Positions 1 to 64,000 of a stretch of DNA of 64,000 nt are shown piece by piece. The stretch is from the NCBI GenBank assembly GCA_032718475.1, contig JAUCBJ010005463.1, positions 1-64,000 on the forward strand. The letters are read 5' to 3'. Position 1 is the stretch's first letter; each line of letters starts with the position of its first letter. The notes beneath the pieces were generated by a model. It saw nothing but the letters and a program-made list of their open reading frames with translations. It did no database searches and was not told where the DNA came from. The stretch is from Nemertoderma westbladi. Taxonomy: Eukaryota > Animalia > Xenacoelomorpha. The translations under genes were made by a program, and so were the position numbers.

Positions 1-530
1 GAACAATCATACTGGTTGGTTTGTTGATTTGGCGACAGCAGTCGTGGAGTTGGCAATCAATATAATATAATATATGCATGATGCGTGTAGTTGGTGGCCA
101 CGTTGTCAGCATATACAGTATACAGTGGTTGGTTGCGTGGATAGGAAATAACTATGGAAATATTCGTATACGTGTAGCTGGAACGTGGCGGAATTTCAAC
201 ACGTATCATAATAGCGTTGGACTACTGGTAGGCAGGCGGCTTGGTTGGTTGGATTGATTGGTTTGGCGACAGCCGTCGAGGAGTAGCCGTGCGTGGCTAG
301 CGGTGGTGGTGGTGAGTTGGCAATCGATATATAATATAATAGCGTAGTGGGGGCTAGCCATGCGTTGAGAAGTTAGGTTACGCGAAGATGAATATGCGAT
401 GGTTGGTTGATGCAACGACACGAATCAATACTCACGGGTGGTAACAGTTGTCGAGTAAGGCAGGCATCGCGAGGTTAGGCTACGCGTAGGTGATAAGCAA
501 CGATTGGTTGAAGGCAACAATGCTGTTGGT
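1..530. repeat. Diverged direct repeats rich in GGTT/GGTTGGTTG
   Basis: Blocks such as tttggcgacagc...gagttggcaatc..tataatataata occur near 28-70 and again near 263-341, with many ggttggttg motifs. Confidence 0.5.
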
Positions 531-1479
531 GACAGATGGTCATTAAACATCGCGATTTAGCACCTTTTTAATAGCCCTCCGAGATGCAGCCCGTAGCCCA
601 AGCTAGGGAGGAGTTCGCTCAGAACTATGTTTCTCCTACTACTGATGTAGAAGGGGAACCAAGAAAAACTTGATTGCGCTCCAAGATTTCAACCATACCA
701 CTATCATTCGTAGGGGAGTAGGGCCTATCCGACTTGAGGGGAAATGCCTTCCATTGAACTAAGTTTTGCATGGAAACATATTTTAGGTGTTCCGACGATG
801 CATTTGCTTTGTATATATTCCTTCAATGTCTTGAACGCTTCCGAAAGTTCGCCACTGGATGACCACAAAGAATAACTATAGCTATTTACATCAGTTGGTA
901 ATGCATAATTATCTAACGCCATATACACTTGTTATCAACGAAAATCTTCGCTCTTAGTATTTCGACGACAGAAGATAATGTGTACCGTAATTCAAAGGTA
1001 GCCTTAATTTATGGGCATTTGATTCACCAAGCTGCCAACCGGTTTTTTCACTTGGAAATAACCCGCTCCACTGTCTACTTTAACACGAACTTCTACCACA
1101 TTCCACGAGTTGCGAGTGGGATTAGGGGTTTGACTTAATTGGCGAAGTTCGGGCATTCTGGTGGATCCGGTAGCTCGTTTAGGTGTAGTGGAAACCTTTT
1201 CGATAGAATGGTTCGATCGTTCATCCAAACAACCTTCGAACTCTATTGTTTCTTTATTAATATCGAAAATCTTGTTATTAATATCGTGGCGCAAATTGCT
1301 AACTAAGTTCTTCTTAGTTCACTAGTTGGTTTACAACCAGAAGGCCTATTAAACTCCGCCATCTCCTCACAAAGAAAACCCTGGGTCACCAGGAAGGCCA
1401 GATTGTGAGGGGGAGAGGGATTCTGGAGTTGGAGGCTACTCTCATGTTCCACCCCGACCAACAAAGCCATTGGTGAATC

Positions 1480-2480
1480 TGAGGCAAGTCACTAGACTAG
1501 CCTCAGTAAACACCCTAACACTCGGGTCCCCAATGCGACAAGGTGAGCTGACTGCCTTGGCAGATAAGCTTTCTCTTAGCGCAGTGGGTATTCATGAGAA
1601 CAGACTAATGAGATTCTGATTAAGGATATGGGGGGCGGTTAGCGTCTCGTGATGATAACTCCACCTACTGGCTCCAGAAGTCGAGGAAATCCTGCCAAGT
1701 ACCTAACTTATCTAGACTTTGCTGATGACTTAGGAGTACTCTCAGAATCACTAGAGGGAGCCCAACGGCTCCTCAGCTCATTAGAACATGCTGCTTCTAG
1801 TGTTGGTCCTTTTTATTAACTCCAGAAAGACCAAAATGTTGACAGTTAACTTTGAAAGTCCTCAGCAAGTCTCTGATCGGATGAACATAAGCTCAAAAGA
1901 TGGTATGCTTGAGCATGTGGATGACTTCTGTTACCTGGGATCATGGATCCGGAAGTCAGGTGAGGACCTTCGAATACGTAAGGGAAAGGCATGGGCAGCC
2001 TTGACTAGGCTTTCCAGGATTTGGAAGTCAACGAGAATTAATCGGAAACTTAAGGTCCGATTATTTAGAGCAGCAGTAGTTCCAGTACTCCTCTATGGGA
2101 GTCCATGCTGGGCTCTAACTGCTGGGGACACCAAATCTCTGGATGGCACATTCACAAGAATGCTACGCCGGGTTCATTGTGTCAAGTACAATGCACACAT
2201 CTCCAACCAGACACTATATAACATTGGAGGTGTCTCATTGGTTCCCCCAAGCTTGACACTAGAACAAAATCGCCTCCGCTTTGCAGGACATTGCTTTCGC
2301 CGTGAGGACCAGCCAGTGCATAATATTGTACTTTGGCAGCCTCATGGAATAAATAAGCATGGTGGACAGCCCATGACTTTCTTGAGACGCATCTAAAGGA
2401 CACTGGCCTAGAAGATGCGGATGATCTAGCAAATGTAATGGGTGATAGGGAGTTGTGGCGGAGCAATTTTGTCGACAAGC
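1480..2480 (+). pseudogene. Internally deleted RTE-like LINE (endonuclease N-terminus joined to RT C-terminal half)
   Basis: 1483-1607 reads RQVTRLASVNTLTL...LSAVGIHENRL, resembling an APE endonuclease start. About 1690-1800 reads YLTYLDFADDLGVLS (RT FADD motif). After a frameshift, ORF 1788-2396 has DFCYLGS, PVLLYGS and RLRFAGHCFR, typical of RTE-clade RT C-termini. Confidence 0.85.
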
Positions 2481-2539
2481 CGGCACAGCATTCTTAAAAA
2501 TGCAGCTGCAATGCAGCATGCCGATCCTAGTAGTAGTAG

Positions 2540-2660
2540 GGAGACAAACATTAATGACGGACACAATCATTAATAAGGGATACACATGAATCAGGGGCAT
2601 AAACATTAATGGGGGACACCTTATAATATGGGTCAATGCATGCCAATGGATATTAATATG
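2540..2660 (-). repeat. Minisatellite (~21-bp ATTAATGTTTGTCCCTC-like unit), inverted relative to the array at 15.8 kb
   Basis: gggagacaaacattaat and ggggcataaacattaat are reverse complements of the units at 15785-15975. Confidence 0.6.
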
Positions 2661-2812
2661 AGCGATGGTGATGCTTGCCATCAGACCATCAGATATTAAG
2701 TGATTAACTGAAAAATACTACCATGGGAACGTGAGCTTCGATCAAAGTAGCGCCGCTCTGTAGTCATTCCATCTACCTAATTAGATGGAAATTAATTGAA
2801 AGCGACGTTTGG

Positions 2813-4099
2813 TGTAAAAGCTTCTGTGGGATATAACTGGCCCCTTTGCTTCGCAATCCAGTTTCCCCCCAGGCGCTGGAATACTCTAAAAGGGTTCTCT
2901 AACTGTATAAATATTCCCCTCGCCCTCAAGGTACCGTTACAGGTGTTTTAACGGACATAAAAGTCATTCTGCTATATACGTGTTTTAGCGGACATGGTAA
3001 GACAAAAAACCTGCAATGCGACAAATACCTTTCATAGCTTAGCCGTGATGATTCATATTACGACATCTAACAGCTGGTTGCTGACATGGAAACAGCCATT
3101 GGACGCATGGTTCTTTGTTTGGCTTGAACCAATCAGAGCGATTTTTCCTGTCGACGTGTAGCTTTTCGGTCGATCATAAGGAGTGTGTTCAGTCTTACGG
3201 TTTTTTCTTGATACTTTGTTGTTATTGCTGTCTAGGCCAGGAACAACGGCTCTAGAGTCAATTCGTTTCATACTTTTAGAAGAAACATTAGTAGGCTTAA
3301 ATTATAGAGCGTATGACTGTTATCAATTCAATTCAGTCTATATCATAACACATCATATATTAATTTATATCAACTTGTTTCTATTCTTGTATTATCGGTT
3401 CAATATACATTATTATACTGCTGTTTACTATCGTGTTTGGTTGAACATTATTTGGAGAACATCTATAAAGAACCCAAATTTCCCAATTTTCTTGATACAC
3501 TACAGGTTAGAGAGACGGGTTATATATAGCGATTGCGACTTATATTATTGTGGTTTGTAGTGAATTTAATGCTATTTGATAAGCACTACATGAGTCCGTT
3601 GCTGTTCGCTTTATATATGATAAAATTCATTGACGGTCGGCAAATTAGTGAGCAGTATTGTGTGTTACCGGTAGTGTGCATGATTGTGATTGATAACTAA
3701 GCATTTCCTAAAGAATGCGCCTCATACGTGAATCATAAGCCTTACCGACTTACCGTTGTGATTAGTGTAAGTCATATCTCTGTTTACCTAGATAGAGCGC
3801 CACGTCCTAAAGGAACTGTTAATATTTCCCGAAAGTAAATAATATTAGTCAGAAATTAATTATTAACGATCAATCGAATAATACAATACCGTAAGCTTCA
3901 CTGCAATAATAATTTAAGCCCTCAGAATCCAGTCTCCCGGGATTATCCAGCGGGTGAATGGACGCGCACTATGCTGGCTTCTGCTAATGTTGTGTTTATT
4001 GGTATTAAATATTTGTCAACTTCTAAAGTCTATTTATAAACCAAAAGACATATAAATTTTGGCAGGTTAAACTGCTAAAGGTCTTCAAAAGCGCGTACA
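2813..4099 (+). repeat. E1 5' LTR
   Basis: Direct repeat of 14078-15364 (offset 11265). Starts TGTAAAAG and ends GCGTACA. CCAAT box (aaccaatcagagcg, ~3127) is conserved in the E2 LTRs. Confidence 0.97.
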
Positions 4100-4137
4100 A
4101 TAACAGTCATTGACTTTATTGCAGTAAGCAATAAAGT
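4100..4137 (+). promoter_or_regulatory. Non-tRNA primer-binding site (complementary to own LTR 3313-3323) followed by a conserved hairpin
   Basis: 4100-4110 ATAACAGTCAT is the reverse complement of 3313-3323 ATGACTGTTAT. There is no TGG start. Stem ACTTTATTGC/GCAATAAAGT spans 4113-4137. Confidence 0.7.
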
Positions 4138-4165
4138 TGAAAGTACCGGTCAACCGGTAAACCTG

Positions 4166-4292
4166 AACCGGTACTTCTGTAGGTCAGTAGGCCCAACTGC
4201 CAGAACCGGTACTTCTGTAGGTCCGTAGGTCCAACTGCCAGAACCGGTACTTCTGTAGGCCTGTAGGCCCAACTGTCCTAACCGGTACTTCC
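4166..4292 (+). repeat. 38-bp tandem repeat x3.3 in the E1 leader
   Basis: aaccggtacttctgtagg.c.gtagg.ccaactg.c.. starting at 4166, 4204, 4242 and 4280 (partial). Confidence 0.9.
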
Positions 4293-4469
4293 AGTATAAG
4301 TACATTAGTGTTATTCGATTTGATTATTGTATACCGGTAGGTCTCGATATTAAATCGGGGACGCCTGGTTTTTATTGGGATTTTACTTAGGTCTATTTCT
4401 GTCAGTTTTATTTTCTAGTAAGTTAATATTGAGCTGAAGACGTGTAAGTCTGCTCAGATTGTTCAGATA

Positions 4470-5045
4470 ATTGTAGGCCAGACTGTTGTCGGATTGTTGT
4501 TGGGTTTGGAGAGATTACGGCGTGTGTAGAGTTTGTCCGATAGAGTGCCAGTTAGTAAGTTGGGGCAGCCATAGCTGTAAGGTCAATCCCCTCTTAAAGA
4601 ATAAGTCGTACTACCGTGTTAGAACGCATACTAACTAACAATTTTGGAATTTGCACATACTGTAGTTTATTTAGGCTTGACAGTATTCTGCCAGCGCTTT
4701 GGACTGTGTTTGTTTGTGTGGTCTGTTCAGGTACCGTAATAGTTATTACTCAGATATTTTGTAGGCTGGATTGTTGTCTAGCTATTATTAGGTCTGAAGA
4801 GATTGCTGCTTGTGTAGAGTTTGTCTGATAAAGTGCCAGTTAGTAAGTTGGGGCAGAAATAGCTGTAAGGTCAATCCCCTCTTAAAGAATAAGTCGTACT
4901 ACCGTGTTAGAACGCATACTAACTAACCGTTTTGGAATCTGCACATACAGTAGTTGATTTAGGCTTGGTGGTAGTCTGCCAGCGTTTGGTCTGTATTTTG
5001 TTTGAGTATTCTGTACGGGTAGCGTAATATTTATTATTCAGAGTT
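4470..5045 (+). repeat. ~288-bp tandem duplication in the E1 leader
   Basis: tgtgtagagtttgtc...gcatactaactaac occurs at 4523 and 4811. E2 has a single copy. Confidence 0.85.
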
Positions 5046-6331
5046 TATGCGATTATTCGCAACATTCATGTCCCCAAGTTTATTCATACAGTAATTGTGC
5101 TTGTTATACATACCGTTATAGTTAAATTAACCCCGGTACTACACGGGCTGCTTGGCGTAGGACAAGACTGGTGACTTTGTGCTCTGGTCACTCCAGCAGA
5201 TGCCGTGGTTCTTTTAACTGTTCAAGTATATTTAACTACTGATTATTTGTTGTACCAGTACTTGTACCTAATTTAGGGTTTAGTGTACAGTGCTTTCCGA
5301 AGTAATTAGTGTGTAGGCAGTATATTTGTGTTGTAAAGTGGTTAATAGGCACGCTGGATCTGGTAGTCCGCGGTAATTAACTTCTAGGTAAGAACACTCC
5401 GTGATACATAATGTAGTACCTATAGCGATACGGCTATAGGTCGTCAGGCGATGGTATTTTCCTATCTGGACAGTGCAATATATTTACTACTACTTATTAT
5501 TTTCAAATACCGTAGTACCCTGTCCGTTGTAATAACCAGAATTCTAACCCTTTGTTAGGCTGGTTTGTAGACTTCCTGTAAAATTACCCTAAAAATTTCG
5601 TACGTAATATTTTTGTTGTGTTTAATTAGAGAATTAATCTCACCCGTATCGTAAGTAATTTGTAGTATTAAGTAACTTAGGAAAATTAGAATTATCTGTT
5701 TTAGTGTCAAATAAATAGCACTTCACTGAGAGCGCACCGCTTCTGTGTAGTGACCCCCCAGAAATAATAACATTTATTTCAAATATTGACAAAACCCTTT
5801 TTAAACGGGTATATATATATTATAAATCAACTCAAACGATTTATATAGTAGGCCTGCCATACAACAACTAGGTCTCAATATCAGTTGGACTACTGCTTAA
5901 ATAGCGGTAATAAAGTAAGTTAAAGTAACCAAGTAACCCTAAAATATTCAGAAATTCAATTATTCTAAAATAATTGACATACCGGTATTTACCATAGGCT
6001 TACTATATTTATTTCTATAAATTTGTGCTGAAAGCATACCGGTATTCTGTAATTAATTCTAGTTCATAATTATACTTATATATACTATAAGTGTAAGCTG
6101 TATACCGGTATTCACGATAGGCCTATTATATATTTATATATATTTGTGCTAAATTTATATACCGGTACTCTGTGACAAAACTAGTTTACAATACTTATAT
6201 ATATTATAAGTGCATACCGGTATTCTAATATACTGCAATAAATTACCGGTACTAGGCCAACGGTCATACTGAATTACTAGACTTGCTTTAACTGTAACTA
6301 TAGCAGTAAGCATTCAACTGTATAGCTAAAC

Positions 6332-9300
6332 ATGTCTGACACTCAGCAAAACCTGTCAGACAGTCTAATCGATACAACCATCTGTGACACAGATAGGAGT
6401 GTTGAGCGATTAAGAAAGGAGTTCAGCTCACCTCCTACTGAAAGAAAGGTCATCCCTCCAGTAGTAGTATCGGACCCTAAGCTAATCCAATACCGTAGGT
6501 CTATCATCGGCACTCGGGCCCAAGTCAAACGGAACCAGGAAGCAGCTGCCCCACAGCAGCAACAGCCTAGTCAAGAAACTTGTTCCCAGCGATCAAATAG
6601 CTCCAGTAGTTCGGATACTGTCGAACTGACCCCCGAACGCGGATTGCAGATGACGGCTAAAGCCTACTCGGACCCCCTTCTCACCCTTCCTGCCGCAGTG
6701 CTAACAACTATATCGATTGCGGTGGAGGAACATCAAGCAGATTGGGCGAGAAATAAGCGAGCGACCCAAGATGATTATGCGGGATACGCCAGGGAAGAAT
6801 TGATGTCTATTGTCGAGTCACAATGGAACTTTCCCGGACCCGGACTCCCGTTAGATCTGTCCGAGGCTACTTGGGAAGATATACACAGGATGGGAGTGGC
6901 TAAAGATATGATGGATCCAGCTGTTTGGAAGAGGTCGGCAGCAGGATATGTGCAGGGATTCTTCGGCTCCTTAGAGAGATTAGAAGAACAACTGTTTCGA
7001 CAACCCCAAGGACCTCAAGAGCAGGAAGAACTGCTATATCAAGTACGCGAAAGAACCCTACGCTTTCGACTAATCCTATCAGCTTTTGAGGAAACTTCCA
7101 AAAGAAGACAGGACACGTCACTGCAGGTTGCTGTCAAAACTTGGTTCCAGCGGGTAGGTCTCCAAGTACAAGAAACAGACCAGTGGAAATCCCAACTGTC
7201 TGAGAGACTAACTTATGAAGAACCAACCGATGCCACCCTTTCTCAAGTGGAAGGCGAAGAGACCTCAGAGAAACCACGAACGAGAGACGCCATAGACATT
7301 TATCTGTCCGACTATCAGCGATTCCTAGGAGACGAAGAATTGAGCAGACGGCTGTCTGGACTTTCCCCCAATAGTGAAGGAACCCAGCGTGTGTTAGATT
7401 CAATCGATGCTGAAATGTTAGCGGCTAACCAAGCCGAGTTTGATGAAAAACTTCGCCTCACTAGAGTCCAAGAAGAACTAGTAAAGAAAAAACGGATAGA
7501 GGACAAAAGGGCAGTGGCAGCGGCCAAAGCGGCAGCGTCAGTAGAAGAGGCAAAGGCGGCAGCGGCAGTGGAAGCGGCAAAGGCAGTAGCAGAAGCAAAT
7601 GCTGCAGCAACAGTGGAAGCAGCCAAAGCAGCAGCAGCAATAGCATTGGCAGACGCGGAACAGAGAGCGTCTGAAGAGACCACCCAACTGGAGTTGGAGA
7701 ATCTGCAAGAGACGCAAGACAACATAAATAAACAGTTAACTGCTAGTCACATGCAGATGATGAGAAAATCTACTCCCAAACGCCAGGGCTATACTTCATC
7801 GGAGGAAAGCGAAACCACCGATCCTGAAGGCGGAGGAAATAGATCTCGTCTAAGCAGGCGTAGAAAAACATCTTACCGTCACAAATTGCCTGATTTGCCT
7901 CCAGCTGTTAGAAGACAACTAGCTAACACAGACTTAAGTAGTATAGAACCTACAGACCAAACTATTCAGGTCAAAAGACTCCCAACAATAGTTGATGAGC
8001 CTGAAATAATTAGGCCTGTCGTTCCAAAAGTCACACCTGTGCTAGAGACCCCTGTACTTCCAGAGCTTAACTCTAAGTTCCCTTTACACAGTACTACACT
8101 GCCTGTACCCGGTAGAACAGTCCATGAGAATATCCCTGTCCTGGAAGCTGAGAGAGAAATCAAAGATTTGTCTCCCGTCGTCCCGCGTCAGCCCGCTACA
8201 ATGTTGGCGACTCCCGCTGCGGCGGTCGAGTGGGTAGAAGAGGGACGGCGGGGGATGAACCTCCTGCTCGGACAGATGCAGGAGACTGTCCACCAGCTTA
8301 AGGGAACAGTAAGGGAAGGTAGGGCAGAATTGCAAGAAGTACAGCAAAGTATCGCACTGGAACGCGACAAATTAGTCAATATACAAAAAGGCATACCAAT
8401 ACCCCCTGTAACATTGTGTCAACCTGTTAGGTCTGAAGTATTACATGCGCAAGGTGTGGAGCCTACACGCATCTATACTGCTAGTGAAGTTGAAACTCCT
8501 ATAGCAAACCCTATTAAGGGTGATTATAGACCTGTTATTAATGATATCCCCTATAGACCTGACAATGATCCGAGAAATTTATATACCGATAATTCGATAT
8601 TAAATAACACGATGGCCCAAGAAAGCTTTACGCGTCAGATGGCTAGAACAGAAGCCCGCCAAGCGGTCAAAGTGGGAGAGATCGTCAAATTCAATGGAGA
8701 TGAGATGAAATGGTTACCTTTCAACGAATATTACAAAGACAGCATACAGAACTCTGTGCTATCTAACGGAGAGAAACTTAGGTTCCTCATCAAGTGCTTG
8801 GAAGGACCTCCCAAGTTAATTGGACATCCAGAAGGATTAAGACAAGTTTGGGATACATTAAACATCAGGTATGGTAACAAGGATAACATAGCTAAGTATT
8901 TGTATGCAAAATTAGTAGCCCCCCGACACTTCCTTAGTAGCGGGATTATAGAGTTTTCCAATGAAATTCAGGAGATCTGTAGACAATTGGACTGGTTAGG
9001 TAAGTCTCATGAATATCAGAGTTCAATGGTTATTGGAGCCGTAGTCTCTACTTTACCAAAGGGTGGAGTATGTACACGCTGGGACAAGAAAGTGTTGTAC
9101 ATGAATGAACAACAACGACGAAGTCCTACCATGGCTGATCTCATGTCCTTCTTAGATAGTGAAGTAAAATTACAACTCATAAAGCAGTCCAGAGAGAAAA
9201 CATCGGAAAATAAGGTAAGTGAGAAACCCGTTTCTAGGAGAAGGATAATACCAGTGTGTTATACTGACGATGGCGAAAGCCAAGCTTCTCAAGAAGAGGA

Positions 9301-10918
9301 CAGCGGGAAAGACACAGCAAAATCTTACTATGACAACAAGACCTATAAAGACGTAAGTAAATACAAGTCTCGAACCAGTGACAGGAGAGAACAGGTAACA
9401 ACAACTCCTCCTACGTCTCCTAAGAGAATTCACGGAAGAAAGCCCGAAGAAAGAACGAGAGTGCATAACGTTACCCAAGGTAAGGTGAGTAACATCAAAC
9501 CAAAATGTGCGCTGTGCGACGGGCCCCACCGTTTGAGTGCGTGTGCTGAATTTCTAAAGAAATCCCTTGTAGACAGACATACAGTCCTGTGGAATAAGCG
9601 GTTATGCTATAATTGCCTCAGATCAGGACACCAACGGCGAACCTGTTACTCCGACATAAAGTGTGCAAAGTGTGGCGCGAAACATCACATCTTGTTACAC
9701 AGTGAGTTCGAACGAGACAAACAGAGTCAGGTAAGTGAGCCCGAACTACATGTCCAATTCAGTGATGTAAATGACACTGATCAGGAGTCTGAGATGGAAG
9801 GATTCTATACTGACGAATTCTCCGACGCCAACGAATCCTGTTATCTAATCAATACCGCAATGTATCGAGCACTTACTTATGGAAAGGACACCAACAATGA
9901 GTTTCCCCCAACTACTTTTGCTCCAACTTCCAACGTAGGAATCAGAGAATTTCCTGTAGTGCAGGTAAGAGTTCACGGTCCTAACAAAAGTTACATAGTG
10001 AACGCCCTCCTTGACTCCGGCAGCACAGGAACATTCATCGATCAAGAACTAGCCGAAGATATCTTTGCTGGACAACCCAAATTCCGGACTAAATTAAATA
10101 TGTCAGGAATTATGCAGGTTTGGGAATCTACCCTAACGGCAGACTACTATGTAGGTGTGTTGTCCACCCCCCAGGATAAATTAGGAGCACAAGGTATAAG
10201 GTCGGTAAAAATGGTGGCTATAAAGAACTTCGCTACTACCCAAGCAGACCTTTATAATTGGGACGAGGATGAGAGCATCCAACATCTTAAGATACCTCGA
10301 TTCCAGACAGATTATCCTGGAGTGCAAATACTCATTGGCCAAAACGCGCATGAGGCGCTCGAGACATTGGAGAAACGGCCTGCTCAACCGCAGCCACTAC
10401 AAACCTATGCGGTAAGAACTAGAGTAGGTTGGTACTTCACTGGCCCTTCCCGTAGAACTCTCAAAGAGAGATTACCTCAACAACAGGTATACCAAGTAAA
10501 CGAATGGGAAGTGGAGAGCAGTGATGTGGACGATCCAACTGAGGGAACACCATACTCCTCAGATAATGACGATATTAACTCCAATGTAGATCAATGGAGA
10601 CATTGCCTCGGGACGATTAATCCAGCCGACATTGCTTCCAGAGGAGCAACTCCTCAAGAACTGATAGATAATCCAGGCTGGTTAGGTGGATCCGACTTCT
10701 TAAGTAAAGAAGAAGAAGAATGGCCTCCTCATCTTACCCCGGTGAAGATTAGACAGACCAAGGGAGCGGAGAAAGTAACACAACAACTAAATCGCCCAGC
10801 TAGTCGTTTATGTTTACTGGAAAGAGACCGAAAACTGTCCGGAAACTATGGAAGGCAAGATACTCTTCCTACGACCACTTCCCTAATCCGACAAATATCT
10901 AGGGACTCCATAACGTAA
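6332..10918 (+). CDS. BEL/Pao Gag-protease polyprotein with in-frame deletions of RT, most of RNase H and integrase
   Basis: 1528-aa ORF. It has the Pao gag core (KFNGDEMKWLPF...EKLRFLIKCLEG), three Cys/His motifs (CALCDGPHRLSAC, CYNCLRSGHQRRTC, CAKCGAKHHILLH) and protease ALLDSGS. After that come only an NPADIASRG block and the integrase C-tail (LNRPASRLCLL). Confidence 0.93.
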   Translation: MSDTQQNLSDSLIDTTICDTDRSVERLRKEFSSPPTERKVIPPVVVSDPKLIQYRRSIIGTRAQVKRNQEAAAPQQQQPSQETCSQRSNSSSSSDTVELTPERGLQMTAKAYSDPLLTLPAAVLTTISIAVEEHQADWARNKRATQDDYAGYAREELMSIVESQWNFPGPGLPLDLSEATWEDIHRMGVAKDMMDPAVWKRSAAGYVQGFFGSLERLEEQLFRQPQGPQEQEELLYQVRERTLRFRLILSAFEETSKRRQDTSLQVAVKTWFQRVGLQVQETDQWKSQLSERLTYEEPTDATLSQVEGEETSEKPRTRDAIDIYLSDYQRFLGDEELSRRLSGLSPNSEGTQRVLDSIDAEMLAANQAEFDEKLRLTRVQEELVKKKRIEDKRAVAAAKAAASVEEAKAAAAVEAAKAVAEANAAATVEAAKAAAAIALADAEQRASEETTQLELENLQETQDNINKQLTASHMQMMRKSTPKRQGYTSSEESETTDPEGGGNRSRLSRRRKTSYRHKLPDLPPAVRRQLANTDLSSIEPTDQTIQVKRLPTIVDEPEIIRPVVPKVTPVLETPVLPELNSKFPLHSTTLPVPGRTVHENIPVLEAEREIKDLSPVVPRQPATMLATPAAAVEWVEEGRRGMNLLLGQMQETVHQLKGTVREGRAELQEVQQSIALERDKLVNIQKGIPIPPVTLCQPVRSEVLHAQGVEPTRIYTASEVETPIANPIKGDYRPVINDIPYRPDNDPRNLYTDNSILNNTMAQESFTRQMARTEARQAVKVGEIVKFNGDEMKWLPFNEYYKDSIQNSVLSNGEKLRFLIKCLEGPPKLIGHPEGLRQVWDTLNIRYGNKDNIAKYLYAKLVAPRHFLSSGIIEFSNEIQEICRQLDWLGKSHEYQSSMVIGAVVSTLPKGGVCTRWDKKVLYMNEQQRRSPTMADLMSFLDSEVKLQLIKQSREKTSENKVSEKPVSRRRIIPVCYTDDGESQASQEEDSGKDTAKSYYDNKTYKDVSKYKSRTSDRREQVTTTPPTSPKRIHGRKPEERTRVHNVTQGKVSNIKPKCALCDGPHRLSACAEFLKKSLVDRHTVLWNKRLCYNCLRSGHQRRTCYSDIKCAKCGAKHHILLHSEFERDKQSQVSEPELHVQFSDVNDTDQESEMEGFYTDEFSDANESCYLINTAMYRALTYGKDTNNEFPPTTFAPTSNVGIREFPVVQVRVHGPNKSYIVNALLDSGSTGTFIDQELAEDIFAGQPKFRTKLNMSGIMQVWESTLTADYYVGVLSTPQDKLGAQGIRSVKMVAIKNFATTQADLYNWDEDESIQHLKIPRFQTDYPGVQILIGQNAHEALETLEKRPAQPQPLQTYAVRTRVGWYFTGPSRRTLKERLPQQQVYQVNEWEVESSDVDDPTEGTPYSSDNDDINSNVDQWRHCLGTINPADIASRGATPQELIDNPGWLGGSDFLSKEEEEWPPHLTPVKIRQTKGAEKVTQQLNRPASRLCLLERDRKLSGNYGRQDTLPTTTSLIRQISRDSIT

Positions 10919-12547
10919 TAACATATGGAGTGGGCGTGTGACCATATTATTTTATATTTGTTTTTATTTTATATTTATGTATGTATTATTATGTACTTTA
11001 TTATAATCGTTTTTATTCAATTTTATTTAGTAGAATGTTATTTTAGTGATTATTTAGTAGATTAGTGCAATATATTAGTGTTTATTACGTACGTAATTAC
11101 TTATAATATATATTAGTGCGACGGCGAGAAATAATTATTTTTTCTCTTTCCTTACTGTCCGTATCATATTGTAAATACGTGACTACAGTAAGATGAAATG
11201 TCCGTACTTAGTAAAGTACAATAAAGCCACTACTATATTCAAGTATTATTGGTAGGCAGAGTATTAGGAATGCAAAGTTCAGATCCTCGTGTCTCGGCTA
11301 AACCAAGCTCTGGGTAGACCTTGGAAACGACTTGCCTCTTCACACTGACATTGCTTTGTGCGATATTGCTCTCATACCATATATAATAATACATATAGTA
11401 GCGTGATGTCCCTCTAACAGTAGCGTAAAACGCAAATAAATCTGTTAAACTTTTTGACCATCTGTAATTCTAGTCGATTAAGATATCGCGGCACCCACCG
11501 ATATACTTGAAAGACAAATTCTAGAATCAATGGTTAACGTCCCCAGACAAGTTCTGGAATAAATCGGTGCCCATCTTAAATATTAATTTAATATTTGTTA
11601 AAATCTGTAAAATTCAGATCTGTTAACAATTCTAGTCGATTAAGATATCGTAGCACTTCCCGATACTCTTAAAAGACAAATTTCATAGAATTAAGGATCC
11701 TATGTCCCCAGACCTGCTCTGGAATCAAATTGTGTCAATTTTAACATCAAATAATAAAATTCACGGGAATAAATTTAAATTCATATTTTTAAATGAATTT
11801 CATAAATTGTCATTTTGTACAATTTATAACATTCCCAAAATTCCATTAATTAATAGATCGTGGGAGCGGAGATTCATCCTGTTGAGTGTATTAGAGTGCG
11901 AGAATCTCCAACATATAGTCAATAGCCGATAAAATTAATAAAATCATGCATAAAGAGGATATTGACAATTAAAGAATTATTATTAAATAGCATCCCAGAT
12001 CTGTATGCATGAGAATTACCCTAATTCTACCGCTAGCATTCCATAATGTCACCATAGCAACACCCACGCTAGAATTAGAAGCAAGTTAAAAGAACAATAG
12101 AAAGCTTGTCCCATTGCATAGCATAGAGAATACATAGCACACTGTTAGTATCCAAGGATACACAGTAATAAAGTGACATTCTGGAAGGCACTGACTAACG
12201 GACAAATGGCCTGTGTGTGTGCAGTTGTTGACAGTTGTGTGGAATTTGTGCGTTTGTAGGTGAATGTTACTGCTAAGGTGTGTTTACAGTAGCTAGTCGC
12301 AATTGTGAAAGTAGCCCAACTCTCCTATAGAAAGAACCTAAAGTGGATTCAAGCCTTTGGGACGGACAGTGGAGTGACTTGTGCCGGTTATCGTTGTCGT
12401 GATGTTGCTACATGTTGGCGTAAACACCACGACGACGGTACATCGGCGCTGAGAATCCCACTGTCCGGGGGCAAAGAGAAGTAGGCAGCGACGTCCGCTC
12501 GCCTAAACATAAACTCATTTCGATATTAATAAACTCAGATAGCAGGT

Positions 12548-13999
12548 ATGACGGAGTTGATAGAAGATGATCTTGGTATCAGGGAGCGATATACTCTACC
12601 TTTGCCAGCATTTGTGGATAGCTTGATACGCGGTGAAACCGATCCAACCATTACGGAGGACGATGGTCGTTATATCGAACCGCCGATGTCCCAAGAGCAA
12701 CTTACGCGTGAATTGGACTAGCGAAAATTCACCTCTCGCTATACGCATCGTAATGGTACGTATATGGACTTCCTAACTACCGGCCATCCTATCGATTTAC
12801 ATGATACGGACGATGTAGACACCGAAAGGGAAATGGTTCTATTTAAATATCATACCCAGCGGAGTCGTAACGATAAACCGAGAATAGATCACGAAAATTC
12901 TATTCGTAACAGACTGGGAAGACGAACCAATATGCCTAGAATCTGAGGAGATTCAGCCTATCGCGCCCGGAACAGCGACAACGACTACATCATAGAATGG
13001 TATCAAGGTCCACAGTGTCTCACTGCGTACGATTATCGACATGCCAACTATGTTTCTAGGCAACGTTGTCGGTTATGCGCATCGAGAGACCATGTTACGC
13101 CCATGGACACAAACGTCGTCCGCTGTTCCTATTTCCACGAACAACCGGCGATGGAAATTTATTGCGTGTATTGCAGACTCAATAACTTGCACATTTTTGC
13201 GGTTTGCCCTCAATTTATGACTCAATGTCACCATTGTCAACTAAAGGGACACGCCAGTTTCGATTGCCCTTTTGATCACAACTTGGAAAGCGTAGATGAA
13301 ATGATCACACTACGTTACATCAGAGCTTGTGAAGCGAACGCTGATTTACATTGTGATTCGCGCCATCATTATTATCCTGGACGCGCTTACGAAGGAATTT
13401 ATGCGTTCCATCCTTATCTATTCGCTTCTGTCGAACAGAAATCACGCATATCGAGTTACGAACTACTGAAGCGCGTCGGAGAATGTATTTCAACTAAATT
13501 CGTACGCAAATTTCTCAGGAGTGTTAATCCTAGCGACCTTCATTCCTCTAACTTAATCAATTATATCCGTCAGGATCCGGACTATGGAGACTTGTTTGTT
13601 AACTCACACCCCGAGTTACAGGAAGTACATCGACGGCCTTACGAATACCGAGCCCGCGAACGCGAGTTGGAAAGGACCATTAAACCCCGGAGGTTTCTAA
13701 CTGCCTATGGTCCACCCACGGCCCTCGTTCAGACCACTCGTAAAGGACCCGTAAGAGCGGCTGTCTTGAAACGAGCTCTCAAAGCCGTTAGACCCCTCTC
13801 CCCGGACGTTGATGTCAATCAACCCGGTACTTCGACTGGCGGATACACCGACCATAATCCTACACCCTCTGATGCAATCATATTGCACCCTTCACCCAGG
13901 AGTTATAGCCCTCCTTGTAAAGTGGCTCGCCCCAAAGAGAAAAGGACTCTGGCTAGCTTTAAAAAACTGCGTAAACGCCGTCCGCGCAAGAAAGACTAA
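12548..13999 (+). pseudogene. E1 3' extra ORF (unknown protein with three zinc-knuckle-like motifs), two in-frame stops
   Basis: One frame from ATG 12548, with TAG at 12719 and TGA at 12944. Motifs CRLCASRDH, CVYCRLNNLHIFAVC and CHHCQLKGHASFDC. Basic C-terminus KKLRKRRPRKKD. Homologous to E2 28145-29861. Confidence 0.8.
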
Positions 14000-14077
14000 C
14001 TGTTTAGAGTATTTACGTATATTAGAAACTGTGATTTTGTATATTTTATAGACTTAAATCCCATTTTCTGGGAGCGG

Positions 14078-15364
14078 TGTAAAAGCTTCTGTGGGATATA
14101 ACTGGCCCCTTTGCTTCGCAATCCAGTTTCCCCCCAGGCGCTGGAATACTCTAAAAGGGTTCTCTAACTGTATAAATATTCCCCTCGCCCTCAAGGTACC
14201 GTTACAGGTGTTTTAACGGACATAAAAGTCATTCTGCTATATACGTGTTTTAGCGGACATGGTAAGACAAAAAACCTGCAATGCGACAAATACCTTTCAT
14301 AGCTTAGCCGTGATGATTCATATTACGACATCTAACAGCTGGTTGCTGACATGGAAACAGCCATTGGACGCATGGTTCTTTGTTTGGCTTGAACCAATCA
14401 GAGCGATTTTTCCTGTCGACGTGTAGCTTTTCGGTCGATCATAAGGAGTGTGTTCAGTCTTACGTTTTTTTCTTGATACTTTGTTGTTATTGCTGTCTAG
14501 GCCAGGAACAACGGCTCTAGAGTCAATTCGTTTCATACTTTTAGAAGAAACATTAGTAGGCTTAAATTATAGAGCGTATGACTGTTATCAATTCAATTCA
14601 GTCTATATCATAACACATCATATATTAATTTATATCAACTTGTTTCTATTCTTGTATTATCGGTTCAATATACATTATTATACTGCTGTTTACTATCGTG
14701 TTTGGTTGAACATTATTTGGAGAACATCTATAAAGAACCCAAATTTCCCAATTTTCTTGATACACTACAGGTTAGAGAGACGGGTTATATATAGCGATTG
14801 CGACTTATATTATTGTGGTTTGTAGTGAATTTAATGCTATTTGATAAGCACTACATGAGTCCGTTGCTGTTCGCTTTATATATGATAAAATTCATTGACG
14901 GTCGGCAAATTAGTGAGCAGTATTGTGTGTTACCGGTAGTGTGCATGATTGTGATTGATAACTAAGCATTTCCTAAAGAATGCGCCTCATACATGAATCA
15001 TAAGCCTTACCGACTTACCGTTGTGATTAGTGTAAGTCATATCTCTGTTTACCTAGATAGAGCGCCACGTCCTAAAGGAACTGTTAATATTTCCCGAAAG
15101 TAAATAATATTAGTCAGAAATTAATTATTAACGATCAATCGAATAATACAATACCGTAAGCTTCACTGCAATAATAATTTAAGCCCTCAGAATCCAGTCT
15201 CCCGGGATTATCCAGCGGGTGAATGGACGCGCACTAGGCTGGCTTCTGCTAATGTTGTGTTTATTGGTATTAAATATTTGTCAACTTCTAAAGTCTATTT
15301 ATAAACCAAAAGACATATAAATTTTGGCAGGTTAAACTGCTAAAGGTCTTCAAAAGCGCGTACA
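14078..15364 (+). repeat. E1 3' LTR
   Basis: Near-identical to 2813-4099, preceded by the PPT and followed by TSD TTTGG. Confidence 0.97.
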
Positions 15365-15784
15365 TTTGGTTATCTTGTGCAGCTGCCTGTTTTGCTGCTA
15401 CCTCCCCCCCCCAGACTGTTATACCCCCATATTTACCATTTACCTCCTACCCCCACCCCACCCCCCCCCCCCCCCCCACACACACACAGTGCTGTTACAT
15501 TCCTGTTTCCCCCTCATGTACATTATTTTTTTACTCCTTCCCTTATTAGTAACTACATCGTTTATTGTTTTGGTGAGAAAACCCATCCCTGTAACCTGAT
15601 CCTTTCCCTCAATTGGTAATAACATAGTTTATTGGTTTGGTCAGAATATGTTATTATTATTGTTGTTATTTCATTGCTTGGCAGTGATGAGAATTGTAAT
15701 ACTGTAATATATTGTATGTGTATGGGTGGTAACCGGAATCACTAAGTGCGATGGGGGATAACATGAATGGGAGGGAATTATTGT

Positions 15785-15975
15785 GCCCATGATTAATGTT
15801 TGTGCCCTTGATTAATACGTGTCCCTCATTTAATATTTGTGTCCCTCATTAATCTTTGTGTTCCTCATCAATGTTTGTGACCCACATTAATGTTTGTCCC
15901 TCTGATTAATGTTTGTCCCTCATTAATGTTTGTGACGCTGATAAATATCTGTCCCTCATTTAATGTTTGTGTCCA
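15785..15975 (+). repeat. Minisatellite, ~21-22-bp unit ATTAATGTTTGT(GT)CCCTC
   Basis: About 9 degenerate tandem units visible. Confidence 0.8.
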
Positions 15976-16716
15976 GATCGCTATGGGTTTCCGTACGTTT
16001 TGGACGACTTGGTCAGCAACTTTAATTTGAGTAACATTAACTTTTAGTCTACGTTATATGTATGAGGCATCTTTTACAGCAACAAACTTCGCGTTTACAT
16101 AGAGCAACTTGATCGGCAACCTAACTTGCTTACCAAACTGCTGACAAAGTTGCTCAAAATGTTGTCACGTAGAAAAAAAAAGAGTATTTAATTATTCATC
16201 ATGATGTACTGTAAGTTAATTTTAACTTTAACGTAGCTGTAACCCTGTAGCTAGACTTTGTTCTTACTGTAGAGTACCACTCAAGCCTATATTTTGTACT
16301 TAGAGTTCCGCTTGCTTGAATCGAACTTTTGTTCTTATACTAATAGTTCTGCATTTGGCTACATTTTGTTCAATTTGTATTGATACATGATTCTAACAGC
16401 AGTCCCGTACTTATTTTATAAGCAATTAATACCAAAATATCAAACACTTATGGAGCCCCAAAAGATACCGATTTGAATTAAAAAAAAATTCCCAATTCAA
16501 ATTCAAAGTGTTAGCTATATTATATGTGATTATTTGTTATTATTGCGTTCACAGGTAATACTAACACCTGCTCATTTGCTAGTTAACATGTTAGATAGCA
16601 CGTATTAGCTAATAACAAATGCGCACATGTATTACGTGCGCTCTACGCACTAAGGATGCACGATACACCTTGTCTCTAGTAATTATGATATATTTTGCGT
16701 GTTTTTTGTAAAAAAA

Positions 16717-16956
16717 GCGGGGGTAGCTCAGTTGGTTGAGCGCCGGGCCTGCAATCTAATGGTTGTAGGTCCAGCCCCGCCAGGGTCCACTCAGCCTTTC
16801 ATCCACTGGGGTCGATAAAATGAGTACCTGTTAAATAACTGGGAGCAAATCTTGGGATAGGAGTAGCGCCCACCCCTACCCTCGGGTAGCAGCTATCGAA
16901 AGAGGAGCCTTCGGGTCGCCTCCGGCTTCGGCCGACTGTTTGCTTTTGCTTTGCTT
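16717..16956 (+). mobile_element. tRNA-derived SINE with conserved central domain and RTE-like tail
   Basis: Head GCGGGGGTAGCTCAGTTGGTTGAGCG (A box) with a degenerate B box. Core ggtccactcagcctttcatcc...ggtcgataaaatgagtacc resembles the MetaSINE-type domain (from memory). (GCTTT)n tail. Flanking repeat TTTTGTAAAAA. Confidence 0.8.
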
Positions 16957-17261
16957 TTGTAAAAATTCGGACTTATGGTGTTTTGACAAATTGAGGATAC
17001 CATGTTTTCTGGCATTACCCCGAGTACGCTGCGCAGACACTAAATTTGCCATAACTTTTGAGTGCTTTCATGGATTTTACTCAAATTACGTGCAAACACC
17101 TTTTCTACGTCAATGCTCTTTGTACACAATCAATAAAATTTAATGATGAAATATGTCAAAAAATTTAAATCACAAAAAAGTTAAATCACACTATTTCTAT
17201 TAAATCCCACAATTAAATAAACCAATCTACTGTAGGTTTTGATTTTGTTTAATTTTCATAA

Positions 17262-17420
17262 GTCGAATCAAATCGAATATTTTTTTTAGACTTTCGATTC
17301 GATTTCGTCATTTTTCGATTCGATTCGATTTCTGGAAAAATCGCTTTCGATTCGATTTCGACCCAGTAAAATTCGTTCGATGCGATTCAATTTTCGATTC
17401 GATGTCGATTCGACCCCAGT
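17262..17420. repeat. (TTCGA)n subterminal repeats, probably the end of a DNA transposon or MITE
   Basis: Many ttcga/tcgaa pentamers ending in gtcgcagtccct. Confidence 0.5.
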
Positions 17421-18799
17421 CGCAGTCCCTCCCTGCCTTGTAGTTAGTGAATCTGGTGCTGCTTGCTGCTTGGGTTCGGGTTTTGGCTGCTGATAGGCTT
17501 GGGGCACCTTGGACTACATTTGCTATATTCGTTGTGAATTTCCCCATTGGAGACCCTACCGCAATTGCTTCCTGCGTAATGTTTCTGTAGTAGCTTCCTC
17601 TGTACGACTCTCGAGAGCTCAATGATTCTAAAAACTTTTATTGGCGTCTTCCTATGATGCTACTGATAGGGTTCTCTGTGCCGGGTGTGGAAGCCCGTAC
17701 TGATAATAACTGCTTTAGAGTTCGGAAGAATATTTTACATACTGATTTAATGTTCGGAGACAGCCATGTTTCGCACCCATACTGTATAATAACGATGATT
17801 GCGGAACAGCTTGCCTGACTGTCTTATTTATTAGTGTGACGGGATCGGTCGACCCCGATTTATCCGGTTGTTTGCTTACGCGTCCCCGCCGTGTGTATGT
17901 GGAAAGAGTTCTGGTTGAGAGTCTAAGTATCCTTGGTATGTATAATAACTGAGAACAGATGATTGATAATAACTGAATGAGTACCGGTAAGATAGTAACT
18001 GAATGATGATGGTGGCGACGATGGTAACAAAGTCATCGCTCTGCCCTGACTGCACTGAGATAACTGAGCAAATAACATGGTTACCGGTAGTATATATTGC
18101 ACCGTTGGCCGCATTACATTACTCAGTCGATGCTTGCCCTCCCATTGGCTGATAGCTCACTTCTCGCCCTCCCATCTCTCTAGGAGTGTTCCTCCCCCGC
18201 TACTGTTATTCTCTCTCCCCTGGAGGTATAACCTCTGACCCCCATTAAGCGTACGTCCTCTGGGGTTTCTTGTCCCCTTTTTATTGGGGTGATACAAGGT
18301 TGATTGTTAATCAACCTTGTACTCCCAATATTGCTTAAGGCGCTCTTTCCCACTTTATGGGGGTTGGTGTGGCAGAATTGAATACGCTCACACTCCCCCC
18401 CATGCTATCTTCCTGGTGAGAAGATAGCATCAACCACTAAGTGCGCTTCAATTCCGCTGGAACTCGATCTACTATCGGGTGTGGGGTGGAGTTGTTTTTT
18501 CTTGGAGTCGGCTTTCCAGGCTGCTCCCTATGGGTATGATGTCACTACCCTCTGGCGTCTCGTGTCGGGCCGATCGTGCGCTTCTTTCACACAACTTTTG
18601 TTTTCCCAACACTCTCACCACTCTAACTCCGCTCTAACTCCTCCACTCGAACTTACTCTCTCCTCACACCTGAATCGCACTCGCCTGCTCTCTCTCTCGC
18701 CAGCAGCTCCTCTCCATACTCCTCTCTACTCTCTGCCACTCCCTAAGGCCCTAATCTCTAATGCTACACCTGTGCTATCATACTATCTACCTTACTACT

Positions 18800-19580
18800 T
18801 ACTTGCTAACTATCTAACTCTCCTACTTTCTACTAACTCTCCGACTCTAACTAGCTCTACTAAGTCTAACTCCTACTAACTCTTCTAAGTCTCTAACTCC
18901 TAGCTCTACTAAGTCTACTAACTCTTAGTACTTCTAGCTCTAACTAAAAACCTCTAACTTTCTACTAACTCTAACTAGAACTCTCTAACTATCTACTAAT
19001 TCTAACTCTACTGCTGCTACCTCTAACTCTGCTACCACCTCTATCTTCGTGGCGCTTGCGGTGCCCACAACCACTCTCTGCTACTACTTCCATCTACATG
19101 TCGCTTGCGGTGCCCACAACCACTCTACTACTACCTCTACTCTACTACTACCTCTACTCTACGTGGCGCTTGCGGTGCCCACAACCACTCTGCTTACTAC
19201 CTCCAACTCTACTAACTCTCTACTACCTCTAACTCTACTAACTCTCTCCTTCCACTACTACCTCTAACTCTACTAACTCTACTACCTCTACTTCGCTACT
19301 ACCTCTACTTCCTGGCACCCTATGTGCCCTCTCTACTACTCTACTACCTGGCACCCTATGTGCCCTCTCTACTACTCTACTACCTGGAACCACTCTCTGC
19401 TACTACTTTCTACGTGGCGCTTCCGGTGCCCACAACCCCTCTCTTACTACTTTCTACGTGGCACTTCCGTTGCCCACAACCACTCTGCTTACTACTCGTG
19501 GCATGTTAATATGCCACACTCCCTTACCCCGCCGCCTTCTAACTTAACTTCTACTTTACTTACTACTAACTATCTGACTA
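18800..19580. repeat. Low-complexity CTACT/CTCTAACT tract with repeated gtggcgcttgcggtgcccacaaccactct units (E3 3' region)
   Basis: About 5 copies of the ~28-bp unit between 19049 and 19486, in a CT/A-rich background. Confidence 0.8.
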
Positions 19581-19726
19581 CGAACACCTTACTATCTTCT
19601 ACTAACTATTTATTATACAATTATTTTATTATTTATTTTTAATTAAATAATTAATTTTTGTGGGAAGGGCGTCTCGCCCTCATTCCCACCCCCCTCAGTC
19701 CAAAATATTGGACGACTAAACTCCAC

Positions 19727-22700
19727 CTAACTAGGGCGATTCTTCCAACAGGCACTCTCCCACTGCTCCCCTTGTAGGTCCTGTAGGATTCGCCACACTC
19801 TCCTCGCCAATTCCAACTGACCAGGAATTGGTTCTCCCTCTTCCGCCACCCTAAAATCGGGTCTCTCCGCCGCCTTCTTAACTATCTCGTCTCCTGGCAT
19901 CAAAATGCCACCTCCCACCTTGTTATCTCCTGGCGGCAGAATGAATAGAAAGTGAAAGAACAGGCAAAACAGAAGGTACAATAGTAGTCCTATCCCTTTC
20001 CATCCTGTCTTCCTACTCGAGTTCCCCCTTGTCGGTATGCCTCCCAACCGGACCGGCGTCTCTTCCGGACACTCCTCTGGACACTCCTTCCGACGCTCCT
20101 CCGGGCACTCCCCCGGAGTGTTGTCCTCCGGACATCTCGCCGTCCGCTCCTCTCCATCTCCATGCCGATACTTGCTGGGAAATCTATTCTCCTCCGCCCA
20201 CTCTCTTACTGTTACTTCCCTGTCTGGCTCTACTATCTCCTGTTTCTCCTCTTCGTCCTCTGCGTCTACGGTGCCTGGTAACATGCACCCTGATGTCTCT
20301 GTCACACTGCATGGGATCTTGGTTTTAACTGGGCCGCTAAGCATCCATCCGAACGGCGTGAGGATCGCCGTCGGGTCCCTTCGCCGAAGACCGTCTTTGT
20401 TCTCTCGTGGGCCGTCGGGCAGTCCATTCCTACTATAATGGATACCTTCCTAACGTCCACCTCTGGTATTGAGAAATCGATACCGTCCAGGAATCTATAT
20501 TGTTTGACCTCAATGTTGGTTGGTCGCCTGGCGTTGATATTTATCAATTCTATGACGTGGATGGGGTTGATCGTCGCCCCATAGTCGCATCCCGGTGCAT
20601 CGCTGATATCTTACACCGCCCCGTCCTCATCTCCAGGACCTCATCCTTACTTGATACGGTAGTTACCGCCATTCTATTCGGCCTTGTCTTTAGCCCTATC
20701 TCTTCGGCCACCCAGTTCTCCACCAGCGTGAAGGCTGCTCCGCTGTCGACCAGCATTAATGTCGTTACTGATCGACCGCCCTCTCCTGATATCTTCACTG
20801 GTACTACCCCGAGTAGTACTTTTCTCTTGTTTCTTGCCACTGTCGTGCTTGTAGCCATTGTTTGGCCTCCAGTCTCGGACTCTCTAACTGCTGTTTCTCT
20901 ACACTCTCCGGATCTGTGTCCTTCTACCACACATCGATGACATAGTCTGTTTGCGTCTGTGTAGGCTATACGATCTTGTTTGGGCAACGCTTGCCAGTGC
21001 TTACAACTCATGGTCTTATGGGTTCCGTCCCGATGTAATTGACATTTGAATCCTGTATTATAGCGTTTCCTGTATAGTCCCTCACGTATCGCGCGTAGGT
21101 TTATATCTACCGATTTAGTGTTTTGGTTATCTGTACTCGGCCTACTGGGTATACTGGGATTGTGTTTATTTGTGGTGTTATTTTCTTTCTGTCCCTGCCA
21201 TGGTGTGGCCCTACTACCAGCTAACTGTGGACTAGCAGTCCCCTGTGTGGCCGCGTGTGGTAGTGACTGTTTTACTCTTGAGAATGGGTTTGTCGGATTA
21301 TGTTCGGGTCTAGGCCTGTTGTATTCGGTCTTTGGTGCCTTCCCCAAACTATCCTCACTATAGACTGGGATTTGTCGCGTCGGATATATCATTGGGGGTA
21401 ACGGCCCCCTCCATATTTCCGTGTCGCACGACCTGTTCTCGTCCAGGGGGTTCGATGTTCTTATTGCTGTTCGAGTATATTGTTGATATCGTGATGGGGG
21501 AATGTCACCCTGTCCCCCCCCCCCCCCCACCGGTATGTTTGGTACTGGGGTTGATGTTAATATATTGGGGCCCATACATCTATCTGCAATATCTCTCCCC
21601 TCCCCTGGATATATGTTATGTCCCTGTGTATTATAGTCATGCTGCCATACCGATATAGGCCTACCCACTTCTTGCCTACCTACCGGTATGTACTCCGCGG
21701 CTTCCGGGTTTAATCCCGTCGTCCGCGCTACCCTATCGCCTATTCTATCTCTCCTAGCATGGCCTATAATAGTATGTGCAGTAAGGCCTACAGTATGTCC
21801 TGCAGTCTGCATGTGCCCTTCCAAACCGAAGTTTAATTCTCTCGAATCTCGAATCTCCCCGCGACTACCGTACTCTCGATCGGCAGCTACATCCCGTCGG
21901 GAAGTTTCTCTTCGATCCCCTATCCTGCTCTTGTCTTGTCTCTCCTGGCGTGCGGTGCGTTTCTCCGGGGCGACGGCAATCTCCTGAAGTTCGACCCCAC
22001 TGACTCCCTAACTCCATCTCTACTATCGACGGCTCGCTATCCATCCTCGCTCTCCGGTTGCTCCTAGCAACGACCCTTCTATTGTCTTCACTTCTTCTCT
22101 CTTCGACCTTCCGATTAAACTCTACTAATCTTCTTCTATCTTCGGGATCCCGTCTTTCTTTCTTTCTTTCTGTTCTTCTTTCTTCGACCTCTCGGTTAAA
22201 CTCTACTAATCTACTCTCGGCGCTAACAGCTGACTCTACTCTGTCCGGTTGGACCTTCCTGGGGATACTTGCCATCCCCCTACTATACTCCGGCGTCGGG
22301 TGCCGCGGTTCACCTAACTTGCCCCGCGCATTATCCGCCGACGCCTGTGGGACACTCTCTGCCCCCCCCCCCTCTCTCGCTACTAATCTCTCGTGGTGGG
22401 GCGCCCGTAGCCCCCCCACCCGCTACTTCTAACTTCACTATCTCTTACTACACTTCTGCGTCCCTCTTGTCGGACATTCTCTACCCCCCCTTCTCTCGCC
22501 ACTAATCTTCCGTGGTGGGGCGCCCATAGCCCCCCCCCCCCCCCACTCGCTACTTCTAACTTCACTATCTCTTACTACACTTCTACACCCCTCTTGTGGG
22601 GCATTCTCTGCCCCCCTCTCTCGCCACTAATCTTCCGTGGTGGGGTGCCCGTAGCCCCCCCCCCCTCACCACATCTAACGTCACTATTTCTAACTTCACT

Positions 22701-24461
22701 TCTATACCCCTCTCTAGTCGACGCACTAACTCTACTGGGGCTGGGTCTATTCACCCCCGCCTCTTCCTCTACTACTGCGTGGCCTACCAGGCCCACCTCG
22801 GGTTGACTCAACCCCGCTGCTTCCTGCCTACTAACTACGTGGCCTACCAGGCCCACCTCGGGTTGACTCAACCCCGCTGCTTCCTGCCTACTGACTACGT
22901 GGCCTACCAGGCCCTCATTGGGGTTTCTCTCCCCCGCCACCTCCTGCCTACTAACTACGTGGCCTACCAGGCCCCCATTTGCCGGGTTATGCACATCCGC
23001 CACGTTCATATTAATAGCACCATTCCCAATATTATCTGTTAAATCAATTAAATCTCCTAAATCAATTAAATTATTCGAATTATTAGAGTTTGAAACGGGA
23101 TTATTATTTAAATTATTTTGTGTGCTTAGATTTAAATTATTTGAATTATTTTGCGTAATTATATTTGAATTAATATTATTATTTGGATTTAAGTTTAAAT
23201 TGCCGGGTAAAATATTTCCTGTAATAAAGGGATTAGGGTTATCTACTACGGTACTATTAAAACCAACTACCCCTAACGTACTATTATTACCCCCCCCCCC
23301 CCCCCGCCCGTACGGCTACACCGGTTCTGATTCTGTCACCCGTTGCTTGTAAGTGGGGTCTCACTCTCTGATAGTCCCAACCGCGCCAGTTCTAGTCGGC
23401 GCTTCTGTATGGTTTGATATCGCATAAGCCCCCTTAGGCGGGCATGCAAATCATCCCGCACACGCTTTGCCTCTATCTCTCTCTCTCCTCTCGTATACTC
23501 TGCTCGGTCAACTCTGCCCCTCTCGCAACCATCTCAAACCGTCTCGCCGGCTCGTCCTCTACTCTCATCTCCCGCTCCACACGCTCCTCGACTCCCTCCC
23601 TATACTCCCTCGCCAACTCTCCTAACCTCTCTAATAATGCGGTTTCCTCTCTCAATTGTCTCTCTAATTCTTTCTGATCTAGCGCCGCAACTCTCAATTT
23701 ATACGCCAGATTTATCTCCAACACCCGTCTTACTTATCGTCTTACAACACCCGTCGCCCCTCCGTCCTACTAACTTTCCCCCGCTTTCCGGGGTTCTCGC
23801 TGACCAACTAGACCGAATCCTCGGAGTTAACCTCGGATTCGCCCTCGTGCGGTCCCCTCCAACCCGCTAATTTTACTCCCTGGGCATCGACTAAGTATGG
23901 TCCTACGTACACTACGCTAGGTTCCATACCCCTACATTCCCATAGTTCGAACAGTTCGCTGGCAACCACTCTCGCTCTCTCGCTGGCTAGTTCTCCCTGC
24001 CCAAAATGCATTAGGTAATCAAAATGTCTGTTCGACTCACCTAGCCACTTTTCTAACTTTACCTCGTCTATCTTGGCCCCTCCTCTGGCTTCGCTCAGTT
24101 GCTTCCGGGCCGCGAGATAGGCTCGTCGGAGCCGGTCGCTGACTCCGACGTCCTCGTCGCCGACATCTCCTCTATCCATCTGTGTCCGGCGTCGTACCGG
24201 CGGCCCCACCGTCGCTGTTCCGGTGGGCTGTCCGTCGCCTTCGGCCTGTGGCTGGCCGGCGGCATCGGTACGTCGACCGCCGTCGTGCGTCGACTCGTCT
24301 CTCCCTTCTCGTTGTAGACGGCCCCCCTCCGCTTGGATTGCCGGATCGTCTGTAGTCGACGGATCCGGCGTCGTGGGTCGATACCGTCTCGCCGTGGCCT
24401 CGCGGATCGTTAGGTTGTCGTCCGGGGTCCGCGGCGGTGTCGTCTCTCTCTCTTGACTCAT
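19727..24461 (-). pseudogene. E3 frameshifted gag-protease and integrase C-tail remnant
   Basis: CQLHRDGTHKTMSC, CHRCVVEGHRSGEC, VLLGVVPVKI...LVDSGAAFTLV, IIVGMDCP and TPFGWMLSGP lie in ORFs 20550-21824, 20302-20547 and 19727-20344. N-terminal ORF at 23808-24461. Confidence 0.8.
22330..22980. repeat. Tandem repeats inside E3 gag (~120-bp x3; 60-bp x4 encoding GLVGHVVSRQEAAGLSQPEV)
   Basis: cgtggcctaccaggccc occurs at 22778, 22838, 22898 and 22958. ctctcgc.actaatct..cgtggtgggg occurs three times. Confidence 0.85.
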
Positions 24462-24799
24462 CTTTACTCTCTCGGTGGCTAGCAGTCACAGTCTCAGGCA
24501 ACTTGGGAATTTGTTACTGTTAGGGCAGCTGCTAAGAATTTGTTACTGTTAGGGCAGCTGCTAAGATTTTGTTATTTAGGGCAGGAGTACTTTGTTACTC
24601 TTTATCCGGTTGTTTGCTTACGCGTCCCCGCCGTGTGTATGTGGAAAGAGTTCTGGTTGAGAGTCTAAGTATCCTTGGTATGTATAATAACTGAGAACAG
24701 ATGATTGATAATAACTGAATGAGTACCGGTAAGATAGTAACTGAATGATGATGGTGGCGACGACGGTAACAAAGTCACCGCTCTGCCCTGACTGCACTG

Positions 24800-24840
24800 A
24801 GATAACTGAGCAAATAACATGGTTACCGGTAGTATATATT
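24800..24840 (-). promoter_or_regulatory. Candidate E3 LTR core promoter (TATA + Inr)
   Basis: On the minus strand, TATATA starts at 24838 and an Inr-like TCAGTT has its A at 24807, 31 nt downstream. Confidence 0.55.
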
Positions 24841-25699
24841 GCACCGTTGGCCGCATTACATTACGCAGTCGATGCTTGCCCTCCCATTGGCTGATAGCTC
24901 ACTTCTCGCCCTCCCATCTCTCTAGGAGTGTTCCTCCCCCGCTACTGTTATTCTCTCTCCCCTGGAGGTATAACCTCTGACCCCTATTGTGCGTATGCCC
25001 TCTGGGGTTTCTTTTCCCCATTTTATTGGGGTGATACAAGGTTGATTGGTAATCAACCTTGTACTCCCAATATTGCTTAAGGCGCTCTTTCCCACTTTAT
25101 GGGGGTTGGTGTGGCGGAATTGAATACGCTCACAATTGGGAAAGGGGCATCACAGTTTTTACCTAAGAAAGAGTAGAATTTGTGACAGTTACCCATGCGC
25201 ATTTTGATTTCGTCTTTGATCTGTTTCGCAATTAGGTTGATATCATTGCTCCGAGGTAGACATGAGAGCACATGAGAAATCTCGGTATCGCCCAACTTTA
25301 TAGGATACTGATCACTTTCTGCCGAAGATGAGGTAAGAGACCTGGATTTCTTTGGGTGAAGGATCCTTCCTATTTTATCACTGACACTTTTTAGGATGTT
25401 GAGTTTCTCAATTAGCATGTTCCGGTTGGTTGCAAATATGCGTCATCATCCATAAGGAGAGGGTACCATGAAGAGCCCCTAACCAGTCATCCGGTCCGTT
25501 CTTTTCGATTTCTGTTATTGTGGGGTCAATGTGGTTACAAAATAGTGGGCAGCTAGAAGGTTTCCCTGGCCGACACCGGGTGAGCTTTCAAAAGATGCAC
25601 CACCAATAATATTTGTTGTCTTCAACATAGTTTGTGCAAGGGCCCTGATGAAGCTTCCACCGCACCCCTGTTATTTCAGTCGTCGTAGCAAGACTATCC

Positions 25700-26050
25700 T
25701 GTTATATATATATTTTACTCACCAATATATTTTTTAATGATGTTCAACAATATATATTTTTCTCACCGATATATTATTTCATGATATTCACCAATATATA
25801 CTGTATTTTTCTCACCAATATATTTTTTCATAAGTTCACCAATATATTTTTTTTCTGACCAATATTTCTTTTTGTCACCAATATTTATTTTTGTCACCAA
25901 TATTTATTTTTTTCCTCACTACTATATATTTTCACTCATAAATATTTTATTTTTCTCACTAAAATATATTTTTTCTCACTAATATATATTTTTCTGACTA
26001 ATTTATATTTTTTTCTCACTAATATACAGTATATTTTTTCTGACCTTTTT
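25700..26050. repeat. AT-rich minisatellite (TTTTCTCACCAATATATT-like) inserted in the LINE
   Basis: About 15 degenerate units of tttt(c)tcac(c/t)aatat. Confidence 0.8.
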
Positions 26051-28144
26051 TCATTAACGGTGCCCCATAAAAGTATTCCTGTAAATATGTCATTGAAACA
26101 CATGGTTAGGGAGATTAACCAATAATTGTTTAAGAGTTTTAAGATCCCTGGAGGTAGACCATCTACACACCCGCCGATTTTGAGGCGTCGATTTTAAATT
26201 TCGCTAGACATTTGGCAACTTAATTTGGGTTTATTTCATCTAAAATAGGAATTACAGTCTCAATTGGACCTATTTTATTGTTTACAACGTCTTGAAGGGT
26301 TTAGAGAGATTTCCTTGCAGTTAACAGTTCCTCATATTGCAATCAAGACGTACTATATACAAGGCCATGCCATCGAGTTAACTGGGGGCGGTGACTGGGG
26401 GCAAGATTTTTTTTCAGTATGAGTTCCTCATATTGCATTCCAGATCGATTTTGAGTCACCTTTGCTTGCTAACCAATGCCATCTGCTTTCAGACTTCTTA
26501 TTACTCTGGCTGCGGTTAGCCATAGTGTATGTAACTGTCTCGGTGCTTTGACTTAGCTTAGACTTGATTAAAGAATTAGTTATCTTTGAATGCACTGCAT
26601 CACCCCCTATTGGAGCAGGGTTTTCATTCAAATGGGTCTTAAACTTGAGGTGATTGATTGAATTGTATGACAGTTTTGTTCGCGCTTTTAGACCTTAGCA
26701 GTTTAACCTGCCAATTTTAGTTGTCTTCTTGTTTATAAATCGACTTTAGCCTAGACCAATTATTTAGTGTACTAAAGTTACATCCGCCGAAGCCAGTCTG
26801 TGCGCGATCATTCACCCACAGTTAAGGGAGACTGGATTCGGGCGCTTTGAAAGTTATTGCTGTGCAGACCTACTGTATTATTCGATTGATCGTTGTTCGC
26901 GGTTTTAGACCTTTAGCAGTTTAACCTGCCAAATTTAGGTGTCTTCTAGGTTATATATCGACTTTAGCCTATAACAAGTATTTGATACACATAAAGTTAC
27001 ATTAGCCGAAGCCAGCCTATGCGCGATCATTCACCCACGGTTAAGGGAGACTGGATTCGGATGCTCTGACCTTATTGCGGTGTAGACCTACTGTATTATT
27101 CGATTGATCGTTACTATAATATCTCTGACAAATATTATTCACTTTCGGGAAATATTAACAGTTCCTTTAGGACGTGGCGCTCTAAGTATGTAAACAGAGT
27201 TATGACTTACACTAGACACAATGGGATGGCTATTGATTTTCGTATAAGGCGCATTCTTTAGGAAATGCTTTGTTATCTATCACACTCATGCACAATACCG
27301 CACACTGCTGCACACTGATCTGCCGACCTTCACTAATTTTAATCATATATAAGGAGAACAGCAACTGACACATGTAGGGTCTATGAAATAGCATTCATTT
27401 CACTCCAAAACCACTATAATGTGAGTCGCAATTGCTATATGTAACCGGTCTCTCTAACCTTCAGTATATCAAGAAGATTGGGGTTTTCTGATTATTCATC
27501 GATATTCTCCAAATATAACAACATTTCATCAAATGATAACACTTAATAACCGACAGTAAATAGCAGTAAAATAATGCGGTGAAAGGTCTGTAATGCATTG
27601 AATTATGTCGTGATGTACTGATAACAGTTATACGTTTCTATGATCAAAGCCGTTCTAATGTTTGGCTAAAGTCTGAAACACAGAATAATTCCACAGCCGA
27701 TGTTCTGGGCTCAGGAAAAAAGGTAAACAAAGACCATAATGCATTGCGCGATTTCCCGGAGGCTTCTGTTCAAATAAAATGAAAATCGCTCTGATTGGTC
27801 GAGCCGAACAAAGAACAAAGAAAAGCTCTACGTGGACATATCAGCTGATAGATGTCGTCATCTGAACTACACTGTATCAAGAGTATTTTGGCGTATTGCG
27901 GCATAAAATCGCTAGTTATGTCCGCTAAAGTACACATACAGAAAAATGGCTTTTTATGTCCACTAAAACACCTATACAGTAAGAAAACGGCTTTTTATGT
28001 CCGCTAAAACACCTACAGAGTACTTTGCGGGAAAAATGACTAGCTAGATCCGCAAAAGCCTTTACACCGCTCCCAGAAAATGGGATTTAATTCTATAAAA
28101 TATAAAAAATCACAGTTTCTAAAATATAAAAATACTCTAAACAG

Positions 28145-29861
28145 TTAGTCTTTCTTGCGCGGACGGCGTTTACGCAGTTTTTTGAGGCTAGCAAGAGTCC
28201 TTTTCTCTTTGGGGCGAGCCACTTTACTAGGAGGGCTATAACTCCTGGGTGAAGGGTGCAATATAATTGCATCGGAAGGTTTAGGGTTACGGTCGGTGTG
28301 TCCGCCGGTCGAGGTACCCGGTTGATCGGTATCAACCTCAGTGGAACGAGGTCGAACAACCTTGAGAGCGCGTTTTAAGACAGCAGCTCTTACTGGTCCC
28401 TGACGGGTCGTTTGCACGAGAGCGGTAGGTGGACCGTGTGTAGTGAGAAATTTCCTCGGTTTGATGATTCTTTCCAACTCGCGTTCTCAGGCTCTATCGG
28501 ATCGATATGCTTCTCCTCGAGCTGATTTTCCTCCGCTTGTCGTTGAAAGCATTCGTCCAAAACTCTTGCAGAAAGTAGAGTCGTCCAAGTTCGATATCTT
28601 CTTAGAGATTCTGGATTTCCTGATCGAACTGAGATAAAGCTAATTCGTTTACCGCTTGGACTTGCTGCTGCAATTTACGTTTCTCTAAACAATTGTAGGT
28701 TCCTTTTCCGATCTTTTGACGAATAGTGTCCAACGCGTTTCGTACAACTCTCTCCTCCACCTCGGTGACAGGTTGTATCGGGTTAAACCGGGACGATGAT
28801 ACGGTTGAATGGCGATATTAGATGTCCGCGTCCCAATCCGGCTAGGTAAGATGGGCGAATATCTAGGGAGCCCACAACCGGAGTGCCACCGACTAATTGT
28901 TCGGGTAACACTAGATCTTTGAACAGTGAGTACAGTTCGGGAGGATCCGTGATACTATTAGGATCAAGAGTCTGAGGTCTCACTAGGGAGTGAGGAGGTC
29001 TGACCGAGTATTCCGGAACTCTGATCATAGGTTTATTTAAGGATCGTTTGAGTCGAGCGAGCGTAGGTGATACATCGAACAAGTTTCGCTCGAAACTCCC
29101 GTAAATATAGCGAGTAAAACTGTGTTTAGAGCAACGTCTCCGCGGATGTTTATGTCTTTCCGTTTGTTGGTTGGGTCTTGGGCATTCATCGCAATAATAC
29201 CAAAGACGCACGTCTTGTAGGGGAAACGCGGGTGATATTTATCTCCAGTTTTACAATATTCCTCCATCTGTTCGAAGCTATCTGGGACGACAGGTAGCGG
29301 TCGATCGGCGGTAAGATACATCATAGTGAAATAGAGCCGTTTGAGTTCTATCATAGGGTCATGATGTATACCTTGAGGATATCGAGTTTCTAGATTTTGT
29401 TGACTGGCAATATTGAGATATGTTTCTCTCAAGAATTCCAGATAATCGTTGAAGTCGCTGCGTTTATCCGGCTCTTCAACGTCTTCTCTTTCGAGTCGGT
29501 TCCGAATAGAATTCTCGTGTTCTATTCTCGGTTTATCGTTCCGACTCCGCTGGGTATGATATTTAAATAGAACCATTTCCCTTTCGGTGTCTACATCGTC
29601 CGTATCGTGTAAATCGATAGGATGGCCAGTAGTTAAGAAGTCCATATACGTACCATTACGATGCGTATAGCGAGCGGTGAATTTTCTATAGTCCAATTCA
29701 CGCGTAAGTTGCTCCTGGGACATCGGCGGTTCGATATAACGACCATCGTCCTCCGTAGTAGTTGGACTAGCGTCGCCGCGTATCAAGCTATCAACAAACG
29801 CTTGTAAAGGTAGAGTATATCGCTCCCTGATACCAAGATCATCTTCTATCAACTCAGTCAT
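28145..29861 (-). pseudogene. E2 3' extra ORF, frameshifted, Cys-rich domain deleted
   Basis: The N-terminus MTELIEDDLGIRERY... and C-terminus ...KKLRKRRPRKKD match E1. The middle (~28500-29490) is absent from E1. Confidence 0.8.
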
Positions 29862-31300
29862 AGCTGCTATATGAGTTTATTAATATTATAATGAGTTTAT
29901 AATTAGGCTAGCGGGCGTCGCTGCCTACCCCTCTCGGCCCCCGGACAGTGCAAGATCCTCAGCGCCGATGTACCGTCGTCGCTGTGTTTTTCGCCAACGT
30001 AGTAGCTACACAACGACAACGATAACCGGCACAAGTCACTCCACTGTCCGTCCCAAAGGCTTAGATTTACTTCAGGTTCTTACTGCAGAGGTAGGGCTAC
30101 TTTCACAATTGCGACTCGCTACTGTAAACACACTTTAGTAGTAACATTCACCTATAAACGCACAAATTCCACACAACTGTCACAAATTGTACACATTCGG
30201 GCCATTTGTCCGTTAGTCAAGTGCCTTCCAGAATGCCACGTTATTATTATGTATCCTTGGATACTAGCAGTGTACTATTTATTCCCTATGCTATTCAATG
30301 GGGCAAGCTTTCTATTGTTCTTTTAACTCGCTTCTAATTCTAGCGTGGTTGTTACTATGGTGACATTATGGAAAGCTAGCGGTAGAATTAGGGTAATTTC
30401 CATGCATACAGATCTGGGATGCTATTTAATAGTAATTCTTTAATTGTCAATATCCCTTTTATACATGATTTTATGAATTTTATCAGCTATTGACTATATA
30501 TTGGAGATTCTCGCACACTAATACACTTAATAGAGTGAATCTCCGCTCCCATGATCTATTAATTAATGGAATTTTGGGAATATTATAAATTGTATAAAAT
30601 GACAATTTATCAAATTCATTAAAAGAGATGAATTTAAATTTATTCCCGTAAATTTTATTATTTATCCTTAAAACAGACATAATTTTATTCCAGAGCATGT
30701 CTGGTGACTAGGATCCTTAATTCTAGGAAATTTGTCCTTTTAAGAGTATCGGTAAGTGCTACGATATCTTAATCGACTAGAATTTTAAAGGATCTACATT
30801 TTAACAGATTTGGATTTATAGAATTTCTAGAGTTAACTCGTAAGTATTTACTCTATTGTATCTGTTTGACAGATTTTATAAATATTAATAGTTAATATTT
30901 AAGATGGGCACCGGTTTATTCCAGAACATGTCTGGGGACGTTAACCACTGATTCTAGAATTTTGTCTTTCAAGTATATCGGTGGGTGCCGCGATATCTTA
31001 ATCGACTAGAATTACAGATGGTCAAAGGGTTTAACAGATTTATTTTGCGTTTTACGCTACTGTTAAAGGGACATCACGCTACTATATGTATTATTTAATA
31101 TACGGTATGAGAGCAATATCGCAAGAAGCAATGTCAGTGAGAAGAGGCAAGTCGTTTCCAAGGTCTACCCAGAGCTTGGTTTAGCCGAGACACAAGGATC
31201 TGAATTTTGCATTCCTAATACTCTACTTACCAATAATACTTGAATATAGTAGGAGCTTTATTGTACTTTAATAAGTACGGACATTTCATCTTACTGTAGT

Positions 31301-32766
31301 AATCTAAATACATAAATGCACCCCTCCGTGTGAAGGAAAAGGTCTGGATGCGTGCCTTATCAATGGTATTTTATACAACTGCGAGGGTTGGCACAACGTT
31401 AACACTTCGAAACTAGAAGCTCAATATCGACGAGTCTTAAAGACAATACTTGGAGTGAAACTGTCCACACCAAACGAAATACCATATATCGAACTCGGTC
31501 GCCCACTTTTGACTGACATCATAAAGTCGCGAACTACAAATTTAATTAAACGTATTCTATCACAAGATTACCCAGATCAGAATTCACCACTGTTATTAAT
31601 TCTAAACTCAAGCGAAGCGAACTACTCCCCAATGTGCCGATCCCTCAAAGCGTGTCTGACCTCCGACAGCCCAGAAATTATATTGGAGAAATCCCTCTCA
31701 ACACTGAAAAACGCCGTAATCAGGAAAGCAGCCCTAGGAAAGAGTCGTTATGTGACTTATTTGACCATTAACCCTGATCTCAAACGCCCACAGGCATATA
31801 ACGGGATCTACTCCAACCCGGACATCCACTCATTTGCTCGTATTCGCACCAGTTCCCACGAACTCGCAATAGAAAAGGGACGGTATAACCGCACACCACG
31901 TGACCAACGTACTTGCATATGTGGCGTCATTGAGGACGAGGAACACGTCACACTAAAATGCAAACTGTACAACTCGCTGAGAGACCAATTTATCGACAAT
32001 CCCGCATCGGTCGACTCTCTGACCGACCTACTTGATCTACCGAACGCCCCATGTTATATATCCCAACTATTCCAGACAAGAAAGACTATTATTAATGAGC
32101 GACGGCAGGCTAACCCCTAAGAAACTATACATTATATTACCGTATCTATTTATTATTATTCACTATATTAGTAACAAAACAATTCAATACTAACTATATT
32201 TATATATTAACTATTTATTACATAAAATTATATTATATATTAGTAACACTATCTATTTATTATTATAATTATATATTAAATACATTACGTTCGATTAGAC
32301 CTACCCTATATAATACATCTTTAATATATAATATTATTATTATTATATCATAATGCGTACAGTACAGCATATTTATAGGTCTTGCATTCGACAGGTCAGT
32401 CAAGCGATATAATCTTACATCCACTTTATACATTCAGTCATTATATTTACTTTAATTACGAAATTTATACACCCGTTTTTATATATTCAGTCACTATATT
32501 TTGCTTTAAATTCTAAGTACAGATTTATACTTATATTTTTCAGTAATTCACTATACATTCACATAACTAACAAATCCGTTTTATATATTCAGTTACTATA
32601 TTTGCTTCAAATACTATTCTCTTCGATCGGACTACTACATTTATAAAGTATTATTTTCGTGCAATTTGCTTAACATACTACTGCAAATTTGTAAATCATC
32701 GGTAAACAATTTCTCTGTGCAATTATTATTCTACATAGTAGTCGATAATATACATACATACATACA
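31301..32766 (+). mobile_element. 5'-truncated LINE inserted in E2
   Basis: ORF 31455-32120 has STPNEIPYIELG and RTSSHELAIEKGRY...CICG...EEHVTLKC (LINE ORF2 C-terminal CCHC region). AT-rich 3' UTR and (TACA)n tail. Flanked by TAGT/TAGT. Absent from the homologous E1 site. Confidence 0.88.
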
Positions 32767-33040
32767 TAGTCACATATTTATAATGTACTACGGACAGTAA
32801 GGAAAGAGAAAAAAGAATTATTTCTCGCCGTCGCACTAAATATATAATATATAAGTAATTAAGTAATAAACGCGAATATATATATGGCACTAATCTACTA
32901 AATAATCGCTAAAATAACATTCTACTAAATAAAATTAAAGAAAACGATTATAATGAAATTACATAATAATACATACCTAAATATAAAAATAATAAAGACA
33001 GATATAAAATAATATAGTCACACACCCACTCCAGACGCTG

Positions 33041-36000
33041 TCACGTTGGGGAGTCCCTAGATGTTTGTTGGATTAGGGAGGTGGTCGTGGGAAGAGTATC
33101 TTGCCTTCCATAGTTTCCGGAGAGTTCTCTGTCTCTTTCCAGTAAACATAAACGACCAACTGGGCGATTGAGCTGCTGTGTCTCGAAGACAATTCCCGGT
33201 TTCTTAAAGTTACGTCGCATGACGACGAGTTCTACCGATCGCACCAAACCATCATCCGAGATATGAGTCTCGATGATACGACCTGTCTGCCACCGCTTAC
33301 GTGGAAGATCTAAGTCCACAATAAGGACCATGTCTCCGGCGCTGACGTTTTCTTGCTGCGCGAACCACTTAGTTCGAAGTTGTAGCGTAGGCAGATAATG
33401 TTTTTCGAAATGGTCAGCGAAACGACGGGATAACAACTGCATAAGTTGCCAAGTTTGCCGGCAGTATTCGTCTCCGTCCTTGATTTCCGATCATGGGAGC
33501 ATGGCTACAGGTTTCTTCAGTAGGAAGTGCGCGGGTTTTAGCGCTTCCAGGGAATCGGGACTCGATGAGACTGGCATAAGCGGTCTCTCGTTGAGATAGG
33601 CGGCGATTTCCTCCATTAACGTCCGCAAAAGTTCGTCGGTGAGATACGCGCGGCACGGCACTATAAAGTGAAATGCAGTCTTCACGCTCCTGATTAATCT
33701 CTCCCAACTTCCTCCCCACCAAGGGGCGCGGCGTTGAAGGTCCAGCTAGACACTGTTACCCTTAGCTGATCGTCCACCTGTCTTTGGTTCCAATCTTTGA
33801 CGTAAGCCTTGATTTCATTGTTGGCACCAATGAAGTTCGTTCCCTTATCAGATCTCAAAGTGTTACTAGTTCCAAAGCGAGCGATCTGTCGGCGTAAGCT
33901 CAATATGAAGCTATTGGTAGATAAATCGTTCACCATATCGAGATGGATAGCTCTACAAGTCATACAGACAAAGATGACACACCATCTCTTGACTATAGTC
34001 CTAGCACGATATACTTCAATAGGGCCAAATAAATCCACACCGGTATTAGTAAAGGGTGGTTCATAGAAGCTTACTCGTTCCCTAGGTAATTCTGCCTCTC
34101 GCTGTGTTAAAGGCCTACTGAATGCTTTCCTACAGGGTATGCAGTTCCTAAGAACTTGGTTCAGAGCTCTACGGGGTTTATGAAAATAATAGCGAGTTCG
34201 AATTTCGCTAAGAACTCGTTCTCTACCAGCATGATAAAGCTTACTGTGAACATCTACAATCATCTTGATTTGTATTTCAAGATTTCTAATGAGTATGGGA
34301 AACTTAGTGTCAAAGGATAATGGAGCATTAGTTACTCTTCCTCCAACACGTATTAACCCATCTATCATTGTGCTAGAGAAACGATCCCTTAAGCGCATCT
34401 GTGGATTTCTCAACAACAGGAAATACTTATCGGAATCCTCATAGCATTGCAGGAGTCTCAGTATCTGCTTATTGGTTTCTTCATGCTCCTGGTAACTGAT
34501 CTTCTCCTTCAGAAACCTGTCGGATATCTTGTATTTGGGAAGATCTTTAACAACATGGACCTGCGCAGATGTCAGTGGAGCGGTATCACTAGTGGTCTTC
34601 GTCCTGGAGTAGTGATGATGAAAACATCGCTTTAAATATGTAACGGCCTTACAGAGCCGATTCCAGGAACTATAATGATGTATCGCTCTCTGCAGGAGAG
34701 GTGAGAGTCCTTGCGAGATGTCTGGTATTCCAGATTTCCAATCCCTCTCTCTGATTTCCACAACAGACTTATTTGTGGCTGTGGGTTTCGGATCCAAAGC
34801 GTCGTCTCCGGAAGTGTGTAGTACAGACAGATCTACCACAGGTTTAAATAACTTCGATTTACTCGCCCGAGTTTTAGGTTTGACTTTCTCCGCTCCCTTG
34901 GCCTGTCTAATCTCCGCCGTAGTAAGATGAGGAGGCCATTCATCCTCTTCTTTGCTTAGGAAGTCGGGTCCACCTAACCAGTCTGGAGTATCTATCAGTT
35001 CTTGTAGAGTTGCTCCCCTGGAGGCGATGTCGGCTGGATTAATCGTTCCGGGGCAATGTCTCCATTGATCTATCTTCGTGCGACTAAGTATAATGGCTAC
35101 TCTGTTGGTAAAGAAGACGCTGAACTGACAGACTTCATTGGTTATATACTCCAACACGAGTAAAGCGTCGGTCCAATAGACAGTTTTCTCCAGGGGATAG
35201 TCGATCTGTTCTGTTACATTCCGGCCGATGGCTGTAGCGTATAGAGCCGCTTTTAACTCCGCTCGAGGAACTTTCAACTTGTTGTTTATCAATGCCTTAG
35301 AGGTAACTAAGGCGACTTTGATTCCGTCCGGAGTTTCCACCCTTAGGTAGGCTACTATACCGATTCCCATATCGCTGGCGTCTCCAAACACATGGAGTTG
35401 ATATGAATACGTAGGGAGAACATGACCAAAATATGAACGGGAAATTATAAAGTTTTCGATGGCTGGTAGAGAATCTTCCCATTTCATCCACTTCTTTAAT
35501 AGTTCTCCCTTAAGTGGATCGTCCCATGAGTGGTTTTAAAGCCACATTTGTTATACTAAACTCCGAGCAATCAATATAACTGGGCTAATAAATCCCAATG
35601 GATCGAAATAAGTGCTCAGGATACTTAGACAAATCCATTTAGTCCGAACTGGATTATCTCGCTGTTTTAGCTGGAAAAACAGGATATCTCTCTCCGTGTC
35701 CCATTTCAAACCAAGCGTCTTGGTTTCTGGAAGATCGTCCTTGATAAGGTCTAGATCTTTAACTCCTCGGTCTTCTACCGGGATCGATTCCAGAAACTCA
35801 CGGGAGTTGCTGGTGAATTTAGTTAATCGAAATCCACCTCTTTTCAAGCACTCTACCGTTCCTTTGGCGACAACAATGGCCTCTTCCACCGATGGGAGGG
35901 ACTTTAAATTGTCGTCCATGTATATATCCCGTTTGATGTTGTCGATAACCTCTTTAGAGAAGGCGTCCCGGTTGTCATCAGCAGTGGTGCGCACTACTGA

Positions 36001-38742
36001 GCAGGCGTTTGAAGGGCTCGAGATGATCCCAAAAGCCTGGATGGTCATCCAGTACTCCACCGGTTTCTGGTTGAAGTCTCCTTCAGGCCACCACAGAAAT
36101 CGTAGGCTGTCTCGATCTCTATCCAGCGCCTTAACTTGTAAGAACATGCCTTCTATATCCGAGGCAAAGGCGATCGAATATTGTCGTAATCTTAAGAGTA
36201 TTCCCAACAAGGATTGTAGTAAGTTGGGTCCTGGCAACAACTCGGAGTTAAGGGATTGGCCCATGTAGAGGGCGGAGCCGTCAAATACTACCCGGACTTC
36301 GTTGGGTTTACCGGGTTTGGGAACGTAATGGTGTGTTAAATAGTACGTTCTCTCAGTTATGGGTGTTCCTTCCGGTACTCGCTCCGCATATCCCTTGTCA
36401 ATGAATTTCTTCAGCTGGGTCTTGTACATCTCCTTAGCTGAAGCATTTGCCGTAAGGCGTCGATGTAGTTGCGCAATTATCTTCTCCGCCAAGGGTCGGT
36501 TGCGGATAAAACCCGTTCTTAGACCCGTTCTTTGGGTAACCTTTCCATGAGAGTTCTACGGGAAGGGCCAGTAAAGTACCAGCCTACTCTAGTTCTTCCC
36601 GCATAGGTTTGTAGTGGTTGCGGTTGAGCAGGCCGTTTCTCCAATGTCTCAAGCGCCTCATGCGCATTTTGGCCGATGAGTATTTGCACTCCAGGGTAGT
36701 CTGTGTTGAATCTAGGTATCTTATGCTGCTGGGTGAAATTGTCCTCATCCCAGTTATAAGGTTCCACTTGGCTGGTAGCGAAGTTCTTTATCGCCACCAT
36801 TTTTACTGACCTTATACTGTGTTCTCCTAGTTCATCCTGGGGGGTGGACAACGCGCCTACATAGTAGTCTGTAGTGACTGTGGATTTCCAAACCTGCATA
36901 ATTCCTGACATATTCAACTTGGTTCGGAACTTGGGTTGTCCAGCAAAGATGTCTTTGGCTAGTTCCTTGTCGATGAATGTTCCTGTGCTGCTGGAGTCAA
37001 GGAGGGCGTTCACTATATAGCTCTTTTCAGGCCCGTGGACTCTCAACTGCACTACGGGAAATTCTCGGATTCCTACGTTGGAAGTTGGTGCTTTCCAAGA
37101 TGGTTGTCGGTCAGGAGTAGTTAGGGGGAGCTCACTGTCGGTTTCTTTCTCATACGTAAGTGCTCGATACACTGCGGTATTTATTAGGTAACAGAATTCG
37201 TTTTCGTCGGAGAATTCATCCATATAGAATCCTTCCATCTCAGAACTTTGATCAGTGTCGTTCACATCACTGAATTGGACATGTAGTTCGGACTCACTTA
37301 CCTGACTCGGGCTGTTTCTTTCGAATTCAGTGTGCAACAAGATATGTTTCGCGCCGCACTTTGCACACCTTGCGTCGGAGTAACAGGTTCGCCGTTGCTG
37401 TCCTTGTCTGAGGCAATTATAACACAACCGCTTATCCCACATGACTTCACGTCTATCTTTTAGTGACTTCTTTAAAAATTCATCACACGCACTTAAACGG
37501 TGGGGCCCGTCACACAGCGCACATTTCGGTTTGATGTTACTTACCTTACTTTGGGTAACGTTGTTCGTTCGTTCCTCGGGCTTTCTTCAGTGAATTCTCT
37601 TAGGAGACATAGGAGGAGTTTTTCTTACCTGTTCTCTCCTGTCATTGGTTCGAGACTTAAATTTACTTACGTCTTTAGACGCTTTGTTGACATAGTAAGA
37701 TCTTTCAGTGTCTTTCCCGCTGTCCTCCTCTTGAGAGGCCTGGCTTTCGCCGTCGTCTGTATAACACACTGGTGTTACCTTTCTCCTAGAAACGGGTTTC
37801 TCACTTACCTTATTTTCCGGTGTCTTCTCTCTGGACTGCTTTAGGAGCTGTAGTTTTACCTCTCCATCTAAGAATGACATGAGATCAGCCATGGTAGGGT
37901 CTCTTCGTTGTTGTTCCATCATATATAACACTTTCTTATCCCAGCGTGTACCTACTCCACCCTTGAGTAAAGTAGATGCTACGGCTCCAATAACCATAGA
38001 ACTCTGATATTCATGAGACTTACCTAGCCAATCTAATTGTCTACAGATCTCTTGAATCTCATCGGAAAACTCTATAATCCCGCTGCTAATGAACTTTCGG
38101 GGGGCTACAAATTTTGCATACAAATACCTAGCTATGTTATTCCTATTATCATACTTGATGTTTAGTGTATCCCAAACTTGTCTTAATCCATCTGGATGTC
38201 CAATAAACTTTAACGCCATTAACTTGGGAGATCCTTCCAAGCACTCGATGAGGAATCTAAGTTTCTCTCCGTTAGATAGCACCGAGTTCTGTATGTTATC
38301 TTTGTAATATTCATTAAAAGGTAACCATTTCATCTCATCTCCATTGAACTTGACGATCTCTCCCACCTTTACCGCTTGACGGGCTTCGGTTCTAGCCATT
38401 TGACGCGTAAAACTTTCTTGGGCCATCGTGTTATTTAATATCGAGTTATCGGTATATAAATTTCTCGGATTATTATCAAGTCTATGTGGAATATCATTGT
38501 CAACATGTTTATAATTACCCTTAATAGGGTTTACTATAGGAGTTTCCACTTCACTAGCAGTATAGATGCGTGTAGGCTCCACACCTTGCGCATGAAATAC
38601 TTCAGACCTAACAGGTTGACACATTGTTACCGGGGTTGGTGGTATACCCATTTGGGTATTTACTAATTTCGCTTACGTCCTTCTGGGCTCCTCCCCGAGG
38701 CGCAGCCATGAGGCGGACGCTTTTCCACTACCCTTGGGGCCA
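33041..38742 (-). pseudogene. E2 pol copy 2 (gag C-half, PR, RT, RNase H, integrase) with stops, frameshifts and a 417-bp deletion
   Basis: RT IYMDD, RNase H LHVFGDAS, WTDA and NPAD, integrase HSKLYH...CIPC, GVDLFGP and SDKGTNF, C-terminal DUF5641-like LQLRTKW...DDGLVRSV. Confidence 0.92.
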
Positions 38743-41700
38743 GTATGGGAAACTTAGTGTCAAAGGATAATGGAGCATTAGTTAGTCTTCCTCCAACACG
38801 TATTAACCCATCTATCATTGTGCTAGAGAAACGATCCCTTAAGCGCATCTGTGGATTTCTCAACAACAGGAAATACTTATCGGAATCCTCATAGCATTGC
38901 AGGAGTCTCAGTATCTGCTTATTGGTTTCTTCATGCTCCTGGTAACTGATCTTCTCCTTCAGAAACCTGTCGGATATCTTGTATTTGGGAAGATCTTTAA
39001 CAACATGGACCTGCGCAGATGTCAGTGGAGCGGTATCACTAGTGGTCTTCGTCCTGGAGTAGTGATGATGAAAACATCGCTTTAAATATGTAACGGCCTT
39101 ACAGAGCCGATTCCAGGAACTATAATGATGTATCGCTCTCTGCAGGAGAGGTGAGAGTCCTTGCGAGATGTCTGGTATTCCAGATTTCCAATCCCTCTCT
39201 CTGATTTCCACAACAGACTTATTTGTGGCTGTGGGTTTCGGATCCAAAGCGTCGTCTCCGGAAGTGTGTAGTACAGACAGATCTACCACGGGTTTAAATA
39301 ACTTCGATTTACTCGCCCGAGTTTTAGGTTTGACTTTCTCCGCTCCCTTGGCCTGTCTAATCTCCGCCGTAGTAAGATGAGGAGGCCATTCATCCTCTTC
39401 TTTGCTTAGGAAGTCGGGTCCACCTAACCAGTCTGGAGTATCTATCAGTTCTTGTGGAGTTGCTCCCCTGGAGGCGATGTCGGCTGGATTAATCGTTCCG
39501 GGGCAATGTCTCCATTGATCTATCTTCGTGCGACTAAGTATAATGGCTACTCTGTTGGTAAAGAAGACGCTGAACTGACAGACTTCATTGGTTATATACT
39601 CCAACACGAGTAAAGCATCGGTCCAATAGACAGTTTTCTCCAGTGGATAGTCGATCTGTTCTGTTACATTCCGGCCGATGGCTGTAGCGTATAGAGCCGC
39701 TTTTAACTCCGCTCGAGGAACTTTCAACTTGTTGTTTATCAAGGCCTTATAGGTAACCAAGGCGACCTTGATTCCATCCGGAGTTTCAACTCTCAGGTAG
39801 GCTACTATACCTATTCCCATATCGCTGGCGTCTCCAAACACATGGAGTTGATAGGAATACGTAGGGAGAACATGACCAAAATATGAACGGGAAATTATAA
39901 AGTTCTTGATGGATGGTAGAGAATCTTCCCATTTCATCCACTTCTTTAATAGTTCTCCCTTAAGTGGATCGTCCCATGAGTGGTTTTAAAGCCACATTTG
40001 TCAAAGCCACTAAACTCCGAGCAATCAATATAACTGGGCTAATAAATCCCAATGGATCGAAATAAGTGCTCAGGATACTTAGACAAATCCATTTAGTCCG
40101 AACTGGATTATCTCGCTGTTTTAGCTGGAAAAACAGGATATCTCTCTCCGTGTCCCATTTCAAACCAAGCGTCTTGGTTTCTGGAAGATCGTCCTTGATA
40201 AGGTCTAGATCTTTAACTCCTCGGTCTTCTACCGTGATCGATTCCAGAAACTCACGGGAGTTGCTGGTGAATTTAGTTAATCGAAATCCACCTCTTTTCA
40301 AGCACTCTACCGTTCCTTTGGCGACATCAATGGCCTCTTCCACCGATGGGAGGGACTTTAAATTGTCGTCCATGTATATATGCCGTTTGATGTTGTCGAT
40401 AACCTCTTTAGAGAAGGCGTCCCGGTTGTCATCAGCAGTGGTGCGCACTACTGAGCAGGCGTTTGAAGGGCTCGAGATGATCCCAAAAGCCTGGATGGTC
40501 ATCCAGTACTCCACCGGTTTCTGGTTGAAGTCTCCTTCAGGCCACCACAGAAATCGTAGGCTGTCTCGATCTCTATCCAGCGCCGTAACTTGTAAGAACA
40601 TGCCTTCTATATCCGAGGCAAAGGCGATCGAATATTGTCGTAATCTTAAGAGTATTCCCAACAAGGATTGTAGTAAGTTGGGTCCTGGCAACAACTCGGA
40701 GTTAAGGGATTGGCCCATGTAGAGGGCGGAGCCGTCAAATACTACCCGGACTTCGTTGGGTTTACCGGGTTTGGGAACGTAATGGTGTGTTAAATAGTAC
40801 GTTCTCTCAGTTATGGGTGTTCCTTCCGGTACTCGCTCCGCATATCCCTTGTCAATGAATTTCTTCAGCTGGGTCTTGTACATCTCCTTAGCTGAAGCAT
40901 TTGCCGTAAGGCGTCGATGTAGTTGCGCAATTCTCTTCTCCGCCAAGGGTCGGTTGCGGATAAAATTGGGTTCTTGCCGTCGGAAGGGCAGACCAATCTC
41001 ATATCTACCTTGATCTTTAAGAAAACGTGTAGTCGTTTCTTGTATCTGCTTGGCTCTTTCATCTTCTACCGATAGGGCCTTATCGTAGGAATTGGGCTCT
41101 ACAGCCTCTTGAGTAAAGAATCGTACGGCGTGTTCATCCCGAGTCTTCGCGTTGTAGCGATCTATCACTTCATTCAGTTCGTCGTTATAGTCGACTTGTC
41201 CTGCTGGATGAATGAGGTGACATAGGTTCACTTGGTTTTGCCAAGTTTCGTTTTCCGTAAGGAGTTCGATGGTATTCTCCTCGTCGAAGAGTTGGTGGAT
41301 ATCGTCATTATCTGAGGAGTATGGTGTTCCCTCAGTTGTGTCGTCTACCTCACTGATCTCCTCTTCCCATTCACTTACCTGGTAGACCCGTTCTTTGGGT
41401 AACCTTTCCATGAGAGTTCTACGGGAAGGGCCAGTAAAGTACCAGCCTACTCTAGTTCTTCCCGCATAGGTTTGTAGTGGTTGCGGTTGAGCAGGCCGTT
41501 TCTCCAATGTCTCAAGCGCCTCATGCGCATTTTGGCTGATGAGTATTTGCACTCCAGGGTAGTCTGTGTTGAATCTAGGTATCTTATGCTGCTGGGTGAA
41601 ATCGTCCTCATCCCAGTTATAAGGTTCCACTTGGCTGGTAGCGAAGTTCTTTATCGCCACCATTTTTACTGACCTTATACTATGTTCTCCTAGTTCATCC

Positions 41701-43531
41701 TGGGGGGTGGACAATGCGCCTACATAGTAGTCTGTAGTGACTGTGGATTTCCAAACCTGCATAATTCCTGACATATTCAACTTGGTTCGGAACTTGGGTT
41801 GTCCAGCAAAGATGTCTTTGGCTAGTTCCTTGTCGATGAATGTTCCTGTGCTGCCAGAGTCAAGGAGGGCGTTCACTATATAGCTCTTTTCAGGCCCGTG
41901 GACTCTCAACTGCACTACGGGAAATTCTCGGATTCCTACGTTGGAAGTTGGTGCTTTCCAAGATGGTTGTCGGTCAGGAGTAGTTAGGGGGAGCTCACTG
42001 TCGGTTTCTTTCTCATACGTAAGTGCTCGATACACTGCGGTATTTATTAGGTAACAGAATTCGTTTTCGTCGGAGAATTCATCCGTATAGAATCCTTCCA
42101 TCTCAGAACTTTGATCAGTGTCGTTCACATCACTGAATTGGACATGTAGTTCGGACTCACTTACCTGACTCGGGCTGTTTCTTTCGAATTCAGTGTGCAA
42201 CAAGATATGTTTCGCGCCGCACTTTGCACACCTTGCATCGGAGTAACAGGTTCGCCGTTGCTGTCCTTGTCTGAGGCAATTATAACACAACCGCTTATCC
42301 CACATGACTTCACGTCTATCTTTTAGTGACTTCTTTAAAAATTCATCACACGCACTTAAACGGTGGGGCCCGTCACACAGCGCACATTTCGGTTTGATGT
42401 TACTTACCTTACTTTGGGTAACGTTGTTCGTTCTTTCCTCGGGCTTTCTTCCGTGAATTCTCTTAGGAGACATAGGAGGAGTTTTTCTTACCTGTTCTCT
42501 CCTGTCATTGGTTCGAGACTTAAATTTACTTACGTCTTTAGACGCTTTGTTGACATAGTAAGATCTTTCAGTGTCTTTCCCGCTGTTCTCCTCTTGAGAG
42601 GCCTGGCTTTCGCCGTCATCTGTATAACACACTGGTGTTACCTTTCTCCTAGAAACGGGTTTCTCACTTACCTTATTTTCCGGTGTCTTCTCTCTGGACT
42701 GCTTTAGGAGCTGTAGTTTTACCTCTCCATCTAAGAATGACATGAGATCAGCCATGGTAGGGTCTCTTCGTTGTTGTTCCATCATATATAACACTTTCTT
42801 ATCCCAGCGTGTACCTACTCCACCCTTGGGTAAAGTAGATGCTACGGCTCCAATAACCATAGAACTCTGATATTCATGAGACTTACCTAGCCAATCTAAT
42901 TGTCTACAGATCTCTTGAATCTCATCGGAAAACTCTATAATCCCGCTGCTAATGAACTTTCGGGGGGCTACCAATTTTGCATACAAATACCTAGCTATGT
43001 TATTCCTATTACCATACCTGATGTTTAGTGTATCCCAAACTTGTCTTAATCCATCTGGATGTCCAATAAACTTTAACGCCATTAACTTGGGAGATCCTTC
43101 CAAGCACTCGATGAGGAATCTAAGTTTCTCTCCGTTAGATAGCACCGAGTTCTGTATGTTATCTTTGTAATATTCATTAAAAGGTAACCATTTCATCTCA
43201 TCTCCATTGAACTTGACGATCTCTCCCACCTTTACCGCTTGACGGGCTTCGGTTCTAGCCATTTGACGCGTAAAACTTTCTTGGGCCATCGTGTTATTTA
43301 ATATCGAGTTATCGGTATATAAATTTCTCGGATTATTATCAAGTCTATGTGGAATATCATTGTCAACATGTTTATAATTACCCTTAATAGGGTTTACTAT
43401 AGGAGTTTCCACTTCACTAGCAGTATAGATGCGTGTAGGCTCCACACCTTGCGCATGAAATACTTCAGACCTAACAGGTTGACACATTGTTACCGGGGTT
43501 GGTGGTATACCCCTTTGGGTATTTACTAATT
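38743..43531 (-). pseudogene. E2 gag-pol copy 1 (gag C-half, PR, RT, RNase H), truncated before integrase
   Basis: ORFs 39960-43487 (LLDSGS, IYMDD) and 38663-39937 (RNase H) are near-identical to copy 2. Confidence 0.92.
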
Positions 43532-43536
43532 TCGCT

Positions 43537-44532
43537 TATGTCCTTCTGGGCTCCTCCCCGAGGCGCACCCATGAGGCGGACGCTTTTCCACTACCCTTGG
43601 GGCCAGTCCGACTCCGTTTTTATCAGACCGGGCCGGAGGGTAGCCCGATGCTTCCCGGGTTCAATTTTCAATCCCCCGATCACACAGGCACAGCTCGTCG
43701 TGTGTAGCCGAAGAATAGATGTTCGCCTACTGTCAACTTACTGTGGCCTGGCTGTACATTGAGCCAACTCAGAGAGTCAACCGGCGGGTGGACCAGTCGA
43801 TAGCAATCGAGTATCAAGGTCGCCCTTGAGCCAAACCGACGGTCTTGTCCCATGTGGGCTTGCACTACCCAACATGGAATATTGACACGTTTTCACCCGC
43901 CTCGCCGGCAGTATTGAGGGGAAGTCGGTTCCGCCAACAATACTGACTAGCTTAAAAGCTAAGAACAAGTCACCACTTACTAGTCACTGTACACGTGTAC
44001 TCAATAGATGCTCACGAAATCAAGTACACAACGGTAAACACAAAATCGGACACATACTATGCACACACAGAAGACATAATCGGGAAAGACAAAATTGGGG
44101 TCAAAATCAGAGGGGACAAAATTGTATCGACTGATAAAAGAGTCGAGAGTACCTTATTTTGCCGTCAGGGCAAAATAACTTTGTGTGCACAAAGTATGCT
44201 GGGGCGCAGTAAAGATATGGTCCTACTAATAACCGGCGGCGACTGAACCAACCGGCAAGGTTTCCCACACTCACTCGCAGTGGCCACACTCACGTCCACA
44301 CACAAACCACAGATCACACTAAGCCACCACCCCTACTGTGTACAGGACTAGCAGTACGGCAACAGGCCGACTATACGGTACCACGGCACCATGTTGATTC
44401 ATGGTTCGCAAGACACGAGGGCCTTCAGTAACTCCCCTGCACTATATAGAGTATTTAAAGTGCCCCCAGACCCTCACGAGTCCGCCGCCGCCTGTTCGCG
44501 ACACCCCTATAGAGACCTCACCTCTTTGGGAA
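43537..44532. mobile_element. ~1-kb unclassified non-coding insertion in E2 gag
   Basis: Interrupts gag between VQQSIVLES and LVN. Flanked by direct repeat TCGCT(T). No TG..CA ends and no evident TIRs. Confidence 0.8.
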
Positions 44533-46559
44533 TCGCTTTCTAACACGATACTCTGCTGCACTTCTTGCAACTCTAACCTACTTTCCCTTACTGTGCCCTT
44601 GAACTGTTGAACAGTCTCCTGCATCTGCCCGAGCAGGAGATCCATCCCCCGCCGTCTCTCATCCACCCACTCGACCGCCGAAGCGGGAGCCGCCAACATA
44701 GTAGCGGGTGGACGAGGGATAACGGGCGACAAATCATTGATATTTCGCTCGGAGTCCAGGACAGGAACTGTCTCAGGGGCTGTTCTGCTGGGCACAGGTA
44801 GTTTAGTGCTGTGCAAAGGGAATTTAGAGGTAGGTTCTGGGAGTACAGGTGTCTCTATCACCGAAGGGGTGGCTTCAAGAACAGGCCTAATTATTTCAGG
44901 CTCATCTACTATAGTAGGGAGTCTTTCTATTCTAATAATTTGGTCTGTGGGTTCTGTACTACCTAAGTCTGTGCTAGCTAGTTGCCTTCTAACAGCTGGG
45001 GGCAAATCAGGCAATTTCTGACGTTGGGGCATTCTTCTACGCCTGCTTAGAAGAGATCTATTTCCTCCGCCTTCAGGATCGGTGGTATCGCCTTCATCAG
45101 ATGATGTAAATCCCTGCCTTTTGGGAGTAGATCGACTTATCATCTGCATTTGACTAGCTGTTAACTGTTTATTTATGCAGTCTTGCTTTTCTTGAAGATT
45201 TTCCAACTCTAGTTGGGCGGTCTCTTCAGACGCTCTCCGTTCTGCTTCTGCCACTGCCTCTGCCGCTTTTCTTTCCGCTTCTGCCGCTGCCACTGCCGCT
45301 TTTCTTTCCGCTTCGGCCGCTGCCACTGCCGCTGCCACTGCCGCTTTTCTTTCAACTTCTGCCGCTGCCGCTGCTGCTGTCTTTCTGTCTTCTATACGTT
45401 TTTTCTTTACCTGTTCTTCTTGGACTCTAGCGATGCGGATGCGTTCATCAAATTTAGCTTGGTTTGCAGCTAACATTTCCGCATCTATTGCGTCCAACAC
45501 AAGCTTGGCTCCTTCACTATTAGAGCGAAGTCCAGCCAGCCGTCTCCTCAACTCTTCATCACCTAGAAATCGTTGATAGTCTGACAGATAGATGTCAATA
45601 GCGTCCCTCTTCTGCGGTTTCTCTGCTGTCGCTTCGCTTTCCACTTGAGAAAAGGTAGCGTCTGTTGATTCTCCATGGGTTGAGTGCTCAGCCAGCTGAG
45701 ATTTCCACTGGGCTGTTCCTTGAACCTTGAGACCCACCCGCTGGAACCAAGTCTTTACGGCAACTTGCAACGACGTGTCTTGTCTTCTTTTCGAAGCTTC
45801 CTCAAAGGCCGATAGGATTAGTCTGATTCTTAGAATTCTTTCTCTAACTTGATAAAGCAGCTCTCCCTGCTCTTGAGGTCCTTGGGGTTGTTGAAACAGT
45901 TGTTCCTCTAATCGCTCCAAAGAGATGAAGAATCCCTGTACGTATCCTGCTGCCGACCTCTTCCATACAGCTGGATCACCAGTATCCTTTGTCACTCCCA
46001 TCCTGTATAAGTCTTCCCAGGCAGCTTCCGATAAGTTAAACGGGAGTCCGGGTCCAGGGAAGTTCCATTGCGACTCGACAATAGACTTCAGTTCCTCCCT
46101 TGTGTATCCCGCATAACTGTCCTTGGTCGATCGCTTACTTCTCGCCCAATCAATTTGGTGTTCCTCCACCGCAATCAATACCCTAGTGAGTACGGCTGCA
46201 GGAAGAATGAGAAGGGGATCCGAATAAACCGCATCTGCCATCTTTGCTCCGCGCTCGGGTGTCAGCTCTACAGTATCCGAACTACTGGAGCTATCGGTCC
46301 GCTGAGAAATAAGTTCTCGGCTAGGGTGTTGCTGCTGTTTGACAGCTGCTTCTTGATCCCGCTTGACTTGAGCCCGAGTGCCTATGATAGACCTACGGTG
46401 TTTGACTAGCCTAGGGTCTGATACTACTACTGGAGGGGTGATCTTTCTTACAGTAGGAGGTGAGTTGAACTTCGGTCTCAAACGTTCCACACTCCTATCT
46501 GGATCACAGATGGTTGTATCTAGGAGACTGTCTGACAGGTTTTGCTTTGTGTCAGACAT
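44533..46559 (-). pseudogene. E2 gag N-terminal half
   Basis: MSDTKQNLSDSLLDTT... is collinear with the N-terminus of the E1 ORF at 6332, including the Ala/Glu-rich coiled-coil-like repeat. Confidence 0.92.
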
Positions 46560-48436
46560 GTTTGTTTGTACAGTTGGATGCCTACTGCTAGAACTACCAT
46601 TAAAGCAAGTCTAGTAATTCAGTATCAACTATAAGCCTAGTAATTAATTACCGATATCGTTACTCAGTGTAACGTGATATATATACACAATATATTAGAA
46701 TACCGGTATACACTTATAGTATATAGATAAGTATTATTACAGACTAGGTTTGTCACAGAATACCGGTATATAAATTTCAGCACTAATATATATAAATATA
46801 TAATAAGCCTATCGTGAATACCGGTATACAGCCTACACTTATAGTATATATAAATATAAGTATAATTATAGACTAGAATTAATTACAGAATACCGGTATA
46901 TAATTTCAGCTCAAATTTATAGAAATAAATATAATAAGCCTATTGTAAATACCGGTATGTCAATTATTTTAGAATAATTGAATTTCTGAATTTTAGGGTT
47001 ACTCAGTTACCCCACTTTACCTTATTACCGCTATCCAAGCAGTAGTTCAACTGATATTAAGGCCCAATTGATGTATGACAGGCCCACCGCTTTATAAATC
47101 GGTTTGAGTTGATTTATAATATATATACCCGTTTAATGGGTTTTGTTACAATATTTGAAATAAATGTTATTATTTCTGAGAAGGAGTCACTACACAGAAG
47201 CTGTACGCTCTCAGTGAAGTGCTACTTGTTGGACACTAAAACAAATAATTCTACTTGCCTAAGTTACTTATTACTACAAATTACGTACAATTACGGGGTG
47301 AGATTACAATCTCTAAATAAACACAAAAATTACACGTACGAATTTTTAGGGTTAATTTTACAAGAAATCTACAAACCAGCCTAACAAGGGGTTAGAATTT
47401 CTGGTTATTACAAACGGACAGGATACTACGGTATTTGAAAATAACAAAGCAGTAGTAAATATATTGCGTTATCTAGATAGGAAAATACCACCCTCTGACG
47501 ACTTATAGCCGTAGCGCTATAAGTACTACGTTATGTACATGGAGTGTTCCTACCTAGAAGTTAATTACCGCAGCCTACTATAGCTAACGTGCCTATTAAC
47601 CACTTTACAACACGAATATACTGCCTACACACTAATTACCTTCGGAAAGCACTGTACACTAAACCCTAAATTAGGTACAAGTACTTATACAACAAATAAC
47701 CAGCAGTTAAAAATACTTGTACAGCTAAAAGAACCACGTTATCTGCCGGAGTGACCAGAGCATAAAATCACCAGTCTTTACCTATGCCGAACAGCCCTGA
47801 TGTAGTACCGGGGTTAATTTAACTATAACGGTATGTATAACAAGCACAATTACTGTAGGAATAAACTTGGGGGTGTGAATGTTGGGAATAATCGCATAAA
47901 CTCTGAATAATAAATATTACGCTACCCGTACAGACTACACAAACAAAATACAGACCAAACGCTGGCAGACTACTATCAAGCCTAAATAAACTACAGTATA
48001 TGCAGACTCCGAAATGGTTAGTTAGTATGCGTTCTAACCGAGTAGTACGACTTATTCTTTCGGGGGGGATTTACCTTACAGCACTGGATGCCCCCACGTT
48101 CCTAACTAGTACTTTATCGGACATACACTCTATACACACTGCAATCTCTTCAGACCTGACAACAGACAGACAACAATCCAGCCTACAAATTATCTGTACA
48201 ATCTGAGCAGGCTTACACGCCTTCTGCTCAATATTATCTTACAAATAAATAAAACTGACAGAAATAAGTAAAATCCCAATAAAAAACCAGGGCGGCCATC
48301 CCTGATTAAATATCAAGACCTACCGGTATATAATTATCAAAATCGAATAATACTGATGTACCTGTACTGCTGTAAGTACCGGTTCGAGTGGTTAGGTAGT
48401 TAGGCCTACTGGTTACCGGTCGACCGGTACTTTTAC

Positions 48437-48477
48437 CTTTATTGCCTACGTTGCAATAAAGAAATTATAACTGTTAT
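48437..48477 (-). promoter_or_regulatory. E2 non-tRNA PBS and hairpin
   Basis: Element-sense ATAACAGTTATA (48466-48477) is complementary to LTR 49204-49215. Stem CTTTATTGC/GCAATAAAG spans 48437-48461. Confidence 0.7.
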
Positions 48478-51400
48478 TGTTTGCGCTTTTAGACCTTTAG
48501 CAATTTAACCTGCCAAATTTAGGTGTCTTCTAGGTTATAAATCGACTTTAGCCTATAACAAGTATTTGATACACATAAAGTTACATTAGCCGAAGCCAGC
48601 CTATGCGCGATCATTCACCCACGGTTAAGGGAGACTGGATTCGGATGCTCTGACCTTATTGTGGTGTAGACCTACTGTATTATTCGATTGATCGTTACTA
48701 TAATATCTCTGACAAATATTATTCACTTTCGGGAAATATTAACAGTTCCTTTAGGACGTGGCGCTCTAAGTATGTAAACAGAGTTATGACTTACACTAGA
48801 CACAACGGGATGGCTATTGATTTTCATATAAGGCGCATTCTTTAGGAAATGCTTTGTTATCTATCACACTCATGCACAATACCGCACACTGCTGCACACT
48901 GATCTGCCGACCTTCACTAATTTTAATCATATATAAGGAGAACTGCAACTGACACATGTAGGGTCTATGAAATAGCATTCAATTCACTCCAAAACCACTA
49001 TAATGTGAGTCGCAATTGCTATATGTAACCGGTCTCTCTAACCTTCAGTATATCAAGAAGATTGGGGTTTTCTGATTATTCATCGATATTCTCCAAATAT
49101 AACAACATTTCATCAAATGATAACACTTAATAACCGACAGTAAATAGCAGTAAAATAATGCGGTGAAAGGTCTTAATGCATTGAATTATGTCGTGATGTA
49201 CTGATAACAGTTATACGTTTCTATGATCAAAGCCGTTCTAATGTTTGGCTAAAGTCTGAAACACAGAATAATTCCAGAGCCGATGTTCTGGGCTCAGGAA
49301 AAAGGTAAACAAAGACCATAATGCATTGCGCGATTTCCCGGAGGCTTCTGTGCAAATAAAATGAAAATCGCTCTGATTGGTCGAGCCGAACAAAGAACAA
49401 AGAAAAGCTCTATGTGGACATATCAGCTGATAGATGTCGTCATCTGAACTACACTGTATCAAGAGTATTTTGTCGTATTGCGGCATAAAATCGCTAGTTA
49501 TGTCCGCTAAAGTACACATACAGAAAAATGGCTTTTTATGTCCACTAAAACACCTACACAGTAAGAAAACAGCTTTTTATGTCCGCTAAAACACCTACAG
49601 AGTACTTTGCGGGAAAAATGACTAGCTAGATCCGCAAAAGCCTTTACAATCGTTACTATATAATCTCTGACAAATATATTTACTTTCGGGGAAATATTAA
49701 CAGTTCCTTTAGGACGTGGCGCTTTAAGTATAAAAACAGAGTTATGACTTATACTAATCACAACTAGATGGCTACTGAGTTTCGTAAATAGCGCATTCTT
49801 TAGGAGATGCTTTATTATCTGTTACACAACTTCACACGGCTTCGCACTACTTCACACTAATGCACACTGATCTGCCGACCGTCACTGAATTTGATCATAT
49901 ATAAGGAAGATCGCAACTGACACTTGTAGGGATTATGAAATAGCATTTAATTCCCACAAAACCACTATAATTTAAGTCGCAGTTGCTACCGGTAACCTGT
50001 TCCTCTCACCTTCAGTAATCAAGAAGATTGGGGGTTTTATGATTATTCATCGGTATTCTCCAAATATATCAGCAATATATATCCATATAACAACAATTAA
50101 TAACAGACCGTAAACAGAAGTAAAATAATGCGGTGAACAGTCAGTCAGGATTAAGTAGTAATCCAGGAAATAGTATAACTCAGTGGTGATAGATTTACGT
50201 TCTTATCATCAAAGCCATCAGATTTCTAGGCCAAAGTCTGAAACTTCCAAAATCAGAAGTACAGAAGATTTCCAAGCCGGTTCTTAGGCTCAGAAAGGTA
50301 AAACAAAAACCGTAATGCATTGCGCGGTTTTCCATAGGCCCCTGTTCAACATAAAGTGAAAATCGCTCTGATTGGCTGACTAGGCAGGACAAAGAAAAGT
50401 TCCACGTATACAGGAACTCAGCTGACAGATTTCGTCATCTGAGCTCCAGTCTTTTAGAGTATTATGCGCATTGCGGCAAAAATGACTTGTTATGTCCGCT
50501 AAAGCACCTACACTGCGCATTGCGGGGAAAAATGACTTGTTATGTCCGCAAAAGCTTTTACAAGTTTTGACCTGGGAATATCCTTTGTAACCAAGGAAAC
50601 CCCCAAGTGAGATGACTGGGTAAATATAACCCTGGTACAACGGCACATGGATAAGGTTTCACGTGGAATGATAGCCCAGCATGGTTTGTGTTGTTTATAC
50701 AGTAGTTTGTAAGATGTTTAAATATGAAAACCTTGGCGACAACTGGGGTGAACAAAACACTCAATCTACTGTACTTGGGACACCCAACGTTTCCCTTGCC
50801 TAAAAGTGAGACTAAGATCGAAATTGCTGTCTGGTAAGTTGGCATGATTAACTTGTACAGTATTAATCTCTGTAAATGGCATAATTGTTTTAATTCCCGC
50901 CCATTAGCATTCTGGGTTTGTCAACATTTTGTGAGTATGTAATAGTCATACAGTCCACAAGATTGTCAGTAAACGAGTTTAAATCTGGTATCCTAGCATT
51001 ACATTATCCAAATTGACAATCTTTGTACACATGACACTGTGCATTAATGTTGGAAAATGCATCCAGTGTGAAAAACAGTGATTCAGATGGGGTAATATAT
51101 AAAGCTCCGAATCGGATGTCTTTATTAAAAAACCATACCTGGTCTTTATATAGTGTAATATTGCATGTTGCCTCCCACAGAGAGTATCGGATAAAGAAAG
51201 CAACACCACCGCGGCGTGATTCTCCATGGACACGTACACTACGAATAAATACATAACCTGGTAGACCTACTTTGTGCTGCGTTTTTAGTTCAGAAATTGT
51301 TACTATATCGTACAGTATTTATACAGTAATTCACTAAAAATGGGTGATTCAAGTTTTCCCCCAATACCATTAATGTTTAAGGACAATATAGAGAGAGAGC

Positions 51401-52049
51401 TTTCCACCCCAGTTTTTAGAAAAACTGTGGGTAATACTTGTCTACGATTTGGCCATCAACAAGTAAACTCCTCACCTTCCAGCCTATTCGAACTTCCTTA
51501 TCCCTTGGTTGTCTGGGTTTGATTTCTCTGATTTGTGGGACTCAAACAATCGCAATCTCTCTGTTCGGACATCAGGATGAGTATCTCAGCGAATGAACAT
51601 CTTTTCGAATTATTTTCCGGCTGATTTGAGACCTTTAGACTTCGCGATTACCTCGTTAACTTTATATCTGGTGTTTAATACAACTAATAGGGGCCTGTTG
51701 TTGCCTAGATTTTCTTTACCAAGACGCCTTGGTAATCATCACGCTGCCCTGTAACAACATTCTGCGGATTCAAGGCGTTTAACACGGCAGTGACTACAAG
51801 ACTACATGTGAAACAAATTGATACGGTGAACCTCTGATCATCATCTGGTACTTCTATACACTTTCTAATAATATCATTGTACCTAAAAAGAATATTAGTA
51901 AAACATTCTAACATTCAATAATATCATCTGGGGCGAATGGACTTGAAGGTGGGGCGAATCGGTCAACAGTCCATAAGTCGATTTGCCCCAGGTCCATACG
52001 CCCCTAAAATGTGTGGCGAATCGACTTGGGACTCTTGAATAGACTATAC

Positions 52050-52300
52050 CGCAATTAATTAATTAACTAATTAACTGCTTTTATCTCAGCTTCTCGAAGG
52101 CCACAGGCAAATTCAACTTGGAAAATTTCTAAACTTTTGCCAAAAACATGTGTGCCAAGTTTGGATAGATTTCATCGAGGATTGGCCGTGTTATTAACGT
52201 TTAAAATTTAACACTGCAAAAAAACAGCGACAGATCAACAGAACGACAGGTTGATTAACGGTACCAATACGCTAAGGCTTGCTTACTTCGTGGCTCGCCC
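52050..52300 (-). mobile_element. Short interspersed repeat (possibly Helentron/HINE-like); inverted copy at 56245-56475
   Basis: ttaattaactaattaactgc...cttctcgaaggccac...ttcaacttggaaaattt...ttttgccaaa matches the reverse complement of 56245-56475. Confidence 0.65.
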
Positions 52301-52366
52301 CACATATACGTGTGTTCGTGTGTGTGTGTGTGTAACAACTACTGAACTACACAAGATTTGTGAACC

Positions 52367-53118
52367 GGTACGTACGTACTAAAAGGTAGAACGATCTATA
52401 ACGGGCTATAACGATCTATAACGGGCTATAACTTCCTATAACAAGCTATAACTTCCTATAACAAGCTATAACCACCTATAACGAGCTATAATAGGAAAAT
52501 TTACAATAAAAAAACATATTTTAGAATGGATTTATTTTCCTAGTCAGTAATTTAATTACGCAGTTTGGTTTTTTAGTCCATAATGCTTTTCATCTTTGTG
52601 GTATCACGAAATCAGTCATTACTGCATTAGTCAGCATGCCACTAGTGTATTATCTGACTATCAGACAGTGCAGCGCGGCAGTGGAGAGGTCTCCCATCTC
52701 TCTGTCTATCCTCCATCCTGCTATCCTAGTATCCGCTGTCAGCTTCTGGTCGATATAGAATAGGGCCTACCAGGACCATAGTTAGCAATAGTAATCAATA
52801 TATTATTCATATTCACATTCATATATTCATATTCACATTAATATTCAATATAGGCCAATAAAAAAAACTTACCAGCATCAATTAGGCATACTGGCATAGG
52901 CAGATAGCAGATAGGCCTATTACCTTAATTTTTAACCTGCGGTATTTTTCAGACCACCGTGTTAATCCAAAAGTTAAACACACCCAAAGGGCGTTTTTTT
53001 AATGTAAATTTTAATATTATAGCTCGTTATAGGTGGTTATAGCTTGTTTATAGGAAGTTATAGCCCGTTATAGATCGTTATAGCCCGTTATAGATCGTTC
53101 TACCTTTTAGTACGTACC
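52367..53118. mobile_element. MULE/Foldback-type MITE with long modular TIRs
   Basis: TIRs GGTACGTAC(GTAC)TAAAAGGTAGAACGAT followed by 10-bp CTATAACnnn subrepeats (~105-125 bp). 9-bp TSD TTGTGAACC at 52358-52366 and 53119-53127. Confidence 0.92.
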
Positions 53119-53466
53119 TTGTGAACCAGGCTTTACTGTCAGACTGCAGGACTGTGTTACAAGTTTATTTGGCGGTACCGGTACGTCCGTCTTTACTCCT
53201 CTCCTGTACTCCAGTAATCAATACTGCAATAGTCAGATAGTCCAGTAGGCAGGTAGGCCTACGTTGTTGTTGTATGGTTGTTATTTTTTCTATTTATGTT
53301 GTGGTTGTGCTGTCAGGCAGTCAGGCTGTCCCGCTGTGTGTGTGTAGAGTGCAGATGCAGTTACTTTCAGACTTAGCAGCTTAGGCAGTTCAGCAGTTAG
53401 GCTCTTGCTGTCTTGCTCTTACAGTCTTAGCCACTTACTGGCTTAGGTCTACAGACTGGCAGAGTT

Positions 53467-53531
53467 ATGGCAAACAATGAAGTTTGGCTAAGATGTGGCT
53501 CATGGCTCAGATCATGCAATATTACCACAAG
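53467..53531 (+). CDS. VAV: Vav guanine nucleotide exchange factor, coding exon 1
   Basis: MANNEVWLRCGSWLRSC resembles the Vav N-terminus (MELWRQCTHWLIQC). Donor AG|GTAAGT, phase 2, in frame with exon 2. Confidence 0.8.
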
Positions 53532-55060
53532 GTAAGTCTCTGTCTGTCAGTCTGTATGCAGGTATGTCTGTAGAATCAGAGAATAGTACTGTAGTAGTAC
53601 AGTAGTAAGTACTGAAGTACGGTAGCGTATCGGTCTGTCGGTCAATCAGTCAATCTCTTCATTGCTACAATGTGTGGCTATGGCTAAGTCCTAACAGCCT
53701 AAGTAACATTCTGGCAGTCATGTCCTGCAGTCCTGTACGTACACTGTCTGACTGTAGTCAGTCAATAATAATGTTATACGGGAACCAGTTGTGAGGTGAG
53801 GGAGCAACTTGACGATGGCGTTGAGTAAATTAGAGTTTGAGTGACTCTGTTCACCATCATCTGTGGGACGACTCAGACTCACTGACTGAGAGGATCCCGT
53901 ACCAAAGTGGCACAGTTAGACAGTGGGCTGGGGAGTGGATTTAGGACGGTGCGGGGCTACAGAGTGGCAGAGTGGGGTGGGGATTGTGGGCAGTGCGGGG
54001 CTACCATCTGCCAATTTATTTCGGAAGTTGATTCAGTGAGTCTACGATTTCAATTCTCCGCGATGTTTCTAAGGAAGGTGTTTTCCTTGATTGGTTCACC
54101 AATTTGCACCAATTGGATTTACGAGTTTGATTCTCAGCCAGTCAGCGGAGGATGAAGGAAAAGCTCTTAGAGTAAAAATAGGGTTAATTTAAAAGAAAAT
54201 AATTAAGAACTTTTAAACCAATTTAATTATAGCTACAATTTCTCAATTATTTATAATCCACTATGTACTCATGTCATGAGATAAATATAAGGATCCCCGT
54301 ATAATAATACGGTGAATACGGTGCTTTTATTTGATATAATAAAATAGCCTCGAGTTGTTGCATGACCATGCAACTTTCGAACGCTTATACCTCAGCTGTT
54401 TTTCAACTAATTTAATTCGCCGTCACCCTCCCCACAACAATTCATTTATAATTAATTTAAGATTGTGTTATATATTTGGAATCTTTGCATGACCAGCTTC
54501 CTAACAGTAACAGTATCAACAAATCACTGTAAGGTTGAAGAGTGATTACGGTGTAACTGGTGCAACATCGGTGGATGCACCTTTTTTTAACGCTTACAAT
54601 GAATAAATCTTAAGCTTAACGATGATACAAACTTTCTGACTCACCTACTAGCTACTAAGGGGGGGGGGGGGGGACTGGGACAGGGACATGGAACTATATC
54701 TGTTTCAAATTTCATGCAATCTCATTAAGATTTGTAGAAAAGGATTTGTAGTAGAAAAATTTGGGGGAGGGGGGGGGGGGGGGGTGTACAGACAGATGAT
54801 GTATCTGTATATAATATACCATGACATGGTTTACGCCGGTAAGTTTAATTGAACTGTGTAATGGGAGGTAGTTTTTGTTATTAGCGGTGCCTTTGGTTCT
54901 GTATCTGTATACAAAACAGTCATTGTTCATTCGTTGGCATTGTACAACAGTCATTGTTTTAGGGACTATCACTTACGGACTTAAACGAATATTGTATGTA
55001 CTGGAATGTTTATTTAGAGTATAAAATCCATTAAATATTATTAATTTTATTATTTTTCAG

Positions 55061-55235
55061 GGATGACTGGAAAGCGAAAGGCGCATTTGGATTGGCGCAA
55101 GATCTCCGTGATGGTGTGTTACTATGCCAACTGCTGAACCTTCTGTCGCCCAGCAGTGTAGACGTCAGGAGTTATCATATTAGCCCCAGAATGTCTCAGT
55201 TTCTTTGTCTGAAAAATATAAAGGCCTTTTTGCGC
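55061..55235 (+). CDS. VAV: Vav exon 2 (CH domain)
   Basis: [16 protein letters not shown]...[16 protein letters not shown] is the Vav CH signature. Acceptor tttttcag, donor gttagt. Confidence 0.93.
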
Positions 55236-55890
55236 GTTAGTATATTTCTATATCTTTCATTATATTTTTTCCGCTCCATTTGCTATAAAGTTGGATCATC
55301 CTAAGTCCTGTTTAAGTTACTTTAGGTTAGAATAACGTGCCAATGTCACTGCAACCCGCTCCTTTCCCTTAATTGATAATTTAACATTGAGACAAGATAT
55401 TAATTCACCGAGATGGGATTTGCATCAAGTTCCCCCCCACGTCTCAGAATTTACTTGATTTGCATTTGGTATCCAAAGCCACATACTGTACATATGGACA
55501 TTGATATCACGTATTCTCAAATTTAAATTTAAAATTTCGACAAATCTCAAATGTTATGTATTCGCCGCTCACGGAATTCAGTTATCCATAAGCAGATACA
55601 TGATTGGTCCAAGTTAGCGGTGCTGCTACCCTCCAATGCAGTGTGTCTTCGTTTCATTATCTTCCTTTTCAGATTTCAGTATCAATCCCTGGCTTGGCGT
55701 TGGCCTCTTGAGAATCAATGCGACCCCCAACTGATTGTATGAAACGATTATGTCTAGTTATATTTTAGTATTTTAAATATATATTTTGTTTACATCCCGG
55801 GCTAGAATTATTTATAATTATTACTTTAATGCACTGTTAAACTGTATTAAACTTTATTTTATTTTATTTACTTTTCTTTTATTTGTTTAG

Positions 55891-56041
55891 GGATGCTCCC
55901 ATCGCTACAAAATATCAGCAGCCGATCTATTTGAACCAGAAGAATTATTCGACTTAATTAATTTTAAGAAAGTTCTACACACTCTCAGTAAACTCAGCTA
56001 CAGCAGCATTGTTGTGAACCAAGGAATTCACCCATTTTCAG
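55891..56041 (+). CDS. VAV: Vav exon 3 (end of CH domain)
   Basis: GCSHRYKISAADLFEPEELFDLINFKKVLHTLSKLS...GIHPF. Acceptor tgtttag, donor gtgcgt, phases consistent. Confidence 0.92.
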
Positions 56042-56244
56042 GTGCGTCAACATGAGGCAATAATGAGTCATTTATACCCACCGGCCACCGCATTACCAGA
56101 CCCAATGATGGACCAGTGTCAACCACTTCGTTACACATCATTCTACCCATCTTCAACAGTCTTTATTTATAGTATTTTTGTCAAAGCTGCAGATTCCTCA
56201 TTTAGTCACAGACACTGACTTTGCGGAGGACATCGACCTGTGGG

Positions 56245-56475
56245 GCGAGCGACGAAAGTAAGCGAGCTTAGCATACAGGTACCACTAACTCAATCGGTGT
56301 GTCTGTTGTTCTGTCGCGTCCAATTTTTAAATGTTAATAACTCAGCCAATCCTCGAAAAAATTTAACCAAACTTGGTACACATGTTGTTTGGCAAAAGTT
56401 TGGAAATTTTCCAAGTTGAATTTTCACGTGGCCTTCGAGAAGCTAAGATAATAGCAGTTAATTAGTTAATTAAGT
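56245..56475 (+). mobile_element. Second copy of the short repeat at 52050-52300
   Basis: Reverse-complement match, includes aaacttggtacaca. Confidence 0.65.
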
Positions 56476-57672
56476 TGATTTGGATAAAAACATCAATTTC
56501 AACCTGCCTCCTTAAAGGATATTAATTATTTTATAGTATAAGATATAAATAATTATACTTAAAAATTATACTGCAGTAATCCCCATACCCCATTCCATTA
56601 TAGTTTTTAATTAGTTTGATTAATTAATTTGGTTTAATAAATGTGATTTTAATTGATCTAAACGTAAATAAGTCATTAAAATGCCCGCGTCACTCTATGC
56701 CTCCCTCATTCCTTGGCATACTAGCTATTGCCTATTAGTTGGAACCAGTCCAATAAACTCATCACTACTTGGCAACGGGTAATTATATCTATAGGACATA
56801 GGCAAGGCAGGCACTACTAGTGTAAAGTGACTAATAAGCCAGCTTGCTTATTATTTATCTCGCAAAAAGATTGCCTGGAGTATTTTATCGTGATTCTTTA
56901 TAGAATATTTAGCTAAATAATTTCGTTGAGGTGTTGACATGATAAATGAATATTTCAGTATCAATACTATCGGCATAAGGTAAGTTTTAATAATTTTTAC
57001 AAATTGGGTTGCCTCCACAAATTTCCTGTTAATATCTCTGCTTTTCATTAATCCTTTGTGCTCCTTTGCGGTTGGGGTGGTGCAGATTAAGAGGGCTGTT
57101 GAAGCGAGGGGGGAACTTTCCTCTCTTCTTTGATTTATTCTTATAGGCGGTTTGGTTAAATTTCTTATTTATTTATTTAAATTTCTTAAGTTCCGATTTT
57201 GGGATAGAATTGCTCAATTTTAATCTGTATCTGATAACTGAGCCTCGTCCTGCGCGAAGTCCCCACGAACGTGTACGTGTCGTATACGTTAACGTTAACG
57301 TTGGCTAGCTAATGCAATATTTATACTAATTTTAGTCATTTTACTCGAGGCACCGCCAGGGGCGTCTTGGTGTGGGTCTTGTGTGTATTAAAAAAATGAT
57401 TTTGGTTTATTGAATGTATGGGCTAGGGTAAAGGAGCATATTACTGTGTTTCTAATCAAAACAATAAACTAGTATATATCCCGTTTTATATAATTTAATA
57501 TTTTGAACTCCTTTTTAACTTCGTGTCCCCCCCTCCCCCATTACTGATAATACTCCAGCTACCGTCACAATTTACCAATTTTTTATAGTCAAAATGTTGT
57601 CCGTGGCCTATAATGCGAATGTCGTCGAGATGTAACAGGAATCAGGATGACATTTCCATTGATTTGTTTCAG

Positions 57673-57857
57673 ATAACCCGGAGAGTTTTGGGTCTCGCGG
57701 AGACGAGGATGAGATTTACGCTCATTTCCCCACGTTGGCTGACGATAACCAGCTGGACGACGAAGAGGAGCCTATCTATAACGCGATGACCAACGACGAT
57801 GACAATGATGAAGATGTTTACAGCGATCTCGGCTTGATGCCCCACTCATTACAGAAC
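57673..57857 (+). CDS. VAV: Vav exon 4 (acidic region with three regulatory tyrosines)
   Basis: EDEIYAHF...EEEPIYNAM...DEDVYSDL parallels Vav1 Y142/Y160/Y174. Acceptor tttcag, donor gttagt, in frame. Confidence 0.88.
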
Positions 57858-59580
57858 GTTAGTTGTGGATCATAAAGATAAATAAGTTCGATAGTTTATG
57901 TTGTGGTCGTTATGGGACAGGGACAGGCAGGAGTGATTTGTTGGCCGGGGCCTGGGAATGTGAAAATATATTATTATTAGCCATAGCATTTAGCAAGCTT
58001 GAAACATTCAAACTACTAAAAAAAATTACGATTATGATAGGGACGAGAACAGTGGTTTCCCTGGTAATTGGAACCCAACTAACTACAGTATAATGAACTT
58101 TGAATTCCCGCAGGATATGCGGAATATTAGTTAGCAAGTCGTAAGACTTGATTACTGTAAGAAAAAAAGGCTACTGACTACTGACTGACATAGAGCAAAA
58201 ACGGCTCTAACGATTTTGATGAAATTTTGCATGGACCATGAAAATAGATTTATATGGGTACTTGTGAAATCGCGGTTTAAATTGAAAACATCTCAACTTT
58301 TAAAATGTATAGAGATGGCCTGGTAATGCATTCAATAGGAAGGGCAACTAACAAAGAAGTACTTTCTCTGCCAAGTTTTATTATCACTCTACTATACAAC
58401 CCAGACAGTAATCAAAAATTAACTGGTTTAGCTGGCTATTACAGTATCAGCTGAATAACTCTTCCCAATGCATCCTTGCTATGTTAATTAATTGGCGTGC
58501 AAGCTAAATGACAGTTAGTTATACAGTGTGTTGGCTACACAGTGTATTGTACTATGCTCTCATCGCATTATTGTTTTATTTTGAAATCTTTGTGCCAACA
58601 TTAATACTGTGGAGGCTGTATGCTTATAAGGCTGAATATTTACTCAGCCTCATAATGATTCTCCATAACACTAACGTCTTATCACTTCTTGTGCGCGATT
58701 GTATTGAATTCATGACAACTGCTGTTATTATTATTAATCAATTGTCACCTCGACTCTTCTCTGAGACTCCGACTACTCTATTCGATAGAATAAAATAATC
58801 ATTTCGCTAACTGCTCTATATCTTCTATAATCTCAACAGCTTTCATAATTCATTAGAAGATTACAACATAATAGTTATAGTTTGAAGTTGTCTAGAAAAT
58901 TTCTCGTACACCACCGGGACTACCCTCACACTAATTGATTATCAAACAGAACAAAAAGCTTTTACTTGACTCGTATTGTCTCCTACGACTTGCTTCACGG
59001 GACGCTAGGCCCGTCTCTAGTTTCATAATAAATAAAATCGGTTTCTGCTTAGGAGAGATTTTAATGGTCACTGATCTTCCAAATATCCAATACATATCTC
59101 AACCAACTAACAATTGCAACCTAACTAACATACTATTGTGATGTGAGTAATTTCCATAAATTCGTAAATTATGAAAGAATTAATATTCATAGAATAAAAT
59201 ATATCGTCGATTCCTGATAATGCTGTTGGCGTGGATGTTAACCAAAGCGTCTAATTTGATAGAATCAATATGGGATTATATTATTTGAACAAACAAAAAA
59301 TTTAAATCCTTCGGGTTACCAAGCTAAGTGAAAAAGTAAGTCACCGGTACTTCAACTTTACGCGGTTTTAGTGAAAGTCTAATAATTTTTAATCACCCCG
59401 GCTGCACTGCTGGCTTATATGCCGCAGTCAGGGTTAAACGTGCCAGACCTATCGCGTGTAAAAATTAAACAATCCCTGGGGAAATATTACTTTTAATCAA
59501 AAGATATTTGATCCGGGAACAATAATAATAGATTAAATCGACAAATAACTATTTCAATAGATAAATATAAATATTATGAA

Positions 59581-62500
59581 TTAAGTAATATTTTTTTGGT
59601 ATATTTTAACCAATAAAGCTTTCAATGAGGTTGCCCCTTTCTCTTTGGTTGACCAATGAATATGTGAATTGGTCCCTTCCGATCCATCGTTATCTGTTGC
59701 CCTGCGTGATCCGGTTCGTAAAGCAACGTTAAATGGCGCCGAATATGTGTAGGATCCGGAGTTGATTAACACCTCCAGGATAACCTTGACACCATGGCTA
59801 CCTGGCAACGGTTGTGTAGTGGTAGGCAATGAGTTGCTCTGTTTGTTGCTCGAGTCTTTGAAGAGCTCGGTGGTTGCCATGGTTTCGGCGTATTGCACCA
59901 CTGGGGTGAGTATAATTCGGTCTTCTCCCAGACAGGTGGGGTCTACTAACCTACCAGTAGTGATTTCCATTTTGCTCGGCACCAACAACTCCCGCTCATC
60001 TAGTATACGTCGCAGCGCCCCCTCGTGGGTTGCGTGGTAGGCTGTCTCCCCTTCGGTGTTGCGTGGGGAACCTCTGGGGGGCGCACATAATGGGAAGCGA
60101 CACCAACCGGAAGGGATATTGTCTGTCCCAGAGGATGGATAGCAGAACAGGCAGTAGCAGACAGGGGGCTGAGTGGATTCAAAGAACCCTTGAGGGAGAC
60201 ACAGACTCGCCTTATACCGAGCACAAAGGTTGAAGTACTCACAAGGTCTACGTCTACTACTGGGAACTCTGTTACCTACAGGAGCAATGTTCCCCCTAGG
60301 GACTATGTTCACATTGTTTCCATCTGGAACTCTGTTACCAACAGGAAGTCTTTTCATCCGATTATTAACTTCATCCTTCTTTCCTTCTGCCAACTCAACT
60401 TTCTCTCTACTTCGCATCAAGATATTTGATCCGATAGATTTTACATCACATAAAGTCTGTTTTACCATCGTAACAGACCGACACTGCCCATACAAGTCTA
60501 CAATAGGGGTCCAAACTAAGGGTTGACCCTCACCCAACCCATTGTGATGACCCATACCCAACCCAGTGGCGGCCACCCCCATATCATCTCCATTTACCAC
60601 CACATGTAGTTTGTACCCAACATCAATATAGATACCCACAGTATCTCCCATGCTCACCACTGATAGGTCTGTTCCATAATCGGCCCGAATGCGGGCGCGG
60701 TTCCTATAGACACAACCATGACCCGCCACAACCCACGCATCTTGCAGTGCCACTGCACTGGTCGCATCTCCTACCCTCAAGCAGGCACCTAATGCCACCC
60801 CAACCTGCACTCCCCCACTATACCCAGGTGTTACTTCGTCTACCCGCACTGAAACCAATGTGTTCCTCCCTATAGGAGTGCTACCCACAACAACACCACG
60901 ATTGTAACCATGGCGACGCGTGGCACTGCGATTTCCATTGCTAATCGATACATTTGCGGCATGATTACCAGCCGCAAAATCCATCAATGTGGAGGTTATG
61001 TGACTGAGAGCAGTTGGTGAGTAATCAATGAAACGAGTTCTACTCACCAACTCAACCCGTTCCACCTCCCCATAGACCTCCATGATTCCGTAGAACTGAC
61101 AGGGGGGTGCAATGGGTAGGTTGGAGAAGGCTGACCCCATGTCCACCCCATCTATCAGAAACCGCAGACAGTTGTCCCGTGCCCTCACCACAGCAAGACA
61201 ACGCCCTGTAGCAGCATCCCAGTTACCATATCCTTCCCTTATTGGTTCCCCATTCAGATGCAATGTGCTGCCACTCAGTGACCAAGTGGTAGTGCCGAGA
61301 CTGGCTACTCGAGATGGGACTGAATTGGACAAACCTGATGGGTCCACTGTGGTCAATCCAATGGAAAGTGGACCAGCCCATAGTGAAGACAGACGTGTCA
61401 TCCTCACCTCCCATATCTCATCAACTGCTAGTGGTGCAGCGCTGAACACCAACCCATCCTGGTAACCATGGCGACGCACTGCAATTGTGGCGCCCTTCTC
61501 TAGGGTTATAGCACGACCACAGCGCTGGTGGAATACATGCGGACCCCCCGATGGTAGATTATAGGCATATGGGGTAGAATCTTGGAAGCATGTTGGTTGA
61601 ATAGAGATGCGAGAACACTGGCCATAGAGATCAACAAATGCGTAACAACCACTTGCCACATTGCAGCATGCTGGTCCCATATCTACCCCATTGATGTAGA
61701 AATGCAGTGAGCGATCCGAGCTCTGCACCATAATGCCAACTCGAGTGCCCACTGAGAGGCTGTCCAAGTCGCACCTGTATTCATTAGAGACTGTCTGTCC
61801 AAGACTGACAATGCTACTGCCACTGAGCATCCAGGTAGAGACGCCTGGGTCTGTTAGACTAGCTGGAGGGAATTGATTAACAGCAGGATCTACCCTTGTC
61901 ACTCCAGCTTCCAACGAACCTGACCACCGTTCCACCAACTCTTCGATTACGATCTCAAATAACTGATCATCCTGAAGAACTTGGTTACTTAGAACCACTG
62001 CATTGTTGAACTCACCCCCTGCATTTGGTCGGCTCGCTGTGAGTCCCTGGTTGGAGATGAGTGCATTGGTTCCATGGATCAAATGAAACCGGAAGCTCTG
62101 CTGATTCCCTGGCTCCTGTAGAATCTCTGCTGTCTCAAAGTAAACCTCGGAAGCCTCTGAGTCAATGATGGAGCTTTCATCATTGTCATCATCGACCACT
62201 AATTCATCAACGATGGATGCCTGGGTTGCCCGGCCATAAAGGTCAATTACTCCATACAATCGACCTGGAAGGTTGGATGCAGCTACACCCAAACAAGAAC
62301 CATTGAAATAGAAATATAACTTACGTTCTTCAGGATTTCCTTGTACATCATATTCTCCCCTCTCCCAGTCCCCATCTACCTCATCCATGCCTCTTTCTCT
62401 CCCTTCCCTACCTACTTCACCCCCATCGATATCCTCATCCCCACACACTTCACCCCTCCCCCTACTACTATTCCCCCTCCTCCTCTCCTTGCCCCCACCT

Positions 62501-64000
62501 CTAACTACTACACCCACAGTGTCCCCCACTACTGCCCCATCAAGATTCGGCCCATAGTCATCCTTCACACAAACCCCATTGTGCAGCACCCCGGCGCTGG
62601 TCAACAACCATGTGACTCCATCAGTAGGCGCATTCGTCATTGTTGATGGGAGACTATCCAGATGGAGTGGGGTGTGCGTGGTAACTCCAACCTCCAATGA
62701 CCCTGCCCATTTGTTTACCATCCTGTCGATTCGCACAGTAAACATTTCGCTAGGATGTAGTGCCCTTGTAGTGAGAACAACTCCATTGTTAAAGTTATCT
62801 GCATCATTGATTCGAACAGCCGACCTACTTCCATCCACCACTCTCACCTGGTCTCCACAACGTTTATGGAAGAGAAGCTTATCTGTCTCACAATCCAACT
62901 GGGCGATTTCTCCATCTTCTAGTTGGTTAATGTCCTCTGTAGGAGACTCATTTGTAGTGCAAACAACATCATTATGGAGTTTGTCAGAGAGACGAATTTC
63001 GCAATTGTCAATATCTATGAAAGCGAACAGTCTTGGTGGCACTCGAGTAAGAGCAACGCCTAAATCTGCTCCATTAACATAAAAGTTAAGGGAGCCAGTT
63101 GTGGATAAGACAAACCCTAAGCGAGTCCCAACAGTATAGTGAATTGGAGGTCCATAGTTAGAGACAAACAGGTTCCTGTTTACAAATAACATGCCATTCG
63201 CCAGACTCAGTGTGCCAGAAGGTATCTCTGAAACCGCAGTTGCGGACATGTGATCTATCTGCAATGGAGATAAAACAGTTACACCAAAGCACAAATTATA
63301 GGTACCGTTAAAATCCATTGAACATATCTCAATCTCGAAGAATTCCCCTGCCTTTACAGATCGGTTTGAGGTAACCCAGCGGACTGGGCCATCCCTACCA
63401 ATATGGGATGCGCGATCGTCAAAAATTTGCACCCCTTCACCACACACCGAATGGAAACCCAACTTCTCGGGTCCCATCATGTCATGAGCCATAATTACAG
63501 GGGCCAAAGACAAACAATCAGCTATTCGAACCTCAGCGCACAGTCCGTACACATCTATCACAGCGAACACCCTCCTGGGCAGACCCTCGGCTGCGGTGCC
63601 CTGATCCACCCCATTGACCCAGATGTGCAACTCTCCATTGTCAGTTCGTTCCACTCCCACTCGATCTCCGGTTCCTAGTGAGTCCAGGTCGACTCCCCCA
63701 TACTGATCAGCCACTGTTTTCCCATCTATGAGAACCGTGTGACCAGTTACCACCCAAGTAGATTCCGGCACCATCGCAGCGCTCGCTGGAAGCACCATAT
63801 CCTCTGGTGTAATGGCGGTGACACCAACCACCAGAGAGCCGCTCCACTTTGTCACCTTGGCAGAAATCTCAATGAGAAATATTTCTCCAGGAAGCAAGGG
63901 GGATTCCCCCATTACAATTCCATTATTAAACTCCTGTAGTGTTTGGTTACGGGTTGCTGTTCGGTTACCATCCGATAGTGTCACCAATGAGCCGCAGTTG
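59581..64000 (-). CDS. NEURL4: Neuralized-like protein 4 (six NHR domains + C-terminal ART/PARP-like domain); 5' end beyond the window
   Basis: Uninterrupted frame of more than 1468 aa, open to the window edge. Six NHR repeats (e.g. EFNNGIV...WSGSL.VGVT...DRVGVERT..GELHIWVNG...IDVYG). C-terminal CYCLFC, PSGWCRF and AYHAT..LRRILD as in NEURL4. Confidence 0.93.
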   Translation of the reverse strand, partial: NCGSLVTLSDGNRTATRNQTLQEFNNGIVMGESPLLPGEIFLIEISAKVTKWSGSLVVGVTAITPEDMVLPASAAMVPESTWVVTGHTVLIDGKTVADQYGGVDLDSLGTGDRVGVERTDNGELHIWVNGVDQGTAAEGLPRRVFAVIDVYGLCAEVRIADCLSLAPVIMAHDMMGPEKLGFHSVCGEGVQIFDDRASHIGRDGPVRWVTSNRSVKAGEFFEIEICSMDFNGTYNLCFGVTVLSPLQIDHMSATAVSEIPSGTLSLANGMLFVNRNLFVSNYGPPIHYTVGTRLGFVLSTTGSLNFYVNGADLGVALTRVPPRLFAFIDIDNCEIRLSDKLHNDVVCTTNESPTEDINQLEDGEIAQLDCETDKLLFHKRCGDQVRVVDGSRSAVRINDADNFNNGVVLTTRALHPSEMFTVRIDRMVNKWAGSLEVGVTTHTPLHLDSLPSTMTNAPTDGVTWLLTSAGVLHNGVCVKDDYGPNLDGAVVGDTVGVVVRGGGKERRRGNSSRGRGEVCGDEDIDGGEVGREGRERGMDEVDGDWERGEYDVQGNPEERKLYFYFNGSCLGVAASNLPGRLYGVIDLYGRATQASIVDELVVDDDNDESSIIDSEASEVYFETAEILQEPGNQQSFRFHLIHGTNALISNQGLTASRPNAGGEFNNAVVLSNQVLQDDQLFEIVIEELVERWSGSLEAGVTRVDPAVNQFPPASLTDPGVSTWMLSGSSIVSLGQTVSNEYRCDLDSLSVGTRVGIMVQSSDRSLHFYINGVDMGPACCNVASGCYAFVDLYGQCSRISIQPTCFQDSTPYAYNLPSGGPHVFHQRCGRAITLEKGATIAVRRHGYQDGLVFSAAPLAVDEIWEVRMTRLSSLWAGPLSIGLTTVDPSGLSNSVPSRVASLGTTTWSLSGSTLHLNGEPIREGYGNWDAATGRCLAVVRARDNCLRFLIDGVDMGSAFSNLPIAPPCQFYGIMEVYGEVERVELVSRTRFIDYSPTALSHITSTLMDFAAGNHAANVSISNGNRSATRRHGYNRGVVVGSTPIGRNTLVSVRVDEVTPGYSGGVQVGVALGACLRVGDATSAVALQDAWVVAGHGCVYRNRARIRADYGTDLSVVSMGDTVGIYIDVGYKLHVVVNGDDMGVAATGLGMGHHNGLGEGQPLVWTPIVDLYGQCRSVTMVKQTLCDVKSIGSNILMRSREKVELAEGKKDEVNNRMKRLPVGNRVPDGNNVNIVPRGNIAPVGNRVPSSRRRPCEYFNLCARYKASLCLPQGFFESTQPPVCYCLFCYPSSGTDNIPSGWCRFPLCAPPRGSPRNTEGETAYHATHEGALRRILDERELLVPSKMEITTGRLVDPTCLGEDRIILTPVVQYAETMATTELFKDSSNKQSNSLPTTTQPLPGSHGVKVILEVLINSGSYTYSAPFNVALRTGSRRATDNDGSEGTNSHIHWSTKEKGATSLKALLVKIYQKNIT

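Follow-up and report, generated by a model that had tools for sequence, protein, structure and literature searches.

Two LTR retrotransposons of the BEL/Pao superfamily, E1 and E2, found in the animal Nemertoderma westbladi, probably use their own transcript as the primer of reverse transcription in the style of Tf1, instead of the end of a tRNA. The element type, the LTR ends, the lack of a TGG, a perfect complement to the LTR whose first base directly follows U5, and one compensated base pair can be seen directly in the DNA. Judged by their sequences, most testable relatives appear to build their primer across a splice junction, with E1 and E2 being the contiguous form. The broader picture, which we favor with some reservation, is that a widespread lineage of animal BEL/Pao elements dropped tRNA priming, that LTR exons joined by the spliceosome mostly serve as primer in this lineage, and that E1 and E2 represent an intron-free, Tf1-like contiguous form of it. 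This would be a known mechanism, new in a family defined as tRNA-primed, and the relatives point to a stranger, splice-built primer.

Three members of one BEL/Pao family

The window, i.e., the whole stretch of 64,000 nt that was analyzed (N. westbladi contig JAUCBJ010005463.1, positions 1 to 64,000, forward strand), includes one LTR family with three members, E1, E2, and E3, which were identified by self-alignment (Table 1). E1 is flanked by a 5-bp TSD (2808-2812 and 15365-15369) and its LTR pair exhibits three differences across 1287 nt; the insertion is recent and its TSD intact. Although very young, E1 lacks the RT, most of the RNase H and the integrase core in its coding region (6326-11185), and it is a non-autonomous copy that retained the self-complementary PBS. 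Its ORF starts with an unusually long N-terminal extension of ~780 aa ahead of the DUF1759 Gag domain (6326-8690) and is preceded by a leader of ~2.2 kb with short tandem duplications at 4463-5042. For the additional ORF near the 3′ LTR no Pfam match was found, and its Atlas matches were below the evidence level, none of them being convincing. The counterpart of this region in E2 is broken.

E2 has its own 5-bp TSD, and its gag-pol region contains a duplication of ~4.5 kb plus several insertions. It is nested in E3 (26677-50562), an older solo LTR of the same family which was split by E2. The site in E3 that is homologous to the inferred primer sites (50196-50186) differs from those of E1 and E2, and no PBS remains in E3.

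Table 1. Positions of the features of E1, E2, and E3 in the window.
Feature	Position	Strand	Remarks
E1 5′ LTR	2813..4099	+	1287 nt, TG...CA ends
E1 LTR site, inferred self-primer	3313..3323	+	11 nt; begins at the A after a CGT conserved in E1, E2, and E3
TATA-like box	3612..3619	either strand	conserved in E1, E2, and E3; ~300 nt downstream of the site
U5 stem-loop	4058..4079	+	~20 nt before the LTR end; sequence in E1, E2, and E3; hairpin predicted in E1 and E2
E1 PBS position	4100..4110	+	no TGG; perfect complement of 3313-3323; starts at the first base after the LTR
Post-PBS hairpin	4113..4137	+	predicted 10-bp stem directly after the PBS; E2 retains the stem, loop changed
E1 ORF	6326..10918	+	Gag with DUF1759 and zinc knuckles behind a long N-terminal region; protease fused to an RNase H remnant
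E1 extra 3′ ORF	12947..13999	+	350 aa, Cys/His knuckle-like motifs, sense, ahead of the 3′ LTR
E1 3′ LTR	14078..15364	+	primer-site copy at 14578-14588
Solo LTR E3, 3′ part	26677..26893	-	own 5-bp TSD follows
E2 3′ LTR	26894..28066	-	primer-site copy at 27621-27632
E2 gag-pol, interrupted	33694..46610	-	Gag, PR, RT, RH/Peptidase_A17, integrase zinc finger; internal duplication
E2 PBS position	48466..48477	-	TGG lacking; perfectly complementary to 49204-49215 in the E2 LTR
E2 5′ LTR	48478..49648	-	1171 nt
E2 LTR site, inferred self-primer	49204..49215	-	12-nt match
Solo LTR E3, 5′ part	49649..50562	-	~75% identical to E2; E2 inserted into E3

A Pfam search of E1 and E2 yielded DUF1759, Peptidase_A17 and Integrase_H2C2 above the cut-offs, and E2 contains the YMDD motif of RT. 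The closest RT homologues (best of 277) are BEL/Pao polyproteins of marine animals with 41-44% identity and the same Pfam set. Together with the TG...CA ends of the LTRs and the TSDs this corroborates the assignment to BEL/Pao made in an earlier note on this DNA. As the family Belpaoviridae is delimited by RT phylogeny, both elements stay BEL/Pao by their proteins despite a PBS that is not of the tRNA type. The ICTV profile of the family gives an 18-nt PBS, priming by tRNA-Arg/Gly and a size of 4.2-10 kb (PMC8742986), which agrees with the statement of the same note that BEL/Pao elements are described as tRNA-primed. E1 and E2 resemble this description in the gag-PR-RT-RH-IN order of their domains, the TG...CA LTRs, the 5-bp TSD and the animal-type homologues. 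They differ from it in that no TGG, and hence no tRNA-type PBS, follows either 5′ LTR, and in that E1 exceeds the size range with 12.5 kb.

Two other features of the window lie outside this family. A second LTR element (17859-25134) has 534-nt repeats with 97.8% identity and encodes an aspartyl protease in a minus-strand ORF, and an ORF at 1785-2396 has a weak match to DUF6451 under the Pfam cut-off.

A PBS complementary to the element's own LTR

The sequence directly after the 5′ LTR is in both elements the perfect reverse complement of a stretch of the element's own LTR. The complement begins at offset 0, with the 3′ end of the LTR segment pairing with the first base after U5. This arrangement had been described in the earlier note for both elements and could be reproduced in full, and the copies of the site in the two 3′ LTRs match as well. 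According to the LTR alignment, the sites of E1 and E2 are homologous to each other. The sequence criterion for self-priming of the Tf1 type is a complement of ~10-11 nt located 0-5 nt after the LTR; the matches found here are 11 nt (E1) and 12 nt (E2) long. When the LTRs were resampled with a Markov-1 model, matches of this quality at offsets 0-4 occurred in 35 of 20000 cases for E1 and in 21 of 20000 for E2. Internal positions of the elements had an equal LTR complement in 4 of 9939 (E1) and 3 of 20368 cases (E2), and no shuffled PBS attained the observed match (0/300 for each element).

The PBS is flanked by a predicted U5 hairpin and a predicted post-PBS hairpin, in E1 and E2 alike. Tf1 has a U5 inverted-repeat stem-loop next to its PBS. 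No tRNA gene was found in the 64-kb window, and the sole match of the Rfam search (E = 0.83) was far from significance. Viral contigs included neither a match to the LTR pattern nor an RT relative.

Between the duplexes of E1 and E2 a single pair differs, being G-C in E1 and A-T in E2. Both LTRs of each element carry the base that matches the element's own PBS, with both E1 LTRs having the G opposite the PBS C. The calculated duplex energies of the own pairs are -12.4 kcal/mol (E1) and -10.1 kcal/mol (E2). The E1 site forms a G-U wobble with the E2 PBS (-10.2 kcal/mol), and only the reverse cross, the E2 site with the E1 PBS, contains a mismatch (-7.5 kcal/mol). The earlier note had taken this covariation as an argument for self-priming. 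It is true that both partners change at this position, but a single pair with a tolerated G-U intermediate is weak evidence alone. Self-priming as such is still the best explanation, now backed by the pattern in the relatives. In contigs from public runs that cover 3200-4250, the E2-type T at 4108 accounts for 73% (X1) and 100% (X3) of the summed depth among the matches listed.

Relatives with a PBS that matches a predicted splice junction

Relatives were fetched by an RT alignment of 30 sequences. From metagenome contigs the best 80 of 561 confirmed loci were taken and from genome contigs 17 of 17; many of these loci come from similarly named assemblies and are therefore not independent samples. 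Both LTR 3′ ends were available for 10 loci of the metagenome set, where L046 was dropped as a duplicate of L047, while L023, L039, and L044 were left out with ends that were unclear or at the contig end. The genome-contig set provided both ends for 4 of 17 loci; in this set L096 is decayed and the repeats of L089 are not LTRs. The resulting test set comprises 13 BEL/Pao loci with LTR ends fixed independently by the LTR pair.

The junction was first noticed by eye and then searched for exhaustively among all GT-AG pairs. In 10 of the 13 loci (L007, L009, L022, L033, L047, L057, L070, L084, L085, and L087) the PBS is a perfect complement, 11-15 nt in length, of a GT-AG junction in the own LTR. 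Of each match, 5-8 nt lie beyond the acceptor and 3-9 nt ahead of the donor, the introns being 76-451 nt long. The other three loci are each different: L081 has a junction match of 11 out of 12 nt with one mismatch, L041 a contiguous match of 10 nt (a length that 1 of 300 shuffles reached), and L038 a TGG and thereby a tRNA-type PBS, without any self-complement.

A search that asked only for GT and AG placed all best junctions (7/7) on consensus donors with T-rich CAG/TAG acceptors, with consensus donors making up only 41 of the 720 GTs across the 13 LTRs. In L084 a non-consensus GT was tied for the best match, the same 11 nt being obtained with the consensus donor that is homologous. The observed junction lengths were attained by 0-1 of 500 shuffles per value, and with five pairs of decoy dinucleotides the matches in the seven loci of the GT and AG search were 0-9 nt long. 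When the PBS of one element was compared with the LTR of another, matches of at least 11 nt occurred in 6 of 210 pairs, all of them within L007, L009, and L033, which share one PBS. L084 and L085 differ in two PBS bases and likewise in the two matching exon-end bases of their homologous donor, which sits 340-450 nt from the acceptor. As the junction exists only in RNA, it argues against roles at the level of DNA; as it moreover pairs just after U5, priming by the element's own transcript is the simplest reading.

A blind scan could be applied to 77 of 97 loci, the remaining 20 having too little upstream DNA. Junction matches of at least 11 nt were present in 32 of the 77 loci (24 of 56 RT families) versus 7 of 77 when the opposite strand was scanned. 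The best matches of L031, L037, and L044, which are among these 32, do not lie at the LTR end and are probably due to chance. The corresponding scan for contiguous matches remained at control level (50/77 vs. 53/77 in the control), which is why L050 (10 nt) and L067 (11 nt), both called contiguous, are treated as leads only. In the RT tree, L067, whose LTR end is not independently fixed, is sister to the splice-type loci L072-L074 with an SH-aLRT value of 96. This neighborhood hints at a possible switch from the splice type to the contiguous form. E1 and E2 themselves are not of the splice-junction type, as their consensus donors give 0 and 4 nt and their match is contiguous. The same tree (81 rows, quick method, no outgroup) does not place E2 firmly: it has a branch of 1.81 and shares an open fork with rows of the splice type, the contiguous type and the tRNA type. 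As E2 is long-branched and unplaced, and the tree has no outgroup, it gives no evidence of a common ancestry with the splice-type elements.

Some further observations were made on these loci. The paired PBS starts with GT or AT in 8 of the 10 splice-type loci and with AT in E1 and E2, so that one end of the primer, or one site of cleavage, may be preferred. The related loci L039 (1-200) and L041 (1-240) exhibit contiguous LTR complements by eye, with one paired base different and with the end of L039 unfixed. L081-L097 are BEL/Pao contigs inside bacterial MAG assemblies, where they probably represent contamination from animal hosts.

Alternative primers, proposed mechanism and wider meaning

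Self-priming from the near LTR copy would demand an RNA that includes the site, and promoter-like motifs were found by LTR comparison both upstream and downstream of the site in E1. Upstream, the motif at 3129..3133 (+), which we take to be a CCAAT box, lies ~180 nt before the site within a block that is conserved in E1, E2, and E3. Downstream, the TATA-like box, if read on the plus strand, could start transcription near 3645. In that case the site would be part of U3 and only its copy in the 3′ LTR would enter the genomic RNA, where it would pair with the PBS over ~10 kb, circularizing the genome, or would prime in trans from a second packaged RNA. We regard this as unlikely. It is true that the box is present in all three LTRs and is followed by an initiator-like sequence ~35 nt downstream, and folding does not give robust support for a short-range duplex. 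The predicted probability of the duplex is ~1 for an RNA that begins at the site and extends 60 nt beyond the PBS, at most 0.06 in E1 with a 5′ extension of at least 20 nt, and 0 in either element once the 3′ tail measures 300 nt (5 of 9 starts being computed for the longer tail). However, the box fits either strand, further conserved blocks accompany the CCAAT block upstream of the site, and a cut in U3 would presumably lose the 3′ R that is required for strand transfer. A second start would also not exclude a start upstream of the site, as Tf2 has, according to excerpts of PMC5341516, both a downstream start that cannot sustain reverse transcription and an upstream start with the self-primer included. 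A donor-like AG|GT at 3503-3511, conserved in E1, E2, and E3 and ~180 nt downstream of the primer site, could serve subgenomic mRNAs.

The remaining alternatives question the role of the LTR site itself. An internal tRNA fragment or another small host RNA might act as primer, with the LTR complement being vestigial or serving as a structural lock; Ty1/copia elements are known to use half-tRNA primers (PMC6317226, in excerpt), and the C/T difference between the PBSs of E1 and E2 is compatible with one RNA that pairs as G-C or G-U. Yet this idea, which appears quite improbable, explains neither the perfect LTR complement nor the fact that the relatives have differing PBSs, each of which matches its own LTR junction. 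Very little can be said in favor of a spliced primer in E1 and E2 as well, in which a GT within the site would act as donor and the AG at 3504-3505 as acceptor, the contiguous match being partly incidental. With such a junction the match at offset 1 is 10 nt long in E1 and 11 nt long in E2, but this is at chance level (reached by 17/300 and 12/300 shuffles, respectively), the donor is non-consensus and missing in E3, and consensus donors yield, at best, the 0 and 4 nt mentioned above. Least credible of all, and indeed extremely improbable, is a chance match that E1 and E2 inherited. The two elements are homologous and hence not two independent draws, and the LTR is AT-rich, but chance amounts to about 1-2 per 1000 for one element, and the compensated change, the lack of a tRNA-type PBS and the pattern in the relatives count against it as well.

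For self-priming by the element's own transcript, the following course of events can be proposed. The genomic RNA of E1 would start at or upstream of 3313, and the LTR site would anneal to the PBS, with the U5 and post-PBS hairpins flanking the duplex and a loop of ~780 nt (E1) or ~730 nt (E2) between site and PBS. This loop is much longer than the 81-203 nt in the splice-type relatives, which counts against the proposal. The RNase H of RT would make its cut immediately 3′ of the duplex and thereby free a 3′ end that would be extended into U5; in the case of E1, which has no RT, RNase H and RT would have to be supplied in trans. In retroviruses the primer is copied during plus-strand synthesis, and for Tf1 a study by Atwood-Moore from 2006 reportedly deals with this step. 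If plus-strand synthesis copied the primer here, it would thereby rewrite the PBS, which could explain the perfect Watson-Crick match of site and PBS. In most testable relatives, an intron spliced out of the 5′ LTR transcript would assemble the primer, which would then be cut just after the junction. Strong-stop DNA ending just past the junction would jump to the unspliced 3′ LTR, and this may be the reason why the intron survives in the LTR. A spliced copy of the 3′ LTR, in turn, would yield an intron-free contiguous form like that of E1 and E2.

Self-priming was shown for Tf1, in which bases 1 to 11 anneal to the PBS and RNase H cleaves behind base 11 (PMC7175516, in excerpt), in line with the earlier note. 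The available parts of PMC6317226, PMC4600332, PMC3601003, and PMC6934838 report it for the Tf1/sushi group and predict it for Tcn1 and TAR copia elements. E1 and E2 share with Tf1 and Tf2 of Schizosaccharomyces pombe, Tj1 and Tf1/sushi elements a PBS directly after the 5′ LTR that is not of the tRNA type. They also share the complement to an 11-nt LTR stretch in an orientation for priming into U5 (excerpts of PMC7175516, PMC4600332, and PMC5341516). They differ from this group in their LTR length of 1.2-1.3 kb, their loop of ~730-780 nt and their pol, which is of the BEL/Pao type (Peptidase_A17, DUF1759) and not that of a Ty3/gypsy chromovirus, which characterizes the Tf1/sushi lineage. By the sequence criterion E1 and E2 would thus resemble Tf1 in self-priming, yet they stand outside the Tf1/sushi lineage. 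The predicted splice-junction primer of their relatives is absent from the descriptions of the Tf1 group as far as these excerpts go. TAR (Houba, Osr-1) elements of Ty1/copia and Tcn1 chromoviruses are similar in that self-priming was predicted from sequence, with a complement of at least 10 nt located 0-5 nt after the LTR (PMC6317226, in excerpt). Unlike E1 and E2 they belong to other superfamilies and to plant hosts, and no splice-built primer is described in the same excerpts.

Within BEL/Pao, a term look-up in three surveys found no discussion of the PBS in the text covered (PMC3118150, PMC6238403, and PMC554778, the latter mentioning PCR primers only), and the covered text of PMC8220671 mentions the PBS only generically. 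In the openly accessible literature that was searched, which included the ICTV profile, neither self-priming nor a primer built by splicing was found described for BEL/Pao, in keeping with the earlier note, whose author knew of no such description for Belpaoviridae.

If the proposed mechanism is true, BEL/Pao would be the third superfamily with self-priming, after gypsy and copia, which would bear on the question of whether hairpin priming or self-priming is ancestral or convergent (raised in the available part of PMC3601003). Annotation that relies on the PBS would then miss many BEL/Pao elements. The elements would be independent of the tRNA supply and, by extension, might escape silencing by 3′ tRNA fragments that are directed against the PBS. 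A splice-built primer in the relatives would connect pre-mRNA splicing with reverse transcription in a new way and would also explain the persistence of an intron in the LTR, and replication of these elements would depend on splicing one LTR copy but not the other.
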